A stretch of DNA of 64,000 bases. It comes from Azolla caroliniana (Eukaryota > Plantae > Polypodiophyta). Made by a program: the position numbers and the translations under genes. The stretch lies in NCBI GenBank assembly GCA_043228905.1, contig JBHGNT010000017.1, positions 11,842,001-11,906,000 on the forward strand, read 5' to 3'. The number at the start of each line of letters is the position of its first letter. Within the stretch, counting starts at the first letter, position 1. Below the pieces are notes generated by a model. It was not told the DNA's origin. It saw only the letters and a list, made by a program, of their open reading frames with translations, and made no database searches. Below, piece by piece: positions 1 through 64,000 of this stretch.

Positions 1-133
1 TCAACAACAACAACCTTAGCAACCAAATCAACAACAACAAAAATAGATGGAGAAGGAACCGCTCGAGCCCTTGGATCAGAGTATACTGGACATACTCGAT
101 GAAGACTGAAGGAGCTAACCCATGGGTTCGATG

Positions 134-489
134 TGTAATGCCCTGTCCGACGAGCGTGCCATGTGTTGGCCTAGAGTATGTTCTCGACGAGTAATGTGGA
201 TGGGGAGGAGTCAGAGTATAATAATATAAGTAGTAGCATAATTATTAGTTAAGTAATATTATAGAAACATATGAATCCAGATAGTTGTACTGATCTGGAT
301 CCGCATTGATTGATAGTTGGTAGCTGGTAAGGCACCGTTTTGTAACTTATACTGGACGACTATAAAAGGGTCTGGAATTGATGTAAAAGTTAATGGAAGT
401 AATATGAGATTAGTGTGTTTCTATTCTTAATTGTATACCTTTTGTACTTGTCGTTCGGTGCTTAAACTCTTAATCTTATGCGTGTTACA
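134..489 (+). mobile_element. Possible solo or remnant LTR
   Basis: Starts TGTAA, ends TTACA, and has an internal TATAAAAG at 361. No TSD or partner LTR found. Confidence 0.3.
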
Positions 490-649
490 ATTAATTGGTT
501 GCATAATAAGTAATCCGGAAGGCATCCGGGGATAGTCGGATCGGAATCGGATAGATAGCGGATATCATCCATATCCTAACCACCCCTTTCGAGAAGTGTT
601 CCGAAACAGACACCCTGTGTTTGTGGCTAAGTCCAAGCCAAGATAAACA

Positions 650-2642
650 ACTCCCTTGTAAAAGGATTACTCTTTCTATTTACAATGGTATGGAGTTGTC
701 TCCCTCGTAAACCTAGATTACATTAACATCTGAGATTATAATTACAAGTCAATCGGCATATAGCTGAGGCGGTAGAGGTAGGATCAATGTCTAGCCTGAT
801 TCGGCTACTCATTTGGATTTATTTGTCTAAATCAGTTAGATCATCTTACCTTCTACTCCTTGCTCAACACTCTTCGGCTCGGTCACTTGTCATCATCCAA
901 TCTTTGTCCTTAGTACTCTGAAGCATTGTTCTGGATGTGGCTTCGTCAGGCAATCAACGATGTTCACCTTAGTGTCGATCTTCTGGACATCGAGCTCCTT
1001 CTGGCTTACAAGCTCCCAGATATGATGATACCGCACCTCAATATGGTTGGTCTTCGCATAATAGCACCTTTCGAATATAGTCGGACTGGGAGAGTCGGAG
1101 AGTGTTTGTCATCCGATTTTGTTCTATCCTCATGCCCAATATGTGTTAGGCTTCTCCTAGTTCCTTCATCGTGAACTTGTCATGAAGGCTCCGCTTTAGT
1201 TTTCCGTTTTCAGCTTGATTGCTCCCTGCAATCAGCATGTCATCGACATATAGGATCAGATAGATCCGGGACTCGTTGGCTACTTGCCGAGTATATAGAC
1301 ATAGGTCGGAGTCAGATTGGTGGTATCCAAGCTACCTGATGTAGGAGTCAAACTCCTGGTACCACATCCTCGACGCTTGTTTTAAGCCATAAAGGCTTTT
1401 CTTCAATCGACATACGAGGTGACTTTCCTCCCTTGTCACCGTGAAGACTGCCGGTTGAGACATGTAGATGTCTTCTTCCAGATCTCCGTGTAGAAATGTC
1501 TTCTTGACATCCAATTGCTCCAACTCTAGGTCTTCTATCATTGCTTGGACCCTTTCGCGACAAGCTGAGATTTCTATTTGGTTTTCTCTGAGTTAGATAC
1601 ATATTTGTATCTGAACACCCATTTGTAGGGTAGCGGCTTCCTTCCTGTTGGTAGTTCATCCAACTCCCATGTTTGATTATGTTGAATCGAGACCATCTCG
1701 GATCGCATGGCTTGTAGCCATGTATTAGCATCCGGTGCAGCGATAGCTTCTTCGTATCTACTTGATTCACTTGCATCGGTGTACTTGACGTAGTCGAGGC
1801 CCGGTTGGTAAAACACTGTTGGCCTTCGATTTTGTCCAGATCTCCTGGGTGACGTATTGGTTGGTTTAGATCCTTTGATCGGCTCTGTCGATCAATCGGT
1901 ACTGGTTGAACCACTTATATCAGGAGACGTATTGGGTGACTTGCCCCTGTGATATGATTTCAGTGATGTCACTTCATCCTCCCCTTCTTCAGGCCTTCGG
2001 TGTCTTGGTCGGTTTGACTCTATCGCCTCCGGCTCAGACCTTCTTGACTTTGCCTTTTGTACTCCTGTCGATTCGGCTTTGTCTTTGATGACTTTGTCTT
2101 CGAGTTCTACTAATGGACCTCCTACCGATTCAAAGTATGCAGGTGTATTGTCGACTTGGTCGAGTTCAACTCTCTATCGAACCTCTGACTCGGTCGATGG
2201 GTCGGTCATTTTACGATGTCTCTATCGACATCAAATGATACCTTCTTACCAACTATTTTCTCCTGGTTCTTCGTAGAGAGAGTCTATTCTTCATTGAAGA
2301 CCACGTCACTATTCCGAATTAGTTTCCAATTCTCTGGATCACATAGCCTATAGCCGAATTCCCCATCGGTTCCATAACTGAGAAATATACATTTTGTTGC
2401 ATGGGGTGCCAACTTGGCTTGTTTCTCCCGGGGGATGAATGTGTAGGCTTCGCATCTGATTATACGGAGCCTATTATAGGTTCGTTGTTTGCCTGACCAT
2501 AGTTCTTGTGCCACTTCAAGCCTGATTTCTTTTGACGATGATAAATTGATCAGATATATACTGTTGTCTACAATGCTTCAAACCAGAACTCCAGCTTCTT
2601 GGAGCATTGCTATCACCCTCCTGGATCATTCGGTTGATCTGT
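650..2642 (-). mobile_element. Copia A, 3' half (integrase C-terminal part, RT, RNase H end, 3' UTR, PPT); decayed
   Basis: Minus-strand fragments: QLDVKKTFLHGDLEEDIYMSQP...LKKSLYGLKQ (RT), WELDELPTGRKPLPYKWVF, integrase CIFLSYG, RNase H AKTNHIEVRYHHI. PPT near 650-657. Confidence 0.85.
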
Positions 2643-3474
2643 TGTCGTGGTAGTTTGTGAGTATGTCTCAAAAGGGGTGGGACCACGGGGGTCTCGTACG
2701 AGGAAGAGATGGATGCTAGGAGACCGCCTCTCTCTAGTCCCGACTGCACCAGATGTGGCATGAAACCGGAGCGACTCCGGATGCATACCAGAAGCTATCG
2801 AACGCGAGAGAGGGAGAGAAAGAGAATACGTGCAACACCGACTTAACACACGCTACATATGTACAAGAAAGGAAAGACGAAACTCCGAAGATGCAGACAC
2901 AGACACAAATGCACAAAACTTCACTATATATGTACAAGAGCAAGATACAACCTTGGCTTCGAGTCGGACTAAGGGAGGTTAGGTTACAACAGCAGCCTGC
3001 TGCCAAGCCACCGATCGGGGAGCTCTCGAGCTCATCGCGCCGAGCGGGGTCTTGTACAGGAGACAGAGTAGAAGCAAAAACCCCTTAGGACATACAAGCT
3101 CTTAACCGGACTAAACCCTAAACATACACCAAGACTCAACCCACATGATGACGAAGAAGAAGACCTAGATGAAACCCTAAAGAAGTAAGTAAGGAAAAAA
3201 GAAGAGAAAAGCTATCATAGCTTAGACCTAGGTGGTATACCCTCCTAACTCAAAATGGGCAACCCTTTTACAAGGGACACCGTCTTCCTTTTATAGAACA
3301 TGGAGAGGGATGCGTAACAATGTGGGATAAATCCCTTATTACATGGGGTTCGTTAACCCAAATTAACTCCTATTCGGTGCCATAAGGGCACCCCTATAAT
3401 TCACACCCATATACAAGGGTAAGTGCACATGATGCACTTCACCAATACCACTAACTGCTCCAGTTTTCACTACA
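2643..3474 (-). repeat. 3' LTR of element C
   Basis: Direct repeat of 17836-18690 with about 20 bp missing near one end; adjacent to the PPT. Confidence 0.85.
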
Positions 3475-3701
3475 TCCACCCCCACCAAATCGCACGTCCA
3501 CTGGTACGTGCCAAATCCAAAGAAGTGTGATTGATTCTATCCGTAATGAGCAACCAGTCTACCGTAATCCTCATTGTGGCTGCCTTGTTGGCCTCTTCCG
3601 GTCCCGAACCGTTAGTTCGGGTTTCGTCTACGCACTTGCCTCTTCGTAGGCTCGTTCGACTTGTCGATAGGTCGTTCGTCGCAATCTCCTCTCTCGCGCG
3701 T

Positions 3702-4349
3702 TGTCGTGAAGAAAACCGTCCCCTAGCGCAATCGGTGAATAGCGCACATGAACCGGCCCTTCACGTGTGCGCACTCTTAATGTATATAATAGAGAATTAG
3801 GTACAGAGAGAGATCCGGGGTAGTTAGATTCGGTAGGTAGGAAGTAAATGAGGGAGATGGCTCCCTTCTTGATGTTATAAAGGAGAGGGAGATGGAGGGA
3901 GAAGATATAGCGCATTGAGGAGGACGAAGTGCTGTCGAACCGGAACCGAACGCTTCTCCTCTGTCTGTTCTCTGTTGCCCTTCTCTACAGGTTTCGGGAG
4001 GCTCGCGCTGCTTCGGGGAACGCCCGTGTGCTTCCGGCAGCACCTCCATCCTATTCCCATTTCGTGCGTAGACGAACAGGCATCGGCATCTATCCGCCGG
4101 CCTGTTCGGTTGTAGCCGCTCGCGTGTTCTACTGTGTACTCTTTATTCGTTAATATACAAACACTTGTTTCTTCCTGTCTCTGTGTCCATTCGCGTCTTC
4201 TGTGTTGATGGGCCGCCCCCCTGTGTTTGTTTGCTCATACGTGACCGGGCGTCTCTCTCCTTCTCTTTCCCCTTCTATCACCTGCTCTTCGGTTCAAGAC
4301 CCCGGTGGTCCCGCCTTGTTTCTACACGCACGCGCGTAACAACGCGACA
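3702..4349 (+). repeat. 5' LTR of gypsy D
   Basis: Highly similar to 14208-14855 and the same length. Confidence 0.95.
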
Positions 4350-4353
4350 TCCT

Positions 4354-4371
4354 TGGTGAACCCGACGTGAA
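4354..4371 (+). promoter_or_regulatory. Primer binding site complementary to the tRNA-Trp 3' end
   Basis: TGGTGAACCCGACGTGAA is the reverse complement of the plant tRNA-Trp 3' end (...TTCACGTCGGGTTCACCA), recalled from known sequence. Confidence 0.8.
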
Positions 4372-5719
4372 CCAGGCGGCAGAGGAGCAGAAGATGAGGG
4401 GGTCGGATCTTGTAGAGGCCATGGCTTCGGCCGTGGACCGGATAGTGAGCGCGCGCGAGGGCACCGGCGCCCTTGACAGGGCTATTGAGGCGATCGTCGG
4501 TACGATCGGCCGGTTCAGTGGAAAGGATGCCACGAGTTATTTGGTGTCCTACCGGGCGGAGATGTTGATGAGGGATATCCCAGAAGAGAGGCATCTTGCC
4601 GGATTCCCTCGAGTGGCGATGCCGAGCATCCATGCGGAGGTGCTCGAGATCCGGGCGCAGAGCCGAACCTGGGAAGAGTTCGAAGGACGGCTCTTGGAGA
4701 AATATGGGTTGGATGACGCGCTTCGACTTACGAAGCAAAGCTTCATGGAATGGGTGGAGTCCCCCAACAAAGGAAGAAATGCGTCGGTACTCCTCCGGGA
4801 GTTTGAGGAACGCTTTGCGTGCCTTTCGGCGCTCGATCGGACTGTTCTAGACACAAGTCGTGTCCTACTGTTTGTGAAATCGGTTGACACACGGGATCGG
4901 GGGCAAGTTGGCTCCTTACTGGAAACCGAAGACGGGTTGACGACCGACTGGGCCGCGGTAAAGAGAGTCTGTGGCCGTTTCGACAAACGGTGGGAGTGGG
5001 CTGATATAGAGGCGATCGGGGCGGGACCTGTCGCAGCAACGAGGCTCGAACCGATACCGCAGGCACGAAGGGAGGAGACCCGGGAGTGGCTCGAAACCGG
5101 TTCGTCTTCGACCGGCGTGATCAGAGGCTCGTCCGGGGGAACAACTCTGGAGGAGTTGACACGAGCGGTAAAGGATCTCCAGATCGCCCAGGCTCGGAGG
5201 GAAGGCGGCGATCAGGCTCGTGACCGACAGCCTTCGGCAAGAAGTAGGTGCATGTGGTGCGACGAGGCCGGCCACATCCGGAAAGACTGCGGGGACTTTA
5301 TGGAGGCTTTGAGAAGCCGGGTAGTGTACCTGTGGGAGGGTCAGGTGCACGCCAGCGATACCCGGAGGGCCCTGAGCCGAAACGACGGAAGAGGAGGAAT
5401 GAAAAGGCTGATGGAAGAGGCGGCAGCCCGGCACGCGGAGACCGTCGACTACTTAGCGTCAGCCGGTATTCGGGTCGGGGGTAGCGGGGCCCGGAAGGAG
5501 AGCAAAGCCGAATTCTGGCCGACGGTGCTGGAAGGCCTCGCCGGTGCCCGACTGAAGAGGGACAAGGCGGACCGCGCGGAGAAGCGGGTCCAGGAGGTAA
5601 CCGGGTGGAGTGACCCGGTCGAAGAAAACACGGGTTTTGTCGAAGCAACTTGCCAGAACTACGAGGCTCTGGTTGAAGACAAACGAGTGGGTAGAAACGA
5701 AGGGACCGGACCCTCATAG
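4367..5719 (+). CDS. gag: Gypsy D Gag with CCHC zinc knuckle
   Basis: 450-aa ORF directly after the PBS, containing CMWCDEAGHIRKDC. Ends at a single TAG in frame with the protease ORF. Confidence 0.85.
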   Translation: MNQAAEEQKMRGSDLVEAMASAVDRIVSAREGTGALDRAIEAIVGTIGRFSGKDATSYLVSYRAEMLMRDIPEERHLAGFPRVAMPSIHAEVLEIRAQSRTWEEFEGRLLEKYGLDDALRLTKQSFMEWVESPNKGRNASVLLREFEERFACLSALDRTVLDTSRVLLFVKSVDTRDRGQVGSLLETEDGLTTDWAAVKRVCGRFDKRWEWADIEAIGAGPVAATRLEPIPQARREETREWLETGSSSTGVIRGSSGGTTLEELTRAVKDLQIAQARREGGDQARDRQPSARSRCMWCDEAGHIRKDCGDFMEALRSRVVYLWEGQVHASDTRRALSRNDGRGGMKRLMEEAAARHAETVDYLASAGIRVGGSGARKESKAEFWPTVLEGLAGARLKRDKADRAEKRVQEVTGWSDPVEENTGFVEATCQNYEALVEDKRVGRNEGTGPS

Positions 5720-5803
5720 AGATACGAAACCCGATTCGGGCAGAAACGGAACGAGGTCGGTGAGTCCAGTGCCCGGGATAACCACAAGAAGGGCGGATAC
5801 CGG

Positions 5804-6427
5804 TTGGGCATGGAGATCGAAAGGACCACGGACCTACGAAAGGTCCTAGAAGAAGGAATCCTCGACAGCAAGGTGGAACTGTCGTTGCGAGAGGTGCTCG
5901 GGATAGCCAAGAAGGAGTTCCACGACTCCATCGTGGACTTGGTGAAGAGGAAGAGGCTGTCGATGGAGGTAGAACCGGAAAGGCCGGTGGAAGTGCGGAC
6001 GGCGCACATAGAGGACATGGCGCTAGAAGACGAGTGGGCGGAGAGCCACTATTCGAGGCCACACTGGGCCCGAGCGACCACGGAAACCCCGGTGAAAATC
6101 GGAGATGTTCAGGAACTGGTGGTGGCACTGGTGGACCACAGTTCGGAAATAAACCTTATGTCCATGGACTTCTACAAAAAGGGGAAATGGCCAATCAACA
6201 CTAAGCACGGGTGGAAGATACGGGCGGCGACGCGCGCCACCGAGGAACTACACGGGGCCTGCCCAAACGTACGAGTCAAGATCGGCAAAGTCGAAATAGA
6301 CCAACACTTCTTTGTGCAGGAAACGTCCTCGCACCCCGTCATTCTAGGGGAACCGTACATTACGGCGGCGCGAATGGAAACCAAGGTGCTGGACAACGGG
6401 TCGGCTTACGCGAGGGTCAAGAGCTAG
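5804..6427 (+). pseudogene. Gypsy D aspartic protease region
   Basis: ALVDHSSEINLMS...HPVILGEPY retropepsin motifs, in the same frame as gag; cut by copia E. Confidence 0.8.
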
Positions 6428-6442
6428 GACGGGCGTCATTCG

Positions 6443-9400
6443 TGTTGGGAGACAGGTCCCTCCGGATGGGAAGGGAGAAGAACAGTGCCGATGAACAAAC
6501 TCGTCCGAGGCCGAAACCGTATGAGGTGGACCCGGCTATGGAGAGCCGGATGATGCAGACCCGATGAAGACCGGATGAGGAGTACCTGGCTACGGAGAGC
6601 CGGATGGTACAGACCCGGTGAAAACCGGATGAGGAGTACCCGGCTACGAAGAGCCGGATGATGCAGACCCGGTGAAGACCGGATGAGGAGTACCTGGCAA
6701 CGGAGAACCGGATGAAGAGACATATTCGTAAATATGTTTTCTGATAGTCCATCGAGGCTATATTTGTAAATAGCCGAAAAGTCATATTAGTATAAATATG
6801 ACTTAGGGCAAACTAATAAGTGTAGTTGTCGTTTCTTGTTGGTGCAAGAGAAGCGAGAGTGCGTAACTGTACACAGAGAGAGAGAGAGAAAGAGGTCGTT
6901 GCCTCTGTTGTAACCGCCGCCTGTGGCGAAGATCTGTGAGCATGAGGTCGTTGCCTCAGTGAACTCACTATTGTACATTCTTACATAGTGACAGTTTGCA
7001 ACCTGTGGGCTGCCGTGGTTTTTCCCCTAGTTTGGGGTTTTCCACGTAAACCTCCTGTGTATCTTCCACCTCTTTGAGTCGTGTTTTATTTCCCGTTTTC
7101 TGTGTATCATTCTAAGCTCGGTTGTGGCCGAGCGTTGTGCATAAGGAGCGTTGAGTTCCCGTCAATTGGTATCAAAGCAAAATCGACACAGAAAATGGAC
7201 GAATCGTTTGGTGGCATGTTCAAGCTCACCGGCTCCAACTATTCAGTGGAAGTCGAAGATGAGGGATATGCTCGTGGTAAAAGACCTTTGGCTGCCGGTT
7301 CAGTTTGGGGACAAGAGGCCGGACAAAATCGACGCCGCGATATGGGAGGTGATGCACATGAAGACAACGGCGTACATACGGTGCTTCATCGACATGAGCC
7401 TATACAACAAATTCAATGAAGAGAGCAAGGCTCATGAGCTCTGGGAGAAGATCGGCATAATGTTTCAAAACAAAAATGTTGTTAATAAGGTTTCGGTATT
7501 CCGGAAGCTAGTAAGACTCCAGTACCAAGATGGCTCCAGCATGGCGGAGCATATGAATGCCTTCCAGGGGCTGATACACTAGGCAACGTCATTGGAAGTA
7601 CCTCTTGCCGATGAGGTACTAGCGCTACTCCTGCTCGGTTCCCTCCCAGATAGCTGGGAGACGTTGGTTGTCACTTTGGGCAACGCCGGGCCGGAAGGAA
7701 AACGGTTATCCCTAGCAAGAGTAAAGTCGAGCTTGCTAGATCAGGAGGCGCGTCGGAAAGACAAAGATACGAGCTTCGACTCCAAAGTGCTCCTGGCCGA
7801 ATCGGAACGCGGAAGATAGAGAAATCGTAGTCCCCAGAACCGGGAGAAGTCGGGGACACGGTCAAAGTCAACGGGGAGGCCTACTTGCTTCTACCGGGGA
7901 CAGTTTGAGGAGTACTGCCGCTCGAAGGGAATCCGGCTCGAATTTACCGTGCCGAAGACGCCGGAACTAAACCGGACCATAATGGAGAGGGTCCAGAGTA
8001 TGCTAGCGCATGCAAAACTACCCAAGAAGTTTTGGACTGAGGCACTGTCGACGGCGACATACGTGATAAACAGATGACCCTCAGTACCCTTGGACGGAGA
8101 CACGCCACAGAGAGTGTGGACCGGTAAGGAAGTATCCTACCGGCATCTGAAGGTGTTCGGGTGTCTCGCGTACGTGCATGTAGCTAAGGACCGGAGAGGA
8201 AAGTTAGATCCAAAGACCCGGCCATGCATATTCCTCAGTTACGGTGACGATGAGTTCGGCTACCGAGTGTGGGAGCCGGAAAGCTTCAAAGAAGCGGAGG
8301 ATGACTCCCACAGCCGAAAATGGTTAAGTGCCATGCAGGACGAGATGGATTCCCTGCATGAGAACCATACGTACGAATTGGTGGAGCTGCCGAAAGGAAA
8401 GCGGGCACTCCGAAACAAGTGGGTGTACAAGTTGAAACCGGGAGATGCCGGAAACCCCCCGAGATACAAACCCAGGATCGTGGTGAAGGGGTTCCAGCAG
8501 AAGAAGGGCGTGGACTTCGACGAGATATTTGCCCCGGTAGTAAAGACGACCTCCATCCGGACGGTGCTGAGTATAGCGGCAAGCATGGACCTCGAGGTAG
8601 AACAGCTGGACGTGAAGACGACATTCCTTCACGGCGACCTCGAAGAGGAGATCTACATGCAACAACCGGAGGGATTTGTGGAGAAAGGGAAGGAGCACCT
8701 GGTATGCCGGCTGAAGAAGAGCCTCTACGGGTTGAAGCAGGCCCCCCGGCAATGGTACCGGAAGTTTGACTCCTTCATGACCGATCAAGGGTACCACAAG
8801 ACACAAGCTGATCACTGTGTGTTTGTGAAGAAGTTCGAAGGAGGCGACTTCCTAATACTCCTTTTGTACGTGGATGACATGTTGATCGTCGGACGGGACC
8901 AAGTCAAAATACGGATGCTGAAGAAGGCTCTCAACCGAACCTTCTCAATGAAAGACTTGGGTCCGGCAAGACAGATGTTGGGGATGCACATCATTCGTGA
9001 CCAGTTAAAGAAGCAATTATGGCTGTCACAGGAGAAGTACTTGACAAAGGTGCTTCACCGGTTCAACATGTCAGAAGCGAAACCGGTCGAATCGACACTT
9101 CCGGCAAACTGCAGGCTATCCGGTAAGCAAAGCCCGAAGACGAAAGCAGAGAAGGCGGATATGATGAAGATTCCATATGCCTCTGCCGTCGGGAGCTTGA
9201 TGTACGTAATGGTTTGTACCCGACCTGACATAGGATATGCAGTCGGAGTGGTGAGCCGGTTTAGGAGCAATCTCGGCAAGGAGCACTGGAACGCGGTCAA
9301 ATGGATACTCCGGTATTTGAAGGACACCTCAAATATGTGTCTCCGATTCGGCTCCGGGAAACCTCAACTTGACGGTTTTATCGATTCGGACATGTCGGCT

Positions 9401-10576
9401 GATGTGGATACCAGCCGGTCTACATCCGGGTATGTAATGATATATGCGGGGGGAGCTCTTTCGTGGCAGTCGAGGTTGCAGAAAACGGTTGCATTGTCAA
9501 CCACAGAGGCAGAGTACATGGCGGCTGTGGAAGCCGGCAAGGAAATATTATGGATGAAGGACTTCATCGAAGAGCTCGGTATCTGGCAAGAGGAATACCG
9601 ACTCTATTGCGATAGTCAAAGTGCCATCCACCTTGCTAAGAATGCGGCCTACCATTCCCGGACGAAGCATATCTAGCGAAGGTATCACTGGATCCGGGAA
9701 AGAGTAGATGACCAGGAGTTCGCACTGACGAAGATCCACACGGCCGAGAACGGGTCAGATATGCTGACCAAAGTGCTGACACCTGACAAGTTGAACGCAT
9801 GCCGGAAGAAGATCGGGCTAGTAAGACACCCCATGCCGGAGTGAAGGGGGAGTTTGTTGGGAGACAGGTCCCTCCGGATGGGAAGGGAGAAGAACAGTGC
9901 CGATGAACAAACTCGGCCGAGGCTGAAACCGTATGAGGTGGACCCGGCTACGGAGAGCCGGATGATGCAGACCCGATGAAGACCGGATGAGGAGTACCTG
10001 GCTACGGAGAGCCGGATGGTACAGACTTGGTGAAAACCAGATGAGGAGTACCCAGCTACGGAGAGCCGGATGATGCAGACCTGGTGAAGACCGGATGAGG
10101 AGTACCCGGCTACGGAGAACCGGATGAAGAGACATATTCGTAAATATGTTTTCTGATAGTCCATCGAGGCTATATTTGTAAATAGCCGAAAAGTCATATT
10201 AGTATAAATATGACTTAGGGCAAACTAATAAGTGTAGTTGTCGTTTCTTGTTGGTGCAAGAGAAGCGAGAGTGCGTAACTGTACACAGAGAGAGAGAGAG
10301 AAAGAGGTCGTTGCCTCTGTTGTAACCGCCGCCTATGGCGAAGATTTGTGAGCACGAGGTCGTAGCCTCGGTGAACTCACTATTGTACATTCTTACATAG
10401 TGACAGTTTGCAGCCTGTGGGCTGCCGTGGTTTTTCCCCTAGTTTGGGGTTTTCCACGTAAACCTCCTGTGTATCTTCCACTTCTTTGTGTCGTGTTTTA
10501 TTTCCTGTTTTCTGTGTATCATTCTAAGCTCGGTTGTGGCCAAGCGTTGCGCATAAGGAGCGTTGAGTTCTCGTCA
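6443..10576 (+). mobile_element. Copia E, internally deleted, nested in gypsy D pol
   Basis: 722-bp LTRs at 6443-7164 and 9855-10576. tRNA-Met PBS TGGTATCAAAGC at 7167-7178, PPT GAAGGGGGAG, imperfect TSD ATTCG/ATCG. Removing it restores gypsy GRHSVQFLTV. Confidence 0.95.
7196..9844 (+). pseudogene. Copia E gag-pol remnant (gag, partial integrase, RT, RNase H); protease deleted
   Basis: Gag LLLLGSLPDSWE, RT LLYVDDML in the 528-aa ORF 8090-9676, RNase H ALSTTEAEY. Deletion junctions near 7893 and 8272. Confidence 0.9.
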
Positions 10577-10580
10577 ATCG

Positions 10581-13500
10581 GTCCAGTTCTTGACGGTACG
10601 ACCCAACCACGAGCGAAACCTCGAGTCCCTCGGTGGCGAGAACCGAGAGGATTTTTAGAGAGGGCTGCCAAGGCGTGGGGCCGCGACAGTCAGGACACTC
10701 CGGGAAAACCCCACAAATGTACGATAAAATCGAAACCAAAGAATCCTTGTACCATAAGTAGGAAGTTTTGTTTCTCCGACAACGGAGGGTGTACGATAGT
10801 CGGCGTCGTAGGTCGAGAAAAGACAAGGGCGGAAGAGCGACTTCGGGCGTGCGGAGTTCTCGGGCCAAGTGAAGAAATCAACGGAGCCGTGGAGGCGGTC
10901 TCCTTCGACGATACCTTGGGAATACTGCGAGAGGTGGTCGGAGAGGGCCTTAGAGAAGACCGGACGATACCGGTTTGTTCAGAAGAGATGTATGGAGTCA
11001 TCACGGACTTCAGTCGGGGGCTCGAGTCGGATCGGACGGCCCGGGTTAACACGAAGTACAAGACTGTGGACTGGAAGGTAAGGTCAATCGCGGCACCCTT
11101 AGTGGAGGGCAGCGAGTTGCGGATCGAAGGGGTCGCGTCGGACCCCAGTTTACGTGATCCGGCCTGCATAGGACACACCTTCACCGACAGAACGCTACGG
11201 GAGCTCAAAATCGGTGGGGGCGGGTTCCTACTGCCGGCGGAAGAAGACCGGTTTCGGAGAATGCTCGAAAGGCACGGGAAAGCCTTCGCATTCTCGCCGG
11301 GAGAGATCGGGTGCGTAGACCCGGCAGTCGTGAAGTCGATGGTGATATTCATGGTACCACATGTGCCGTGGAATCTCAAACCAATTTCGGTACGGAGAGC
11401 TCACATCCCGGAGTTGATGGAGCTATTGAGGCAGAAAGTCGATATGGGCATCCTCGAACCGTCGAGTGCCCCGTACTCGAGCCGATGGTTTACCATACCG
11501 AAGAAGAACGGGACGTTGCGCTTCATTCAAGACCTGCAACCAGTCAATAGAGTGACCATTCAGAATGCAGGAATTGGACCAACGATAGACGAGTTCGCGG
11601 AGGCCTTCGCCGGAAGGTCGATCTACTCGGTCGGTGATCTATACTCGGGGTACGATCAGTTCCAACTAGCCGTAGAGAGTAGAGACATTACGACGATGCG
11701 GACTCCTCTCGGCCTAGTACGGATGTGCACCCTGCTACAAGGAGGGACGAACTCGGTGGCCCACATGGTGAATGCGATGAACAAGGTGCTGAGGGATTGT
11801 ATCCCGGACGTCACCATGCCATTCTTGGACGACATCCCGATCAAGGGATGTCCGGTGGAGGAAAGGGACGAAACGATCGGACCGGACGGATGCCGGAAAT
11901 TCGTGATGACACACATTGACGACTGCGAGAGGGTGCTGCAGAGGCTAGAGGACGTGAGGCTCACCTTCTCCGGGGAAAAATCGGCCTTCGGGCAATCAGA
12001 GATCATGGTTGTCGGACATCTATGTGGACCGTATGGCCGGAAACCGTCTCCAGCAAAGGTGGAAGCCATCTCCGCAATGAAGCCCGACTGTAACTCGGTC
12101 ACGGAGGTACGAAGGTTCTTGGGAGCATGCGCGTTCTACCACATATGGATCCCACATTACGCCCACGTTGCAGAGCCGCTATACGGGTTGCTGAAAAAGG
12201 GGCGAAAATTCGAGTGGCGAGACGAGCATGCGGAGTCGGTCCGAAAGATGAAGGAGGCTCTTGCTGCAGCTCTGGCACTCCGGAAGTCTGTCTACGACAA
12301 AGACACTCCCATCTACATAACGGTAGATACGAGTCTGACCGGAATCGGATGGGTTGTCAACCAAGAAGATGAGGACGGCATTCGGTTCCCAATCCGGTTC
12401 GGCGCGAAGGTCCTCAGTGAGCGACAGCGAGGATACGCCCAGGTTAAACGCGAACTCTGGGGTATCGTTTCGGCGGTGAAGGCCGATAAAGACTATCTGA
12501 TTGGGACAGAGGTGATTATCGAGACGGACTGCCTGCCGATTCTCGGCATGGTTTCCGGATGCGCAACCCCGGACCTGGCAATGCTCAGGTGGATAATGTA
12601 CATCAAGTCCCTGGATCCGGAAATACGACACATTTCCGGGAAAGACAATGCCATGGCCGACATGCTTTCGAGGGCGCGATTCGACGAGGAGGGTGGCATG
12701 GTTTCAGAGGACGAGGAAGTCGGCGTAGACTTCTTCGAGGCGGCTTACGTAACAACCGAGGGGGGAAGCACTCCGGCGCAAGTACGACAGGGAGTGGCTA
12801 CAGATTGGGGGATTCTTAAGGACGATGATGCCGGACGCATCGTGGACAAGGGACGAGGCCAACCGAATCCGGAAGAAAGCGTACCAATTCTTTCTCTGGG
12901 ACGGATACTTGTGGAAGCACCCGAAGAAGAGGAACGACATCCCGCTCCGAGTAGTGGCGATGAAGGAGGAACAGGAGGAACTGCTGAAGGCCTACCTCGA
13001 CAACCCCTGGGCTGGACACCGTGGGACGTGGGCCACATTCGAGAAGCTAAAGGGGAAGTACTGGTGGCCGGGATTGTACCGGGACGTGCATCAGTTCGTG
13101 ACAACTTGCGAGAGCTGTCAGATGCACTCCATAGTCCGACATCGGGACGAGCTTCACCCTACTTACCCTCCGGCCATCCACTTCAAATGGATGGTAGATT
13201 TGGTGATGATACCGATGGGTGTAAGGCAGATGTGATATCTGGTGCTGGCCCGGGAAGACCTGACAAACCACGTGGAAGGCTGAGCCCTGCAGAACAAAAC
13301 GACCGCGGCCGTGTGTCGGTTCCTGATCGAGGACGTGATATGCCGGTACGGGTGCGTCGGAAAGATCGTGGCTGACCGCGGGGAGTTGGACGCCGAAGAG
13401 GCGAGGAGCTGTTCGACCGGTTGGGGGTCAAGCTCTCGCTCACCACAGCATACAATCCAAAGAGAAACGGGAAGGTAGAGCGCGGGCACAAGCCAATCGT

Positions 13501-14095
13501 CAAAGCGCTAGTCCGAGCATGCGTAGACCAGGTCGAGAACTGGCCACGGCTATTACCTTACGCCCTGTGGGCGGACCGGACAACGCACAACTCGGTAACC
13601 GGGTTCATGCCGTCAGAGCTTATGTTCGGACAGAAGCCGATCATGCCAATGGAACAGACGATCTCCTCTTGGGTGACAGTAGACTGGAGCAATGAAATGA
13701 GTCGGGAAGAACTCTTAACAGCCCGTATACGGCAGCTCGAGCGGAGGCCAGAGGACGTAGAATGAGCGGCAAAGAGACTTCGGGCGGCGAGGATGAAGAA
13801 CAAAGCCCGGTTCGACCGGATGCACTGGCTTCGACCGAAGAAAATCGAGGAAGGCGACTGGGTGCTAGTTTATGACAGCAGCCTCGACAACCAGCACCGA
13901 GCAACACGGAAGTTCGCAAAGCGGTGGTTCGGGCCTTACGTGGTAACGAGCGCGAACGATAACGGGACGTATCACCTGGCGGAACTCGACGGTATGAGGA
14001 TGGCGATGCCGGTAGCAGGGAAGCGGGTCAAAGTGTTCAGGAAACGCCACGACGCCGAACCGGATCTAAGAGGCCTGGACAGCAAAGACGAATAG
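10581..14095 (+). pseudogene. pol: Gypsy D pol: RT, RNase H and integrase, with stops and frameshifts
   Basis: RT PKKNGTLRFIQDL, DLYSGYDQ, PFLDDI; RH ELWGIV...ETDCLPI; INT YWWPGLYRDV..CESCQ, NGKVERGH, WFGPYVV. No chromodomain seen. Confidence 0.92.
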
Positions 14096-14207
14096 TCCGA
14101 AACGGAGGGTGAACCGATGGATGAAGAAACGGGACCCAGACCGGTTTTCTCCAACCAGAAACCAATTTTGGCGCATACCGGTGGATGCGCGGTTAGGTGG
14201 GGGCGGA

Positions 14208-14855
14208 TGTCGTGAAGAAAACCGTCCCCTGGCGCAATCGGTGAATAACGCACATGAACCGGCCCTTCACGTGTGCGCACTCTTAATGTATATAATAGAG
14301 AATTAGGTACAGAGAGAGATCCGGGGTAGTTAGATTCGGTAGGTAGGAAGTAAATGAGGGAGACGGCTCCCTTCTTGACGCTATAAAGGAGAGGGAGACG
14401 GAGGGAGAAGATATAGCGCATTGAGGAGGACGAAGTGCTGTCGGACCGGAACCGAACGCTTCTCCTTTGTCTGTTCTTTGTTGCCCTTCTCTGCAGGTTT
14501 CGGGAGGCTCGCGTTGCTTCGAGGAACGCCCGTGTGCTTCCGGCAGCACCTCCATCCTATTCCCATTTCGTGCGTAGACGAACAAGCATCGGCATCTGTC
14601 CGCCGGCCTGTTCGGTTGTAGCCGCTCGCATGTTCTGCTGTGTACTCTTTATTCGTTAATATACAAACACTTGTTTCTTCTTGTCTCTGTGTCCATTCGC
14701 GTCTTCTGTGTTGACGGGCTGCCCCCCTGTGTTTGTTTGCTCATACGTGACCGAGCGTCTCTCTCCTTCTCTTTCCCCTTCTATCACCTGCTCTTCGGTT
14801 CAAGACCCCGGTGGTCCCACCTTGTTTCTACATGCACGCGCGTAACAATACGACA
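14208..14855 (+). repeat. 3' LTR of gypsy D
   Basis: Follows the PPT AGGTGGGGGCGGA and is followed by TSD GCGT. Confidence 0.95.
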
Positions 14856-17351
14856 GCGTGCTCCTCCGTTGCCCCTTTGTTCGACCGTATGCACGCTCTG
14901 TGTTCCGCCATATGCTCGGTGTCCTCCGTCCACGGGACACCCATAGTGGCCCACTTGGCCTCTGTTGATTTTCGCGTCATCCTGATTGCCCATTCTGTGC
15001 CGTTGTTGATCGCCTTCATCCCCTCGCCGTTACCTTCTTCTCCTCGCTCTTACATTGCCACAGTAGTCGAACTGCTGGTAAGTCTCCAGAACCGGTGTGG
15101 AAGATCCCTCTCCGGCCTTCTTTGTGAGAGCACCGAACCGTGCAATCCATCTTCGCGCCCAGTTTCCGACCCGACACAACCGCGTGTTGTCTTCTACCTT
15201 CGTTGTTCGACACCACCTGTGCCAAACACTGTCCCGTACCCATGCCTTACTTTAGCCCTCGATGGCCAAATGCACACCCTCCGATTCGCCTCCGTGTGTG
15301 CCTTTCCGGCTCGACACACCGTTCTTGGCTTCGGTGTCCTTGGTAGCTTTCCGGGTAGCTACCTGCGCAGGATCACCCTTAGCCTTTGGCCCGCATTGCC
15401 CGCATGGCCCGTTGTCTCCACGTCACGTTGGTTGGGTCCGGCGTCGTCACCCGTTGTTGCCTTTGTCCCCTAGCCCACACTTGCTTATCATCTCGGGCTT
15501 ACGCTTGCCACACCAGTCGTTGCCACCCCGACTGAGCTGTAGAGGGTCTCTGGTACAAGTGTGGTGGATCCTTCTCCGGTTTCGAGAATTTCTTCGTAAT
15601 TGACCCGTGTTACGCGTGCGCGTCCTCCTTCATCCTTCCAACCCTGCCGATTGGGCCCATATCCGGTTCATGGCCGTGTCACTAGCTTGATAGAGCCTTC
15701 CACTCCTTTTCGGCCCTTCTGCTACATCCCATTCATCTACCGCCACCGTCCTTCTCTCTAGGTCTCACGCCGACTCTCGGGCCGACTGTCGAAGTCTCTG
15801 AATCGGTGAGAGGATCACCGTAGGATCACCCATCCGCACTTCTACGCCGTATCTTGGGATTCTGTTCACCTGTCACCACCGTCCATCTCTCTAGGTCTCA
15901 CGTCGGGTCTCGGGCCAACCGCCAGAGTCTTCGGACTGGTGTGAGGATCACCGTAGGACCACCCCATCATTGCCTTTGCCCTTATCCCCTCTCCGCCACC
16001 ATCAGTCCCTTGGTCTTACGTCGGCTCTCGGGGCGACTGCGAAAGTCTCTAGCCCGGTGTGAAGGATCCTCGTTGGGCCTCTTGTCTTTCCTGACCCCAT
16101 CCCGGGTCGTCCTTCTCCGCAAGTCAAGAGGGTGGCTCGCTCCACACCCTCTCCCATGGTACTGATGTATTGTGTTCTGGCCTCCCCGTAGGCCTGCCTC
16201 TTCCTCCCTTCTGGATCGGTTTTCCAGAAGTCCGCTCCGCCTGGTTCTCGTCCGGGTTCGTCCATCATTCTTTGAATTGTTGGGTCCCGTTCTCCTGCCG
16301 CCATCGTCAGTATCTTGGTCTTATGTCGGATCCGATGCCGACCACCAAAATCTCTAGCCCGGTGTGAGGTGACCTGTAGGACCGTTCTTCGTTCCTTCAG
16401 TTCCCTGTTCTTCTCTTGAACTCGTCGTTGACCTTCTTGTTGTGCTCCCGCCTCCATCTTCCATCTCTCTAGGTCTCACGCCGAAGTCTCCGGATGAGAT
16501 GTGGGGATACCAATTCCGAAACGACTCCCAACGACTTATTCGAGGCCACCAACCCTTTTAGTGGTGTCGTTGGAAAGAATCCTCTCTATGATCGATCAAG
16601 CCCCACCTAGGCTTGATTCTCCATTGTCCAAAGTTTCGGCTCCGATGCCGATCCCGCCGGACTCGTTTCGTACCCTCGATCATCTTCTTCCCTAATTCTG
16701 AACTTTGCCTTGGTTGATGTTTCTCCCCATGTAAAGAGGGTGGCTTGTTCCGCACCCTCTTCCCTATTGGCACCTTCATACCGAATGCGGCCCCTATCGA
16801 ACAATCCACATCCGGATCGTGCTCCATCCGAATCAGAATGCCGACCAGTTCGATCCCCGGTCGGGTTGACTTCCGATTCCGCTCCCTTTTGCGCCGACTC
16901 TCATTTCCTCCGTCTCTATCATGGCTCCGTCCTTGACCTCCTTGCAGGCCGTTTCCCATTCATCTTCGTTGGCATCGTGCCAGGACTCCTCACTGGTGCC
17001 TTCCATCTCCCCGGTCTTATGTCGACACACGGGCTCAACTGTCGGTGTCCTCAGAATCTGCATGGAGGGCTCTTCTCCGCTCCCAAACTCCTCCTCGGCT
17101 GGACTTTCTCCATAAGTCAAGAGGGTGTCCTGCTGCACACCCTCTCCCATGGTACCATGGTACCATTCTTCGGCTTGTGTCTGGGCCATATCTGCCTTGT
17201 TCGGAAGGCCGACTAGCTCTGAGTCTTTGGAATCCGTTTGTGTGCCAGATCTCTCTTCTTCATCAACCATCTCCTTCAGAGCCTCGTACGCTTCCTAAAC
17301 CAAGCCTTCGACATTGACCTTCGACGATCCTTCTTGTTGCATGCTTATCTC

Positions 17352-17700
17352 CTACCGTGATGACATGCCGTCGCACATTATCTTCCCTTTACCTTTCGCG
17401 GAGTGCTCCTCGTCCAACCGTCGGCATACTAGTTCGACTTTCGACCAGTCCTCGGTAAGGCCATTTGCTTCATCGTCTTCTTTCATCTCAATTCCGATGG
17501 CCTCCCGTTCCGCTCGGTCGATCGATCTAACGAACAACAAGACTTTGTCCACCCCCACCGGACTTTGTTCCCGCTCCAAGAGCCGAGCAAGCTGCCGCTC
17601 GAACTCTCGGAACGCCTTCGTTGCGCCCCAATGGGTCGTCGCCGATGCAACCCACTAGTCGAAGTCATGTCGTCCACGACTCCTCGGTCGTCCTCTTTCT
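17352..17700 (-). pseudogene. gag: Gag remnant of element C
   Basis: DKVLLFVRSIDRAEREAIG...NGLTEDWSKVELVCRRLD aligns by eye with gypsy D Gag SRVLLFVKSVDTRDRGQVG...DGLTTDWAAVKRVCGRFD. Confidence 0.75.
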
Positions 17701-17835
17701 ACCACTCGCTCAATAGCCTGCTACGCCACTTCTCGTCTTATCGTCACTCGTTCGAACTCCATCACCACTTCGGACACCATCTTTGCGAAGTCTCCATCCT
17801 CCCTTGCTTCCCTTTCACATCGGGTTCACCAAAGA

Positions 17836-18690
17836 TATCGTGGTAGTCCGTGAGTATGTGTCGAAAGAGGTGGGATCACAGGGGTCTCGGACGAGGAAGA
17901 GATGGATGCTGGGAGACTGACTCTCTCCGGTCCTAGCTGCACCGGATGTGGTGTGAAACCGGAGCGATTCCGGACGCGTACCAGAAGCTATCGAACGCGA
18001 GAGAGGGAGAGAGAGAGAGAATACGTGCAACACCGACTCAACACACGTTACTTATGTACAAGAAAGGAAAGAAGAAACTCCAAAGAAGTAGACACAGACA
18101 CAGATGCACAAAACTTCACTAAATATGTACAAGAGCAAGATACAACCTTGGCTTCGAGCTGGACTAAGGGAGGTTAGGTTAAAACAGCAGCCTGCTGCCA
18201 AGCCACCAATCGGGGAGCTCTCGGGCTCGTCGCATCGAGCGGGGTCTTGCACAGGAGACAGAGCAGAAACAAAAACCCCTTAGGACATACAAGATCTTAA
18301 CCGCACTAAACCCTAAACATACACCAAGACTCAACCCACATGATGATGAAGAAGAACACCTACATGAAACCCTAAGGAAGTAAGTAAGGAAGAAAGAAGA
18401 GAAAAGTTATCATACCTTAGACCTAGGTGGTGTACCCTCCTAACTCAAAATGCACAACCCTTTTAGAAGGGACACTCTCTTCATTTTATAGAACAAGGAG
18501 AGGGATGCGTAACAATGTGGGATAAATCCCTTATTACATGGGGTTCTTTGTGCTAATTTAACTCCTATTCGGTGCCATAAAGGCACCCCTATTATTCACA
18601 CGCTTATATAAGGGTAAGTGCACATGATGCACTTCGTTGATGCCACTAACTGCTCTAGTTTTCTCACTATGGCCGTGAATCTTCACGACA
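17836..18690 (-). repeat. 5' LTR of element C
   Basis: Minus strand starts TGTCGTGAAG, like the gypsy D LTRs, and is followed by the PBS. Confidence 0.85.
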
Positions 18691-20839
18691 TTGTTCTGCC
18701 ACTCTATTCTGCATGGGTGTGTTTGGAACAATCTTTTGGTGTCGGATCTCTTTGTCAGATAGGTATCGTTTGAAGGCTCAAGAGGTGTGTTCTCCTTCGT
18801 TGTTGGATTAGACTGTCTTCACTCTGTATCCTAACCAATTCTCCACTTCCGCTATCCACTGAGTGAAGACCTCGAGCGCTTCGTCTTTCGACGTAATCGA
18901 ATAGGCTCAGACTTTCCGTGTACAATTATCTACAAATGAGGTGATGTACCGGGAGCTTCCTAGTGAGCTCTCAAACATAGGCCCACATGTATCTGTGTGC
19001 ATGATCCCAAGGGGTTGTCGTATCGTTTTTTCATCAAGAGACTGCGGACTTTGGGTCTGTTTCCAGTATCAACAATGCTCACAGAAGTTCTTCCTTGCTT
19101 GGAGTTTTGGAATGTAGCCAACCATCATGAACCAATCGAGTCCGGCTTGAGACATATGGCCGAGTCGGCCAAGCCATAAGTTCGGGTCGGTCTTTTTCGC
19201 TACATTCATGGCCCTTCTAGATTGATCACTATCATTGGGTACAAGTTGTTGTACTTGTGCCCACTTCCTATCTTCAGGTTTCCATGACTGGTCATCCATG
19301 TCGACTAGCTTAGAGTCGTTCTATACCCATTTTCGGCTAACATGCCGATGGAGACCAAACTCCTTTTCAGTGTGGGTACATGCCGAACTTGGTGCAAGAC
19401 TATCATGTTGCCAGTTGACAGTTGAATTGGTACTTTGCCAATTTCTGCGATTCTGCACTCTTGTCCATTTCCTAGTCGAACTATGCCATTGGCGCCGGTC
19501 GATGTACCTCTTATGCACTATAGAGGACTTCTTCGATCATCGAGTCCTCTAAGGACAGGATTTCTCCATATCGGGTGTCGACAACATTGACTTGGTTGTT
19601 GACTAGAGAGTGGTTCAAGTCGAATCTTCCTCAATTCCACTCGAATTGTCGACCACTCTCTTTCCTCTTGATCGACCAATAGTTGGAAACATTGTGACTG
19701 GCATTTTTGCAATGGGTGCAGGATTCGCCTAATCGGCCCGTTCTCAACTTCGACTGCTATTGGCCTCCCCTCATTTTCGATCGATTGGTGTTCCGACCGG
19801 TTTTGTCCGCTTCTTCTCTCGATCGACTGACTCGGTCGAGTAGTTGGTTTTTGCCGATTTGTCGATGGTGAGTCCCATCGATTTTTGCCGAATGTCCCTA
19901 GTGAGGAGTTCACTGATCGTCTCATCTAGATTTAGGATCAGACGACTATTGGTGAATGTCATGTAGAATACCTCCCAGCTCACCGGCAAGCTCGATAGGA
20001 GGGCAAGGGCTTTGACTTCTTCTTTGAAGTTAATCCCTTGGGAGGAGAGTTCAGAAAACGTGTGGCTGAAGGTGTTGATATGGGAGGTGGTTGGGTCCGA
20101 CTCTCTCATCTTCATATTGAATAGTTGCCTGATGAATATTAATTTCGAAGATGAGGACTTCTTTTCCTATACAGTCAACAAGTTCTCCCATAGTGAGAAC
20201 GTGGTCGTCTCTTTTGCCATGTTGAAGTAGACGTTTTCGGCTACATGCACCCGAATGGCGGAGCGAGCGATTTCATCTATTGATCTCCACTCTTCGGCTG
20301 ACATTGAAGCAGGCTTTTCGCTGTGCCGGGTGCCTTCGACTTGTTTTCAAATGATCAACACGTCCTACATCATCTCCTTCCATAGGGCAAAGTTTTTTCC
20401 ATCGAACTTTCGGATCTCAACTCTTGTACCGGATGTTGATGCGATGTTGTTTATGGAAGTAAGATTCAGTAACCTTTTTTTTTTTTTTTCTTTCACCTCT
20501 TTTTGTTGTTTGTTGTCGCCGAACAACAAGTTGCTCTAATACTAGTTGTGGGATATGGGAACAAATATGTGACAAAGTGTGTATGAGGACTTGTCTATTG
20601 TTTGCTCAGCAAAAAACACAGAAAAGAATGAAGACAAGACGATGAACACGTTGTTAAGCTTTAATGTAAGATTTATTATTTCTGTTCTCTCTCTCTCTCT
20701 CTCTCAGACTCAGAATACACGAATGATCAAGAAGGATTCTATTACAAGGTTTGGTTATTTCTTATATACTAAGCCCTAACTATTTGAACGTGTTCACACT
20801 AGGATACAAATTGGAAGAAGTTGGCCTTTTATGCCAACA
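18691..20839 (-). mobile_element. Copia A, 5' half (LTR 20547-20839, degenerate Met PBS, gag, integrase N-terminal part)
   Basis: Gag MKMRESDPTTSHINTF...LALLSSLPVSW; GAG-pre-integrase LWLGRLGHMS...CEHC; PBS remnant at about 20533-20544. Confidence 0.8.
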
Positions 20840-22239
20840 ATATCATGTACACAATGGTGGCGACCCAACCTGATCTTGCATATGCCGTAGGGGTCGTCAG
20901 CCAATACATGTCAAATCCAGGATGGAAGCCTTGGAGGGATTGAAGATGCACAACTAACTTTCGGATCGACAAACCCAACCGAAGTCGAAGGCTGCACCAA
21001 CTTCGACTATGCTAGGAATTCGGACAATCGGAAGTTGACATCAGGCTACATTTTCACCTATGGTGGCGGTGTTATATCATGGAGGTCGAAGCTCCAAGAG
21101 TGCATGACTATGTCTACCATAGAAGCCGAGTACATAGTAGCATCAAAGGCAGCGAAAGAAGCGATCTGACTACCGACTTCTTGGTAACAAAACAAATCAA
21201 CCAACCAGTGCCGACCATCTACTGTGGCTCACTGAGCGCAATACACCTCATCAATAATACTATCTATCAGGCAAAACAAAGCATATTGAGGTGTAGTATA
21301 ATCACATCTAGGAGCTAGTAACCTAAAAGAAGCTCCAAGTTTGGAAGATCGACACCAAAGTGAACATTGTTGATTGCTTTATGAAGTCGCTTCCAAATCA
21401 AAGCTTCAGAGCACTGAGGACAAAGATGGGACTATGACAAGAGACCGAGCAGAAAAAAGCTGAATGAGGAGCAGAAGCTAAATAAAAAACCGACCTGAAC
21501 AGACTCGCCAGAGAAGCAAAGTCTGCAATTTCGAAAACACAAGGGATTAAAGGAGCAACACTGAGCGACGATACCGATTCGAAAGGAACCGATCGAGAGG
21601 CGAACGAACTCGGATACAGATCGAGAATCCAATGACGAGCACAAGAGCAAGGATGAGCGACGACAAACAATCGACACATGGCTGAAATCGAGAATCGGAT
21701 ACAAGCTGACTCCTACAAACGAACCGATTCGAATGAAAGAGAACTTGTACAAGTTGACTTGACTGACTCAAATCAGTCAAACCTTGAGACTAGCCGACCT
21801 AGGCTAGACATCAACCTTACCTTTGCTGACTCGGCTATATGCCGACTGACTTGTCACATAAAATTAGATTAATTTTGCAATCTAGGTTTATGGGGAAATA
21901 ACACCAAATCACTTGCATACTTAGGAAAGAGTAGTCCTTTTACGAGGGAGTTTGTTGGCATAAAAGGCCAACTCCTTCCATTTTGTATCTTAGTGTGAAC
22001 ACGTCCAAATAGTTAGGGCTTAATATATAAACTCTAACCTAACATTGTAATGATATCCTTCTTGTATCTTGAGTATCTGAGACCGTAATAGTTACAGAAT
22101 AACGAAAGCTTCCATTAGAGCTTGAAGTGTGTTTACCTTTCCGTTCATTCTTCTGTCATACTCTCTGTGTTGTTCATTGTACACATAACCAATAGGTCCT
22201 CACAGACTTCGACATACATATTGGACACCATATCCTACT
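20840..22239 (+). mobile_element. Copia B 3' end (RT end, RNase H, 3' UTR, PPT, 3' LTR 21953-22239); host of copia A
   Basis: IMYTMVATQPDLAYAVGVVSQYMSNPG and RNase H remnants. The LTR start TGTTGGCATAAAAGGCCAAC is shared with the 20547-20839 LTR in opposite orientation. Confidence 0.8.
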
Positions 22240-22821
22240 TTCTCCTCCCTTGGGGTCTTATGTTGATTGTCTCAGCTAGGTGGCAGGCATATAACTATAA
22301 ACCATAGACCAAAAATTGGCTTCATCGGCTTCCCATTATGCACCCCCTGTAACTGCTCACGGAGTGCCACTCCCGTGATATACCCTCAGTCAATCTTTTC
22401 CCCTTCATATGTTGCTATGATGAACCCTGCCCTTTGTTTGGGCAAGCAATAGGAGTGTGGGCCGACACATGCAACCTCTAGTAAAATTTTGGTGACTTCG
22501 TGGAAAAATTCATCGATGCCTCCCTGAGTCTTGTATGCTTTTGCCGAAATATGACCATAAAACATCGGCTTCGAGAGGGTCCATACCATCATATCCTTCT
22601 CTTTTTAAATTCATAAATCGACGCAATTGTTTATTTGTTATCTTGGCGATGCCGATCTCCTTAATGATGTCATCTACTTGAGGATGTGGCTCGACATCTG
22701 CCACTCGAGGGTATCCCTGTAGACATTTTGATTCCAGCCATTGTCGCAGGCGGTTTGACCCTAGAATCGCAGCCATTGCGTCCTCTTCGAAACTAAGGTC
22801 GTTGCTATCGATGCTTGTCAA
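22240..22821 (-). pseudogene. Fragment of an unidentified TE-associated ORF family (copy 1)
   Basis: Frameshifted ORFs 22510-22821 and 22386-22592; homologous to the sequence at about 41140-41360. Confidence 0.5.
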
Positions 22822-23714
22822 AGAAGGCTTGAGTGCCAGTGTAGACTGTTATTGCTTGCTACGTGTAAAGAAAGCTTGAGTGCTCTGTGAGAGATTTGTT
22901 CGCGCTCTGTTCGCTTGTGAACGTTTGTGTTTTTCTGTGATATAGAATGTAGCTGCATGAATTTTTGGGACTCGATGGGCCAATTTTAAGACCAATCATT
23001 ATAAATAGAATATGCTATTAACTGCTCTTCAATGACCACCAATCGTAATGAATATTAAATCATGAGCTTGCCTATCCTTTTATAGTCTGAAAATGACGGT
23101 ACCAAGAACTAATGATTTAAAGAAGGCTTGAGTGCCGGTGTAGATTATTATTGCTTGCTACGTGTAAAGAAAGCTTGAGTGCTCTGTGAGAGATTTGTTC
23201 GCGCTCTGTTCGCTTGTGAACGTTTGTGTTTTTCTGTGATATAGAATGTAGCTGCATGATTTTTTGGGACTCGATGGGCCAATTTTAAGACCGATCATTA
23301 TAAATAGAATATGCTATTAACTGCTCTTCAATGACCACCAATCGTAATGAATATTAAATCATGAGCTTGCCTATCCTTTTATAGTCTGAAAATGACGGTA
23401 CCAAGAACTAATGATTTAAAGAAGGCTTGAGTGCCGGTGTAGATTATTATTGCTTGCTATGTGTAAAGAAAGCTTGAGTGCTCTGTGAGAGATTTGTTCG
23501 CGCTCTGTTCGTTTGTGAACGTTTGTGTTTTTCTATAATATAGAATGTAGCTGCATGATTTTTTGGGACTCGATGGGCCATTTTTAAGACCGATCATTAT
23601 AAATAGAATATGCTATTAACAGCTCTTCAATGACCACCACTCATAATGAATATTAAATCATGAGCTTGCCTATCCTTTTATAGTCTGAAAATGACGGTAC
23701 CAAGAACTAATGAT
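22821..23714. repeat. Tandem triplication, 299-bp unit
   Basis: Near-identical units starting AAGAAGGCTTGAGTGCC at 22821, 23120 and 23419. Confidence 0.95.
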
Positions 23715-25578
23715 GACAAGAATGAATTTTTTGTTATCCTTATTTTGCCAATATTTTTTTATATTTACGCTTATGTCCCATTGCCAACTCAATGAGTAGG
23801 TGGCGGATTGTCGGTGTCGACGTCGTGTCTAAATGGGTTTGTCGGGGTCGGTCCCTGATAAGGCTTGAGTCGGAAGCCATTGACCCATTTCGGCATGATA
23901 TCTCTAGTTGTAAAAGATAATATGCGGAAGCTAAGACAAACCGGTTAGTCTGGATAACAACAGAACACAGAACGAAGGTTTAATGGAAAGCTTGAATACA
24001 CTGGAGAGACAAAGAGAGTAGAATAGAAAACTCAATTCAAAATAATAACAGCCTCTATACATACAAATGTCCTACAAAACACTTTTTATACATGTACTTA
24101 AAAGGACTGATAGAAGTATTGACATGTACTTCAATGCTCATACGAGCGACTGACACTAACTCCAAGGAATATATCTATGTACTAGGCTTGGACTGTAGGC
24201 TCCAACGACCTACCGGTTCTCACTACTCTGGAGTACGATCCGATTCTCCAGTCCGGCTCTAGGTTCTCGATACCAATATATCCGGACACAGATCTGGGTA
24301 CATATCCGGTTCGGCATTCCAGATACCGATGTGGATACGGTTGCGCCTGCCCACTCAACACTCCCCCTCAAGCTGAACTGGAGGTCGGATCATTATGTGT
24401 GTCCACCGGTCCTTTCCTCTGGCTCCTCCTGGCACCTTTCCGCTCTGCTCGTGCTCCTTGACCCGTCTGGTTCCGCTTCCCATGACCCATCCGGCCCTAT
24501 GCACCTCGATCTTCTCAGTCAACTTGTTTGCTGATAAGGTCCTCCTCAGCTCCTTCGCTGTTGTGACTTCGGCGCTTCTCGACCTGTCGGTCCCTCCGTG
24601 TTTGTGTTGACTTCTGTTGCGCCCTCGTCTGTTTGTCCTTCTATTGATTCGGCTCCTCCGAATCAAACTGCTCTTCTAAATCGGCTACCTCTGATTCATT
24701 CTAGCTCTGGTCCGAATTGGCTGTCTCAAATTTGTCTTCAACCTTCAGGCCCTTCACCACAACGGATCACGTTCCGGTCTTGGCATTGTCGTTCCGGTCA
24801 GCTCTGTCCTTCATGACTATGCCGTCGTCGCCACTTGTTCTGACTTGTTCGGATGTCCCGACTTCTTCAGTCAACTCGGCATCCTTCTTCTTGTCTCCCC
24901 CTTTCTCTCCGGATCTTTGTCTGATGCCATTACCTTTCTTCCCAGTTCCCATTCCGGTTTCCTCCTTTCTCCCCCTCAAGTGCGGCATGTCAGGTTGTTG
25001 AAGACCAAGCATCTCCAAAAAATGCTGCAACTTGTCAAGGTCGAGAGGTTTGGTGAACATAAACAAGTTTGACTTCATAAGAGAGGACACACTCACGGAC
25101 GAAATGGTAGTGCACCTCAATGTTCTTTGTCCGGGCATGAAAAACGAGGTTCTTCGCCAGTTGGATGTCTGTTGAGCTTGTCTAGTAGATTGTTGTCGGA
25201 TCAGACACCTTCAACTGCAGATCCTTTAGGAGCCTCTTGAGCTATATGGCTTTGCATGTGGTGACAGCCGCTCCTCGGTAATCGGCCTCGGTGCTCAACA
25301 ATGCTACTGTCGGTTGCTTTTTACTGCTTCAGGTGACCACGACGCTTCCAAGTGAAAACGCACATCCCGATGTAGACCTACGGTGGCCGACATTTCCAAC
25401 CCAATTGGCATCCGTGTAGCCGACAATTTGTCTAGCTTCACCGGTCCGATACAACAACCCCCTGACCTTAGTGTCGTTGGCGTACCTGAGTATTCGGTGC
25501 ACGCAATCAAGGTGCTCCACGGTTGGATGAACCATAAATTGACTAATTAGTTCGACTAGATAGCTTAGATCCGACCGG

Positions 25579-25613
25579 AACACGTTTGCATTCAGAAGTG
25601 GAAGGATCGCGCA
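25579..25613 (+). repeat. Left TIR of G
   Basis: AACACGTTTGCATTCAGAAGTGGAAGGATCGCGCA. Confidence 0.92.
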
Positions 25614-25961
25614 AAAATGGAAGGCTAAGGAATATTCCCTCAAATTTTGGGGTTTAGATACTCTATTCACAAAATGTAATGCTACCAGTATCACATGTTC
25701 TCAAAATGTCGTTGGAAAACCTCAAAAAATCATCATTTCCTAAACTTGGAAAAACGCTAAAATTATGCTATAATCGAAATGGTACAATATTCACTATCAT
25801 TGAGAAGTCAAGAAGTAATGTATTTTGTAACAAACAATGTCTGTACAAAGCAATAATATTTCTAAACATAATTTATGCATCTTTCGAGTATTACAAACAA
25901 CACTCTCTTACATTAGATACCAGAATTTCATTGAGTGTAAAATTTACAAAAATCACTCGTA

Positions 25962-28563
25962 TCATGATCCAGAGTCACTACTATAACTAATATACAATGC
26001 AAATTGTTCCTCGTCATCTTCAGATGTACCTATTAAGGTATTGTCTTCATCTAAAACTAGATGTTGACATTCCATGTTATGTATAGACGATCTTGTTTGC
26101 CTTCGACATGATACCCCTTGTAGAATAGGTAATTTCTCCTTGTAGAAATATTCGTAGCACTTCACCAATGTCTAGGCATGAAGTGCTACGAATATTTCTT
26201 TTCCTCTTTTTATTCCATCATCTGTAAAGCATGCTTGCCGGTAAAGGCATTTTTTTTTTAGTGTTGTACCAATGCACCTTTATAGACTGGATTTGGCTTT
26301 GGTTCTCATGCATCACCACATCTAAAACCTTACCAATCCAAAATTGATGTCCCAGCTCATTATCACCAGCAGGTGTAGCAATTAACATACACACCTTCGA
26401 TTCTTGCAAGTTCCCTTGCCACCTTGCTTCCGTTGTTTTTGTTAGCCTGGGCCCAACATATATGTCCCTTTGTGGTGGATGGAGCAAGCTATCATTAATC
26501 ACATTAGGTGCAAGAGGAGAAGTCTGAGAATTACGACACTGTTGTATATTCCAGGTGAAGGGTATTTGCACGGTCCAAGTACCAAGGACACAATTGTCAA
26601 CAATTTGTTCTTCATCTTTAAAGAACACATCCCACCATGATGTGTCTTGTTCCCCAACATACTTCTTCGCATTGTCAATGTGCTTGCGTTTGTCTTGCAG
26701 TGCTTGCATCCAAACATCCTTTGGATTATCAGCTAGTACATTGGTGATATCTTTCTTAGTCTCAATCGGCATTTTTCCTGCACCATAAACAAAAGTTGAA
26801 GGCATATGAAGTAGAAACTGACACCCGCCTTCAGGCTCCCATTGGGGGGAGGATGAAAACTGCTTTGCGTATAATAATGTACAACCACTATGATCATTTT
26901 TATTTATTAAGAATACGTGGTTGAAACTTATATTATTTAATGGCGCTAACACTTTGGCGTTTCGCTCACCACCATCGAATATGTATTTCTTGAAATCTTA
27001 TATTTCCTTCAAGTGTTCCACGATTGGGCGTGGCATATATGCATCACGAATGATGTCGAACAACTTAGGTAACGTAAAAGCATCATATCGTGATAATTGC
27101 CTAGAGAAGTTATTGAACATCTGATCGATATGGTCATGTGTGTGACCAACCAATAGAAAGTTAACTTTTACTTTTACTTTTACTTTCACCAGCATACATA
27201 GATAACCAAACACTTTAGAATTTTTGTTTTCCCGAGCAGTATTGTCTAGTTGAATATATAAAACCAGCGGCAAAGACTGCCCCCAAGACATCAATACTCT
27301 TTGAATCATAGTGACTGTTAAATGAGAGTCATTGTGGACATTTGGGTAGGTGACGAAGACATGAGGCTTCACACTTCCATTATAGGCTAAACAACCCACC
27401 AAGTGCATCTGCACGAGACAATCGTCGTTGACATCTTTAGGAAGACGTTTAAGATGAGGTAGACACACCTTCTTTCGGTCCATTCCATCTATCATTAAAC
27501 ACATGTACTTAGCTAGATTGTTTCTGGACTTTTCCCTATGGTGGATAGCTCTTTTTCGCTCTAATGCTTGGGCATCTCAGTGATCTTGTAACAATTTCTT
27601 ATTTAGCTCCTTCTCTATTGCTGTCTTTGCCCCTTTACACACGCTCTTTAGGTTTGCACATATTGAACAATATCCCAGAAGTACTTTACAAGGTATAATA
27701 ACATTACTAAAGTGCAATGTCCACAACCTTGTGAGCTGATTGTAGGTGACATACTTGTCGCAACAAGTTGACATTTCCGATCTATAGGAATCATAAACTT
27801 CTTAACGTGTATAATTGTCAGAGAGATGCAACCTACCGATAGTTGGCATTATCTCACAATTGAACTTGAAGTATGTCTTCATCCAGCAGATTGCATTTCT
27901 ACCTGATGCACCCTTCATACTTGGCAAATTATCATCTTCAATGGGATTGTTGCCATTTAAAACTCTTTGTTGCACTCTATGTAATCTCATGTTTCTAACA
28001 CAAAGTGTGATCTTGAATGCCACTCTACAACATTGTCGTGCCGTAAAAAGGCAATACTCGAAAGAGATTGAGATATGTGAGGCTTTGTCTAACACCATTT
28101 GTAAGTGTGTCATAAGATAAGTGTCTTGTTCATCACCATTGAGTGAAAAATAGTAAAATCTCAAAGACCACAAGTTTTGCTTTCCAATCATTGCCATACA
28201 CCCAACGTGCAACATTTCTTTTTAACATCTACGGTAAGTTGAGTCTCAGATGTCACTAAAGCAAATCGTTCTCGACTAATACATCTTGGCGCACATTTGT
28301 TCTCTATTGCTGGGTAGAAATACTTTCGGGACTTTGACAATCACCTACATTCTCTCACCCGAGTCCGTGTATGGGTCATACTCTGGAATTGAGAACTCAA
28401 GGCATCTTGTTGTATTGACTAGACTATCGGAGATTGTATCCTCCTCAACAGAGAAATTAGAATCTTGAGACCAATGGTATTCTGCTACCAAAAACCCCAG
28501 AGAAGGTGAGGAATCCGATGACAGTTGATATTCCTCAATAGAAAAGGGTGAATTAGTTCGCAT
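25962..28563 (-). pseudogene. Sola-like / DUF7869-type DDD transposase with in-frame stops
   Basis: Five ORF pieces (28345-28563, 27802-28215, 27577-27774, 26998-27504, 26218-26952) are all in one frame, about 780 codons. Motifs CCRVAF, CSIC, IDGMD, QLDNTARENKN, FLLVGHTHDHIDQMF. Superfamily assignment is from motif recall; the 3' end is uncertain. Confidence 0.8.
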
Positions 28564-29076
28564 TGTTTGAGGTTCTAATATCCTTTATATTTCACTCCCT
28601 AAGCATACAAATTGTAAGCCATACTTAAACTACAAATAGAATTCTAAGGAACTATATATGTATTTTGTATATTTTCTTATATAAGTTTTTCTATATTTCT
28701 ATTAGGTATAAATAAAAATTGATCACGTGTCCATGTGACATAATTGCACAATACCACTATCCTCACCTGATTAGTGAATGTTCTCAAAATCAAAATCATA
28801 ACTACTAGATCATAATGAACATATTACACATAAAGTATAAAGATAATCATTATGTTATGATAATAATATTAAATACAAATTCTAAGATAAATAACTAAAG
28901 GCACTATTGGCATTTAATTCTAACCGTGGTTAGTTTTTTAACTATGGTCCCTTCCCCTCCCATAAATAGAACCGACCTCTCTTTTTCATTCCCCACAGTT
29001 GAGTGTAACAACTCTCCAGAGCGCAAAAGCATAGACACGAGGACTCTCAAGATACGTCACCCATCCCCGAACCAAA

Positions 29077-32000
29077 TGATGGGAACTCAAGGCTCCTTAT
29101 GTCCAACACTCGGCCACAACCGAGATTCTTTACTTACACAGAAAACAGGAAACGGAAAAACACGCGACACAAAAGGAGAGAAGAGGTACACAGGAGGTTT
29201 ACGTGGAAAACCCCAAGCTAGGGGAAAAACCACGGCAGCCCACAGGCTGCAAACTGTCACTATGTGGGAATATACAACAGTGAGTTCACTGAGGCACCGA
29301 CCTCGTGCTCACAAATCTTCGCCACAGGCGGCAGTTACAACAGAGGCAACGACCTCTTTCTCTCTCTCTCTCTCTCTGTACACTATTACGTGCTCTCTCT
29401 TCTTCTTGCACCAACAAGGAAAAATGACAACAACAACTAAAAGTTTGCCCTAAGTCATATTTATACTAATATGACTTTTCGGCTATTTACAAATGTCGCC
29501 ACGATGGGCTCTCAGAAACATATTTACGAATATGTCTCTTCATCCGGTTCTCACCGAGTCTGTACCATCCGGCTCTCCGTAGCCGGGTATTCCTCATCTG
29601 GTCTTCACCGGGTCTATATCATCCGGCTCTCCGTAGCCGAGTACTCCTCATCCGGTTCATACCGGGCCTGCACCATCCGGCTCTCCATAGCCGAGTACTC
29701 CTCATCTTGTTCATACCGGGCCTGCACCATCCGGCTCTCCATAGCCGGGTCCTCCTCATACGACACTGTTCTTCTCCCTTCCCATCCGAAGGGACCTGTC
29801 TCCCAACAAACTCCCCCTTCACTCCGGCATGGGGTGTCTTACCAGTCCGATCCTCTTCCGGCATGCGTCCAGCTTGTCGGGTGTCAACACTTTGGTCAGC
29901 ATATCTGACCCGTTCTCGGTCGTGTGGATCTTCGTCAGTGCGAACTCCTGGTCATCTACTCTTTCCCGGATCCAGTGATACCTCCGCTGGATATGCTTCG
30001 TCCGGGAATGGTAGGCCGCATTCTTAGCAAGGTGGATGGCACTTTGACTGTCGCAGTAGAGTCGGTATTCCTCTTGTCGAATACCGAGCTCTCCGATGAA
30101 GTCCTTCATCCATAATATTTCCTTGCCAGCTTCCACAACCGCCATGTACTCCGCCTCTGTGGTTGACAAAGCAACCGTCTTCTGCAGCCTCGACTGCCAC
30201 GAAACAGCTCCCCCTGCATATGTCATCACATACCCGGATGTAGACCGGTTGGTATCCACATCAGCCGACATGTCCGAATCGGTGAAACCGTCCAATTGAG
30301 GTTTTCCGGAGCCGAATCGGAGACACATATTTGCAGTGCCCTTCAAATACCGGAGTATCCATTTGACTGCGTTCCAGTGCTCCTTGCCGGGATTACTCAT
30401 GAACCGGCTCACCACTCCGACTGCGTATCCAATATCCGGTCGGGTACAAACCATTGCGTACATCAAGCTCCCGACGGCAGAGGCATATGGAATCTTCATC
30501 ATATCTGCCTTCTCTCCTTTCGTCTTCGGGCTTTGCTTGCCGGATAGCTTGCAGTTTGCCGGAAGTGTCGATCCGACCGGTTTCGCATCTGACATGTTGA
30601 ACCGGTGAAGCACCTTTGTCACGTACTTCTCCGGTGAAGCACCTTTGTCACGTACTTCTCCTGTCCCAGCATCTGTCTTGCCGGACCCAAGTCTTTCATT
30701 GAGAAGGTCCGGTTGAGAGCCTTCTTCAGCATTCGTATTTTTACTTGGTCTCGTCCGACGATCAACATGTCATCCACGTACAGGAGGAGTATCAGGAAGT
30801 CCTCTCCTTCGAACTTCTTCACAAACAGGCAGTGATTGGCCTGCGTCTTGTGGTACCCTTGATCGGTCATGAAGGAGTCGAACTTCCGGTACCATTGCAG
30901 GGGAGCCTGCTTCTGTCCGTACAGGCTCTTCTTCAACCGGCATACCAGGTGCTCCTTCCCTTTCTCCACAAATCCTTCCGGTTGTTGCATGTAGATCTCC
31001 TCTTCGAGGTCGCCGTGAAGGAATGTCGTCTTCACGTCCAGCTGCTCTACCTCAATCAAGGTCCATGCTTGTTGTTATACTCAGCACCATCCGGATGGAG
31101 GTCATCTTTACTACCGGGGCAAATATCTCGTCGAAGTCCACACCCTTCTTCTACTGGAACCCCTTCACCACGATCCTGGCTTTGTATCTCGGGGGATTGC
31201 CGACATCTCCCGGTTTCAACTTGTACACCCACTTGTTTCGGAGTGCCCGCTTTCCTTTCGGCAAGGCCACCAATTCGTATGTATGGTTCTCATGCAGGGA
31301 ATCCATCTCGTCCTGCATGGCACTTAACCATTTTCGGCTGTGGGTGTCTTCCTTCGCTTCTTCAAAGCTTTCCGGCTCCCCCTCATCGGTCAGCAGAACA
31401 TGCTCTGCATCCGGAAATCTCCGGGGGGCCCTTCTCTCTCTGAGAGGATATCTCCGTCTCTGGGCTTCGGTGACCGGCTCTTCCATTTGCTCTTCATCCG
31501 AATCCAATTCGGGGTCTTGGCCGGTTCCGGTCTCAGCTTCCTCTACTTCTTCTTCTGCCGGTTCGGTATCCTCACCGTAACCGGCTGGTTCCTCGAGAGC
31601 TAACCGGTCTCTTGCCGGTTGGGTCTGCTCATCGTAGAGTCTATCCTTACCGGTCGACTCGGAGTTCATTATCTTCTTCTCCGACTCCCAGTTGGCGAGC
31701 GTCTTGTCCTCCATGAAGATAATATCTCGACTCCGGAATACCTTCTTGTCGACCGGGTCCCACACTTGGTAGCCGAACTCATCGTCACCGTAACCGAGCA
31801 TGGCCGGGTCTTTGGATCTAACTTTCCTCTCCGGTCCTTTGCTACATGCACGTACGCGAGACACCCGAACACCCTCAGATGCCGGTAGGACACTTCCTTA
31901 CCGGTCCATACTCTTTGTGGCGTGTCTCCGTCCAAGGGTACTGAGGGTGATCTGTTTATCACATATGTCGTCGTCGACAGTGCCTCAGCCCAAAACTTCT

Positions 32001-33648
32001 TGGGTAGTTTTGCATGCGCTAGCATACTCCGGACCCTCTCCATTATGGTCCGGTTCATCCTCTCGGCCAGCCCGTTTAGTTCCGGCGTCTTCGGCACGGT
32101 AAATTCGAGCCGGATTCCCTTCGAGCGATAGTACTCCTCGAACTGCCCCCGGTATTCTCCTTCGTTATCTGCTCGAACCGCCTTCAGCTTCCGGCCGGTT
32201 TCTCTTTCCACTCTCGTGTGGAGCTCTTTGAAGACGGATAACACCTGATCCTTCGTCTTCAACAGTGTGGCCCACAGCTTCCGGCTGTGGTCATCTATGA
32301 ACGTCACGAAGTACTGCGCTCATCTTGGCATGACGGTCTCTGGAAGGCATTCATATGCTCCGCCATGCTGGAGCCATCTTGGTACCGAAGTCTTACTAGC
32401 TTCCGGAATACCGACACCTGATTGACAGCATTTTTGTTTTGAAACATTATGCCGATCTTCTCCCAGAGCTCATGAGCCTTGCTCTCTTCATTGAAGTTGT
32501 TGTACAGGCTCATGTCGATGAAGCACCGTATGTACGCCGTTGTCTTCATGTGCATCACCTCCCATATCGCGGCGTCAATTTTGTCCGGTCTCTTGTCCCC
32601 GAACTGAACCGGCAGCCAGAGGTCTTTAACCACGAGCATGTCCCTCATCTTCGACTTCCACACTGAATAGTTGGGGCCGGTGAGCTTGAACATGCCGCCA
32701 AACGATTCGTCCATTTTCTGTGTCAATTTCGCTCTGATACCACTTGACGGGAACTCAAGGCTCCTTATGTCCAACGCTCGGCCACAACCGAGATTCTTTA
32801 CTTACACAGAAAACAGGAAACGGAAAAACACGCGACACAAAAGGAGAGAAGAGGTACAGAGGAGGTTTACGTGGAAAACCCCAAGCTAGGGGAAAAACCA
32901 CGGCAGCCCACAAGCTGCAAACTGTCACTATGTGGGAATATACAACAGTGAGTTCACTGAGGCACCGACCTCGTGCTCACAAATCTTCGCCACAGGCGGC
33001 AGTTACAACAGAGGGAACGACCTCTTTCTCTCTCTCTCTCTCTGTACACTATTACGTGCTCTCTCTTCTTCTTGCACCAACAAGGAAAAATGACAACAAC
33101 AACTAAAAGTTTTCCCTAAGTCATATTTATACTAATATGACTTTTCGGCTATTTACAAATGTCGCCACGATGGGCTCTCAGAAACATATTTACGAATATG
33201 TCTCTTCATCCGGTTCTCACCGAGTCTGTACCATCCGGCTCTCCGTAGCCGGGTATTCCTCATCCGGTCTTCACCGGGTCTATATCATCCGGCTCTCCGT
33301 AGCCGAGTACTCCTCATCCGGTTCATACCGAGCCTGCACCATCCGGCTCTCCGTAGCCGAGTACTCCTCATCCGGTTCATACCGGGCCTGCACCATCCGG
33401 CTCTCCATAGCCGAGTACTCCTCATCTTGTTCATACCGGGCCTGCACCATCCGGCTCTCCATAGCCGGGTCCTCCTCATACTGTTTCGGCCTCGGCCGAG
33501 ATTGTTCGTCAGCACTGTTCTCCTCCCTTCCCATCCGGAGGGACCTGTCTCCCAACAGTAGCCGGATCAGTTTCTCTCATCTTGATGCTGAATAGTTCAC
33601 TGGCACTGTTCTTCTCCCTTCCCATCCGGAGGGACCTGTCTCCCAACA
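29077..33648 (-). mobile_element. Copia F (same family as E), internally deleted, nested between the two genes of G
   Basis: LTRs 29077-29808 and 32745-33557, plus an extra LTR terminus at 33604-33648. PBS 32731-32742, PPT about 29811-29820, TSD CCAAA/CCAAG. Gag, INT, RT and RH ORFs at 29819-32696. Confidence 0.93.
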
Positions 33649-33796
33649 CCAAGCGATCATCATGTCGAGGAAAAAGACTGCATGTTCTAACACCAGGTAG
33701 GATCTAAACCCTAAACTGTACGGACATCTGACTATCTACATACTTTATATTTCTTTTAGAATAACTTGCGTGCCCACTTCTAACTCCTGGATCCAT

Positions 33797-34540
33797 AACT
33801 CGGTACATCGTATCGAGTTATGGCTCGAAATCGGTACACTGTATTAACATGAGGGTCACAACTCGATACGATGTATCAAGTTATAGATCCAAGACCAAGA
33901 ATTCGATACAATGTATCGAGTTCTGACACTCAACTTGATACGATGTAATGAGTTCAGTGTCAAAACTCGTTACCATGTATCAATTTACGTATTAGAACTC
34001 GTCACGTCGTATCTAGTGGCTCCTAAGGCTAGAACTAGATACGCATAACTCGATACGGTGTAATGAGTTATGTCCCACAACTCGATACACCCTATCGAGT
34101 TGTTGCCCTAGGTGTCACATCTCGATACGTTGTATCGAGTTGGGGGACATAACTCGATACATGGTAACGAGTTGTGGCTCCTAGGGCTACAACTCGATAC
34201 GGCGTATGGAGTTGGGGAACATAACTCGATACACGGTATCGAGTTGTGGCTCCTAGGGCTACAACTCGATACGGCGTTTGGAGTTGGGGAACATAACTCG
34301 ATACATCATATCGAGTTGTGGCTCCTAGGGCTATAACTCGATACGTCGTATCGAGTTGGGCGTCTTAACTCGATACGGCGTATCGAGTTGGGGGTCTTAA
34401 CCTTATACGGCATATCGAGTTGTGGCTCCCAGGTCTAAAACTCGATACGCCGTATCGAGTTGGGGTGGGGGTCTTAACTCGATACGGCGTAACGAGTTGT
34501 GGCTCCCAGGGCTAAAACTCAATACATAGTATCGAGTTAG
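33797..34540. repeat. Array of about 21 palindromes AACTCGATACG-N-CGTATCGAGTT, spaced 32 or 40 bp (72-bp higher-order unit)
   Basis: Copies start near 33798, 33860, 33900, 33932, 33965, 33996, 34047, 34079, 34119, 34151, 34191, 34223, 34263, 34295, 34335, 34367, 34399, 34439, 34476 and 34516. The long spacer GTGGCTCCTAGGGCTAC is itself near-palindromic. Confidence 0.92.
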
Positions 34541-35030
34541 GGGTCATAACACACATTAGACCCAAAAAAAGTAGTAAAAATAGGTTCAAAAATTCTAAAT
34601 TAGGTCAAAATATGGTAAATTTGGGTCAATAAAGTTGATATTTAGGTACTACTAGGGATACCAAAATCGTACTAATTTTAGTGTCCGGTGGCCTATGTGA
34701 CGTTAAATATACATTTTTCCTCTGTCTAGTCCCTAGGTTTCAAATCCTCTTTCCCGCATTCTTCATGTCATTTAACCCCGTTACTAGTTTGGTACTAACT
34801 GTCACAATGGAATGAGGCCAAAACTATATTGGATTGCTAGTTTGGTGTTCCATACTACCAATCTGCATACTGTATATAATTTGACACCCCATACAAATCT
34901 TTCTCCACTACACTACTGGTCAGGCAAGAGCTTCATAAGGCCAAACTATTTTTTGTAATCGCATTTTCTAGACGACAATAGATTTTCATTTGCGAGAATA
35001 TAGGTTTAGGTTCATTTTTTGTATTATTTC

Positions 35031-38000
35031 ATGCAAGTCGACTGACCCTAAGGAGGAAGTAGAATTCGGATTAAGTATCAAAGCTCACCTCCAGACACCA
35101 CAAAGATCCCTATTGTGACATATACACAAACGGGAAAGAAATTCATGTTTGAAGACGAAGACGTGAGGTAGCCGTCTGACGAGGTTAGTCAGAAAACATC
35201 TGTTGCGGTTGGAGGAAGTGAGGACCAGTTAGACATAGACTTAATTGGATATGAGTGGGCAATGCAATATGTAGACTCGAAAAAGAAAGTAGTATTGTTA
35301 GTTACCAGACTGGCTGAACGTGGTATGCTTGCTCAAGATCGTGCATTTAGCTATGGCAAAATCTTGCGGCTGGACTATGAAGACACGGACTCAACTAATT
35401 TGATTGTATTAGTCAACTGTACAAAAGGAGTCCAACAGATGATCATCTCCGAAGACTACTTGTTGAAGGATTCATGAGGACCACAATCCTTCCGACATGC
35501 TATTGAGACAAGTACTAACTTAATAACAACATTGAGGCCATATATTCAAGGTCATGTTAATTTGAAGACTGCCTCCTTATCGCCTATTAAAGCACCAATA
35601 AGGAAATCTGTGGTGCAATCTAGGCCTCCAAGAAAGAAGGTGACGAGAATGTCAGATTCTGAGTCATTGAGTTCAATAGATGATGAAGAGGCTCAATCTA
35701 CACAAGGAGCAGAGCTTGGATCTGGTGTTCTCATCAGAACAAAATAAAATTAGAAGAAACATAATACATAGAAAACTTGTGCAGAAGGGGCAAGTTTTTA
35801 ACCTTCTGATAACCCATATTCATCCCCCCCCCACTGGATGAGAATATAGGACATCGCCCTTTGGAGATCAGGGAACCACATAAGCTGCATATCTAAAATT
35901 TAAAGAAGAAGATGAAAATCAACCCTCATGCAACAGTTGTGCCTTTTATTGTAATGGTGGATCCTCTTCAATGCTCTAAGCTAGAGCGACCAATACAATT
36001 ATTTTGTGATTGGAGGATCTCACTCAGCGGAGCCAAGACGACAATTAGTCCGCGAGCATCCCACAACGTTATTCTTCAAATATGTGGAATGCAAAATTTA
36101 TGTGGGGTTAACAACTGAGGAGGCGAACTTGTTAGCATGGGACCACAATAATGACAATGACTACCAGCAGAAGATGTCCTCCATCGAATGCATTAGATTT
36201 TTTCACCACGAGTACCTCGACGAGAAAACCAAATTTGGAGCAAAATTATATCCAGCTCTACGACGTCAATGTCTCCACGAAGTGGGAATTGTGGTGGACG
36301 ATGCGGTGAAGTCTGATGGAATCAGAAAGTATGAGCCATGGTTTCAACTCGCATTTAGGGATGGAGGAGTCTGGGATCTTCAAGATCAAATATTTACGAT
36401 GTGGGAGAATAAGGAAGTGAAGGGTCAAAGACAAAAGAAGTCAAAAGTTGACCCTCAATTAGAATTGAAGAGCTCAGCTGCGAAGAAGATTGAGCTTACC
36501 ATTGAGGAAGCGGCAGATGATATGAAGTTGTCTTTATGGAGGGCAATGCAAGGGATCAAAGATGAGCAACTTCTTATATCTGTGCTTTCAATAGTTCTAG
36601 GAAAGGAGCTGAGCCTAGAGGAAATGGTTACGGAGTTCAACAAGTAAGGTCTTACTAAATGTTTTATGGTTTATCTTGTTTTAAGAAATGAATTTTTAAT
36701 GTTGGTTTATAAATTTTCAGCCACAAAGTCTATTTGCAAATACAAGAACTGATGATGAAGCAACTAGGTTGCTTATCGTGGGAACAAGTGACTGAAGAAT
36801 ATCTGATAACGTCTTCTTACAAGGCCTTATCGGAATATTTCATTGTATTTAAGGATTGGGTGAGTATAACTCTTTGTTTGATCAATTTTTGGTGGTCCAT
36901 CCCGTGTATCACTATAACTTTGTTGATGTCTTATTTTTTTAGAAACCATGTCGGAGTAAGAGGCTTGGTGAAATAAAGGATATACATGACTTTCCAATAT
37001 CCTTTCTTGTGCATCTTGAAAGGGCCAAAAAATAGAAGGATCGATGCTTGGTAAGGGCGTTTGAGGTGGAAGATGACGGCACCTTCAAGAAGTTCCCCCA
37101 CAAATAAGACATCACCAGAGATCTGTACTACAATGTTTATTGTGGTGATGTGGCTGACATGATCCAGAAGCTACCAAAGAAAGAGTATACGTTAATGGTA
37201 GCTGATATTCCATACGGTTTTCGTATAGCTAGTTCAATCTACGATGATGAACCTTTTAGGTTCAAGCAGTTGGAAAAAATGGTAAAAGATTTCGCTGACT
37301 TGACCACCGCTTCCTTGTGGAGAATTGTAATATTTCATACCATGGATCAGGGACATTCCGTGGCTCAAGCGTTGAGATCTCATTGTCATTGAATTGAGAA
37401 CCTTGCTTGTTAAGGATTTTATCGAAAGCACTGTATTTCAATAGGAATTATATATTCTAATTTAAACTGCTTATAACTTTTTTCTCAATGATCAAGATTA
37501 AAACCAACGTAAATAGGGGACCGACTTTTCGGTGCATCAATGCAATGGAATATATAACAATTGGTTATTATGACGAGATCAAGAAGCAAAGAATCAAGGA
37601 GCATTCGAATGAGGTAAGATGCTCAAACCTGCTTGTATATCCAGCCGTGACACGGAAGCTTCGACATGTGACCACGACTAAGCGCGGGCTTGTGAATCCC
37701 TACCAGAAGCCCCAACGTTTAATGATGCGCCTTGTGGAGATGTTTTTGAATGAAGATGACTGGATATTGGACTTGTTTTCTAGCACAGGTAAATGGTCGA
37801 ATAATTTTCCCAATGTGTTGAAGGTTTTATTTATATTTAGACCTATGATAATACTCATTATTTCTTATTTATGGTGTTTAGGCACCACTTCGGCATGTGC
37901 TTTGAAGCTTTTCCGAAATTCGGTCGCATTGGAGAAAGATGAGGAGCAGGTGAACTTCATCAAGATGAGGCTTCGCGCGCTTTGGAAATGCCCCGATCAA

Positions 38001-38237
38001 GATGAGGAGGTAGGGGCCAAACATATGGCAGATACCGAACGTTTTCAGCCTACCTCCCGTGAACCGATCCCTCCTTTGGCTAGTGAACCTGGGGAACTCA
38101 TAAAGCTTGACGATGACTTAACAGAGGACCCCACGGTAGCGAGTCTATCTGGAGTGGATACTACTACACTAAATGTGGATGATAGTTCACCGATTGATGA
38201 TGAATCCAATGATATGGATACTCTCCTAGCGATGTAG
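35031..38237 (+). pseudogene. Multi-exon gene fusing a ParB-like domain to a beta-class N6A/N4C DNA methyltransferase; degenerate
   Basis: ParB-like region about 35850-36170 (EIREP..., YNYFVIGGSHSAEPRRQL...EEANLLAWDHNN). MTase VYCGDVADMIQKLPKKEYTLMVADIPYG (motif IV at 37204-37215), then NPYQKPQRLMMRLVEMFLNEDDWILDLFSSTGTTSACALKLFRNSVALEKD after splicing. Introns 36644-36720, 36860-36942, about 37410-37488 (degenerate) and 37789-37881. The 5' end is uncertain. Confidence 0.85.
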
Positions 38238-39369
38238 TTAGAGTTTATAAAAAAACTTTTAATGTATTTACTTCTGATCAAAGATCTTTTAATCAATTCT
38301 ATTTCTTAATATGATCCAATTTATTTGTTTATATGGTGTTATATTATGTTTTAATTAATGTGTTGCTATGTTTATATCTTGTGGCACATATTTATTAAAT
38401 TTGTTGGACTATCATCTAAGTATATAGTTAAGATCAAAGAAAATGTATGTTCATTCTTCATATTTACCCATCAATTGTGTTTATAAAACTTAGTTCCATG
38501 TTTGCTATTGCCAATCACTTTTTGAATTTATTATACTTATAGAATAATTATGATAAATAACATTTAGTGGGATTGAAGGAGGCATTTGTAGATATTGGGG
38601 AGTATTTGCTTTATTAGAGGGGATTGTACAACAATAATCATGTTTCTATGGTTAATGGTTGTCTGGACTAGATGTATGGAGGGCTATCAATGTGTGATCT
38701 GTATAGATTATTATTACTCCATTTGTATATATGTGTTTAACCTCTTGATTTAGTGTTTATGTGTAGACAATGAAATGAAATTTTTTATACATGCTTTAAT
38801 GTTAATACCGGAGAGTTATCTCTATTATGGCATCCAAAAATTTAGGATTGCCTATACCTTAATAATAGTCATATATGTTATGTAAACTAATAGCTATGAG
38901 TACACTTTTGTACTTCTAATTTTCATGTGTTGTCATGAACATATACATTTGGTATTATATCCTAATAACCTTTACTAACTATTAGTCATTATGTATTGTA
39001 TTCAATAATATGTAAATATCAATTTCTCAAATAGCATATACACCTCTCTTGGAAAGTTTAACCACTATAAACCTATGCACTTTACATCTCACGAAAATGG
39101 AATTCCTATTTGTTAATGCTTTAGTCAAATAATTAATTTGTATAAAATGTGTGGTAAAAACCAACCCTAAATTTGTAAACATTGCAAGAATAAATCTAGT
39201 ACATTTATATTTTCTCCAATAAATAGCATATTCTCTTGATATAGAGATGTATCCGATTAATAAATCAATAAATTCACCCTTTGTGGTTTATCATGTGATA
39301 CTGGTGCACGTCATATTTCACAACAAGCTAAAATTGTGTAACTATAATAAAGGGAATCTAAAAGTGAAA

Positions 39370-39404
39370 TGCGCGATCCTTCCACTTCTAAATGCGAACG
39401 TGTT
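39370..39404 (-). repeat. Right TIR of G
   Basis: Reverse complement is AACACGTTCGCATTTAGAAGTGGAAGGATCGCGCA. Confidence 0.92.
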
Positions 39405-41134
39405 CCGGGTGATGGTCGGATATATGAGGCTTCTGACTATTTGTCGGAACCATGTCAGCTTGCATATCATTTCGGATTCGAGGCAGAGCTTCACATTCCT
39501 ATCGAGAGGAGTTGAGACGGACTTGCATTCTGTCATACCGAATTTGAAGAGCATACTCAACACATAGTCACGTTGACTTATCAATATGCCTTCCAAGGTG
39601 TGTGGATCACTTCGATCCTGAGGAAGTAGTGAAGGTCACGATGATCCTTCGTGTCAAACAATGCCATGAGTTCAGATTTGATGCGGTCGATTTTGTCAAG
39701 GTCGGCGCCGGCGATGACTAAATCATCAATATAAAGCAAAATACTTACCGGCTTGTTCTGACCTCGCTGGATGAACAGGGAAGAGTCTGACCTCGATGCG
39801 GCAAAACCCATCCGACGCAGTCGTTGCGTGATTTTCGCGTTCCAGGCACGCAGGGCTTGCTTGAGTCCATAACGAGACTTCTTCAGTCGTCAAACGGCCA
39901 ACATGTTCATTCCAGACTAAAATCCAAGGGGTTGAACCATGTATACTTGTTCCTCAAGATCACCTTGCAAGAATGCATTTTTCACATCTATTTGATGTAG
40001 ATACCATCCCTTCGCCGCTTCCACCGCAAGCAAGACACAGATGGTCGTCATCTTTGTGAATGGAACGAACGTCTCATCGTAGTCGATGTTGTGATGCTGC
40101 GTGTAGCCTTTAGCCACTAGTCAGGCCTTGTACCTGTTAACAGAGCCGTCGACATTGTGTTTGACTTTATACACCCACCGGCAACCGATCAACTTCACTC
40201 CTTTTGGTGTGTCCACCAAGTCCCACGTCTCATTTTCCATGAGCATGTGCATCTCTTCCTCCATGACCTTCTACCAATTCGGATCCTTAGTCTCTTGTGC
40301 GTAGCTCTCCAACTCAAGCACACCTGTCACCTTTGCCATGTACGTATAATGATGCGCCATATACTCATTATATCCGTACCGAACTACGGGGTGCTTCTAG
40401 TGGGTAGAGCGGCGCAATTTTTGCTTTGCCAATTTGATGGCCCCCTTGTCCAACTCTGACCTCTTCTCCGGAGTTCTATCTTCTTGCTTTCCGAAGTCAC
40501 TCTGATCCGACTCTTCCCTACCGGTGTCATACTCCGGCATCTTCTTCTTCCCTCTCTCTTTGCGCATGAACCGTCTCCTTGGTTCCTTGTGAGGGGAGAG
40601 CACGCCCAAGTCTTCGCTACTCGCCGGCTCGTCATCTAATTGACCACACTGGCTCAACCAATCCAGATTTGGTCCATTGATCCGGAGGGTAGTCGGACTA
40701 TCCAGTCGTTCGGATCCCGCAACACTTCCCTCTGTACCGGAAAGAGTCGTCCCATCTACAACAATCAACTCGGGTTTGGGTGATGCAAGGTACCAAGATG
40801 CTGATTCGTCGAAGACGATATCATGGCTAATTCAGACTTGCTTCGAATTGGGGTTCTAGCACTTATACCCCTTCTGCTCATTAGAGTAGCCAACTAGGAT
40901 GCACTTCTTGGATTTTGCATCCAGTTTCTTCCGCTTTTCATCCTGCACATGCACATATGCAATGATGCCAAATACCCGAAGGTGTGCTGAAATCGTCGAT
41001 GAAGCAGACGAAATAACGACTCCTGTTAATGCTCATGTTTTGTGATGGTCCTCACTCATCCAAATGGATGAGTTCGAGCCAATTCCGGCTTCGATTCTTC
41101 TCATTGGGGAACGGAAGCCTCTGTTGCTTCGTGA

Positions 41135-41957
41135 CAAATAGAGGTCCCTGAGGCTACCATCCTCAAATCGTACTTCAGGGAATATTCAGTTACCACCAAA
41201 TTCCACAGGACACAAGGTGAACCTGACCTCATGTTCAAGGAAGTTACCAAGTTCCTGTTAGAAATCGTTTGCGTGTACCCAAAGACATATGCATTGCCCA
41301 AGCATGAGCAGGGTACATTATCGCGACATATGAAGGAGTGAAGGTCAATTGGACCATGACCGTAGCAAACACCCTCGGGGATCTTGGATCTACAAGCCAA
41401 AAAGAAGGCCACAATAGTCATCACCCAATGGATATCTATCCTTTATCCACCCGTCCTAGCGTTGGAGCCAAGGAAGACTTCGAAGAAGGAAAGAACAACG
41501 AATATGCCAAAGCAACGTCGATGACATCAGATGATCAATGTCCCACAAATGGAGTGGTAGGAGGAGAATCCTCCTAGAGCCGACAGAGCAAAACAATCGT
41601 CAAAGCTAGCCAAACTAGTGTCGGCAATACCGGATGCAACCACCAGGTCTATAGCGGTGGAGTCAACCATAATGGTCAAAAAATCAGTAGCCGACAATTC
41701 AGATGATAGAGTCAATCTAGGAAGGGATATAGCAACTCCAGTAGTAAAGGCCGAAGAATCGACCAGTCTCAAAGAAGAAGCACCCAAGAAGAAGAGGGTT
41801 TCTATGGTTGAAGAGAACATTCAGCCGACTAAGCGATGAAGATTGATTCATCAAGGAGAAAAGGCCAACACCCAACCTAGTCTAGGAGCATATAGAGAGG
41901 CAACATACGAGCTAGAAATGGTTGAGCCAAAAGAGACCAAGGAGGAGCACGTGGTTG
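41135..41957 (+). pseudogene. Fragment of an unidentified TE-associated ORF family (copy 2); may continue at about 47715-47960
   Basis: SYF...HRTQG...FKEVTKFLLEIVCVYPKTYALPK..AGYIIATYEGVKVNW (one frameshift) matches the 22.4-22.6 kb ORF. Confidence 0.55.
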
Positions 41958-44900
41958 AACCGGCTCGATTGGATAGCAATAGAATACTGACATGTTTAAT
42001 GGAACCTTAAAAATACATGGGAGGTACAGAGAGAGCAGAACAGTAAAGTCAATTCAAAATAATAAGACTCTGTATACAATGTGGTCAGTGAGCACTTTTA
42101 TACAGGTCATTAAAAGCACTAACAAAAGTACTGACAAGTACTTCAAATACAGGAAACTGACACTAACTCCTAAAAATATGCCTACGTACTAGGCTAGATT
42201 CCTAGGCCTCTAACGGCCTACCGGTTACAATCCGATCCGGCTCTCAGATCCAACTCCTGGTTCTAGATGTCTATCTGGTTCTCCATTTCGGATACCGATC
42301 CGGCTCTAGCTTATTCAGCTCATCTGGATCCGGTTGAGCTTGTCCACTCGACGCTCCCCCTCAAGCTCAACTTGAGATCGGATCGTCGTGTCTGTGTCTG
42401 TGGTAGCTAGTCCTCTCCTCCGGTTCTTCCTTGGCGTCCTCCCACTTGGCTCACGCTCCTCTTCCGGTTTAGTTCTTCCCGCGACGCATTTGGTTCCGCG
42501 CATCTCAACGTTCTCGGTCAGTGTCTGCTCAAAAGGCCCATCTCAGCTCCTTTGTTGTTGCTACTATGGTGCGTCTCGACCTATCGATTCCACCGTGTAG
42601 GTGTCGCCTTCTGCTGACTTCTTGTCTGTTTGGCCTTTATTTGATCCGGCTCCTCTGAATCAAGCGCCTCTTCCGAATCGAGTGACTCTGATTCGTTCCA
42701 AGTCTTCTTGAATTAATTGTCTCCAATTCGTCTTCGATTCACAGACCTTTCACGACATTAGACCACATATGTGTCTTGGTCTTCTTGCCCTTCTTGTCTT
42801 TACGCCCCCCCCCCCTTGTTCGGTTGGCTCTAGCTCGAGCACTCCATTCCGGTGGCTCCCCCTGCGTCCGGTCTCAGCTTCTTCAGTTGTCTCGTGTAGT
42901 CTGACTTCTTCAGACGGGCCAAAGTCGAAATCGGTTTCTAATTCGACTTTTCTATCGTCTTTCTCATTCCTCCCCCTCAAGTTTGGCATATCGAGGTATT
43001 GCACGCACAGTGCACCAGAAATTTTCCACAACTTGTCCAAGCCGAGGGGTTTGGTGAAGATATCAACGACCTATCATTCCGTCGAAACATGGAGCAATTC
43101 CACGTCACTTGAGAGAACGCGCTTTCGGACAAAATGATAGTGCACCTCAATGTGCTTGGTCCAAGCATGAAAGACAGGGTTCTTTGCCAACTAGATGTTG
43201 CTAAGGTTGTCACAATAGATCGTCATCCGATCAGATACCTCCACTCGCAGATCCTTCAAGAGCCTCTTGAGCCATATGGCTTCGCATGTCACGACAGCCG
43301 CTCGTCGATACTCGGCCTTGGTGCAGACAGTGCTATTGTCGACTGCTTTGTACTGCTCTAGGCGATCGCGACGCTTCCAAGGGAAAATACATATTCGGAT
43401 GTAGACCCGCGGTCGCCGGCATTTCTGGCCCAATCGACATCCATGTAGCCAACAAGTTGTCCGGCTATACTTGTCCGATACAATAACCCCCTGTCCTTAG
43501 TGCCGCTAACATACATGAGTATTTGGTGCGCACACAAAAGGTGCTCCATAGTCGGATGCACCATAAATTGACTGATCAATCCAACCAGATAATTGAGGTC
43601 TAACCAGGTTATGGTTAGATAGATAAGGCTTCCGACTATATGTCGAAACCTTTTCAGGTCGCATGCCATTCCAGAGTTGGGGCAAAGCTTCACATTCCGG
43701 TCAAGAGGGCTCGAGACGGATTTGCGTTCTATCATACCGAATTTGAAGAGCATACTCAACACTAGTGGCGTTGACTAACCAGTATGCCTTCCTGGGTGCA
43801 GATCACTTCGATCCTGAGGCAGTAGTGAAGGTCTCGTAGATCCTTCATCTCGAATGATGCCGCAAGCTGGGATTTGATGTAGCCGATTTCGTTCAGGTCG
43901 GCGCCAACGAGAAGATTATCCACATAGAGCAATATGCTCACCAATTTGTTCCAAGCTTGCCGGATGAAAAGTGAAGAGTCCAATTTGGACGGAGCAAACA
44001 CCATCCGACGCAGGCTCTGTGTGATCTTCACGTTCCAAGCGCGCAATGCTTGCTTGAGTTCGTAGAGGGACTTCTTCAATTGGCATACCACCGATGTATT
44101 CCCTCCAGAATGAAATTCGGGGAGCTCAACCATATACACCTGCTCCTAAAAATCACCTTGCAGGAACACGTTCTTTACATCCATCTGATGTAGATGCCAC
44201 CCCTTCGCTGCTCCCACCGCAAGGAGGACACAGATGGTCATCATCTTTGCGACCGACGCGAACGCCTCATCTTAGTCAATGTCGTGCTGTTGTGGATAGC
44301 CTTTGGCCACTAACCGGGCCTTGTACCTGTTGACAGAGCCGTTAGTGTTGTATTTAACCTTGTATATCCACCAACAACCGATCGGCTTCACTCCTTTTGG
44401 AACATCCACCAAGTTCCACGTCTCATTCTCCGTGAGCACATGCATCTCTTCCTCCATGGCCTTCCACCAGTTCGGGTCCTTAGCCACTTCAGCATAGCTC
44501 TCCAGCTCACGCTCGGCTGCCACCTTCGCCATGTACACATAATGATGCGCCATATATTCGTTATACCCGTACCTCTTCATGGGCTTCTTCTAACGGGTGG
44601 ATCGGCGCAATTCCTGATTCGCCAATTTCGTGGCCTTCTTGGCCAACTCGGAATTCATCTCTGAAGGTTCATCTTCGTTCTTTCTGGAGTCGGATTCCCT
44701 CCAATCTAACTCGTCTCTGTCGACGGCGTATTCCTACATATTCTTCTTCCCCTTCTCTTTTCGCGTCAACCGTCTCCTCGGTCGAGTGAACACTACTCGC
44801 CGGTGCATCATCCGACTGGTCATTCCTACTCAATGGTACATTCGGCCCACTTAGCCAGAATGAGATCGGAGTCTCATCTAGAGTACCGAATCCTTCTTCA

Positions 44901-47714
44901 TCTTCTGCCCGGATTGTTTCGGGCTTACTGGCCTCATCCTCAGGAATCAGGTCGAAGTCAAACATCGGAGTCGGTAGAGAGTACCATAATGCCGACTCAT
45001 TAAATTCGACATCTCGGCTCACTCGAACTTGTTTTGTTCAGGGGTTATAGCACTTATAACTCTTTTGCTCATGTGAGTAGCTGACTTGGATGAACTTCTC
45101 CAACTTCAGGTCCAGCTTTCTCCACTTCTCATCCGACACATGCACCTATGCAATGCTACCGAATATCTTAAAGTGTCTTAATTTCGGCTTCCGTTCGAAA
45201 TAGAGCTCGTGTGCTGACACCTTATCACCGATACGGTTTTGGATGTAGACGGTCGTCCGGACCGCTTAGGCCCAGTAGAACTTGGGCATGCTCTTCTCTT
45301 CGAGCATTGCCCGTGCTGCCTCCACTATTGACCAGTTCTTCCTTTTGGCCACACCATTTTGTTCCGGTGTGTATTTGCAACTGAATTCTCTCCGAAGTCC
45401 CATTTTGCTATAGATAACGGTTGAATTGGCCTGAAAAATATTCTTTTCCGCCATCCGACCATAGGCACTTGATATTCCTTTTCATTTCCCATTCGACTAA
45501 ACTCTGCAAGTTCTGAAAACAATCGAAAACTTCACTATTCTTCTCGAGGCAGAAATAGTTGTCTTGGATCCATGTGTGCCGGCTATAGTCGTCGATGAAG
45601 CAGACAAAATATCGGCTCCCGCCAAGACTCATGTTCTGTGTCAGTCCCCATACATCCAAATGTATTAGATGGATCTTGTTACGGCTCTAGTTTCTTTTAG
45701 TGAGGAACGGAAGTCGGTGTTGCTTTCTGAGCTAGCAGGCTTCACATATTGGGGCCTTCCGGCCACTGAATTTCGGCAATCCGGAAACAACTTCTTTTGA
45801 TTGCAGGTCCTAAAGCCTCTAATAGTTCACCTAGCCAATCTACTTGTGCCACAAGTCGATATTCGATTTACCCTCATGTCCTTCTACGAACATAGCGGTG
45901 TCGGCGTTGTTGGTGTCGAGGATAAGCATCCTCCCGTCATGGCCCCCTTGCGCGATGATCCGGCCCTCTTCCTCAATGAAGCACCCGAGGTGCATAAACC
46001 ACATCTGCATGCCCTGGTTGACAATCTGATAGACCCATACTAGGTTCTTTGTAATTTTGGGGATGTGAAGAATGTTCATAAGCTTCCCTTTTTGTCCAAC
46101 ATGACTCAAGGGAACTTCTCCAACATGCACGATCGGGTGAGGAGTGTTGTCTCTGGTTTCAAAAATTCCCAGTTGCTCCGGTTTTTCCAAAAAAGACAAC
46201 CACTCTTCATGGCTCATCATGTGGTTTGATGCTTGAGAGTCAATGTACTACACTTCCCCCGAACCGGAGGTGTTCTTCTTCATTGAGTTTGCCTTGTGCT
46301 TCATCACAAAGGCTAGCCCTTTTCCTGTCTTACCGGTTCCGGATCCTTTCGATCCTTCTACGTAGTGAGAGCTTTGCCGGTTTCCTCGACCAGCCTTGCC
46401 AAATCTGGATTTATCCAAATCGGCACCCTTCTTCCAGATCTCGCTCTGTCTATGGCCCTTCCGGCCATAGTACCGATGTTCCGTTGTGGTCTTCTCTTGC
46501 CGGTTTCTGGCGCCGCTTTGACTCCCCCTACTTATAGAGGGTTCAGAACTGTTGTCAGCACCATCCTTGTGCCTCCGATTCTGCTCTTGTTGGCCGCTTC
46601 CACCGCTTGCCAATCCGCCTCATCTGCTAGGACCACGGGGTCAATCTACCTCCGTGTACAACATCCTGTTGTCAGTGTGCGTGCTCGTTGATGCACCCGC
46701 ATGGTTCTCCTCTACTAGGAGCATCAACTGTAAGTCGAAAAATGAGGGTGTATTCTCCCTTGTATAGTCAATCGTCTGGAATGCTCCGAAATTTGATGCC
46801 AGGCCCCTGAGACAAACCTGCAACATCTCATCTTCCTCGACGGTAACATTGATAGGGGGGCAAGTGAGTAGTAGATGTCTTTGATCTAGTCCATATAGTC
46901 GTCCATCGACATGTCCTTGTATCGGACATTGCTCAAAAATTGTCGGAGTTGCATCTTCCGGGCCGTGGTGCTTGCGGCGAAGACCTTCTTCAGGTTTCCC
47001 CAAGCTTCCTTCGGCGTCTTGGCGTCCCAGATATGGCTCAGCAACTGATTGCCGACATTGGATCCAACGCAGTACATAACATTGCTTGCCGCTTGTTCCC
47101 AAGCCGGGAAGTCCCTATGTGCCACATCAAGTGTTGTATCATTAGCTTCGTCGACATAACTCCAGTACCGTGCCCGAGCAGGTACTAGTGCATCTTGTAC
47201 GACCAAGATGCATAGTTGGATCTAACAAGCTAGCCATTCCTAGGTCCATATTTTTCTTCTGTCAGTGCTTTACCGAGTGTTAGGGTTTGTCTTCAGAAAA
47301 ACAAACGTTTGTTGGTTGTAGAGGTTCTCAACCCTCACGCTCCGATACCATGTAAAAGTGAATATGCGGAAGCTAAAACAAAACCGGCTCGACCAGATAG
47401 CAACAGAATACAGACAGGTTTAATGGAACCTTAACAATACACAAGAGAGACAGAGAGAGTAGAACAGTAAACTCAATTGAAAATAATAATTCTATGTACA
47501 TACAATGTGCTCAATGAGCACTTTTATACTAGTCGTTAAAAGGACTGACAGAAGTACTAACAAGTACTTCAATGCTCATACGAGCAACTGATATTGACTC
47601 CTAAACATATGCCTGCGTACTAGGATAGATTTGTAGGCCTCTGCCAGTTACAATCTGATGTGACTCTTGGTTCCGGATACCGATCCGGATCCGGTTGATC
47701 TAGTCCGTTCAATA
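41958..47714 (-). mobile_element. Copia J, near full-length and heavily decayed (family of H and L)
   Basis: 3' LTR about 41958-42353 (outer end truncated), 5' LTR 47351-47714, PBS 47339-47350, PPT about 42354-42362, with gag, PR, INT, RT and RH fragments in order. Confidence 0.88.
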
Positions 47715-47962
47715 GGAAGCAGCTAACATGATAGGCATCCTTCATAGTAGTTGATCGCGTGCTCTAGTTCCCGGAGGTACCAGTAGTTGCACATGAATTC
47801 GCAACCATTTTGCAATTACGAACGAGTTATGAGCTCATGGAGTGGCTCGATCAACAAATGACCTTTGCAACTTCCCAACTAGAAAATGAACATGAAGGAA
47901 GGGAGAAGGAAAAAAGGGCGACAAAGAAGGCCAAGACTAGGTCGAAAAAGCATAGTTGACCG

Positions 47963-48187
47963 TGTTGGAAAATATAAGGAAGAGAATAAAAATTGTAAAA
48001 TAATTAAATAAACATTTATGACTCCTGATATGAAGAGTCACACAAATAGACTTATGTATTCTATAAGAAAAAAATACATGCCTTTCTCTAATTGAGGAGA
48101 GAAGAGCAACAGGAAACTCCTAAATAAACTAAATTCATTTCTCTCTCTCTATCTCCCTTTCTCTATTTCTCTACATGGTATCAAAGC
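47963..48187 (+). mobile_element. Short LTR (47963-48175) plus Met PBS of an element interrupted immediately by copia L
   Basis: TGTTGG...CTACA followed by TGGTATCAAAGC. Confidence 0.55.
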
Positions 48188-48352
48188 AAGGTTGTGTTGA
48201 GTGGACAAGCTCAACATGATCCGGATCAGCTGAATAAGCCAAGACCTGGATCGGTGTCCGGATTGACGTCTGGAATTGGGAGTCAGATTGGTGTCTAGAT
48301 CTGAGTGTAACGTAGGCCATCAGAGGCTACGATCCTAGCCAAGTAGATAGGC

Positions 48353-48654
48353 TGTTGAGAATCAAGCTCAACTTGGTCTAGTGTGTGAACTCACCTTGAG
48401 AGTGAATAGACACTCCAACGGTCAAGAGTCACCATTAAGTCACCACTTTGTATTCTAGCATTTAGTATGAGTCATAGAATCATATTCTACGACACATAAC
48501 TTATGACCTTTCACATTCCCCATGCTTCATGAGTCATGTAGTTAATGAAGAGAGAGCGTGACTATATAAAGCACCCTCCTCCCTCCTTGTATATGTTGAG
48601 TCTTTCTCCTTTGTCAATATACTTTTACCTTGCGTATTCTCTGTGTTTCACTCA

Positions 48655-48706
<52 letters not shown>

Positions 48707-50623
48707 CACACACAGTTCACCCCTATTCCGCTTTACAAGAATCATCTCTTAATTCTTTTCATGGTATCAGAGTGATTTGGTAGCTCGATCTAGCCCATTT
48801 GCCTCATCGTGATCGTGTGTTGTGCTCTACGCTGACGACCAAGAACCGGCTCATAGTTATCGTAGCTTCGCTACATAGCTCGCATTCGAAGAGAGAAGAA
48901 GAAGAAGAAGAATCGACATAATGAATACTCAAATGGGGAGCGTTCTCCCTACCGAGAAGTTGGATCGAAACAACTTTGCATCTTGGGAGTACAAGATGCA
49001 CCAATACCTTGTCGGACAAGGCTATTGGAGCTACATCAAAGGAGCGCATGAAGACCGACCCGCCGACGCGGCTCCCGGATACGCAACATGGGAGCAAGCC
49101 GCAAACTGCGTGATGTATTTTTTGGCGACATGTGTTCACGATCACATGCTCATTTACATTCGAGAAGCCAAGACGCCGAAGGAAGCGTGGGAAAATCTAC
49201 GAAAGATTTTCACTGCGAACACAACCACGAGGAAGCTTCAACTCCGCCAAGAGTTGAACAACATTCAACAAAGGGACATGTCCATCACGACATACACCTT
49301 GAACATCAAGGAGCTTTGCGACTCGCTCGGCTCAATAAGCGTAAGTATAGATGATGATGAGATGGTGCAAATATGCCTCGGCGGCCTCGCACCACGGTTC
49401 GGCGCTATGCGAACCGCCGTTCTAGCACGGGAGAAATCTCCCTCCTTCTTCAAGCTCCAATCAATGCTATTGGTCGAAGAAAACCACATGCGTACAAGGA
49501 GCAATAAGCCGGAAGGCCACATGCTCTACACACACTCTAATGGAGGAAGAGGACGCGGACGAGCGACAGGCCAATTCGGCCAAGGACAAGGCGGATGAGG
49601 TCCGACCTACGACAACAACTCCCAATTTCGGCCGCAAAATGGAGGCCAACGAGGAACCTTCGCAAGAAGGGGGAGCTTCCACTCCAGCCCGAGCCGTCCA
49701 AATGCAACCGAATGCGTATATTGCGGAAAGCTCGGCCACCACAAAGAAGAGTGCCGAAAGAAGATGCGTGAATCGGCTTCCACAAGCCGACAACTCACGA
49801 ATTACGCACACAACTCCGACTACGAAGATCGTGGCGGAATGTATGCACACAACTCCGACCGTGGCGAAATGTACGGGCACAACTCCGACTACGAAGATCG
49901 TGGCAGAATGTATGCGCACAACTCCGACTGTGGCGGAATGTTCATGATGAAACATAGAGCAAACTCTATGTCGGCCACTACCTCAACTAGTGCCTCCGGT
50001 CCGGAAGATGTATGGTTCGTCGATTCCAGTGCCTCGAACCATATGACATCGCATCAAGAATGGTTCCGAGAACTTCGAGAGCCAGACCAACCCGGCTATG
50101 TCGAAACCGGAGACGACACTACGCACCCGATTCGGCACAATGGCAATGTTCCATTCGGAAAAGAAGGTAAGCAAAATTACATTAAAAATGTCTTGCATGT
50201 ACCTACCATTACGAAGAATTTGGTCTCTGTCAGCCAAATTGTACAGCAAGGGATGCAAGTTCGATTTAATCAAGGCGGTTGCTTCATCAAAAAAGAGGGC
50301 CGACTCATTGCATGCAGACAAAGAGAGGGCCGGATGTTTATTCTCGATTCACACGAGATGAAATCCACCATGTTCGCGAAAAACACGAAAGCCGACTCCG
50401 ACATAGAGCTATGGCACAAGCAAATCAGCCACATCAATCTCAATAAACTCAAAGCAATGAAATCGAAAGGAGTCGTCATCGGACTCCCGACATTCAAAGA
50501 GAAGGAGATTGAAGGTGTATGCGAAGCGTGCCAATTCGGCAAGCAACACCGACACCCATTCCCGAAAGAGTGGAACGTGAGCACCTATTCCGCTTCACAA
50601 GAATCATCTCTTGATTCTTTTCA
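48353..50623 (+). mobile_element. Copia K, deleted (5' LTR 48353-48761, gag, PR, GAG-pre-integrase, about 42 bp of 3' LTR), nested in the L LTR
   Basis: Perfect 5-bp TSD TAGGC (48348-48352 and 50624-50628). PBS 48762-48772, gag ORF 48921-49598, PR WFVDSSASNHMT. Confidence 0.9.
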
Positions 50624-50792
50624 TAGGCATATTTATGTCCTTCCATTATGGACTTGTATAAATAGTGCTCAGGGAGCACATTTGTATGTACAGAGTTTAC
50701 AGAGTGTATTTTTTAAATTAGTTTTATGTGTTCTGCTCTCTCTCTTTGTCTCTCACGCATACTCTCTCTGTGTTTCAAGCTTTCCATTAAAC

Positions 50793-50830
<38 letters not shown>

Positions 50831-51062
50831 CACACACCGTTCACACCTATTCCGCTTCACAAGAATCATCTCTTGATTCTTTTCATAGGCATATTTATGT
50901 CCTTCCATTATGGACTTGTATAAATAGTGCTCAGAGAGCACATTTGTATGTACAGAGTTTACAGAGTGTATTTTTTAAATTAGTTTTATGTGTTCTGCTC
51001 TCTCTCTTTGTCTCTCACGCATACTCTCTCTGTGTTTCAAGCTTTCCATTAAACCTCATTCT
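50582..51062. repeat. Tandem duplication (about 262-bp period) of K LTR end, TSD and part of the L LTR
   Basis: TTTTCA-TAGGC-ATATTTATGTCC occurs at 50618 and 50880; the junction lies in a (CT)n tract. Confidence 0.85.
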
Positions 51063-53499
51063 GTTTTCTGTTACTATCCAGTAGAACCGGTTGTGTCTAC
51101 AAGCTTTTGCACGTTATTTTTACATGGTATCAGAGTGCGAGGGTTAGAACATCCTCTGTTATGGACAAGATTTGTAACACTGACAAACTTTAATATCCAA
51201 TAAGAACAGACTGAAGAGAAAATGGATAGAAGCATGGCAAGCTCGCTTCCGACGGAGAAGCTCGACAGCAACAACTATGCATCTTGGTCCTACAAGATGC
51301 ACCAATACCTGCTAGGGAACGAATACTGGAGTTATGTCAAATGAGCAAACGAGGTAGCACCGGAACCGGCACACAAGGATTTCTCGGTATGGGAACAAGC
51401 AACAAGCAGAGTGGTGTACTGTCTCACGTCTTGTGTGCATGCCTAGATGCTTGGCTACATCAGAGAAGCCTGGGAAAATCTCAAGAAGATTTTTGTTGCA
51501 AGTACCATAACACAAAAGTTGCAGCTCCAACAAGAGCTCAACATTTTCCGACAAAGGGACATGTCGGTCACTGACTACACCACGAAGATAAAGGGGATCT
51601 GTGATGCACTAGGGTCCATCAACATGATGGTGGATGAAGACGAGATGGTGCAGATCTACCTCAGTGGTTTAACACAGAGGTATGGGTCAACCCGGACAGC
51701 GATATGCACACAAGAGAAGCCACCATCCTTCTTCAACTTGCAATCGATGTTGATGGTCTGAGAAAACCATGTGAGTGGGTCAAGGAACACTCAATCCAAT
51801 AGCCGGATGTTGTACATGGAGGTGGATCGGCCCCGTGGACATGGCAGACAAGGTGGATCGGCACGCAGTAGTGGCGGCCAACAAGAATAGGAAAGGAGGC
51901 ACAGAGGTGGTGTTGACAGCAGTTCCAAACCCTAGACGAGTAGGGGGAGTCAAGGTGATGCCGAAAACCGGCAAGCAAAGTCTGACACGAAATGCTGGTA
52001 TTGTGACAAGATGGGCCATGAGGAGAGCGAGTGCTAGAAAAAGCATGCCGATTTGGACAAATCCGGATATGGCAAAGCCCAACACGGAAATTGGCAAAAA
52101 TCGCACTACATTGAAGGATCTGAAGGATCTGGAACCGGAAAAACCATAATGGGGCCAACCTTCGTGATGAAACACGAGGCAAACTTGATGAAGAATACCA
52201 CCTCACAATCAAATGAAGTGTGATACATTGACTCCGGAGCGTCAAATCATATGACGAGCCATGAGGAATGGTTCTCGTATCTAAAGAAATTGGAGCAACC
52301 AAGAGTAGTCGAAACCGGAGACGACAGTCCACACCCGATCGAACATGTTGGAGAAGTTCCCCTCAGCCATATCAGACAAAAAGGGAAACTTATGAACAGG
52401 CTGCACATCCCAATAATAACAAAGAACGTGGTGGCGGTCGGCCATATTGTTGACCAAGGAATGCAGGTTTGATTTACACATCTCGTGTGCTTCATTGAGG
52501 AAGAGGGCCAAATCATCACACAAGGGCGTAGGGACGAGAAAATATTCATCCTCAACACCAATGACGTTAGCACCACTTTGTTCGCAAAAGGACAGAAAGT
52601 CCGAGTCGGATATCGATATGTGGCAGAAGTGAATCAGCCACATAAACTATCAAAGGCTTCAAGGTTTGCAATTGAAACAAGTGGTATTCGGATTGCCGAA
52701 ATTTAGTGGCCGGAAGGCCCAAATTTGAGAAGTCTGCCACCTTGGGAAGTAACACTGACTTCCATTCCCCAAATGCATGGGGACCAGCATAGAATGTAAG
52801 TCTTGGAGGGAGTCGATATTTTGTCTCCTTCAACGATGACTATAGAATGTGCAAACATGGATCTACCTCATCGAAAAGAAGAGTGAAGTCTTCGATTATT
52901 TTTCATAACCATCAGAGTTTAGTCGAACGAGAAATGGAGAGGAAGATAAAGTGCATGCAGTCGGATGGCGGAAAAGAATACATTTCCAGCCAATCCAATA
53001 GTTATTTGTAGTAAAAGGGAATTCGGAGAGAATTCAGCTGCAGATATATGCCGGAGAAAAACAATGTAGGCGAGCGGAAGAACCAATCAATTGTGGAGAC
53101 GACAAAGGCGATGTTGGACGAGAAGAGCATGCTCAAGTTCTACTGGGCCGAAGCGGTCCGAACGGCAGTCTACATCCAAAATCAGATCGGGGAGAAGGTG
53201 TCAGCACACGAGCTGTATTTCGGGTGGAAACCGAACTTACAATACCTCAAGGTATTCAGTAGCATAGCCTATGTGCATGTGCCTGATGAGAAGAGGCGGA
53301 AGTTGGACCCAAACTCAGAGAAGTGTATTTTAGTCAGGGTATAACTACTATAACACCTAGACAAAAGAAGTTTGAGTGAGCCGAGATGTCAAATTCGATG
53401 AGTCAGCATCACGGTACTCTCTACTGACTCCGACCCCCGACAACTCTAACCACCTGATTAATGGGTACGAGGCCAGTGAACCTGACATGATTCGGAAGG

Positions 53500-54372
53500 A
53501 GGTTTGGTTTTGCTTGTCGACAAAGCAGTCGGTGCACTTCTCAAGTTGCATGTCTTTCACCTCCGGAATGAGGTTATACTCGACAAGTTTACGCATCCCT
53601 TTCTGACTCATATGGCACAACCTCTTGTGCGACAGCTCATCGGCATTGTTGAATGCCATGTTCACTTCTTCCCGGCAAATCTAGGCATGCATCAAGTACA
53701 GTGTTTTGATCTTTCAGGCTCGGGCCATGACCAGGCTTCCTTTGCTAAACTTCATGACTTTGTTCCAGATGCTACCCATGTAGCCTTCATCATCTAGCCG
53801 ACCGGCTAATATCAGGTTCAACCAAACCTCAAGAATGTGTTGGACATACTTCAGCAACAACTTGCACCCCATTGATGTCGTCAACCACACATCTCCTATG
53901 CCGGCAATTCTGCATGCACCTTCATTTCCCATGCGGACAGAACCATGATCTCTGGCTCTGTATGATGAGAAGCATTTCCGGTCAAGGGTCAGGTGGAATG
54001 ACACTCCGGAGTCGACCACCCATGTCGTTTTGTCGCTGACAAGGTGAAGCTCACTATCTTCGATGATAAGCAGCAGTTCTTCCTCACTTCCTCCCAGTTC
54101 TTCTGATGAACTTCTTCATCTAGCAAGCTTGATTTTACCCTGGCTAGGGATAGGTGTTCACCTTCCAGCCCGGCGTTGCCCAAAGTAACAGCTAGCATCT
54201 CCCAACTATCCAGGAGGGAACCGAGCAGCAACAACGTGAGTACCTCATCGGCTAGAGGTACTTCCAACAAGGTTGTCTGATTTATGAACCCCTGGAATGC
54301 ATGCATGTGCTCCGTCATGTTGGATCCGTCTTGGTATTGGACTCTCACTAACTTTCGGAATACCGAAACCTG
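53500..54372 (-). mobile_element. Copia M fragment (gag, PR, GAG-pre-integrase) related to the E/F family
   Basis: QYQDGSNMTEHMHAFQG...EVPLADEVL and WVVDSGVSFHLT. Confidence 0.8.
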
Positions 54373-57366
54373 TCATATTTTTTGTGTCTTGCATTTTTTC
54401 CGCTCTATGCATTAGATTCAGATTTACTACCTGAGCTTCCAGATCGTCCAGTACATTCTATTGATGTGGAACGTTGTTGTCCAACATTGTTTCCATCTCT
54501 ATGGCAATCTCTTCCATTTTCAGATTCACCTCTGTCTTCATTTTCATTGTCTTCATCAGTTTCTACATTTTGTTTTGGGTTGTACCAACTGCCCAACTCA
54601 TCAAATATTACATCACAACTTACCACAATCTTTTTTGTCAAAGGGTTATAGCATCTATACCCTTTTTGCTCCTCTGAATATCCAACAAGAACACATTTTT
54701 TCAGCTTTTGGATCAAGCTTACTTCTTACTTTAGCAGGTACATGGACATAAGCAAGGCATCCAAACACTTTTCAGTGTCCTAAACTCGGGTCTCTGCCAT
54801 AGAAACATTCTTCAAGAGTTACTTCATGTACTCCAGATGTTATACATCTATTTAGAATAAAGTTTGTTGTGTTTACAGCTTCTACCCACTAGTACAATGA
54901 CATATTTGTTTTTGTCTTTAAAGCTCTTGCTATGTTCACCAAAGTTCAGTTTTTCCTCTCAACAACTCCATTTTGTTGTGGAGTATATCTACATGTAAAC
55001 TTTCTCCTTATTCCTTGATTGCATAGAAAATCAGAAAATTCATTTGAGAAGTACTCTCCTCCTCCATCAGATCTTAAGCATTTTATTCTAGTTCCAGCCT
55101 GCTTTTCTACCATACATTTAAAACTTACAAAATCAATCAAATAGTTGACTTTTCTCTTTCATGAAATAAACCCATGTTTTCCTTGAGCATCATCAATAAA
55201 TGTTACATAAAACTTACATCCTCTAATTGATGCATTTTTTGTTGGTTCCCCTACATCTGTATGTACCAAATCCAACAAATTTTTGCTTACATGTCTTTCA
55301 TGAGGGAAAGGCAACCTGTTTTGCTTTCCATATTGGCATGCTTCACATATTTTGCTCATCTCACAATCTTTCAACTTAGGCAGTCCAGCTACAGCATTTT
55401 TCCTCAACATATTTTTCAAGGTTTGCATACTTATGTGACCGATTCTTTTATGCCACATTTTCACATCTGAGATTACACTCATTCCTTCTGCAAACATGGT
55501 TGTAATCTTTTTAGGCATATCCACATCTAACACAAACATCCTTCCTTGTCGCTTTCCTTTTGCAATAAGCTTTCCTTGTTTCTCTATAAAGCATCCACTT
55601 TGCTTAAACTTAACTTGCATTCCTTGCTCTACTATCTGTCCAACAAAATTCAGATTTTTTGCAAGGTTTGGAACATGCATCACATTCAACATATACTTTG
55701 TTTTTCCTTTTTCTTCCCACAATGGGATATCTCTAACATGCTCGATTGTATGAGTAGTGTTATCACCTGTTTATACATAACCAGGAATCTCTAGTTCTCT
55801 TAGACTTTCAAACCAATTTGCATGTCCAGTCATATGATTAGATGCCCTAGAATCTACATACCACATAAAATTTTCATTACATCTTTGTGAACATTCAGCC
55901 ATTGCTGTTGTTTCATGTTGCATCACAAATGCACCATCTTTATCACAGTCTTCACTAGTTGAAGCATAATTATTTTGCTGTCTCTTCCCTCTTTTTTTAT
56001 CGTTTTTCTTTTTATAGCATTCACTCTGTGTATGGCCTGGTTTTACACAATACCAACAGCCATCATCATTCAAATAAGTTTGCTTACCTCTGCCTCGATT
56101 GCTCCCCCTGCCTCTGATGTTGTTTCTTCCACTTGTAGCTTGTTGTCCTCTTCCTTGATAATTTTTGTTAGTTCTAGCTAAACCAAATCTTCCATGGTCA
56201 CTTCCTCAGCCTCTTTTAGCACTATTATAGAGGGGTTGCCCCTCAGTCTCAGAGTTTCCTTTGTTTACATCATCCATCTGATTTCTTTCTTCCACTACAA
56301 GCATTGAAACTAGATCTGGAAAACTTAGGATGCTATCCCTTGTGAGAATAGATGTTTTGAAGCTTTTATATTGAAGTCCTAAGCCTCTTTAGCATATTTC
56401 CACCTTCACATTAATAGAAGCAAGTGATTCACATATGCTCTTTATTTTTAGAGCATACTCATTAACTGACATCTTACCTTTCTCAAAGGTATTTAGCTCA
56501 GTCTTCAACTGAAGCTTTCTAGCCTTTGTGTTTATTGCAAACAGTTTTACCAAACTATCCCAACCTTCTTTTGGAAGCAAATCATCTTGTATGTGTCCAA
56601 GCATCGAATCTCAGATGCTAAGTGACAGCCAATGCAATACTTTCCTTGCCCCTTGATTCCATTCCTTAAATGCTTTAATCTGTGCAACAGTTGCATTTCC
56701 TTCAGGGATCTCTAGAGCCTCTTGTAGGTCTCCTTCAATGTCATCCCAATATCCTTTTCCCATCAGGAAATTTGTCATTCTGAATTTCCACGCAAGGAAA
56801 TTGTTTTTGTCCAACTTTTCTATGACTATTTGGTTTCCATTCTCAGCAGCCATTCTCTCTTTCAATTAGGGCTTTTGCTATGATTAACTTCACAGACAAC
56901 TCTCTTATTCAAATCAGCAACCAGAACCAAACTTCTCAGATCTGTACTGCTCTAATCTTCTTTACGAACAACTCTTCTCTAATACCATGTTACAAAGGCG
57001 CTCCAGCTCTTCTTTGTGCACAACGGATCGTGATGTGTTGGATCGTTTAGTGCTCAAGACAGAAAGGGAAGGGGGAAGGAGACTTACCTCTATGTACCAA
57101 ACCAAAAAGCTTCCTCTATTTGATTACACGTAGAGCTCAACTCGCTCTCGTCAATTTTCTGTTCTCTTACAACTACTCTCTCTTCTCTACCTCTTACTTT
57201 TTTACCTAAGTATATAAGTGACTTACATATGCAACTAATTAGTTGTGACTAGCTAAATAGTTATGCATAGCTAAATAGTTGTAGATGGCTAAATAGTTGT
57301 TTCACCTTTATGTCCACTAGTAGCAAATTTCCTAATAACTACTATAGAATATCTTACTTCTCAATA
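54373..57366 (-). mobile_element. Copia N, AT-rich and 3'-truncated (LTR from 56988, PBS about 56977-56987, gag, PR, INT)
   Basis: EKLDKNNFLAWKFRM, CWYCVKPGHTQSEC, WYVDSRASNHMT, LRSDGGGEY...TPQQNGVVERKN. The outer LTR end is uncertain. Confidence 0.8.
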
Positions 57367-60100
57367 CGCATCACATACCTTTGTTGAGCTTGTTTCTCAG
57401 CATGAACCACTCTCTATGTGGGGTCACATGGAATGAAGCCCCAGAGTCCAACAGCCTGTATGAGTAAGCAAGTGATCCATATTCACCTTAACATACTGTG
57501 AAAGTGTTTTTAGAATTCAAGCCATTGAACGTTACAAGAATATAAGGTATGCAGCATTCACATTTGGAGGCAAAGAACACGAATCAATATCTTAAGAAGT
57601 AGTCAAAAGTAAAAGTAAGATACATAAAGAAAAGTAAGAAGAGAAAAAGCGGGCCATAAAAAACAATAAAAAAGGAATGGTCAAAACTCTTTCATTTGTA
57701 ACCCAAATATCACGTTTAAATATGGGTTAGAAAGCTTATCAAGAGATCTATCTATAGCTTTTTAAATCTCTAAAGTTGGAGCTCGGGTGAGAGAGATGTG
57801 ATGATTAGAAGGTTGTTGGGTCTTGGCTAAAATAAGGAGATAAAAAGCTTCTAAAAATAGCGTGAACGAGGAAGAAGAAGAGGAAGTGATAGTCTTGGGA
57901 GTAGGATCCTACTAGAGGAGGAGGGGTCCTAATAGAGGAGGAGGAGGCTTGGGAAGAGGTGTCTTAGTGGAAGAGGAAGGGTCTTAGTAGTGGGTTTGAG
58001 TGACTAGAAGTAAGAAGGTCTTTGGTTTTTTAGGTCAATGTGGAGTTTATCTCCTTTGTATGGTCTTGATAATTGAATATTATAACATTCTTACCCCTTT
58101 CTCATCTTCTCTATCTTTTGTGTTAATTTCTTGAGTCTCTCTCTCTAATTCATAGTTACCTTGGTCGTTATAATCTATTTTAATTCACAACTCTCTCTAA
58201 TATGCTTGGTCACACCCTCATATTGTGTACAACAATCCTTTGTCTTATACACCCTATCACATACGTAGTATCATCATCCATGACCAGAATGTCAACATCA
58301 TCATTGCATGTAGCATTTATTTCCTCTATTTTCTTTGAGGATGATGAACCAGTCACTTGCATAACATGCCCATCACCATGACTTTTACCCCTTTCCTTTT
58401 CTCTTTCTTTGTTCTTCAAGGCATAACAATCCTTTTTCATATGACCCTTCTTGTGACAGTAATGGCATTCCATAAGACTCTTTCTAGATTTGCTTCTGCT
58501 CTTATCATTTCCATGGTTGTTTCTAGTTTGGCTTCTACCACGTTGTTGGTTCTTGCCATAACCAGAATCTCGTACATTATATGCTTCTCCAACTTGTGAG
58601 GTGACCATCGATTTCCTACGAATTTCTTCACCCAATAGTGCTCCACATATGTCATTATAGACCAATTTCCCATTTGGTACACTAGCACTAATAGTGTTGC
58701 AAAATGTGTCCCACGAGCTAGGCAAAGTGCATAATAGAAATACACATTTTAGCTCATCATCCATAGTCACTTTTTGAGCTTGCAACTGAGACCATAATGC
58801 ATTAAACTCATTTAGATGAGAGGCAACACTATTGGTGTCCTTTATGCGAAGGTCATAGAGCATTCTCATCAAAAACACTTTGTTTGCAGCAGTTTCCTTC
58901 TCATATGTATTGCATAATTTTTTCCAAAGTTCTTCGGAATTTTTACTGTCTAAAACAATGAAATCGACACTATCCGCCAAGTGCAGTCTTATCGTAGACA
59001 TGGTCAAAGCGTCAATTTACTCCCAATCATCATCATCCATGTCATCCAGCTTTTTCACTTTGCCGCCTAGATGCCTCGTTTACTTTCTTTGAACCAATAC
59101 TCCACGCATCTGATTCTTCCACAAAGCAAAATTAGATCCATCAAATTTCCGGATCTCGATATGGTCTTTTCCCAAAAGGAATAGTTCTTACTTGAACTAT
59201 TGCGACCAACAGAAGTGCTACTAGATGCATCCAACATTTCGAACTCCATGGGAGTGAATGACAGTATCAAGAAACAAAATACAATTGGGCAACAAAACTA
59301 GTAATTGACTAGCTTATGGCAAACTGTCAAAAATTGAAACCAATATTGCGTGTAACACGCACCACTGAAAGCATACAACTTCCAAAATATTAGCTACAAA
59401 CTGTCAAAAAAGACTGATACCACTCTTGCATATAACACACACCAATGAAAGCATATAACTTCCAAAATATCAACAATACTGACTAGCATACATTTCCCAA
59501 ATAACAAACTGTAGGCATCTGCTTTGCTATACATTCATACTGATCCCAAATCTCTCTTCCAAATGTGGGAGGGATCTCTCCCACCACAGTTTATTTCCAC
59601 CAGAAATGTTTTGCAGATGATGAATAAACGTGAGAGTTTAATCAGGGGAAATACCTATGAATAGCAGGCTCTTTTCTTCAATGTCAAAGATGTTGTAGAT
59701 GCCCAACAGCAGGTAGATGCTTCAGTTGGGCCCAATACTCCAACGCTTGCCGCACAAATATCCTACGCCACTGCTACAAGTCTCTGACACTCGTTGCTTC
59801 CGACTCCAAAGCTTCCTATCGTTGTCTCCCTTGCTCTGATACCACTGTTACAAACCAGTAGAGCAGAGAGCCAAGAGAGAATCGTTGAGTGAGGCTGTCA
59901 CACGCTATATCATAGAGGGGTTTTACTCACACACCCTATATCTCAAAAAAGGGGGAAATAAAGTAAAAAAGGTGAAAGACAGGAGCACAAGCCATTTTGG
60001 CCTTTTTCACACTATGTACATGTCTCTATGTACATATAACATGCTAGAGAAGGATGGGCAAACATATTATTAGATATATAAAGAATTTAATAGATCAATT
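57367..60100 (-). mobile_element. Copia O 5' part (LTR from 59846, PBS 59833-59844, gag, PR remnant), with an unexplained insert at about 57530-58233
   Basis: Gag ORF 58210-59007 with CHYCHKKGHMKKDC; PR LDSGASFHVTPHREWF near 57400-57450. The outer LTR end is uncertain. Confidence 0.75.
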
Positions 60101-61628
60101 AGTTGTTGGAATGTTCTTTTGTCCAAAATACAATTATAAGAAATGCTTCATGATTTACAAAAGCATGAAGTTTGTAGTTCAACTTGCAAGATTTGAACAA
60201 TCTATAGGTAGGATAACAAAAAGAGAGACCTAATGCAAAACACCAAGGCGCCAAGTTACAACTTACTCCAAACATGCACCCCAAACAAGTAATACCCCTA
60301 GAAGAAATTTTCCACAACCACATAATAGACAACTAGGAACTAACAAAAAATAATTAAGTGCCGATACTTTAGCCTTGTATCAAGCTAAGCTATGTATTCA
60401 TATGTGGCTTCAATGACCCAATGTCATGAAATGCAACAAAAGCTAGCTCTTAACCCCTGAACAAAACAAGTTTCAAATGATCAAGGATGGACAACCCAAA
60501 TCAATCCTTAGTGCAAGAACAAGAATGACTAAGATAGACCATGATCTCAAGTTGGGAGAGGATGTATTATAATAAACAGATAGGTGAATTGAACTTGAAT
60601 TTGAATGAAGTGTTGTTTCATTATGTGGTACCAAAGGGTAGCCGTCTGTGTTTCAGAAATGAACCAAAAGAAACGGGGCACTCCCAAGTATTTCCGATGT
60701 CAGGGGCCTCGAAATTTGAGTGAAAGTCCAAATAAACAACAGGCACTATGCAACCCAAAAAACCATTAAAACCAGAAAGATATCTTTCATAATCGATCAA
60801 CCAACCAAAAAGTGCAAGATTTGCTAAATTGGTTTTTCTAATAAGCTATTTGCAAAGGTTGTGGTCAAGTGCATGCGGTCATAGAATGCCCAACAAAAAA
60901 AAAGACATGAACCTACTATACATGAACCTACTATTCAAGATACCATTAAAAGTTGACATCCAAGTCACTAAAGCATACGGACTAGTTCAAAACTTTGAAT
61001 TATGCAAGCAAAGGATGCAAACCAATATAAAACTTCAATGCAAGCAAAAAGGATCACATAAGAGTAAGCCAAACCCTATACATGAAGACAGCTCCAAGAT
61101 CAACCCATCACTTGAGTTCAAGTCATTAATTGTCTCTCATATTTTACTTTGTATGTTTCTAAATTCTTTCCGCTCATTCTCTACTAAAATAATGGCAACA
61201 GACAAGCAGCTGAAACAAACATTGGCAACAAACGAACTTCAACAATTTGCATAACTTGGAAGCAGGATAATAATTGTGTGATATAAGAATTTGAACACAT
61301 GTAATACAATCACAAAGTCAGTTTACATCTGAGGATAGTTTGAGATTCTGACACCATTTGACATTGACATTTTCATCTTTTGCAATATCCCCATGTTATA
61401 GAAGTAAGACATGCTTCTCAGAATGGAAACTGAGAAATATGGCACAAGCCGTCAATCTAAACCCTAAATTTTCTAGTATGCACAATTATGGTTTTACAAG
61501 AGTGTTGAAAAGTTGCAAAACCATGTATACAAAAGTATTTAGGGGAGCGAATAAAGTTCTAAACTGTTACCAAAAAAAAATGGAGAAAGGATATTGCTCA
61601 TTTGTGAAGTTTCATGAAATTAACAAGG

Positions 61629-63257
61629 TTATTCCTCGTCGAAATCCTGTGATGGAGGGAGCACCCCACTTATTACAATGCCATCTTCCTCAACTTTATC
61701 AACCACCTCTGGTTCTGATGGCATCGGCATCTCTTGGCAGTTGATTACAAGGGACTGTGGCCTTTCCTCTTGAAATAGCCTGAATTATGTAATAACCCAA
61801 AAGCACTGGTATCAATCATTGTCTGCAAGAAACATTTAAAACACTAATCCAAGGGATAAAAATCCTTGGGGGTCAAATGATCTTACGGATGCTTGCAAAG
61901 AATCGGAGCATGGAAAATCAAAGTGTATTTGCATGTTGAAGCTTCAGTGATAGAAGCTATCATATTTTTGCCAGTATCAGCACATACGAACCTCACCTAC
62001 ATATTCAACTATACAACTTTAAGTTTTTAGTTCATTACGGTTTTGAACAATAAGAATGAGCATTTGCACTTACCTCTGTTTGTCTTGGCTCATTTGTAAG
62101 ATCGCACAAGGTTCCATTGGTATATATATGAGAATGGTAGCTGAAAAACCACACCCACATCAGACAAAAAAACTGAACATTTTTGAAGGTTTTTAGTGAC
62201 AAGGTAGAATACGAAGCAAAATATATCTTAGATGAACAGCAACTAATGACTATGGAAAATCTGATCTATACGATGGTATCTTCATATTTATGATTATTGT
62301 AAATATACATAGCTCACTGCAAAATTGCTTCCCCTCTTACCGTTGAGCTGCACTTTTTGAGCGATGATCCTTTTGTAAAGAAACATCAGTCACATCCTGG
62401 TGCACATTAGAAGTTGCCTCAGCATCATATGCACCAAGTACAAACTGTTGAATAACCTGCATCAATTATTGTGGTTACATAAATTGACACAAATATAAAT
62501 AACATCATGATTCAATAAAATCCAGAGATAACGATTCTTTGTGATTAAATTCTTGAGATTACAAATGACAATATCGCTCAGATATACAACCTTTAAAGTT
62601 TTGATTTGTCCAAAAACTTAAACAGCATGTCTAATAAAAGAACCAATACTTTTGCTTCTATTAACAAAGATTTCCTTTCATATGACCCACCACGCAACTA
62701 CAAAGTTTGCCAATGAGGAAAATATACAATATCAAAAAAATTCGATCATGATGCAAAAAAGCTCTAGAAAAACAGTTCTTTCTTGGGCTTGAAATTTCAA
62801 TCATCAAAAGCATCTAAAGGAAGTCAAGAAAAATGCAAAATAGAGACTCCCACAACCTACAAACAAAGAATCTCGCTTATTTTGTCCATAATTTACCAAC
62901 CTTATCCTTGGTATGGAGTTGTTTTACCAATCCATGATAGCAAAATTCATATGTCCACCAACCTTCATGCTGTGAGAAGAACGTTTTACATCAAGTCTAT
63001 ATCAAGTTTCAATAGAGCTAACATTGATAAAGCTAGCCAAAAAACCAATTCACCCTTAAAAAACATTGATCCTTGAGGATTGCAAGTAAATCATCAGGAC
63101 TTTTTGATATTCCTCTCTCTGATGTCAAACTGGCATTGCTACTATTTCTCTCTGAAGATTCAGTTTTTGATTTCTGTTCTGCAGCTGACTTAGGCAACGT
63201 GCACATAAATTTCCGCTTTTCTCCATCAGTCATAACAATTGTTTCCAGATCTGGATC
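61629..63257 (-). CDS. OS9: OS-9/EBS6 homolog (ER lectin, MRH domain), last six coding exons; upstream exon(s) not located
   Basis: GT-AG exons 63054-63257, 62901-62969, 62341-62456, 62074-62140, 61887-61996 and 61629-61779 splice in frame to KSPDDLLAILKDQCFLR-HEGWWTYEFCYH...QFVLGAYDAEAT...RYHSHIYTNGTLCDLTNEPRQTEVRFVC...STCKY...LCKHPLFQ, ending in TAA. Confidence 0.93.
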
Positions 63258-64000
63258 CTGTTAAAATTTAAAGTTTTCTCAAAGATTGATCTCCAGAGTA
63301 ACTATTCAATATACAATGAAAATGAGGGCAGCACAAAAATTTGTTTTACATTAATAGCAAAATTTTACTAAGGTCAATATGAAGAGGTTAACATTGGCCT
63401 ACCTCATTGAAGGATCAAATGAGAATAATTGCTAAGATGGAAGATAGTTGTCGACCAAATGATTCATTTATCATTTCATGTTGGCCCAACTCCCTAAAGG
63501 TCTAAGTGAAAAAATTGCTAAGGTGGAAGATACTTTAGAGTGGTTTGAATATTCTCTTAATAAAAGCTGAAGTATTCCCTTTCACCAGCAGCATTTGTTG
63601 GCTGGAACAAATCTTATGAATTTCAAATCGGTGATTCAAACACCTATTTGAAGACTTCATGCAGATTTTATAGGAGAGCTAATGGCATTAGAGTCCCCAA
63701 CAGGAATTAATATTTTACATCAGCAGCCTAGCCCCCTACTTCAATAAAGAATGATGTTATCATATTATCACATTATCATAACTAGAGAGCTTCTGCTATG
63801 CATTCATTAAACTCTGGTTCCACTAAAGAATGTGAAAATTTGAATCATTGTAGGGACACCAGATTTTCCAATTATTGGATCATCCATTATCTTTGCTTCA
63901 CCTATATCAAACCTTGCTAGAACCTATGATGTTACCATCAGAAGTTAAATTTCTGAAATTCCAAAAGGTTTCCAGGATTAGAAAGAAAAACAAAGCAAAG

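Follow-up and report, generated by a model that had tools for sequence, protein, structure and literature searches.

A decayed DNA transposon in Azolla caroliniana and evidence for a multi-copy Sola-type family with a beta-class amino-methyltransferase gene as conserved cargo

Results

We analyzed a 64-kb (64,000-nucleotide) stretch of the Azolla caroliniana genome, referred to here as the window, and our results support the conclusion that the element within it (Table 1) is a decayed member of a multi-copy cut-and-paste transposon family that carries a methyltransferase as conserved cargo. A family of this kind, with a beta-class amino-methyltransferase, had been proposed in an earlier note made from the DNA letters, and the proposal agrees with the gene content, the dN/dS values of about 0.03, and the congruent gene trees of the relatives.

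We collected contigs of relatives by their match to the ParB half of the second gene. A transposase gene with 46 to 91% identity to the pieces in the window was found on the opposite strand, head to head with the ParB gene, in all 12 contigs that extend >1.8 kb upstream of their ParB match. The co-occurrence that the earlier note had proposed to check is thus seen in every contig long enough, and copies lacking the methyltransferase, the sign of a one-off capture, were absent among these contigs found by the ParB half. In two contigs outside the 12 (L033 and L036), a transposase lies past the right terminal inverted repeat (TIR), which we read as an adjacent element or an assembly join. The right TIR was found 0.5 to 1.2 kb downstream of 25 of the 38 modelled genes, and the other 13 contigs stop within 1 kb. 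Pooled dN/dS was 0.030 for the methyltransferase domain (11 of 15 pairs estimable) and 0.029 for ParB (6 of 15 pairs estimable), alongside saturated synonymous distances, and it was 0.12 to 0.13 for the transposase in three diverged pairs, showing that both genes are maintained by purifying selection. Trees of the transposase and of the ParB exon from nine loci had the same three clades and zero conflicting splits.

Table 1 Features of the element, by position in the window
Feature	Position	Strand	Basis or remark
Left target-site duplication, CCGG	25575..25578	.	Empty-site alignment to 43331-43892
Left TIR, 35 bp, first bases AACAC	25579..25613	+	Empty-site alignment
Sola-type DDD transposase gene (DUF7869), broken	25962..28584 (5' end approximate)	-	Profile match and intact relatives
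Interval separating the two divergent genes; holds the methyltransferase gene's 5' leader and a TATA-like box (~28960)	28585..29076	.	Relatives have box and leader ahead of exon 1
Nested copia LTR retrotransposon, outside the family	29077..33648	-	Absent from L002
Exon 1 (predicted), 11 codons, basic, phase-2 donor	33662..33696	+	ATG...CAG/GT pattern in relatives
Palindromes, core CGATRC-N3-GYATCG, 14 copies at ≤1 mismatch	33797..34538	.	Inside intron 1 (33697-35036)
Exon 2, small beta domain, ParB/Srx-fold domain (predicted), helical region	35037..36643	+	Fold and relatives
Exon 3, linker	36721..36859	+	Match to annotated Ceratopteris protein KAH6555676.1
Exon 4, motif IV DIPY at 37204	36943..37409	+	Gene models of relatives
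Exon 5, QKP (37704) and motif I start (37776)	37496..37788	+	PF01555 match; acceptor lost
Exon 6, end of methyltransferase domain and acidic tail	37882..38237	+	Gene models of relatives
Right TIR	39370..39404	-	Empty-site alignment and family break-off at 39404
Right target-site duplication, CCGG	39405..39408	.	Empty-site alignment

When the element and one CCGG were removed, the flanks aligned with 78% identity over 565 bp, gapless at the junction, to a paralogous retrotransposon stretch in the same window. Because the excised flanks are collinear and gapless with this empty site, the ends and the 4-bp duplication are exact, and with 33 of 35 bases identical between the two TIRs, the earlier description of one element bounded by 35-bp TIRs and a CCGG duplication holds. 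The last base of the right TIR is also the point at which contigs (47, 37, and 24 of them in three separate runs) diverge into dissimilar flanks. All TIRs found in the family begin with AAC or ACC. One relative (L026) has a TGTT target-site duplication, and taking it out leaves one uninterrupted frame, while in three others (L028, L050, and L056) the flanks on the two sides differ, with no matching 4-bp duplication, possibly because collapsed assemblies have joined separate copies. We also considered CCGG as a favoured target and rejected it, since 36 flanking 4-mers were varied (27% GC) and none was CCGG.

Family members are 7.6 to 9 kb long with TIRs of about 35 bp; the element spans positions 180 to 7773 in L028, 698 to 8421 in L026, and 3147 to 10951 in L050, and the window copy is about 9.2 kb without its copia insertion. 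Sola DNA transposons have a 4-bp target-site duplication (PMC10741241), and the family has this together with a DDD transposase, TIRs, and a size mostly within 2 to 9 kb. A putative Sola1 placement is suggested solely by termini and an architecture that resemble those of Sola1-1_Ec32.

The minus-strand DDD transposase and divergent second gene reported earlier were both recovered, with a match of the piece at 27001 to 27576 to DUF7869 (E 8e-43) and of the opposite strand to PF01555. The window transposase has in-frame stops, frameshifts, and deletions, and it carries the acidic motifs DGMD (27489), QLDN (27252), and HDHIDQ (27138), by which, rather than by structure, the three aspartates were assigned. 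In intact relatives the transposase is a single open reading frame of 829 to 916 amino acids; the three motifs are present in nine of nine full-length transposases, and the DUF7869 match in the family had an E of 2e-53. The interval between the two genes is probably the promoter region.

The second gene has a predicted short ATG...CAG/GT first exon in 10 of 10 loci examined. Positions 37461 to 38234 match N6_N4_Mtase (PF01555; E 4e-9), and the motifs run in the beta order that had been claimed, motif IV, QKP, and then motif I; motif IV ahead of motif I plus the PF01555 match identifies a predicted beta-class N6-adenine/N4-cytosine DNA methyltransferase. Motif I reads FSSTG in the window copy (a G-to-S change) versus FSGTG in intact relatives, whose spliced protein of about 930 to 1000 amino acids has DIPY, QKP, and FSGTG. 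Among 38 gene models (L071 yielded none), DIPYG is retained in 37, YQKP in 36, FSGTG in 33, and the ParB box GGSHS (36012 in exon 2 of the window copy) in all 38, with intron phases of 2, 0, 2, and 1 in 35 models. The six-exon structure, like the 4.6-kb nested copia element and the palindrome array in intron 1, goes beyond what had been noted earlier.

Stops, frameshifts, the loss of splice sites, and the nested copia have all disrupted the window copy, and the earlier statement that stops and frameshifts had inactivated it was correct for the region of both genes. Exon 2 has a stop, 2-bp and 20-bp deletions, and a 1-bp insertion, with loss of the intron 1 acceptor, and exon 4 has three in-frame stops, with loss of the donor downstream. 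The copia element, whose LTRs are ~97.5% identical and whose 5-bp flanks agree at four of five bases, was inserted 13 bp ahead of the methyltransferase start codon. Both window genes show decay of the 5mC type (CG, 15 to 16%; CHG, 10 to 17%; CHH, 2 to 4%), and since this ordinary decay is seen in both, the copy lacked protection along its length.

Profile and fold searches returned the three matches that had been anticipated, PF01555, DUF7869, and the ParB/Srx fold. For an AlphaFold model of the N-terminal half (P0002; mean pLDDT, 68), Foldseek ranks 1 to 11 were all ParB/Noc chains (best E 4e-5), and the VIA matches included PadC (Z 9.6; root mean square deviation [rmsd] 2.6; 95 aligned), KorB (Z 8.3; rmsd 13.7; 172 aligned), and pNOB8 ParB (Z 8.0; rmsd 4.7; 208 aligned). 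We therefore predict a ParB/Srx-superfamily fold with a ParB N-domain for this half. The ParB fusion claimed earlier thus stands by fold and not by Pfam, as no Pfam ParB match was found in 21 members. The GxxR arginine, which we take to be the motif of ParB CTP binding, is absent, and a ParB box without it makes a CTP clamp doubtful; in distant members the box is GGNHS or GGGHS/T. The N-terminal beta domain has weak SANTA/PH-like matches (Z up to 6.0), and we assign it no name. AlphaFold gave a low-quality model for the methyltransferase (P0094), and a related intronless member gave Foldseek matches to CcrM, M.BceJIV, and M.RsrI (E 5e-7 to 5e-6; model mean pLDDT, 37).

The first intron contains the palindrome array, with 14 of the 15 core matches in the window lying within 33801 to 34520. 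The palindrome is present in 11 of the 12 two-gene loci. Upstream of exon 2 there are 95 hits in 43.8 kb, versus 2 in 164 kb downstream. Arrays reach up to 15 sites, and the intact members L028 and L029 have one palindrome each and no array. Spacings between the sites (18 distinct values) fall preferentially near multiples of ~10.4 bp (P = 6e-4 for a period of 10.5 bp, one of seven tried). Comparison across clades shows that the core is conserved while its surroundings diverge, and the palindromes are likely candidate binding sites of the ParB-methyltransferase protein.

Discussion

We hold with about as much belief as doubt that the protein binds the intron palindromes and methylates DNA, likely at adenine, near the shared promoter, which would keep the element expressed in the face of cytosine methylation by the host. 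A dimer would read the two CGATRC half-sites, the dimers, once bound, may all sit on the same face of the DNA through the helical phasing, N6-adenine would be favoured by the D-x-P-Y pocket, and either the mark or the bound protein could hold the promoter open, acting in cis or in trans on any copy with sites. Several points weigh against this reading: the core hardly varies from clade to clade, whereas the motifs of VANC proteins are family specific; the transposase could be the palindrome binder; PF01555 enzymes have switched repeatedly between 6mA and 4mC, according to the available text of PMC8885841; CG decay is not significantly lower in the palindromes than in coding DNA; and the GxxR arginine is absent, L028 and L029 have a single site, and the window copy has decayed by 5mC.

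Some of these observations would also suit an operator, at which the protein would repress, or at least dampen, expression of both its own gene and that of the transposase in the manner of KorB autoregulation, with methylation as a switch for copy number or timing. The palindromes lie just downstream of the gene start and adjoin the shared promoter region, KorB is among the top fold matches, one site would be enough in L028 and L029, and the window copy was not shielded from 5mC decay. We nevertheless think this unlikely, because the constraint on the catalytic domain exceeds what a simple repressor needs and the long arrays suggest a benefit from amplification.

The same targeting could instead deposit N4-methylcytosine at the palindrome CG or nearby and so block host 5mC directly. 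A CG is present in every half-site, and both characterized eukaryotic beta-class enzymes are described as writing 4mC. The array shows nominally half as much CG decay as coding DNA, although the difference is not significant (6/74 versus 36/234; P = 0.12) and comes from half-sites picked by eye, in which variants may be inherited (42 of 62 rows of a loose scan, with 5 that had other changes excluded). Motif IV of the family starts with D, not S, and the best matches by fold and by sequence are for the most part N6-adenine enzymes such as CcrM, M.BceJIV, and M.RsrI (from a low-confidence model), which makes N4-methylcytosine quite improbable.

We assign a similarly low probability to a helper role in transposition, in which the transposase, or a complex of two proteins, would load or synapse at the palindromes, and excision would be timed by methylation of donor, replicated, or new copies. 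Bacterial IS transposition offers a precedent in its control by Dam, and the pairing of the genes is obligate-looking, head to head, with congruent trees. However, arrays in the red alga Bostrychia are described as adjoining a ParB gene on an unrelated EnSpm-type transposon (bioRxiv 2025.02.11.637652), which points to ParB as the binder. The sites are also central, within the methyltransferase gene, rather than subterminal, and the core is rare downstream of exon 2. Ferns are repeat-rich and arrays arise by slippage, yet a captured host or bacterial gene hitchhiking as passive cargo beside chance tandem repeats is hardly credible and already contradicted by the dN/dS of 0.03, invariant catalytic motifs, conserved introns, and a palindrome core retained across clades with differing flanks.

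The earlier note was unaware of any description of this architecture, but one exists: Ectocarpus Sola1-1_Ec32 has a Sola-type transposase and an opposite-strand gene for a 1104-amino-acid ParB-like/N4/N6 methyltransferase, as outlined in PMC12477816 (2025). Compared by that description, the two share an opposite-strand accessory gene, a 4-bp target-site duplication, AAC termini, and proposed self-modification, whereas the brown algal element is 21.5 kb long with 282-bp imperfect TIRs. Its supplement labels the accessory gene Ectocarpus-specific, and its main text lacks the string "palindrom". The Bostrychia Plavaka (EnSpm) elements are likewise reported to have a PF01555 gene, a ParB-like gene, adjoining tandem inverted repeats, and proposed self-binding, but they belong to another transposase superfamily, and two separate genes encode the fusions, one of ParB with a 2OG oxygenase and the other of the methylase with SET (bioRxiv 2025.02.11.637652). 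Self-marking has thus been proposed for algal elements in the available text of both reports. We found no description of this two-gene design in land plants in the literature searched, and the window family is a land-plant member of a thinly described kind.

Among plant elements, a parallel in addressing is VANDAL, which we take to be a Mutator-like element. Arabidopsis VANC proteins are reported to bind motif arrays in introns and noncoding parts of their own elements, a transposon-encoded protein being addressed to arrays on its element as predicted for the window family, but the VANC motifs are short, asymmetric, and family specific, VANC leads to 5mC loss, and the available text describes no ParB or amino-methyltransferase domain (PMC5735166). 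Retrotransposons carrying DAM also place an adenine methyltransferase on a transposon, with raised 6mA and transcription reported there, but their Dam domain is of the NPP type, and ParB, Sola, and PF01555 are absent from the text available (bioRxiv 10.64898/2026.05.21.726589). Bacterial ParB, Noc, and KorB with their parS-type sites share the predicted N-domain and helical-region fold and clustered palindromes, whereas the family protein lacks the GxxR arginine and a ParA partner and continues into a methyltransferase domain. Two other enzymes, Marchantia DN4MT1 and bdelloid N4CMT, are also eukaryotic beta-order PF01555-type enzymes, but as described they are host genes with SPPY that write 4mC, have no ParB domain, and are not transposon cargo. 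None of 149 representatives scanned (55 with a motif match) had an SPPY motif IV, and this separation leaves unsupported the earlier suggestion that such elements were a route to these enzymes. No close prokaryotic donor was found in viral contigs (no ParB-exon relative), GTDB genomes (two matches only, of 23 to 31 residues), phages (183 records; 20 to 25% identity among the matches listed), or PHROGs (matches to the methyltransferase half and nothing else of the protein).

To judge from the text available, this design has been known only through a few sentences, spread over two papers on algal genomes. The family offers compact, intact, and diverged land-plant members, a defined candidate site, and relatives in Ceratopteris, a transformable fern, and the self-marking idea is therefore directly testable. 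A further reading, which we consider doubtful, is that land plants have parS/ParB-like addressing, with loading at phased palindromes, spreading, and a heritable adenine mark that would exclude CG and CHG methylation across the element, in a lineage running from charophytes to ferns and Ginkgo. If this were true, plants in which real DNA 6mA is believed to be missing would have it locally and at addressed sequences, and a single protein would make a programmable anti-silencing tool. Should the preferred reading of self-marking at the intron palindromes be true, the family would set a writer-based system beside VANC anti-silencing and provide a localized source of 6mA or 4mC in land plants.

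The window copy of the element

We found that the Sola-type transposon is a single element with matching terminal inverted repeats (TIRs) and a CCGG target-site duplication, as the earlier note had proposed, and that when the element and one CCGG are removed, the flanks align through the junction to a paralogous retrotransposon. One of the 13 window pieces scanned exceeded the Pfam cutoff for the transposase domain DUF7869 (E 8e-43) and one that for the methyltransferase domain PF01555 (E 4e-9), the two matches that had been expected. Stops and frameshifts inactivate this copy, as the note also stated; in addition, three splice signals are lost, motif I is altered, and a copia element has inserted. 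The copia is young, with LTRs that are ~97.5% identical and carry 54-bp tandem repeats. The hairpin listed below lies at a deletion in the transposase gene and was found in the window copy alone.

Positions of features in and around the element (window coordinates)
Feature	Position	Length	Remarks
Left and right TIRs	ends of 25579-39404	35 bp each	33/35 bases identical
Target-site duplication	both flanks of 25579-39404		CCGG
Paralogous retrotransposon	43331-43892		aligns through empty site
Nested copia	29077-33648	4.6 kb	13 bp upstream of second-gene start codon
Copia relative	~6443-10582		inverted orientation
Hairpin	26144-26199	56 bp	near-perfect
Tandem repeat	22820-23716	299-bp unit	three copies, outside element
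Intron 1 of second gene	33697-35036
Palindrome array	33797-34538		within intron 1
TGTACGGACA-core motif	33717-33727	11 bp	15-35 bp inside intron 1
Small beta domain	~35200-35560		P0002 residues 37-158
Contig depth excess	25625		beside left TIR

Compared with intact relatives, the window copy showed C-to-T decay at 17/104 and 19/130 CG sites and at 8/82 and 17/100 CHG sites, with far lower values at CHH sites (10/553 and 29/732), which is a signature of host 5mC. Because the decay is of this type, we conclude that the copy was silenced, and it shows no sign of protection. Decay within the palindromes was nominally less frequent (6 of 74 CGs; P = 0.12).

Gene pairing across the family

In three of four DNA sequencing runs, contigs broke off exactly at 39404 into unlike flanks (47, 37, and 24 contigs). 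A search with the long exon identified 25 intact relatives at 39 to 94% identity, one of them annotated in Ceratopteris richardii. Of the named relatives, Ceratopteris proteins are the nearest (69% identity in the exon and 63% in the transposase core), which points to a fern as the likely host. A metagenome scan confirmed 182 stretches, of which the best 80 were analyzed; since their assembly accession numbers are neighboring, these loci may derive from one campaign on related hosts. Among these 80, the transposase lies head to head with the second gene in all 12 contigs that extend over 1.8 kb beyond the match on its upstream side, a count that covers ParB-bearing members, as every locus was retrieved through the ParB half; a thirteenth contig has a transposase fragment. 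The co-occurrence of the two genes that the note had asked about is observed in relatives. Both TIRs were seen in four contigs. In one (L026) the flanks form a 4-bp duplication and removal of the element restores a continuous 360-codon frame; in the other three, the flanks are mismatched.

Summed contig depth beside the left TIR was several-fold to about 10-fold that over the genes in four runs (X8, X9, X11, and X13), a weak hint of many nonautonomous or more diverged TIR-bearing derivatives, depth not being equivalent to copy number. Sister-family TIRs occur within or adjoining other members (L009, position 3280; L033, 3960; L036, 4040 to 6332), arising either from nested or tandem insertion or from joins made during assembly.

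Structure and conservation of the second gene

Homology-guided splicing yielded models for 38 loci, with intron phases 2,0,2,1 in 35 and no internal stops in 30; a short exon 1 with a phase-2 donor was present in all 10 loci examined, and intact proteins are ~930 to 1,000 amino acids long. The motifs are retained almost throughout (DIPYG in 37, YQKP in 36, FSGTG in 33, and GGSHS in all 38). By pooled dN/dS, the methyltransferase stands at 0.030 (estimable in 11 of 15 pairs, with saturation in the others), ParB at 0.029 (6 of 15 estimable), and the helical region at 0.045 (5 of 15 estimable). The end domains gave 0.13 to 0.17, and three diverged pairs gave 0.12 to 0.13 in the transposase. The transposase and second-gene trees agree for nine loci, which is evidence of linkage and not of functional co-evolution.

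The expected ParB/Srx fold was recovered by structure and not by Pfam, which gave no ParB match in the family members scanned. With an AlphaFold model of the exon 2 protein P0002 (mean pLDDT, 68), Foldseek placed ParB and Noc at ranks 1 to 11, with sulfiredoxins next, and VIA matched PadC, KorB, and pNOB8 ParB, the last two alignments continuing through the helical region, the place of the DNA-binding domain in ParB. Atlas placed the domain close to eukaryotic clusters (sponge, mollusc, and fungal DUF3723). CTP-binding ParB proteins carry a GxxR box, whereas the family has GGSHS at this position. Ahead of the ParB domain lies a small beta domain whose matches, to the SANTA domain of M18BP1 (Z 6.0, rmsd 4.2) and to PH folds, are weak; it might serve as a chromatin-reading module. 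A conserved beta-rich region without a Pfam match at the transposase C terminus (L002, 387 to 900) also appears, by eye, to resemble a chromatin reader.

A palindrome array in intron 1

Intron 1 contains a repeated 15-bp core, CGATRC-N3-GYATCG, which in most cases lies within AANT...ANTT arms and has a free 3-bp center; the spacers have diverged. Allowing up to one mismatch, we counted 14 copies in the window and 3 (L001), 9 (L002), 15 (L024), 5 (L026), 1 (L028), 1 (L029), 10 (L031), 15 (L040), 5 (L047), 2 (L050), 11 (L054), and 0 (L056) in metagenome loci, the last having an internal deletion at the array position; one additional match lies in the window outside the array. Neighbor spacings cluster at 31 to 34, 40 to 43, 50 to 54, 63, 72, 81, 90, and 105 bp, and the 18 distinct spacings are phased at a period of 10.2 to 10.5 bp (mean cosine, 0.45 to 0.52; P = 2e-4 to 6e-4), with no phasing at 10.0 or 11 bp. 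A two-fold site with a variable center and maintained phasing is the pattern expected under selection by a dimeric DNA-binding protein. The ParB-fold protein, whose gene contains the array, would be the simplest candidate binder. The TGTACGGACA-core motif, which might act in splicing or as another binding site, is kept in L001, L002, L024, L026, L031, L040, L047, L050, and L054 and was not seen in L028 or L029.

Relatives of the methyltransferase

A profile from an intronless sister clade (P0091 to P0107) retrieved 1,260 representatives at E values up to 0.001, and 17 of 149 examined also matched the ParB-exon profile. Of ten that were looked up, three are from Chara braunii and one is from Ginkgo biloba. 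In a quick tree, incompletely searched, the fern clade lies near Ginkgo, with Chara outside. No close prokaryotic relative was found among GTDB genomes, phage records, and PHROGs. The Diphasiastrum complanatum gene model P0090 (KAJ7514498.1) fuses one exon of the family methyltransferase with a cytochrome P450 and is probably an annotation chimera. Three intronless methyltransferases of 900 to 1,000 amino acids with DLPY/DPPY (P0152, P0173, and P0256), on 3- to 10-kb contigs, may be members from algae or protists, and the ParB-exon profile matches two of them.

Discussion

In the reading that we favor, at roughly even confidence, the second-gene protein would dock on the intron 1 palindromes beside the shared promoter region and methylate adenine there, and expression of both the transposase and the second gene would be favored as a result. 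Operator-type repression from these sites is unlikely. That the mark is 4mC seems decidedly unlikely; motif IV reads D-x-P-Y/F/W/H in nearly all representatives giving a motif match, and none of these has SPPY. A role as a transposition helper, ranked after it, is also improbable. Passive cargo is very hard to credit. The two-gene element is real, family-wide, and strongly selected. What the data show is the linkage of the two genes, their selection, the fold, and the conserved motifs, from which binding, catalysis, the base modified, and the effect on the element are inferred.

The note's suggestion that this architecture might be undescribed does not stand. PMC12477816 describes an Ectocarpus Sola1 family whose opposite-strand gene encodes a 1,104-amino-acid ParB-like and N4/N6 methyltransferase protein, proposes self-modification, and in a supplement row gives termini AACCG and a 4-bp TSD. 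A Bostrychia preprint (bioRxiv 2025.02.11.637652), which cites Iyer et al. 2011 for green algae, reports Plavaka elements with inverted-repeat arrays adjoining a ParB gene and a separate PF01555 gene. PMC4738411 places ParB-HTH-fused chlorophyte Dams in unpermuted group 2 and describes N6A methyltransferases as few in land plants. We found no land-plant report of such an element in the literature searched, a scope outside which most subscription journals and Repbase (with possible fern or moss Sola entries) fall. The kind is already published for algae, the family is a new land-plant member of it, and this analysis adds intact compact members, a defined, phased candidate site, and methyltransferase relatives that reach Chara and Ginkgo.
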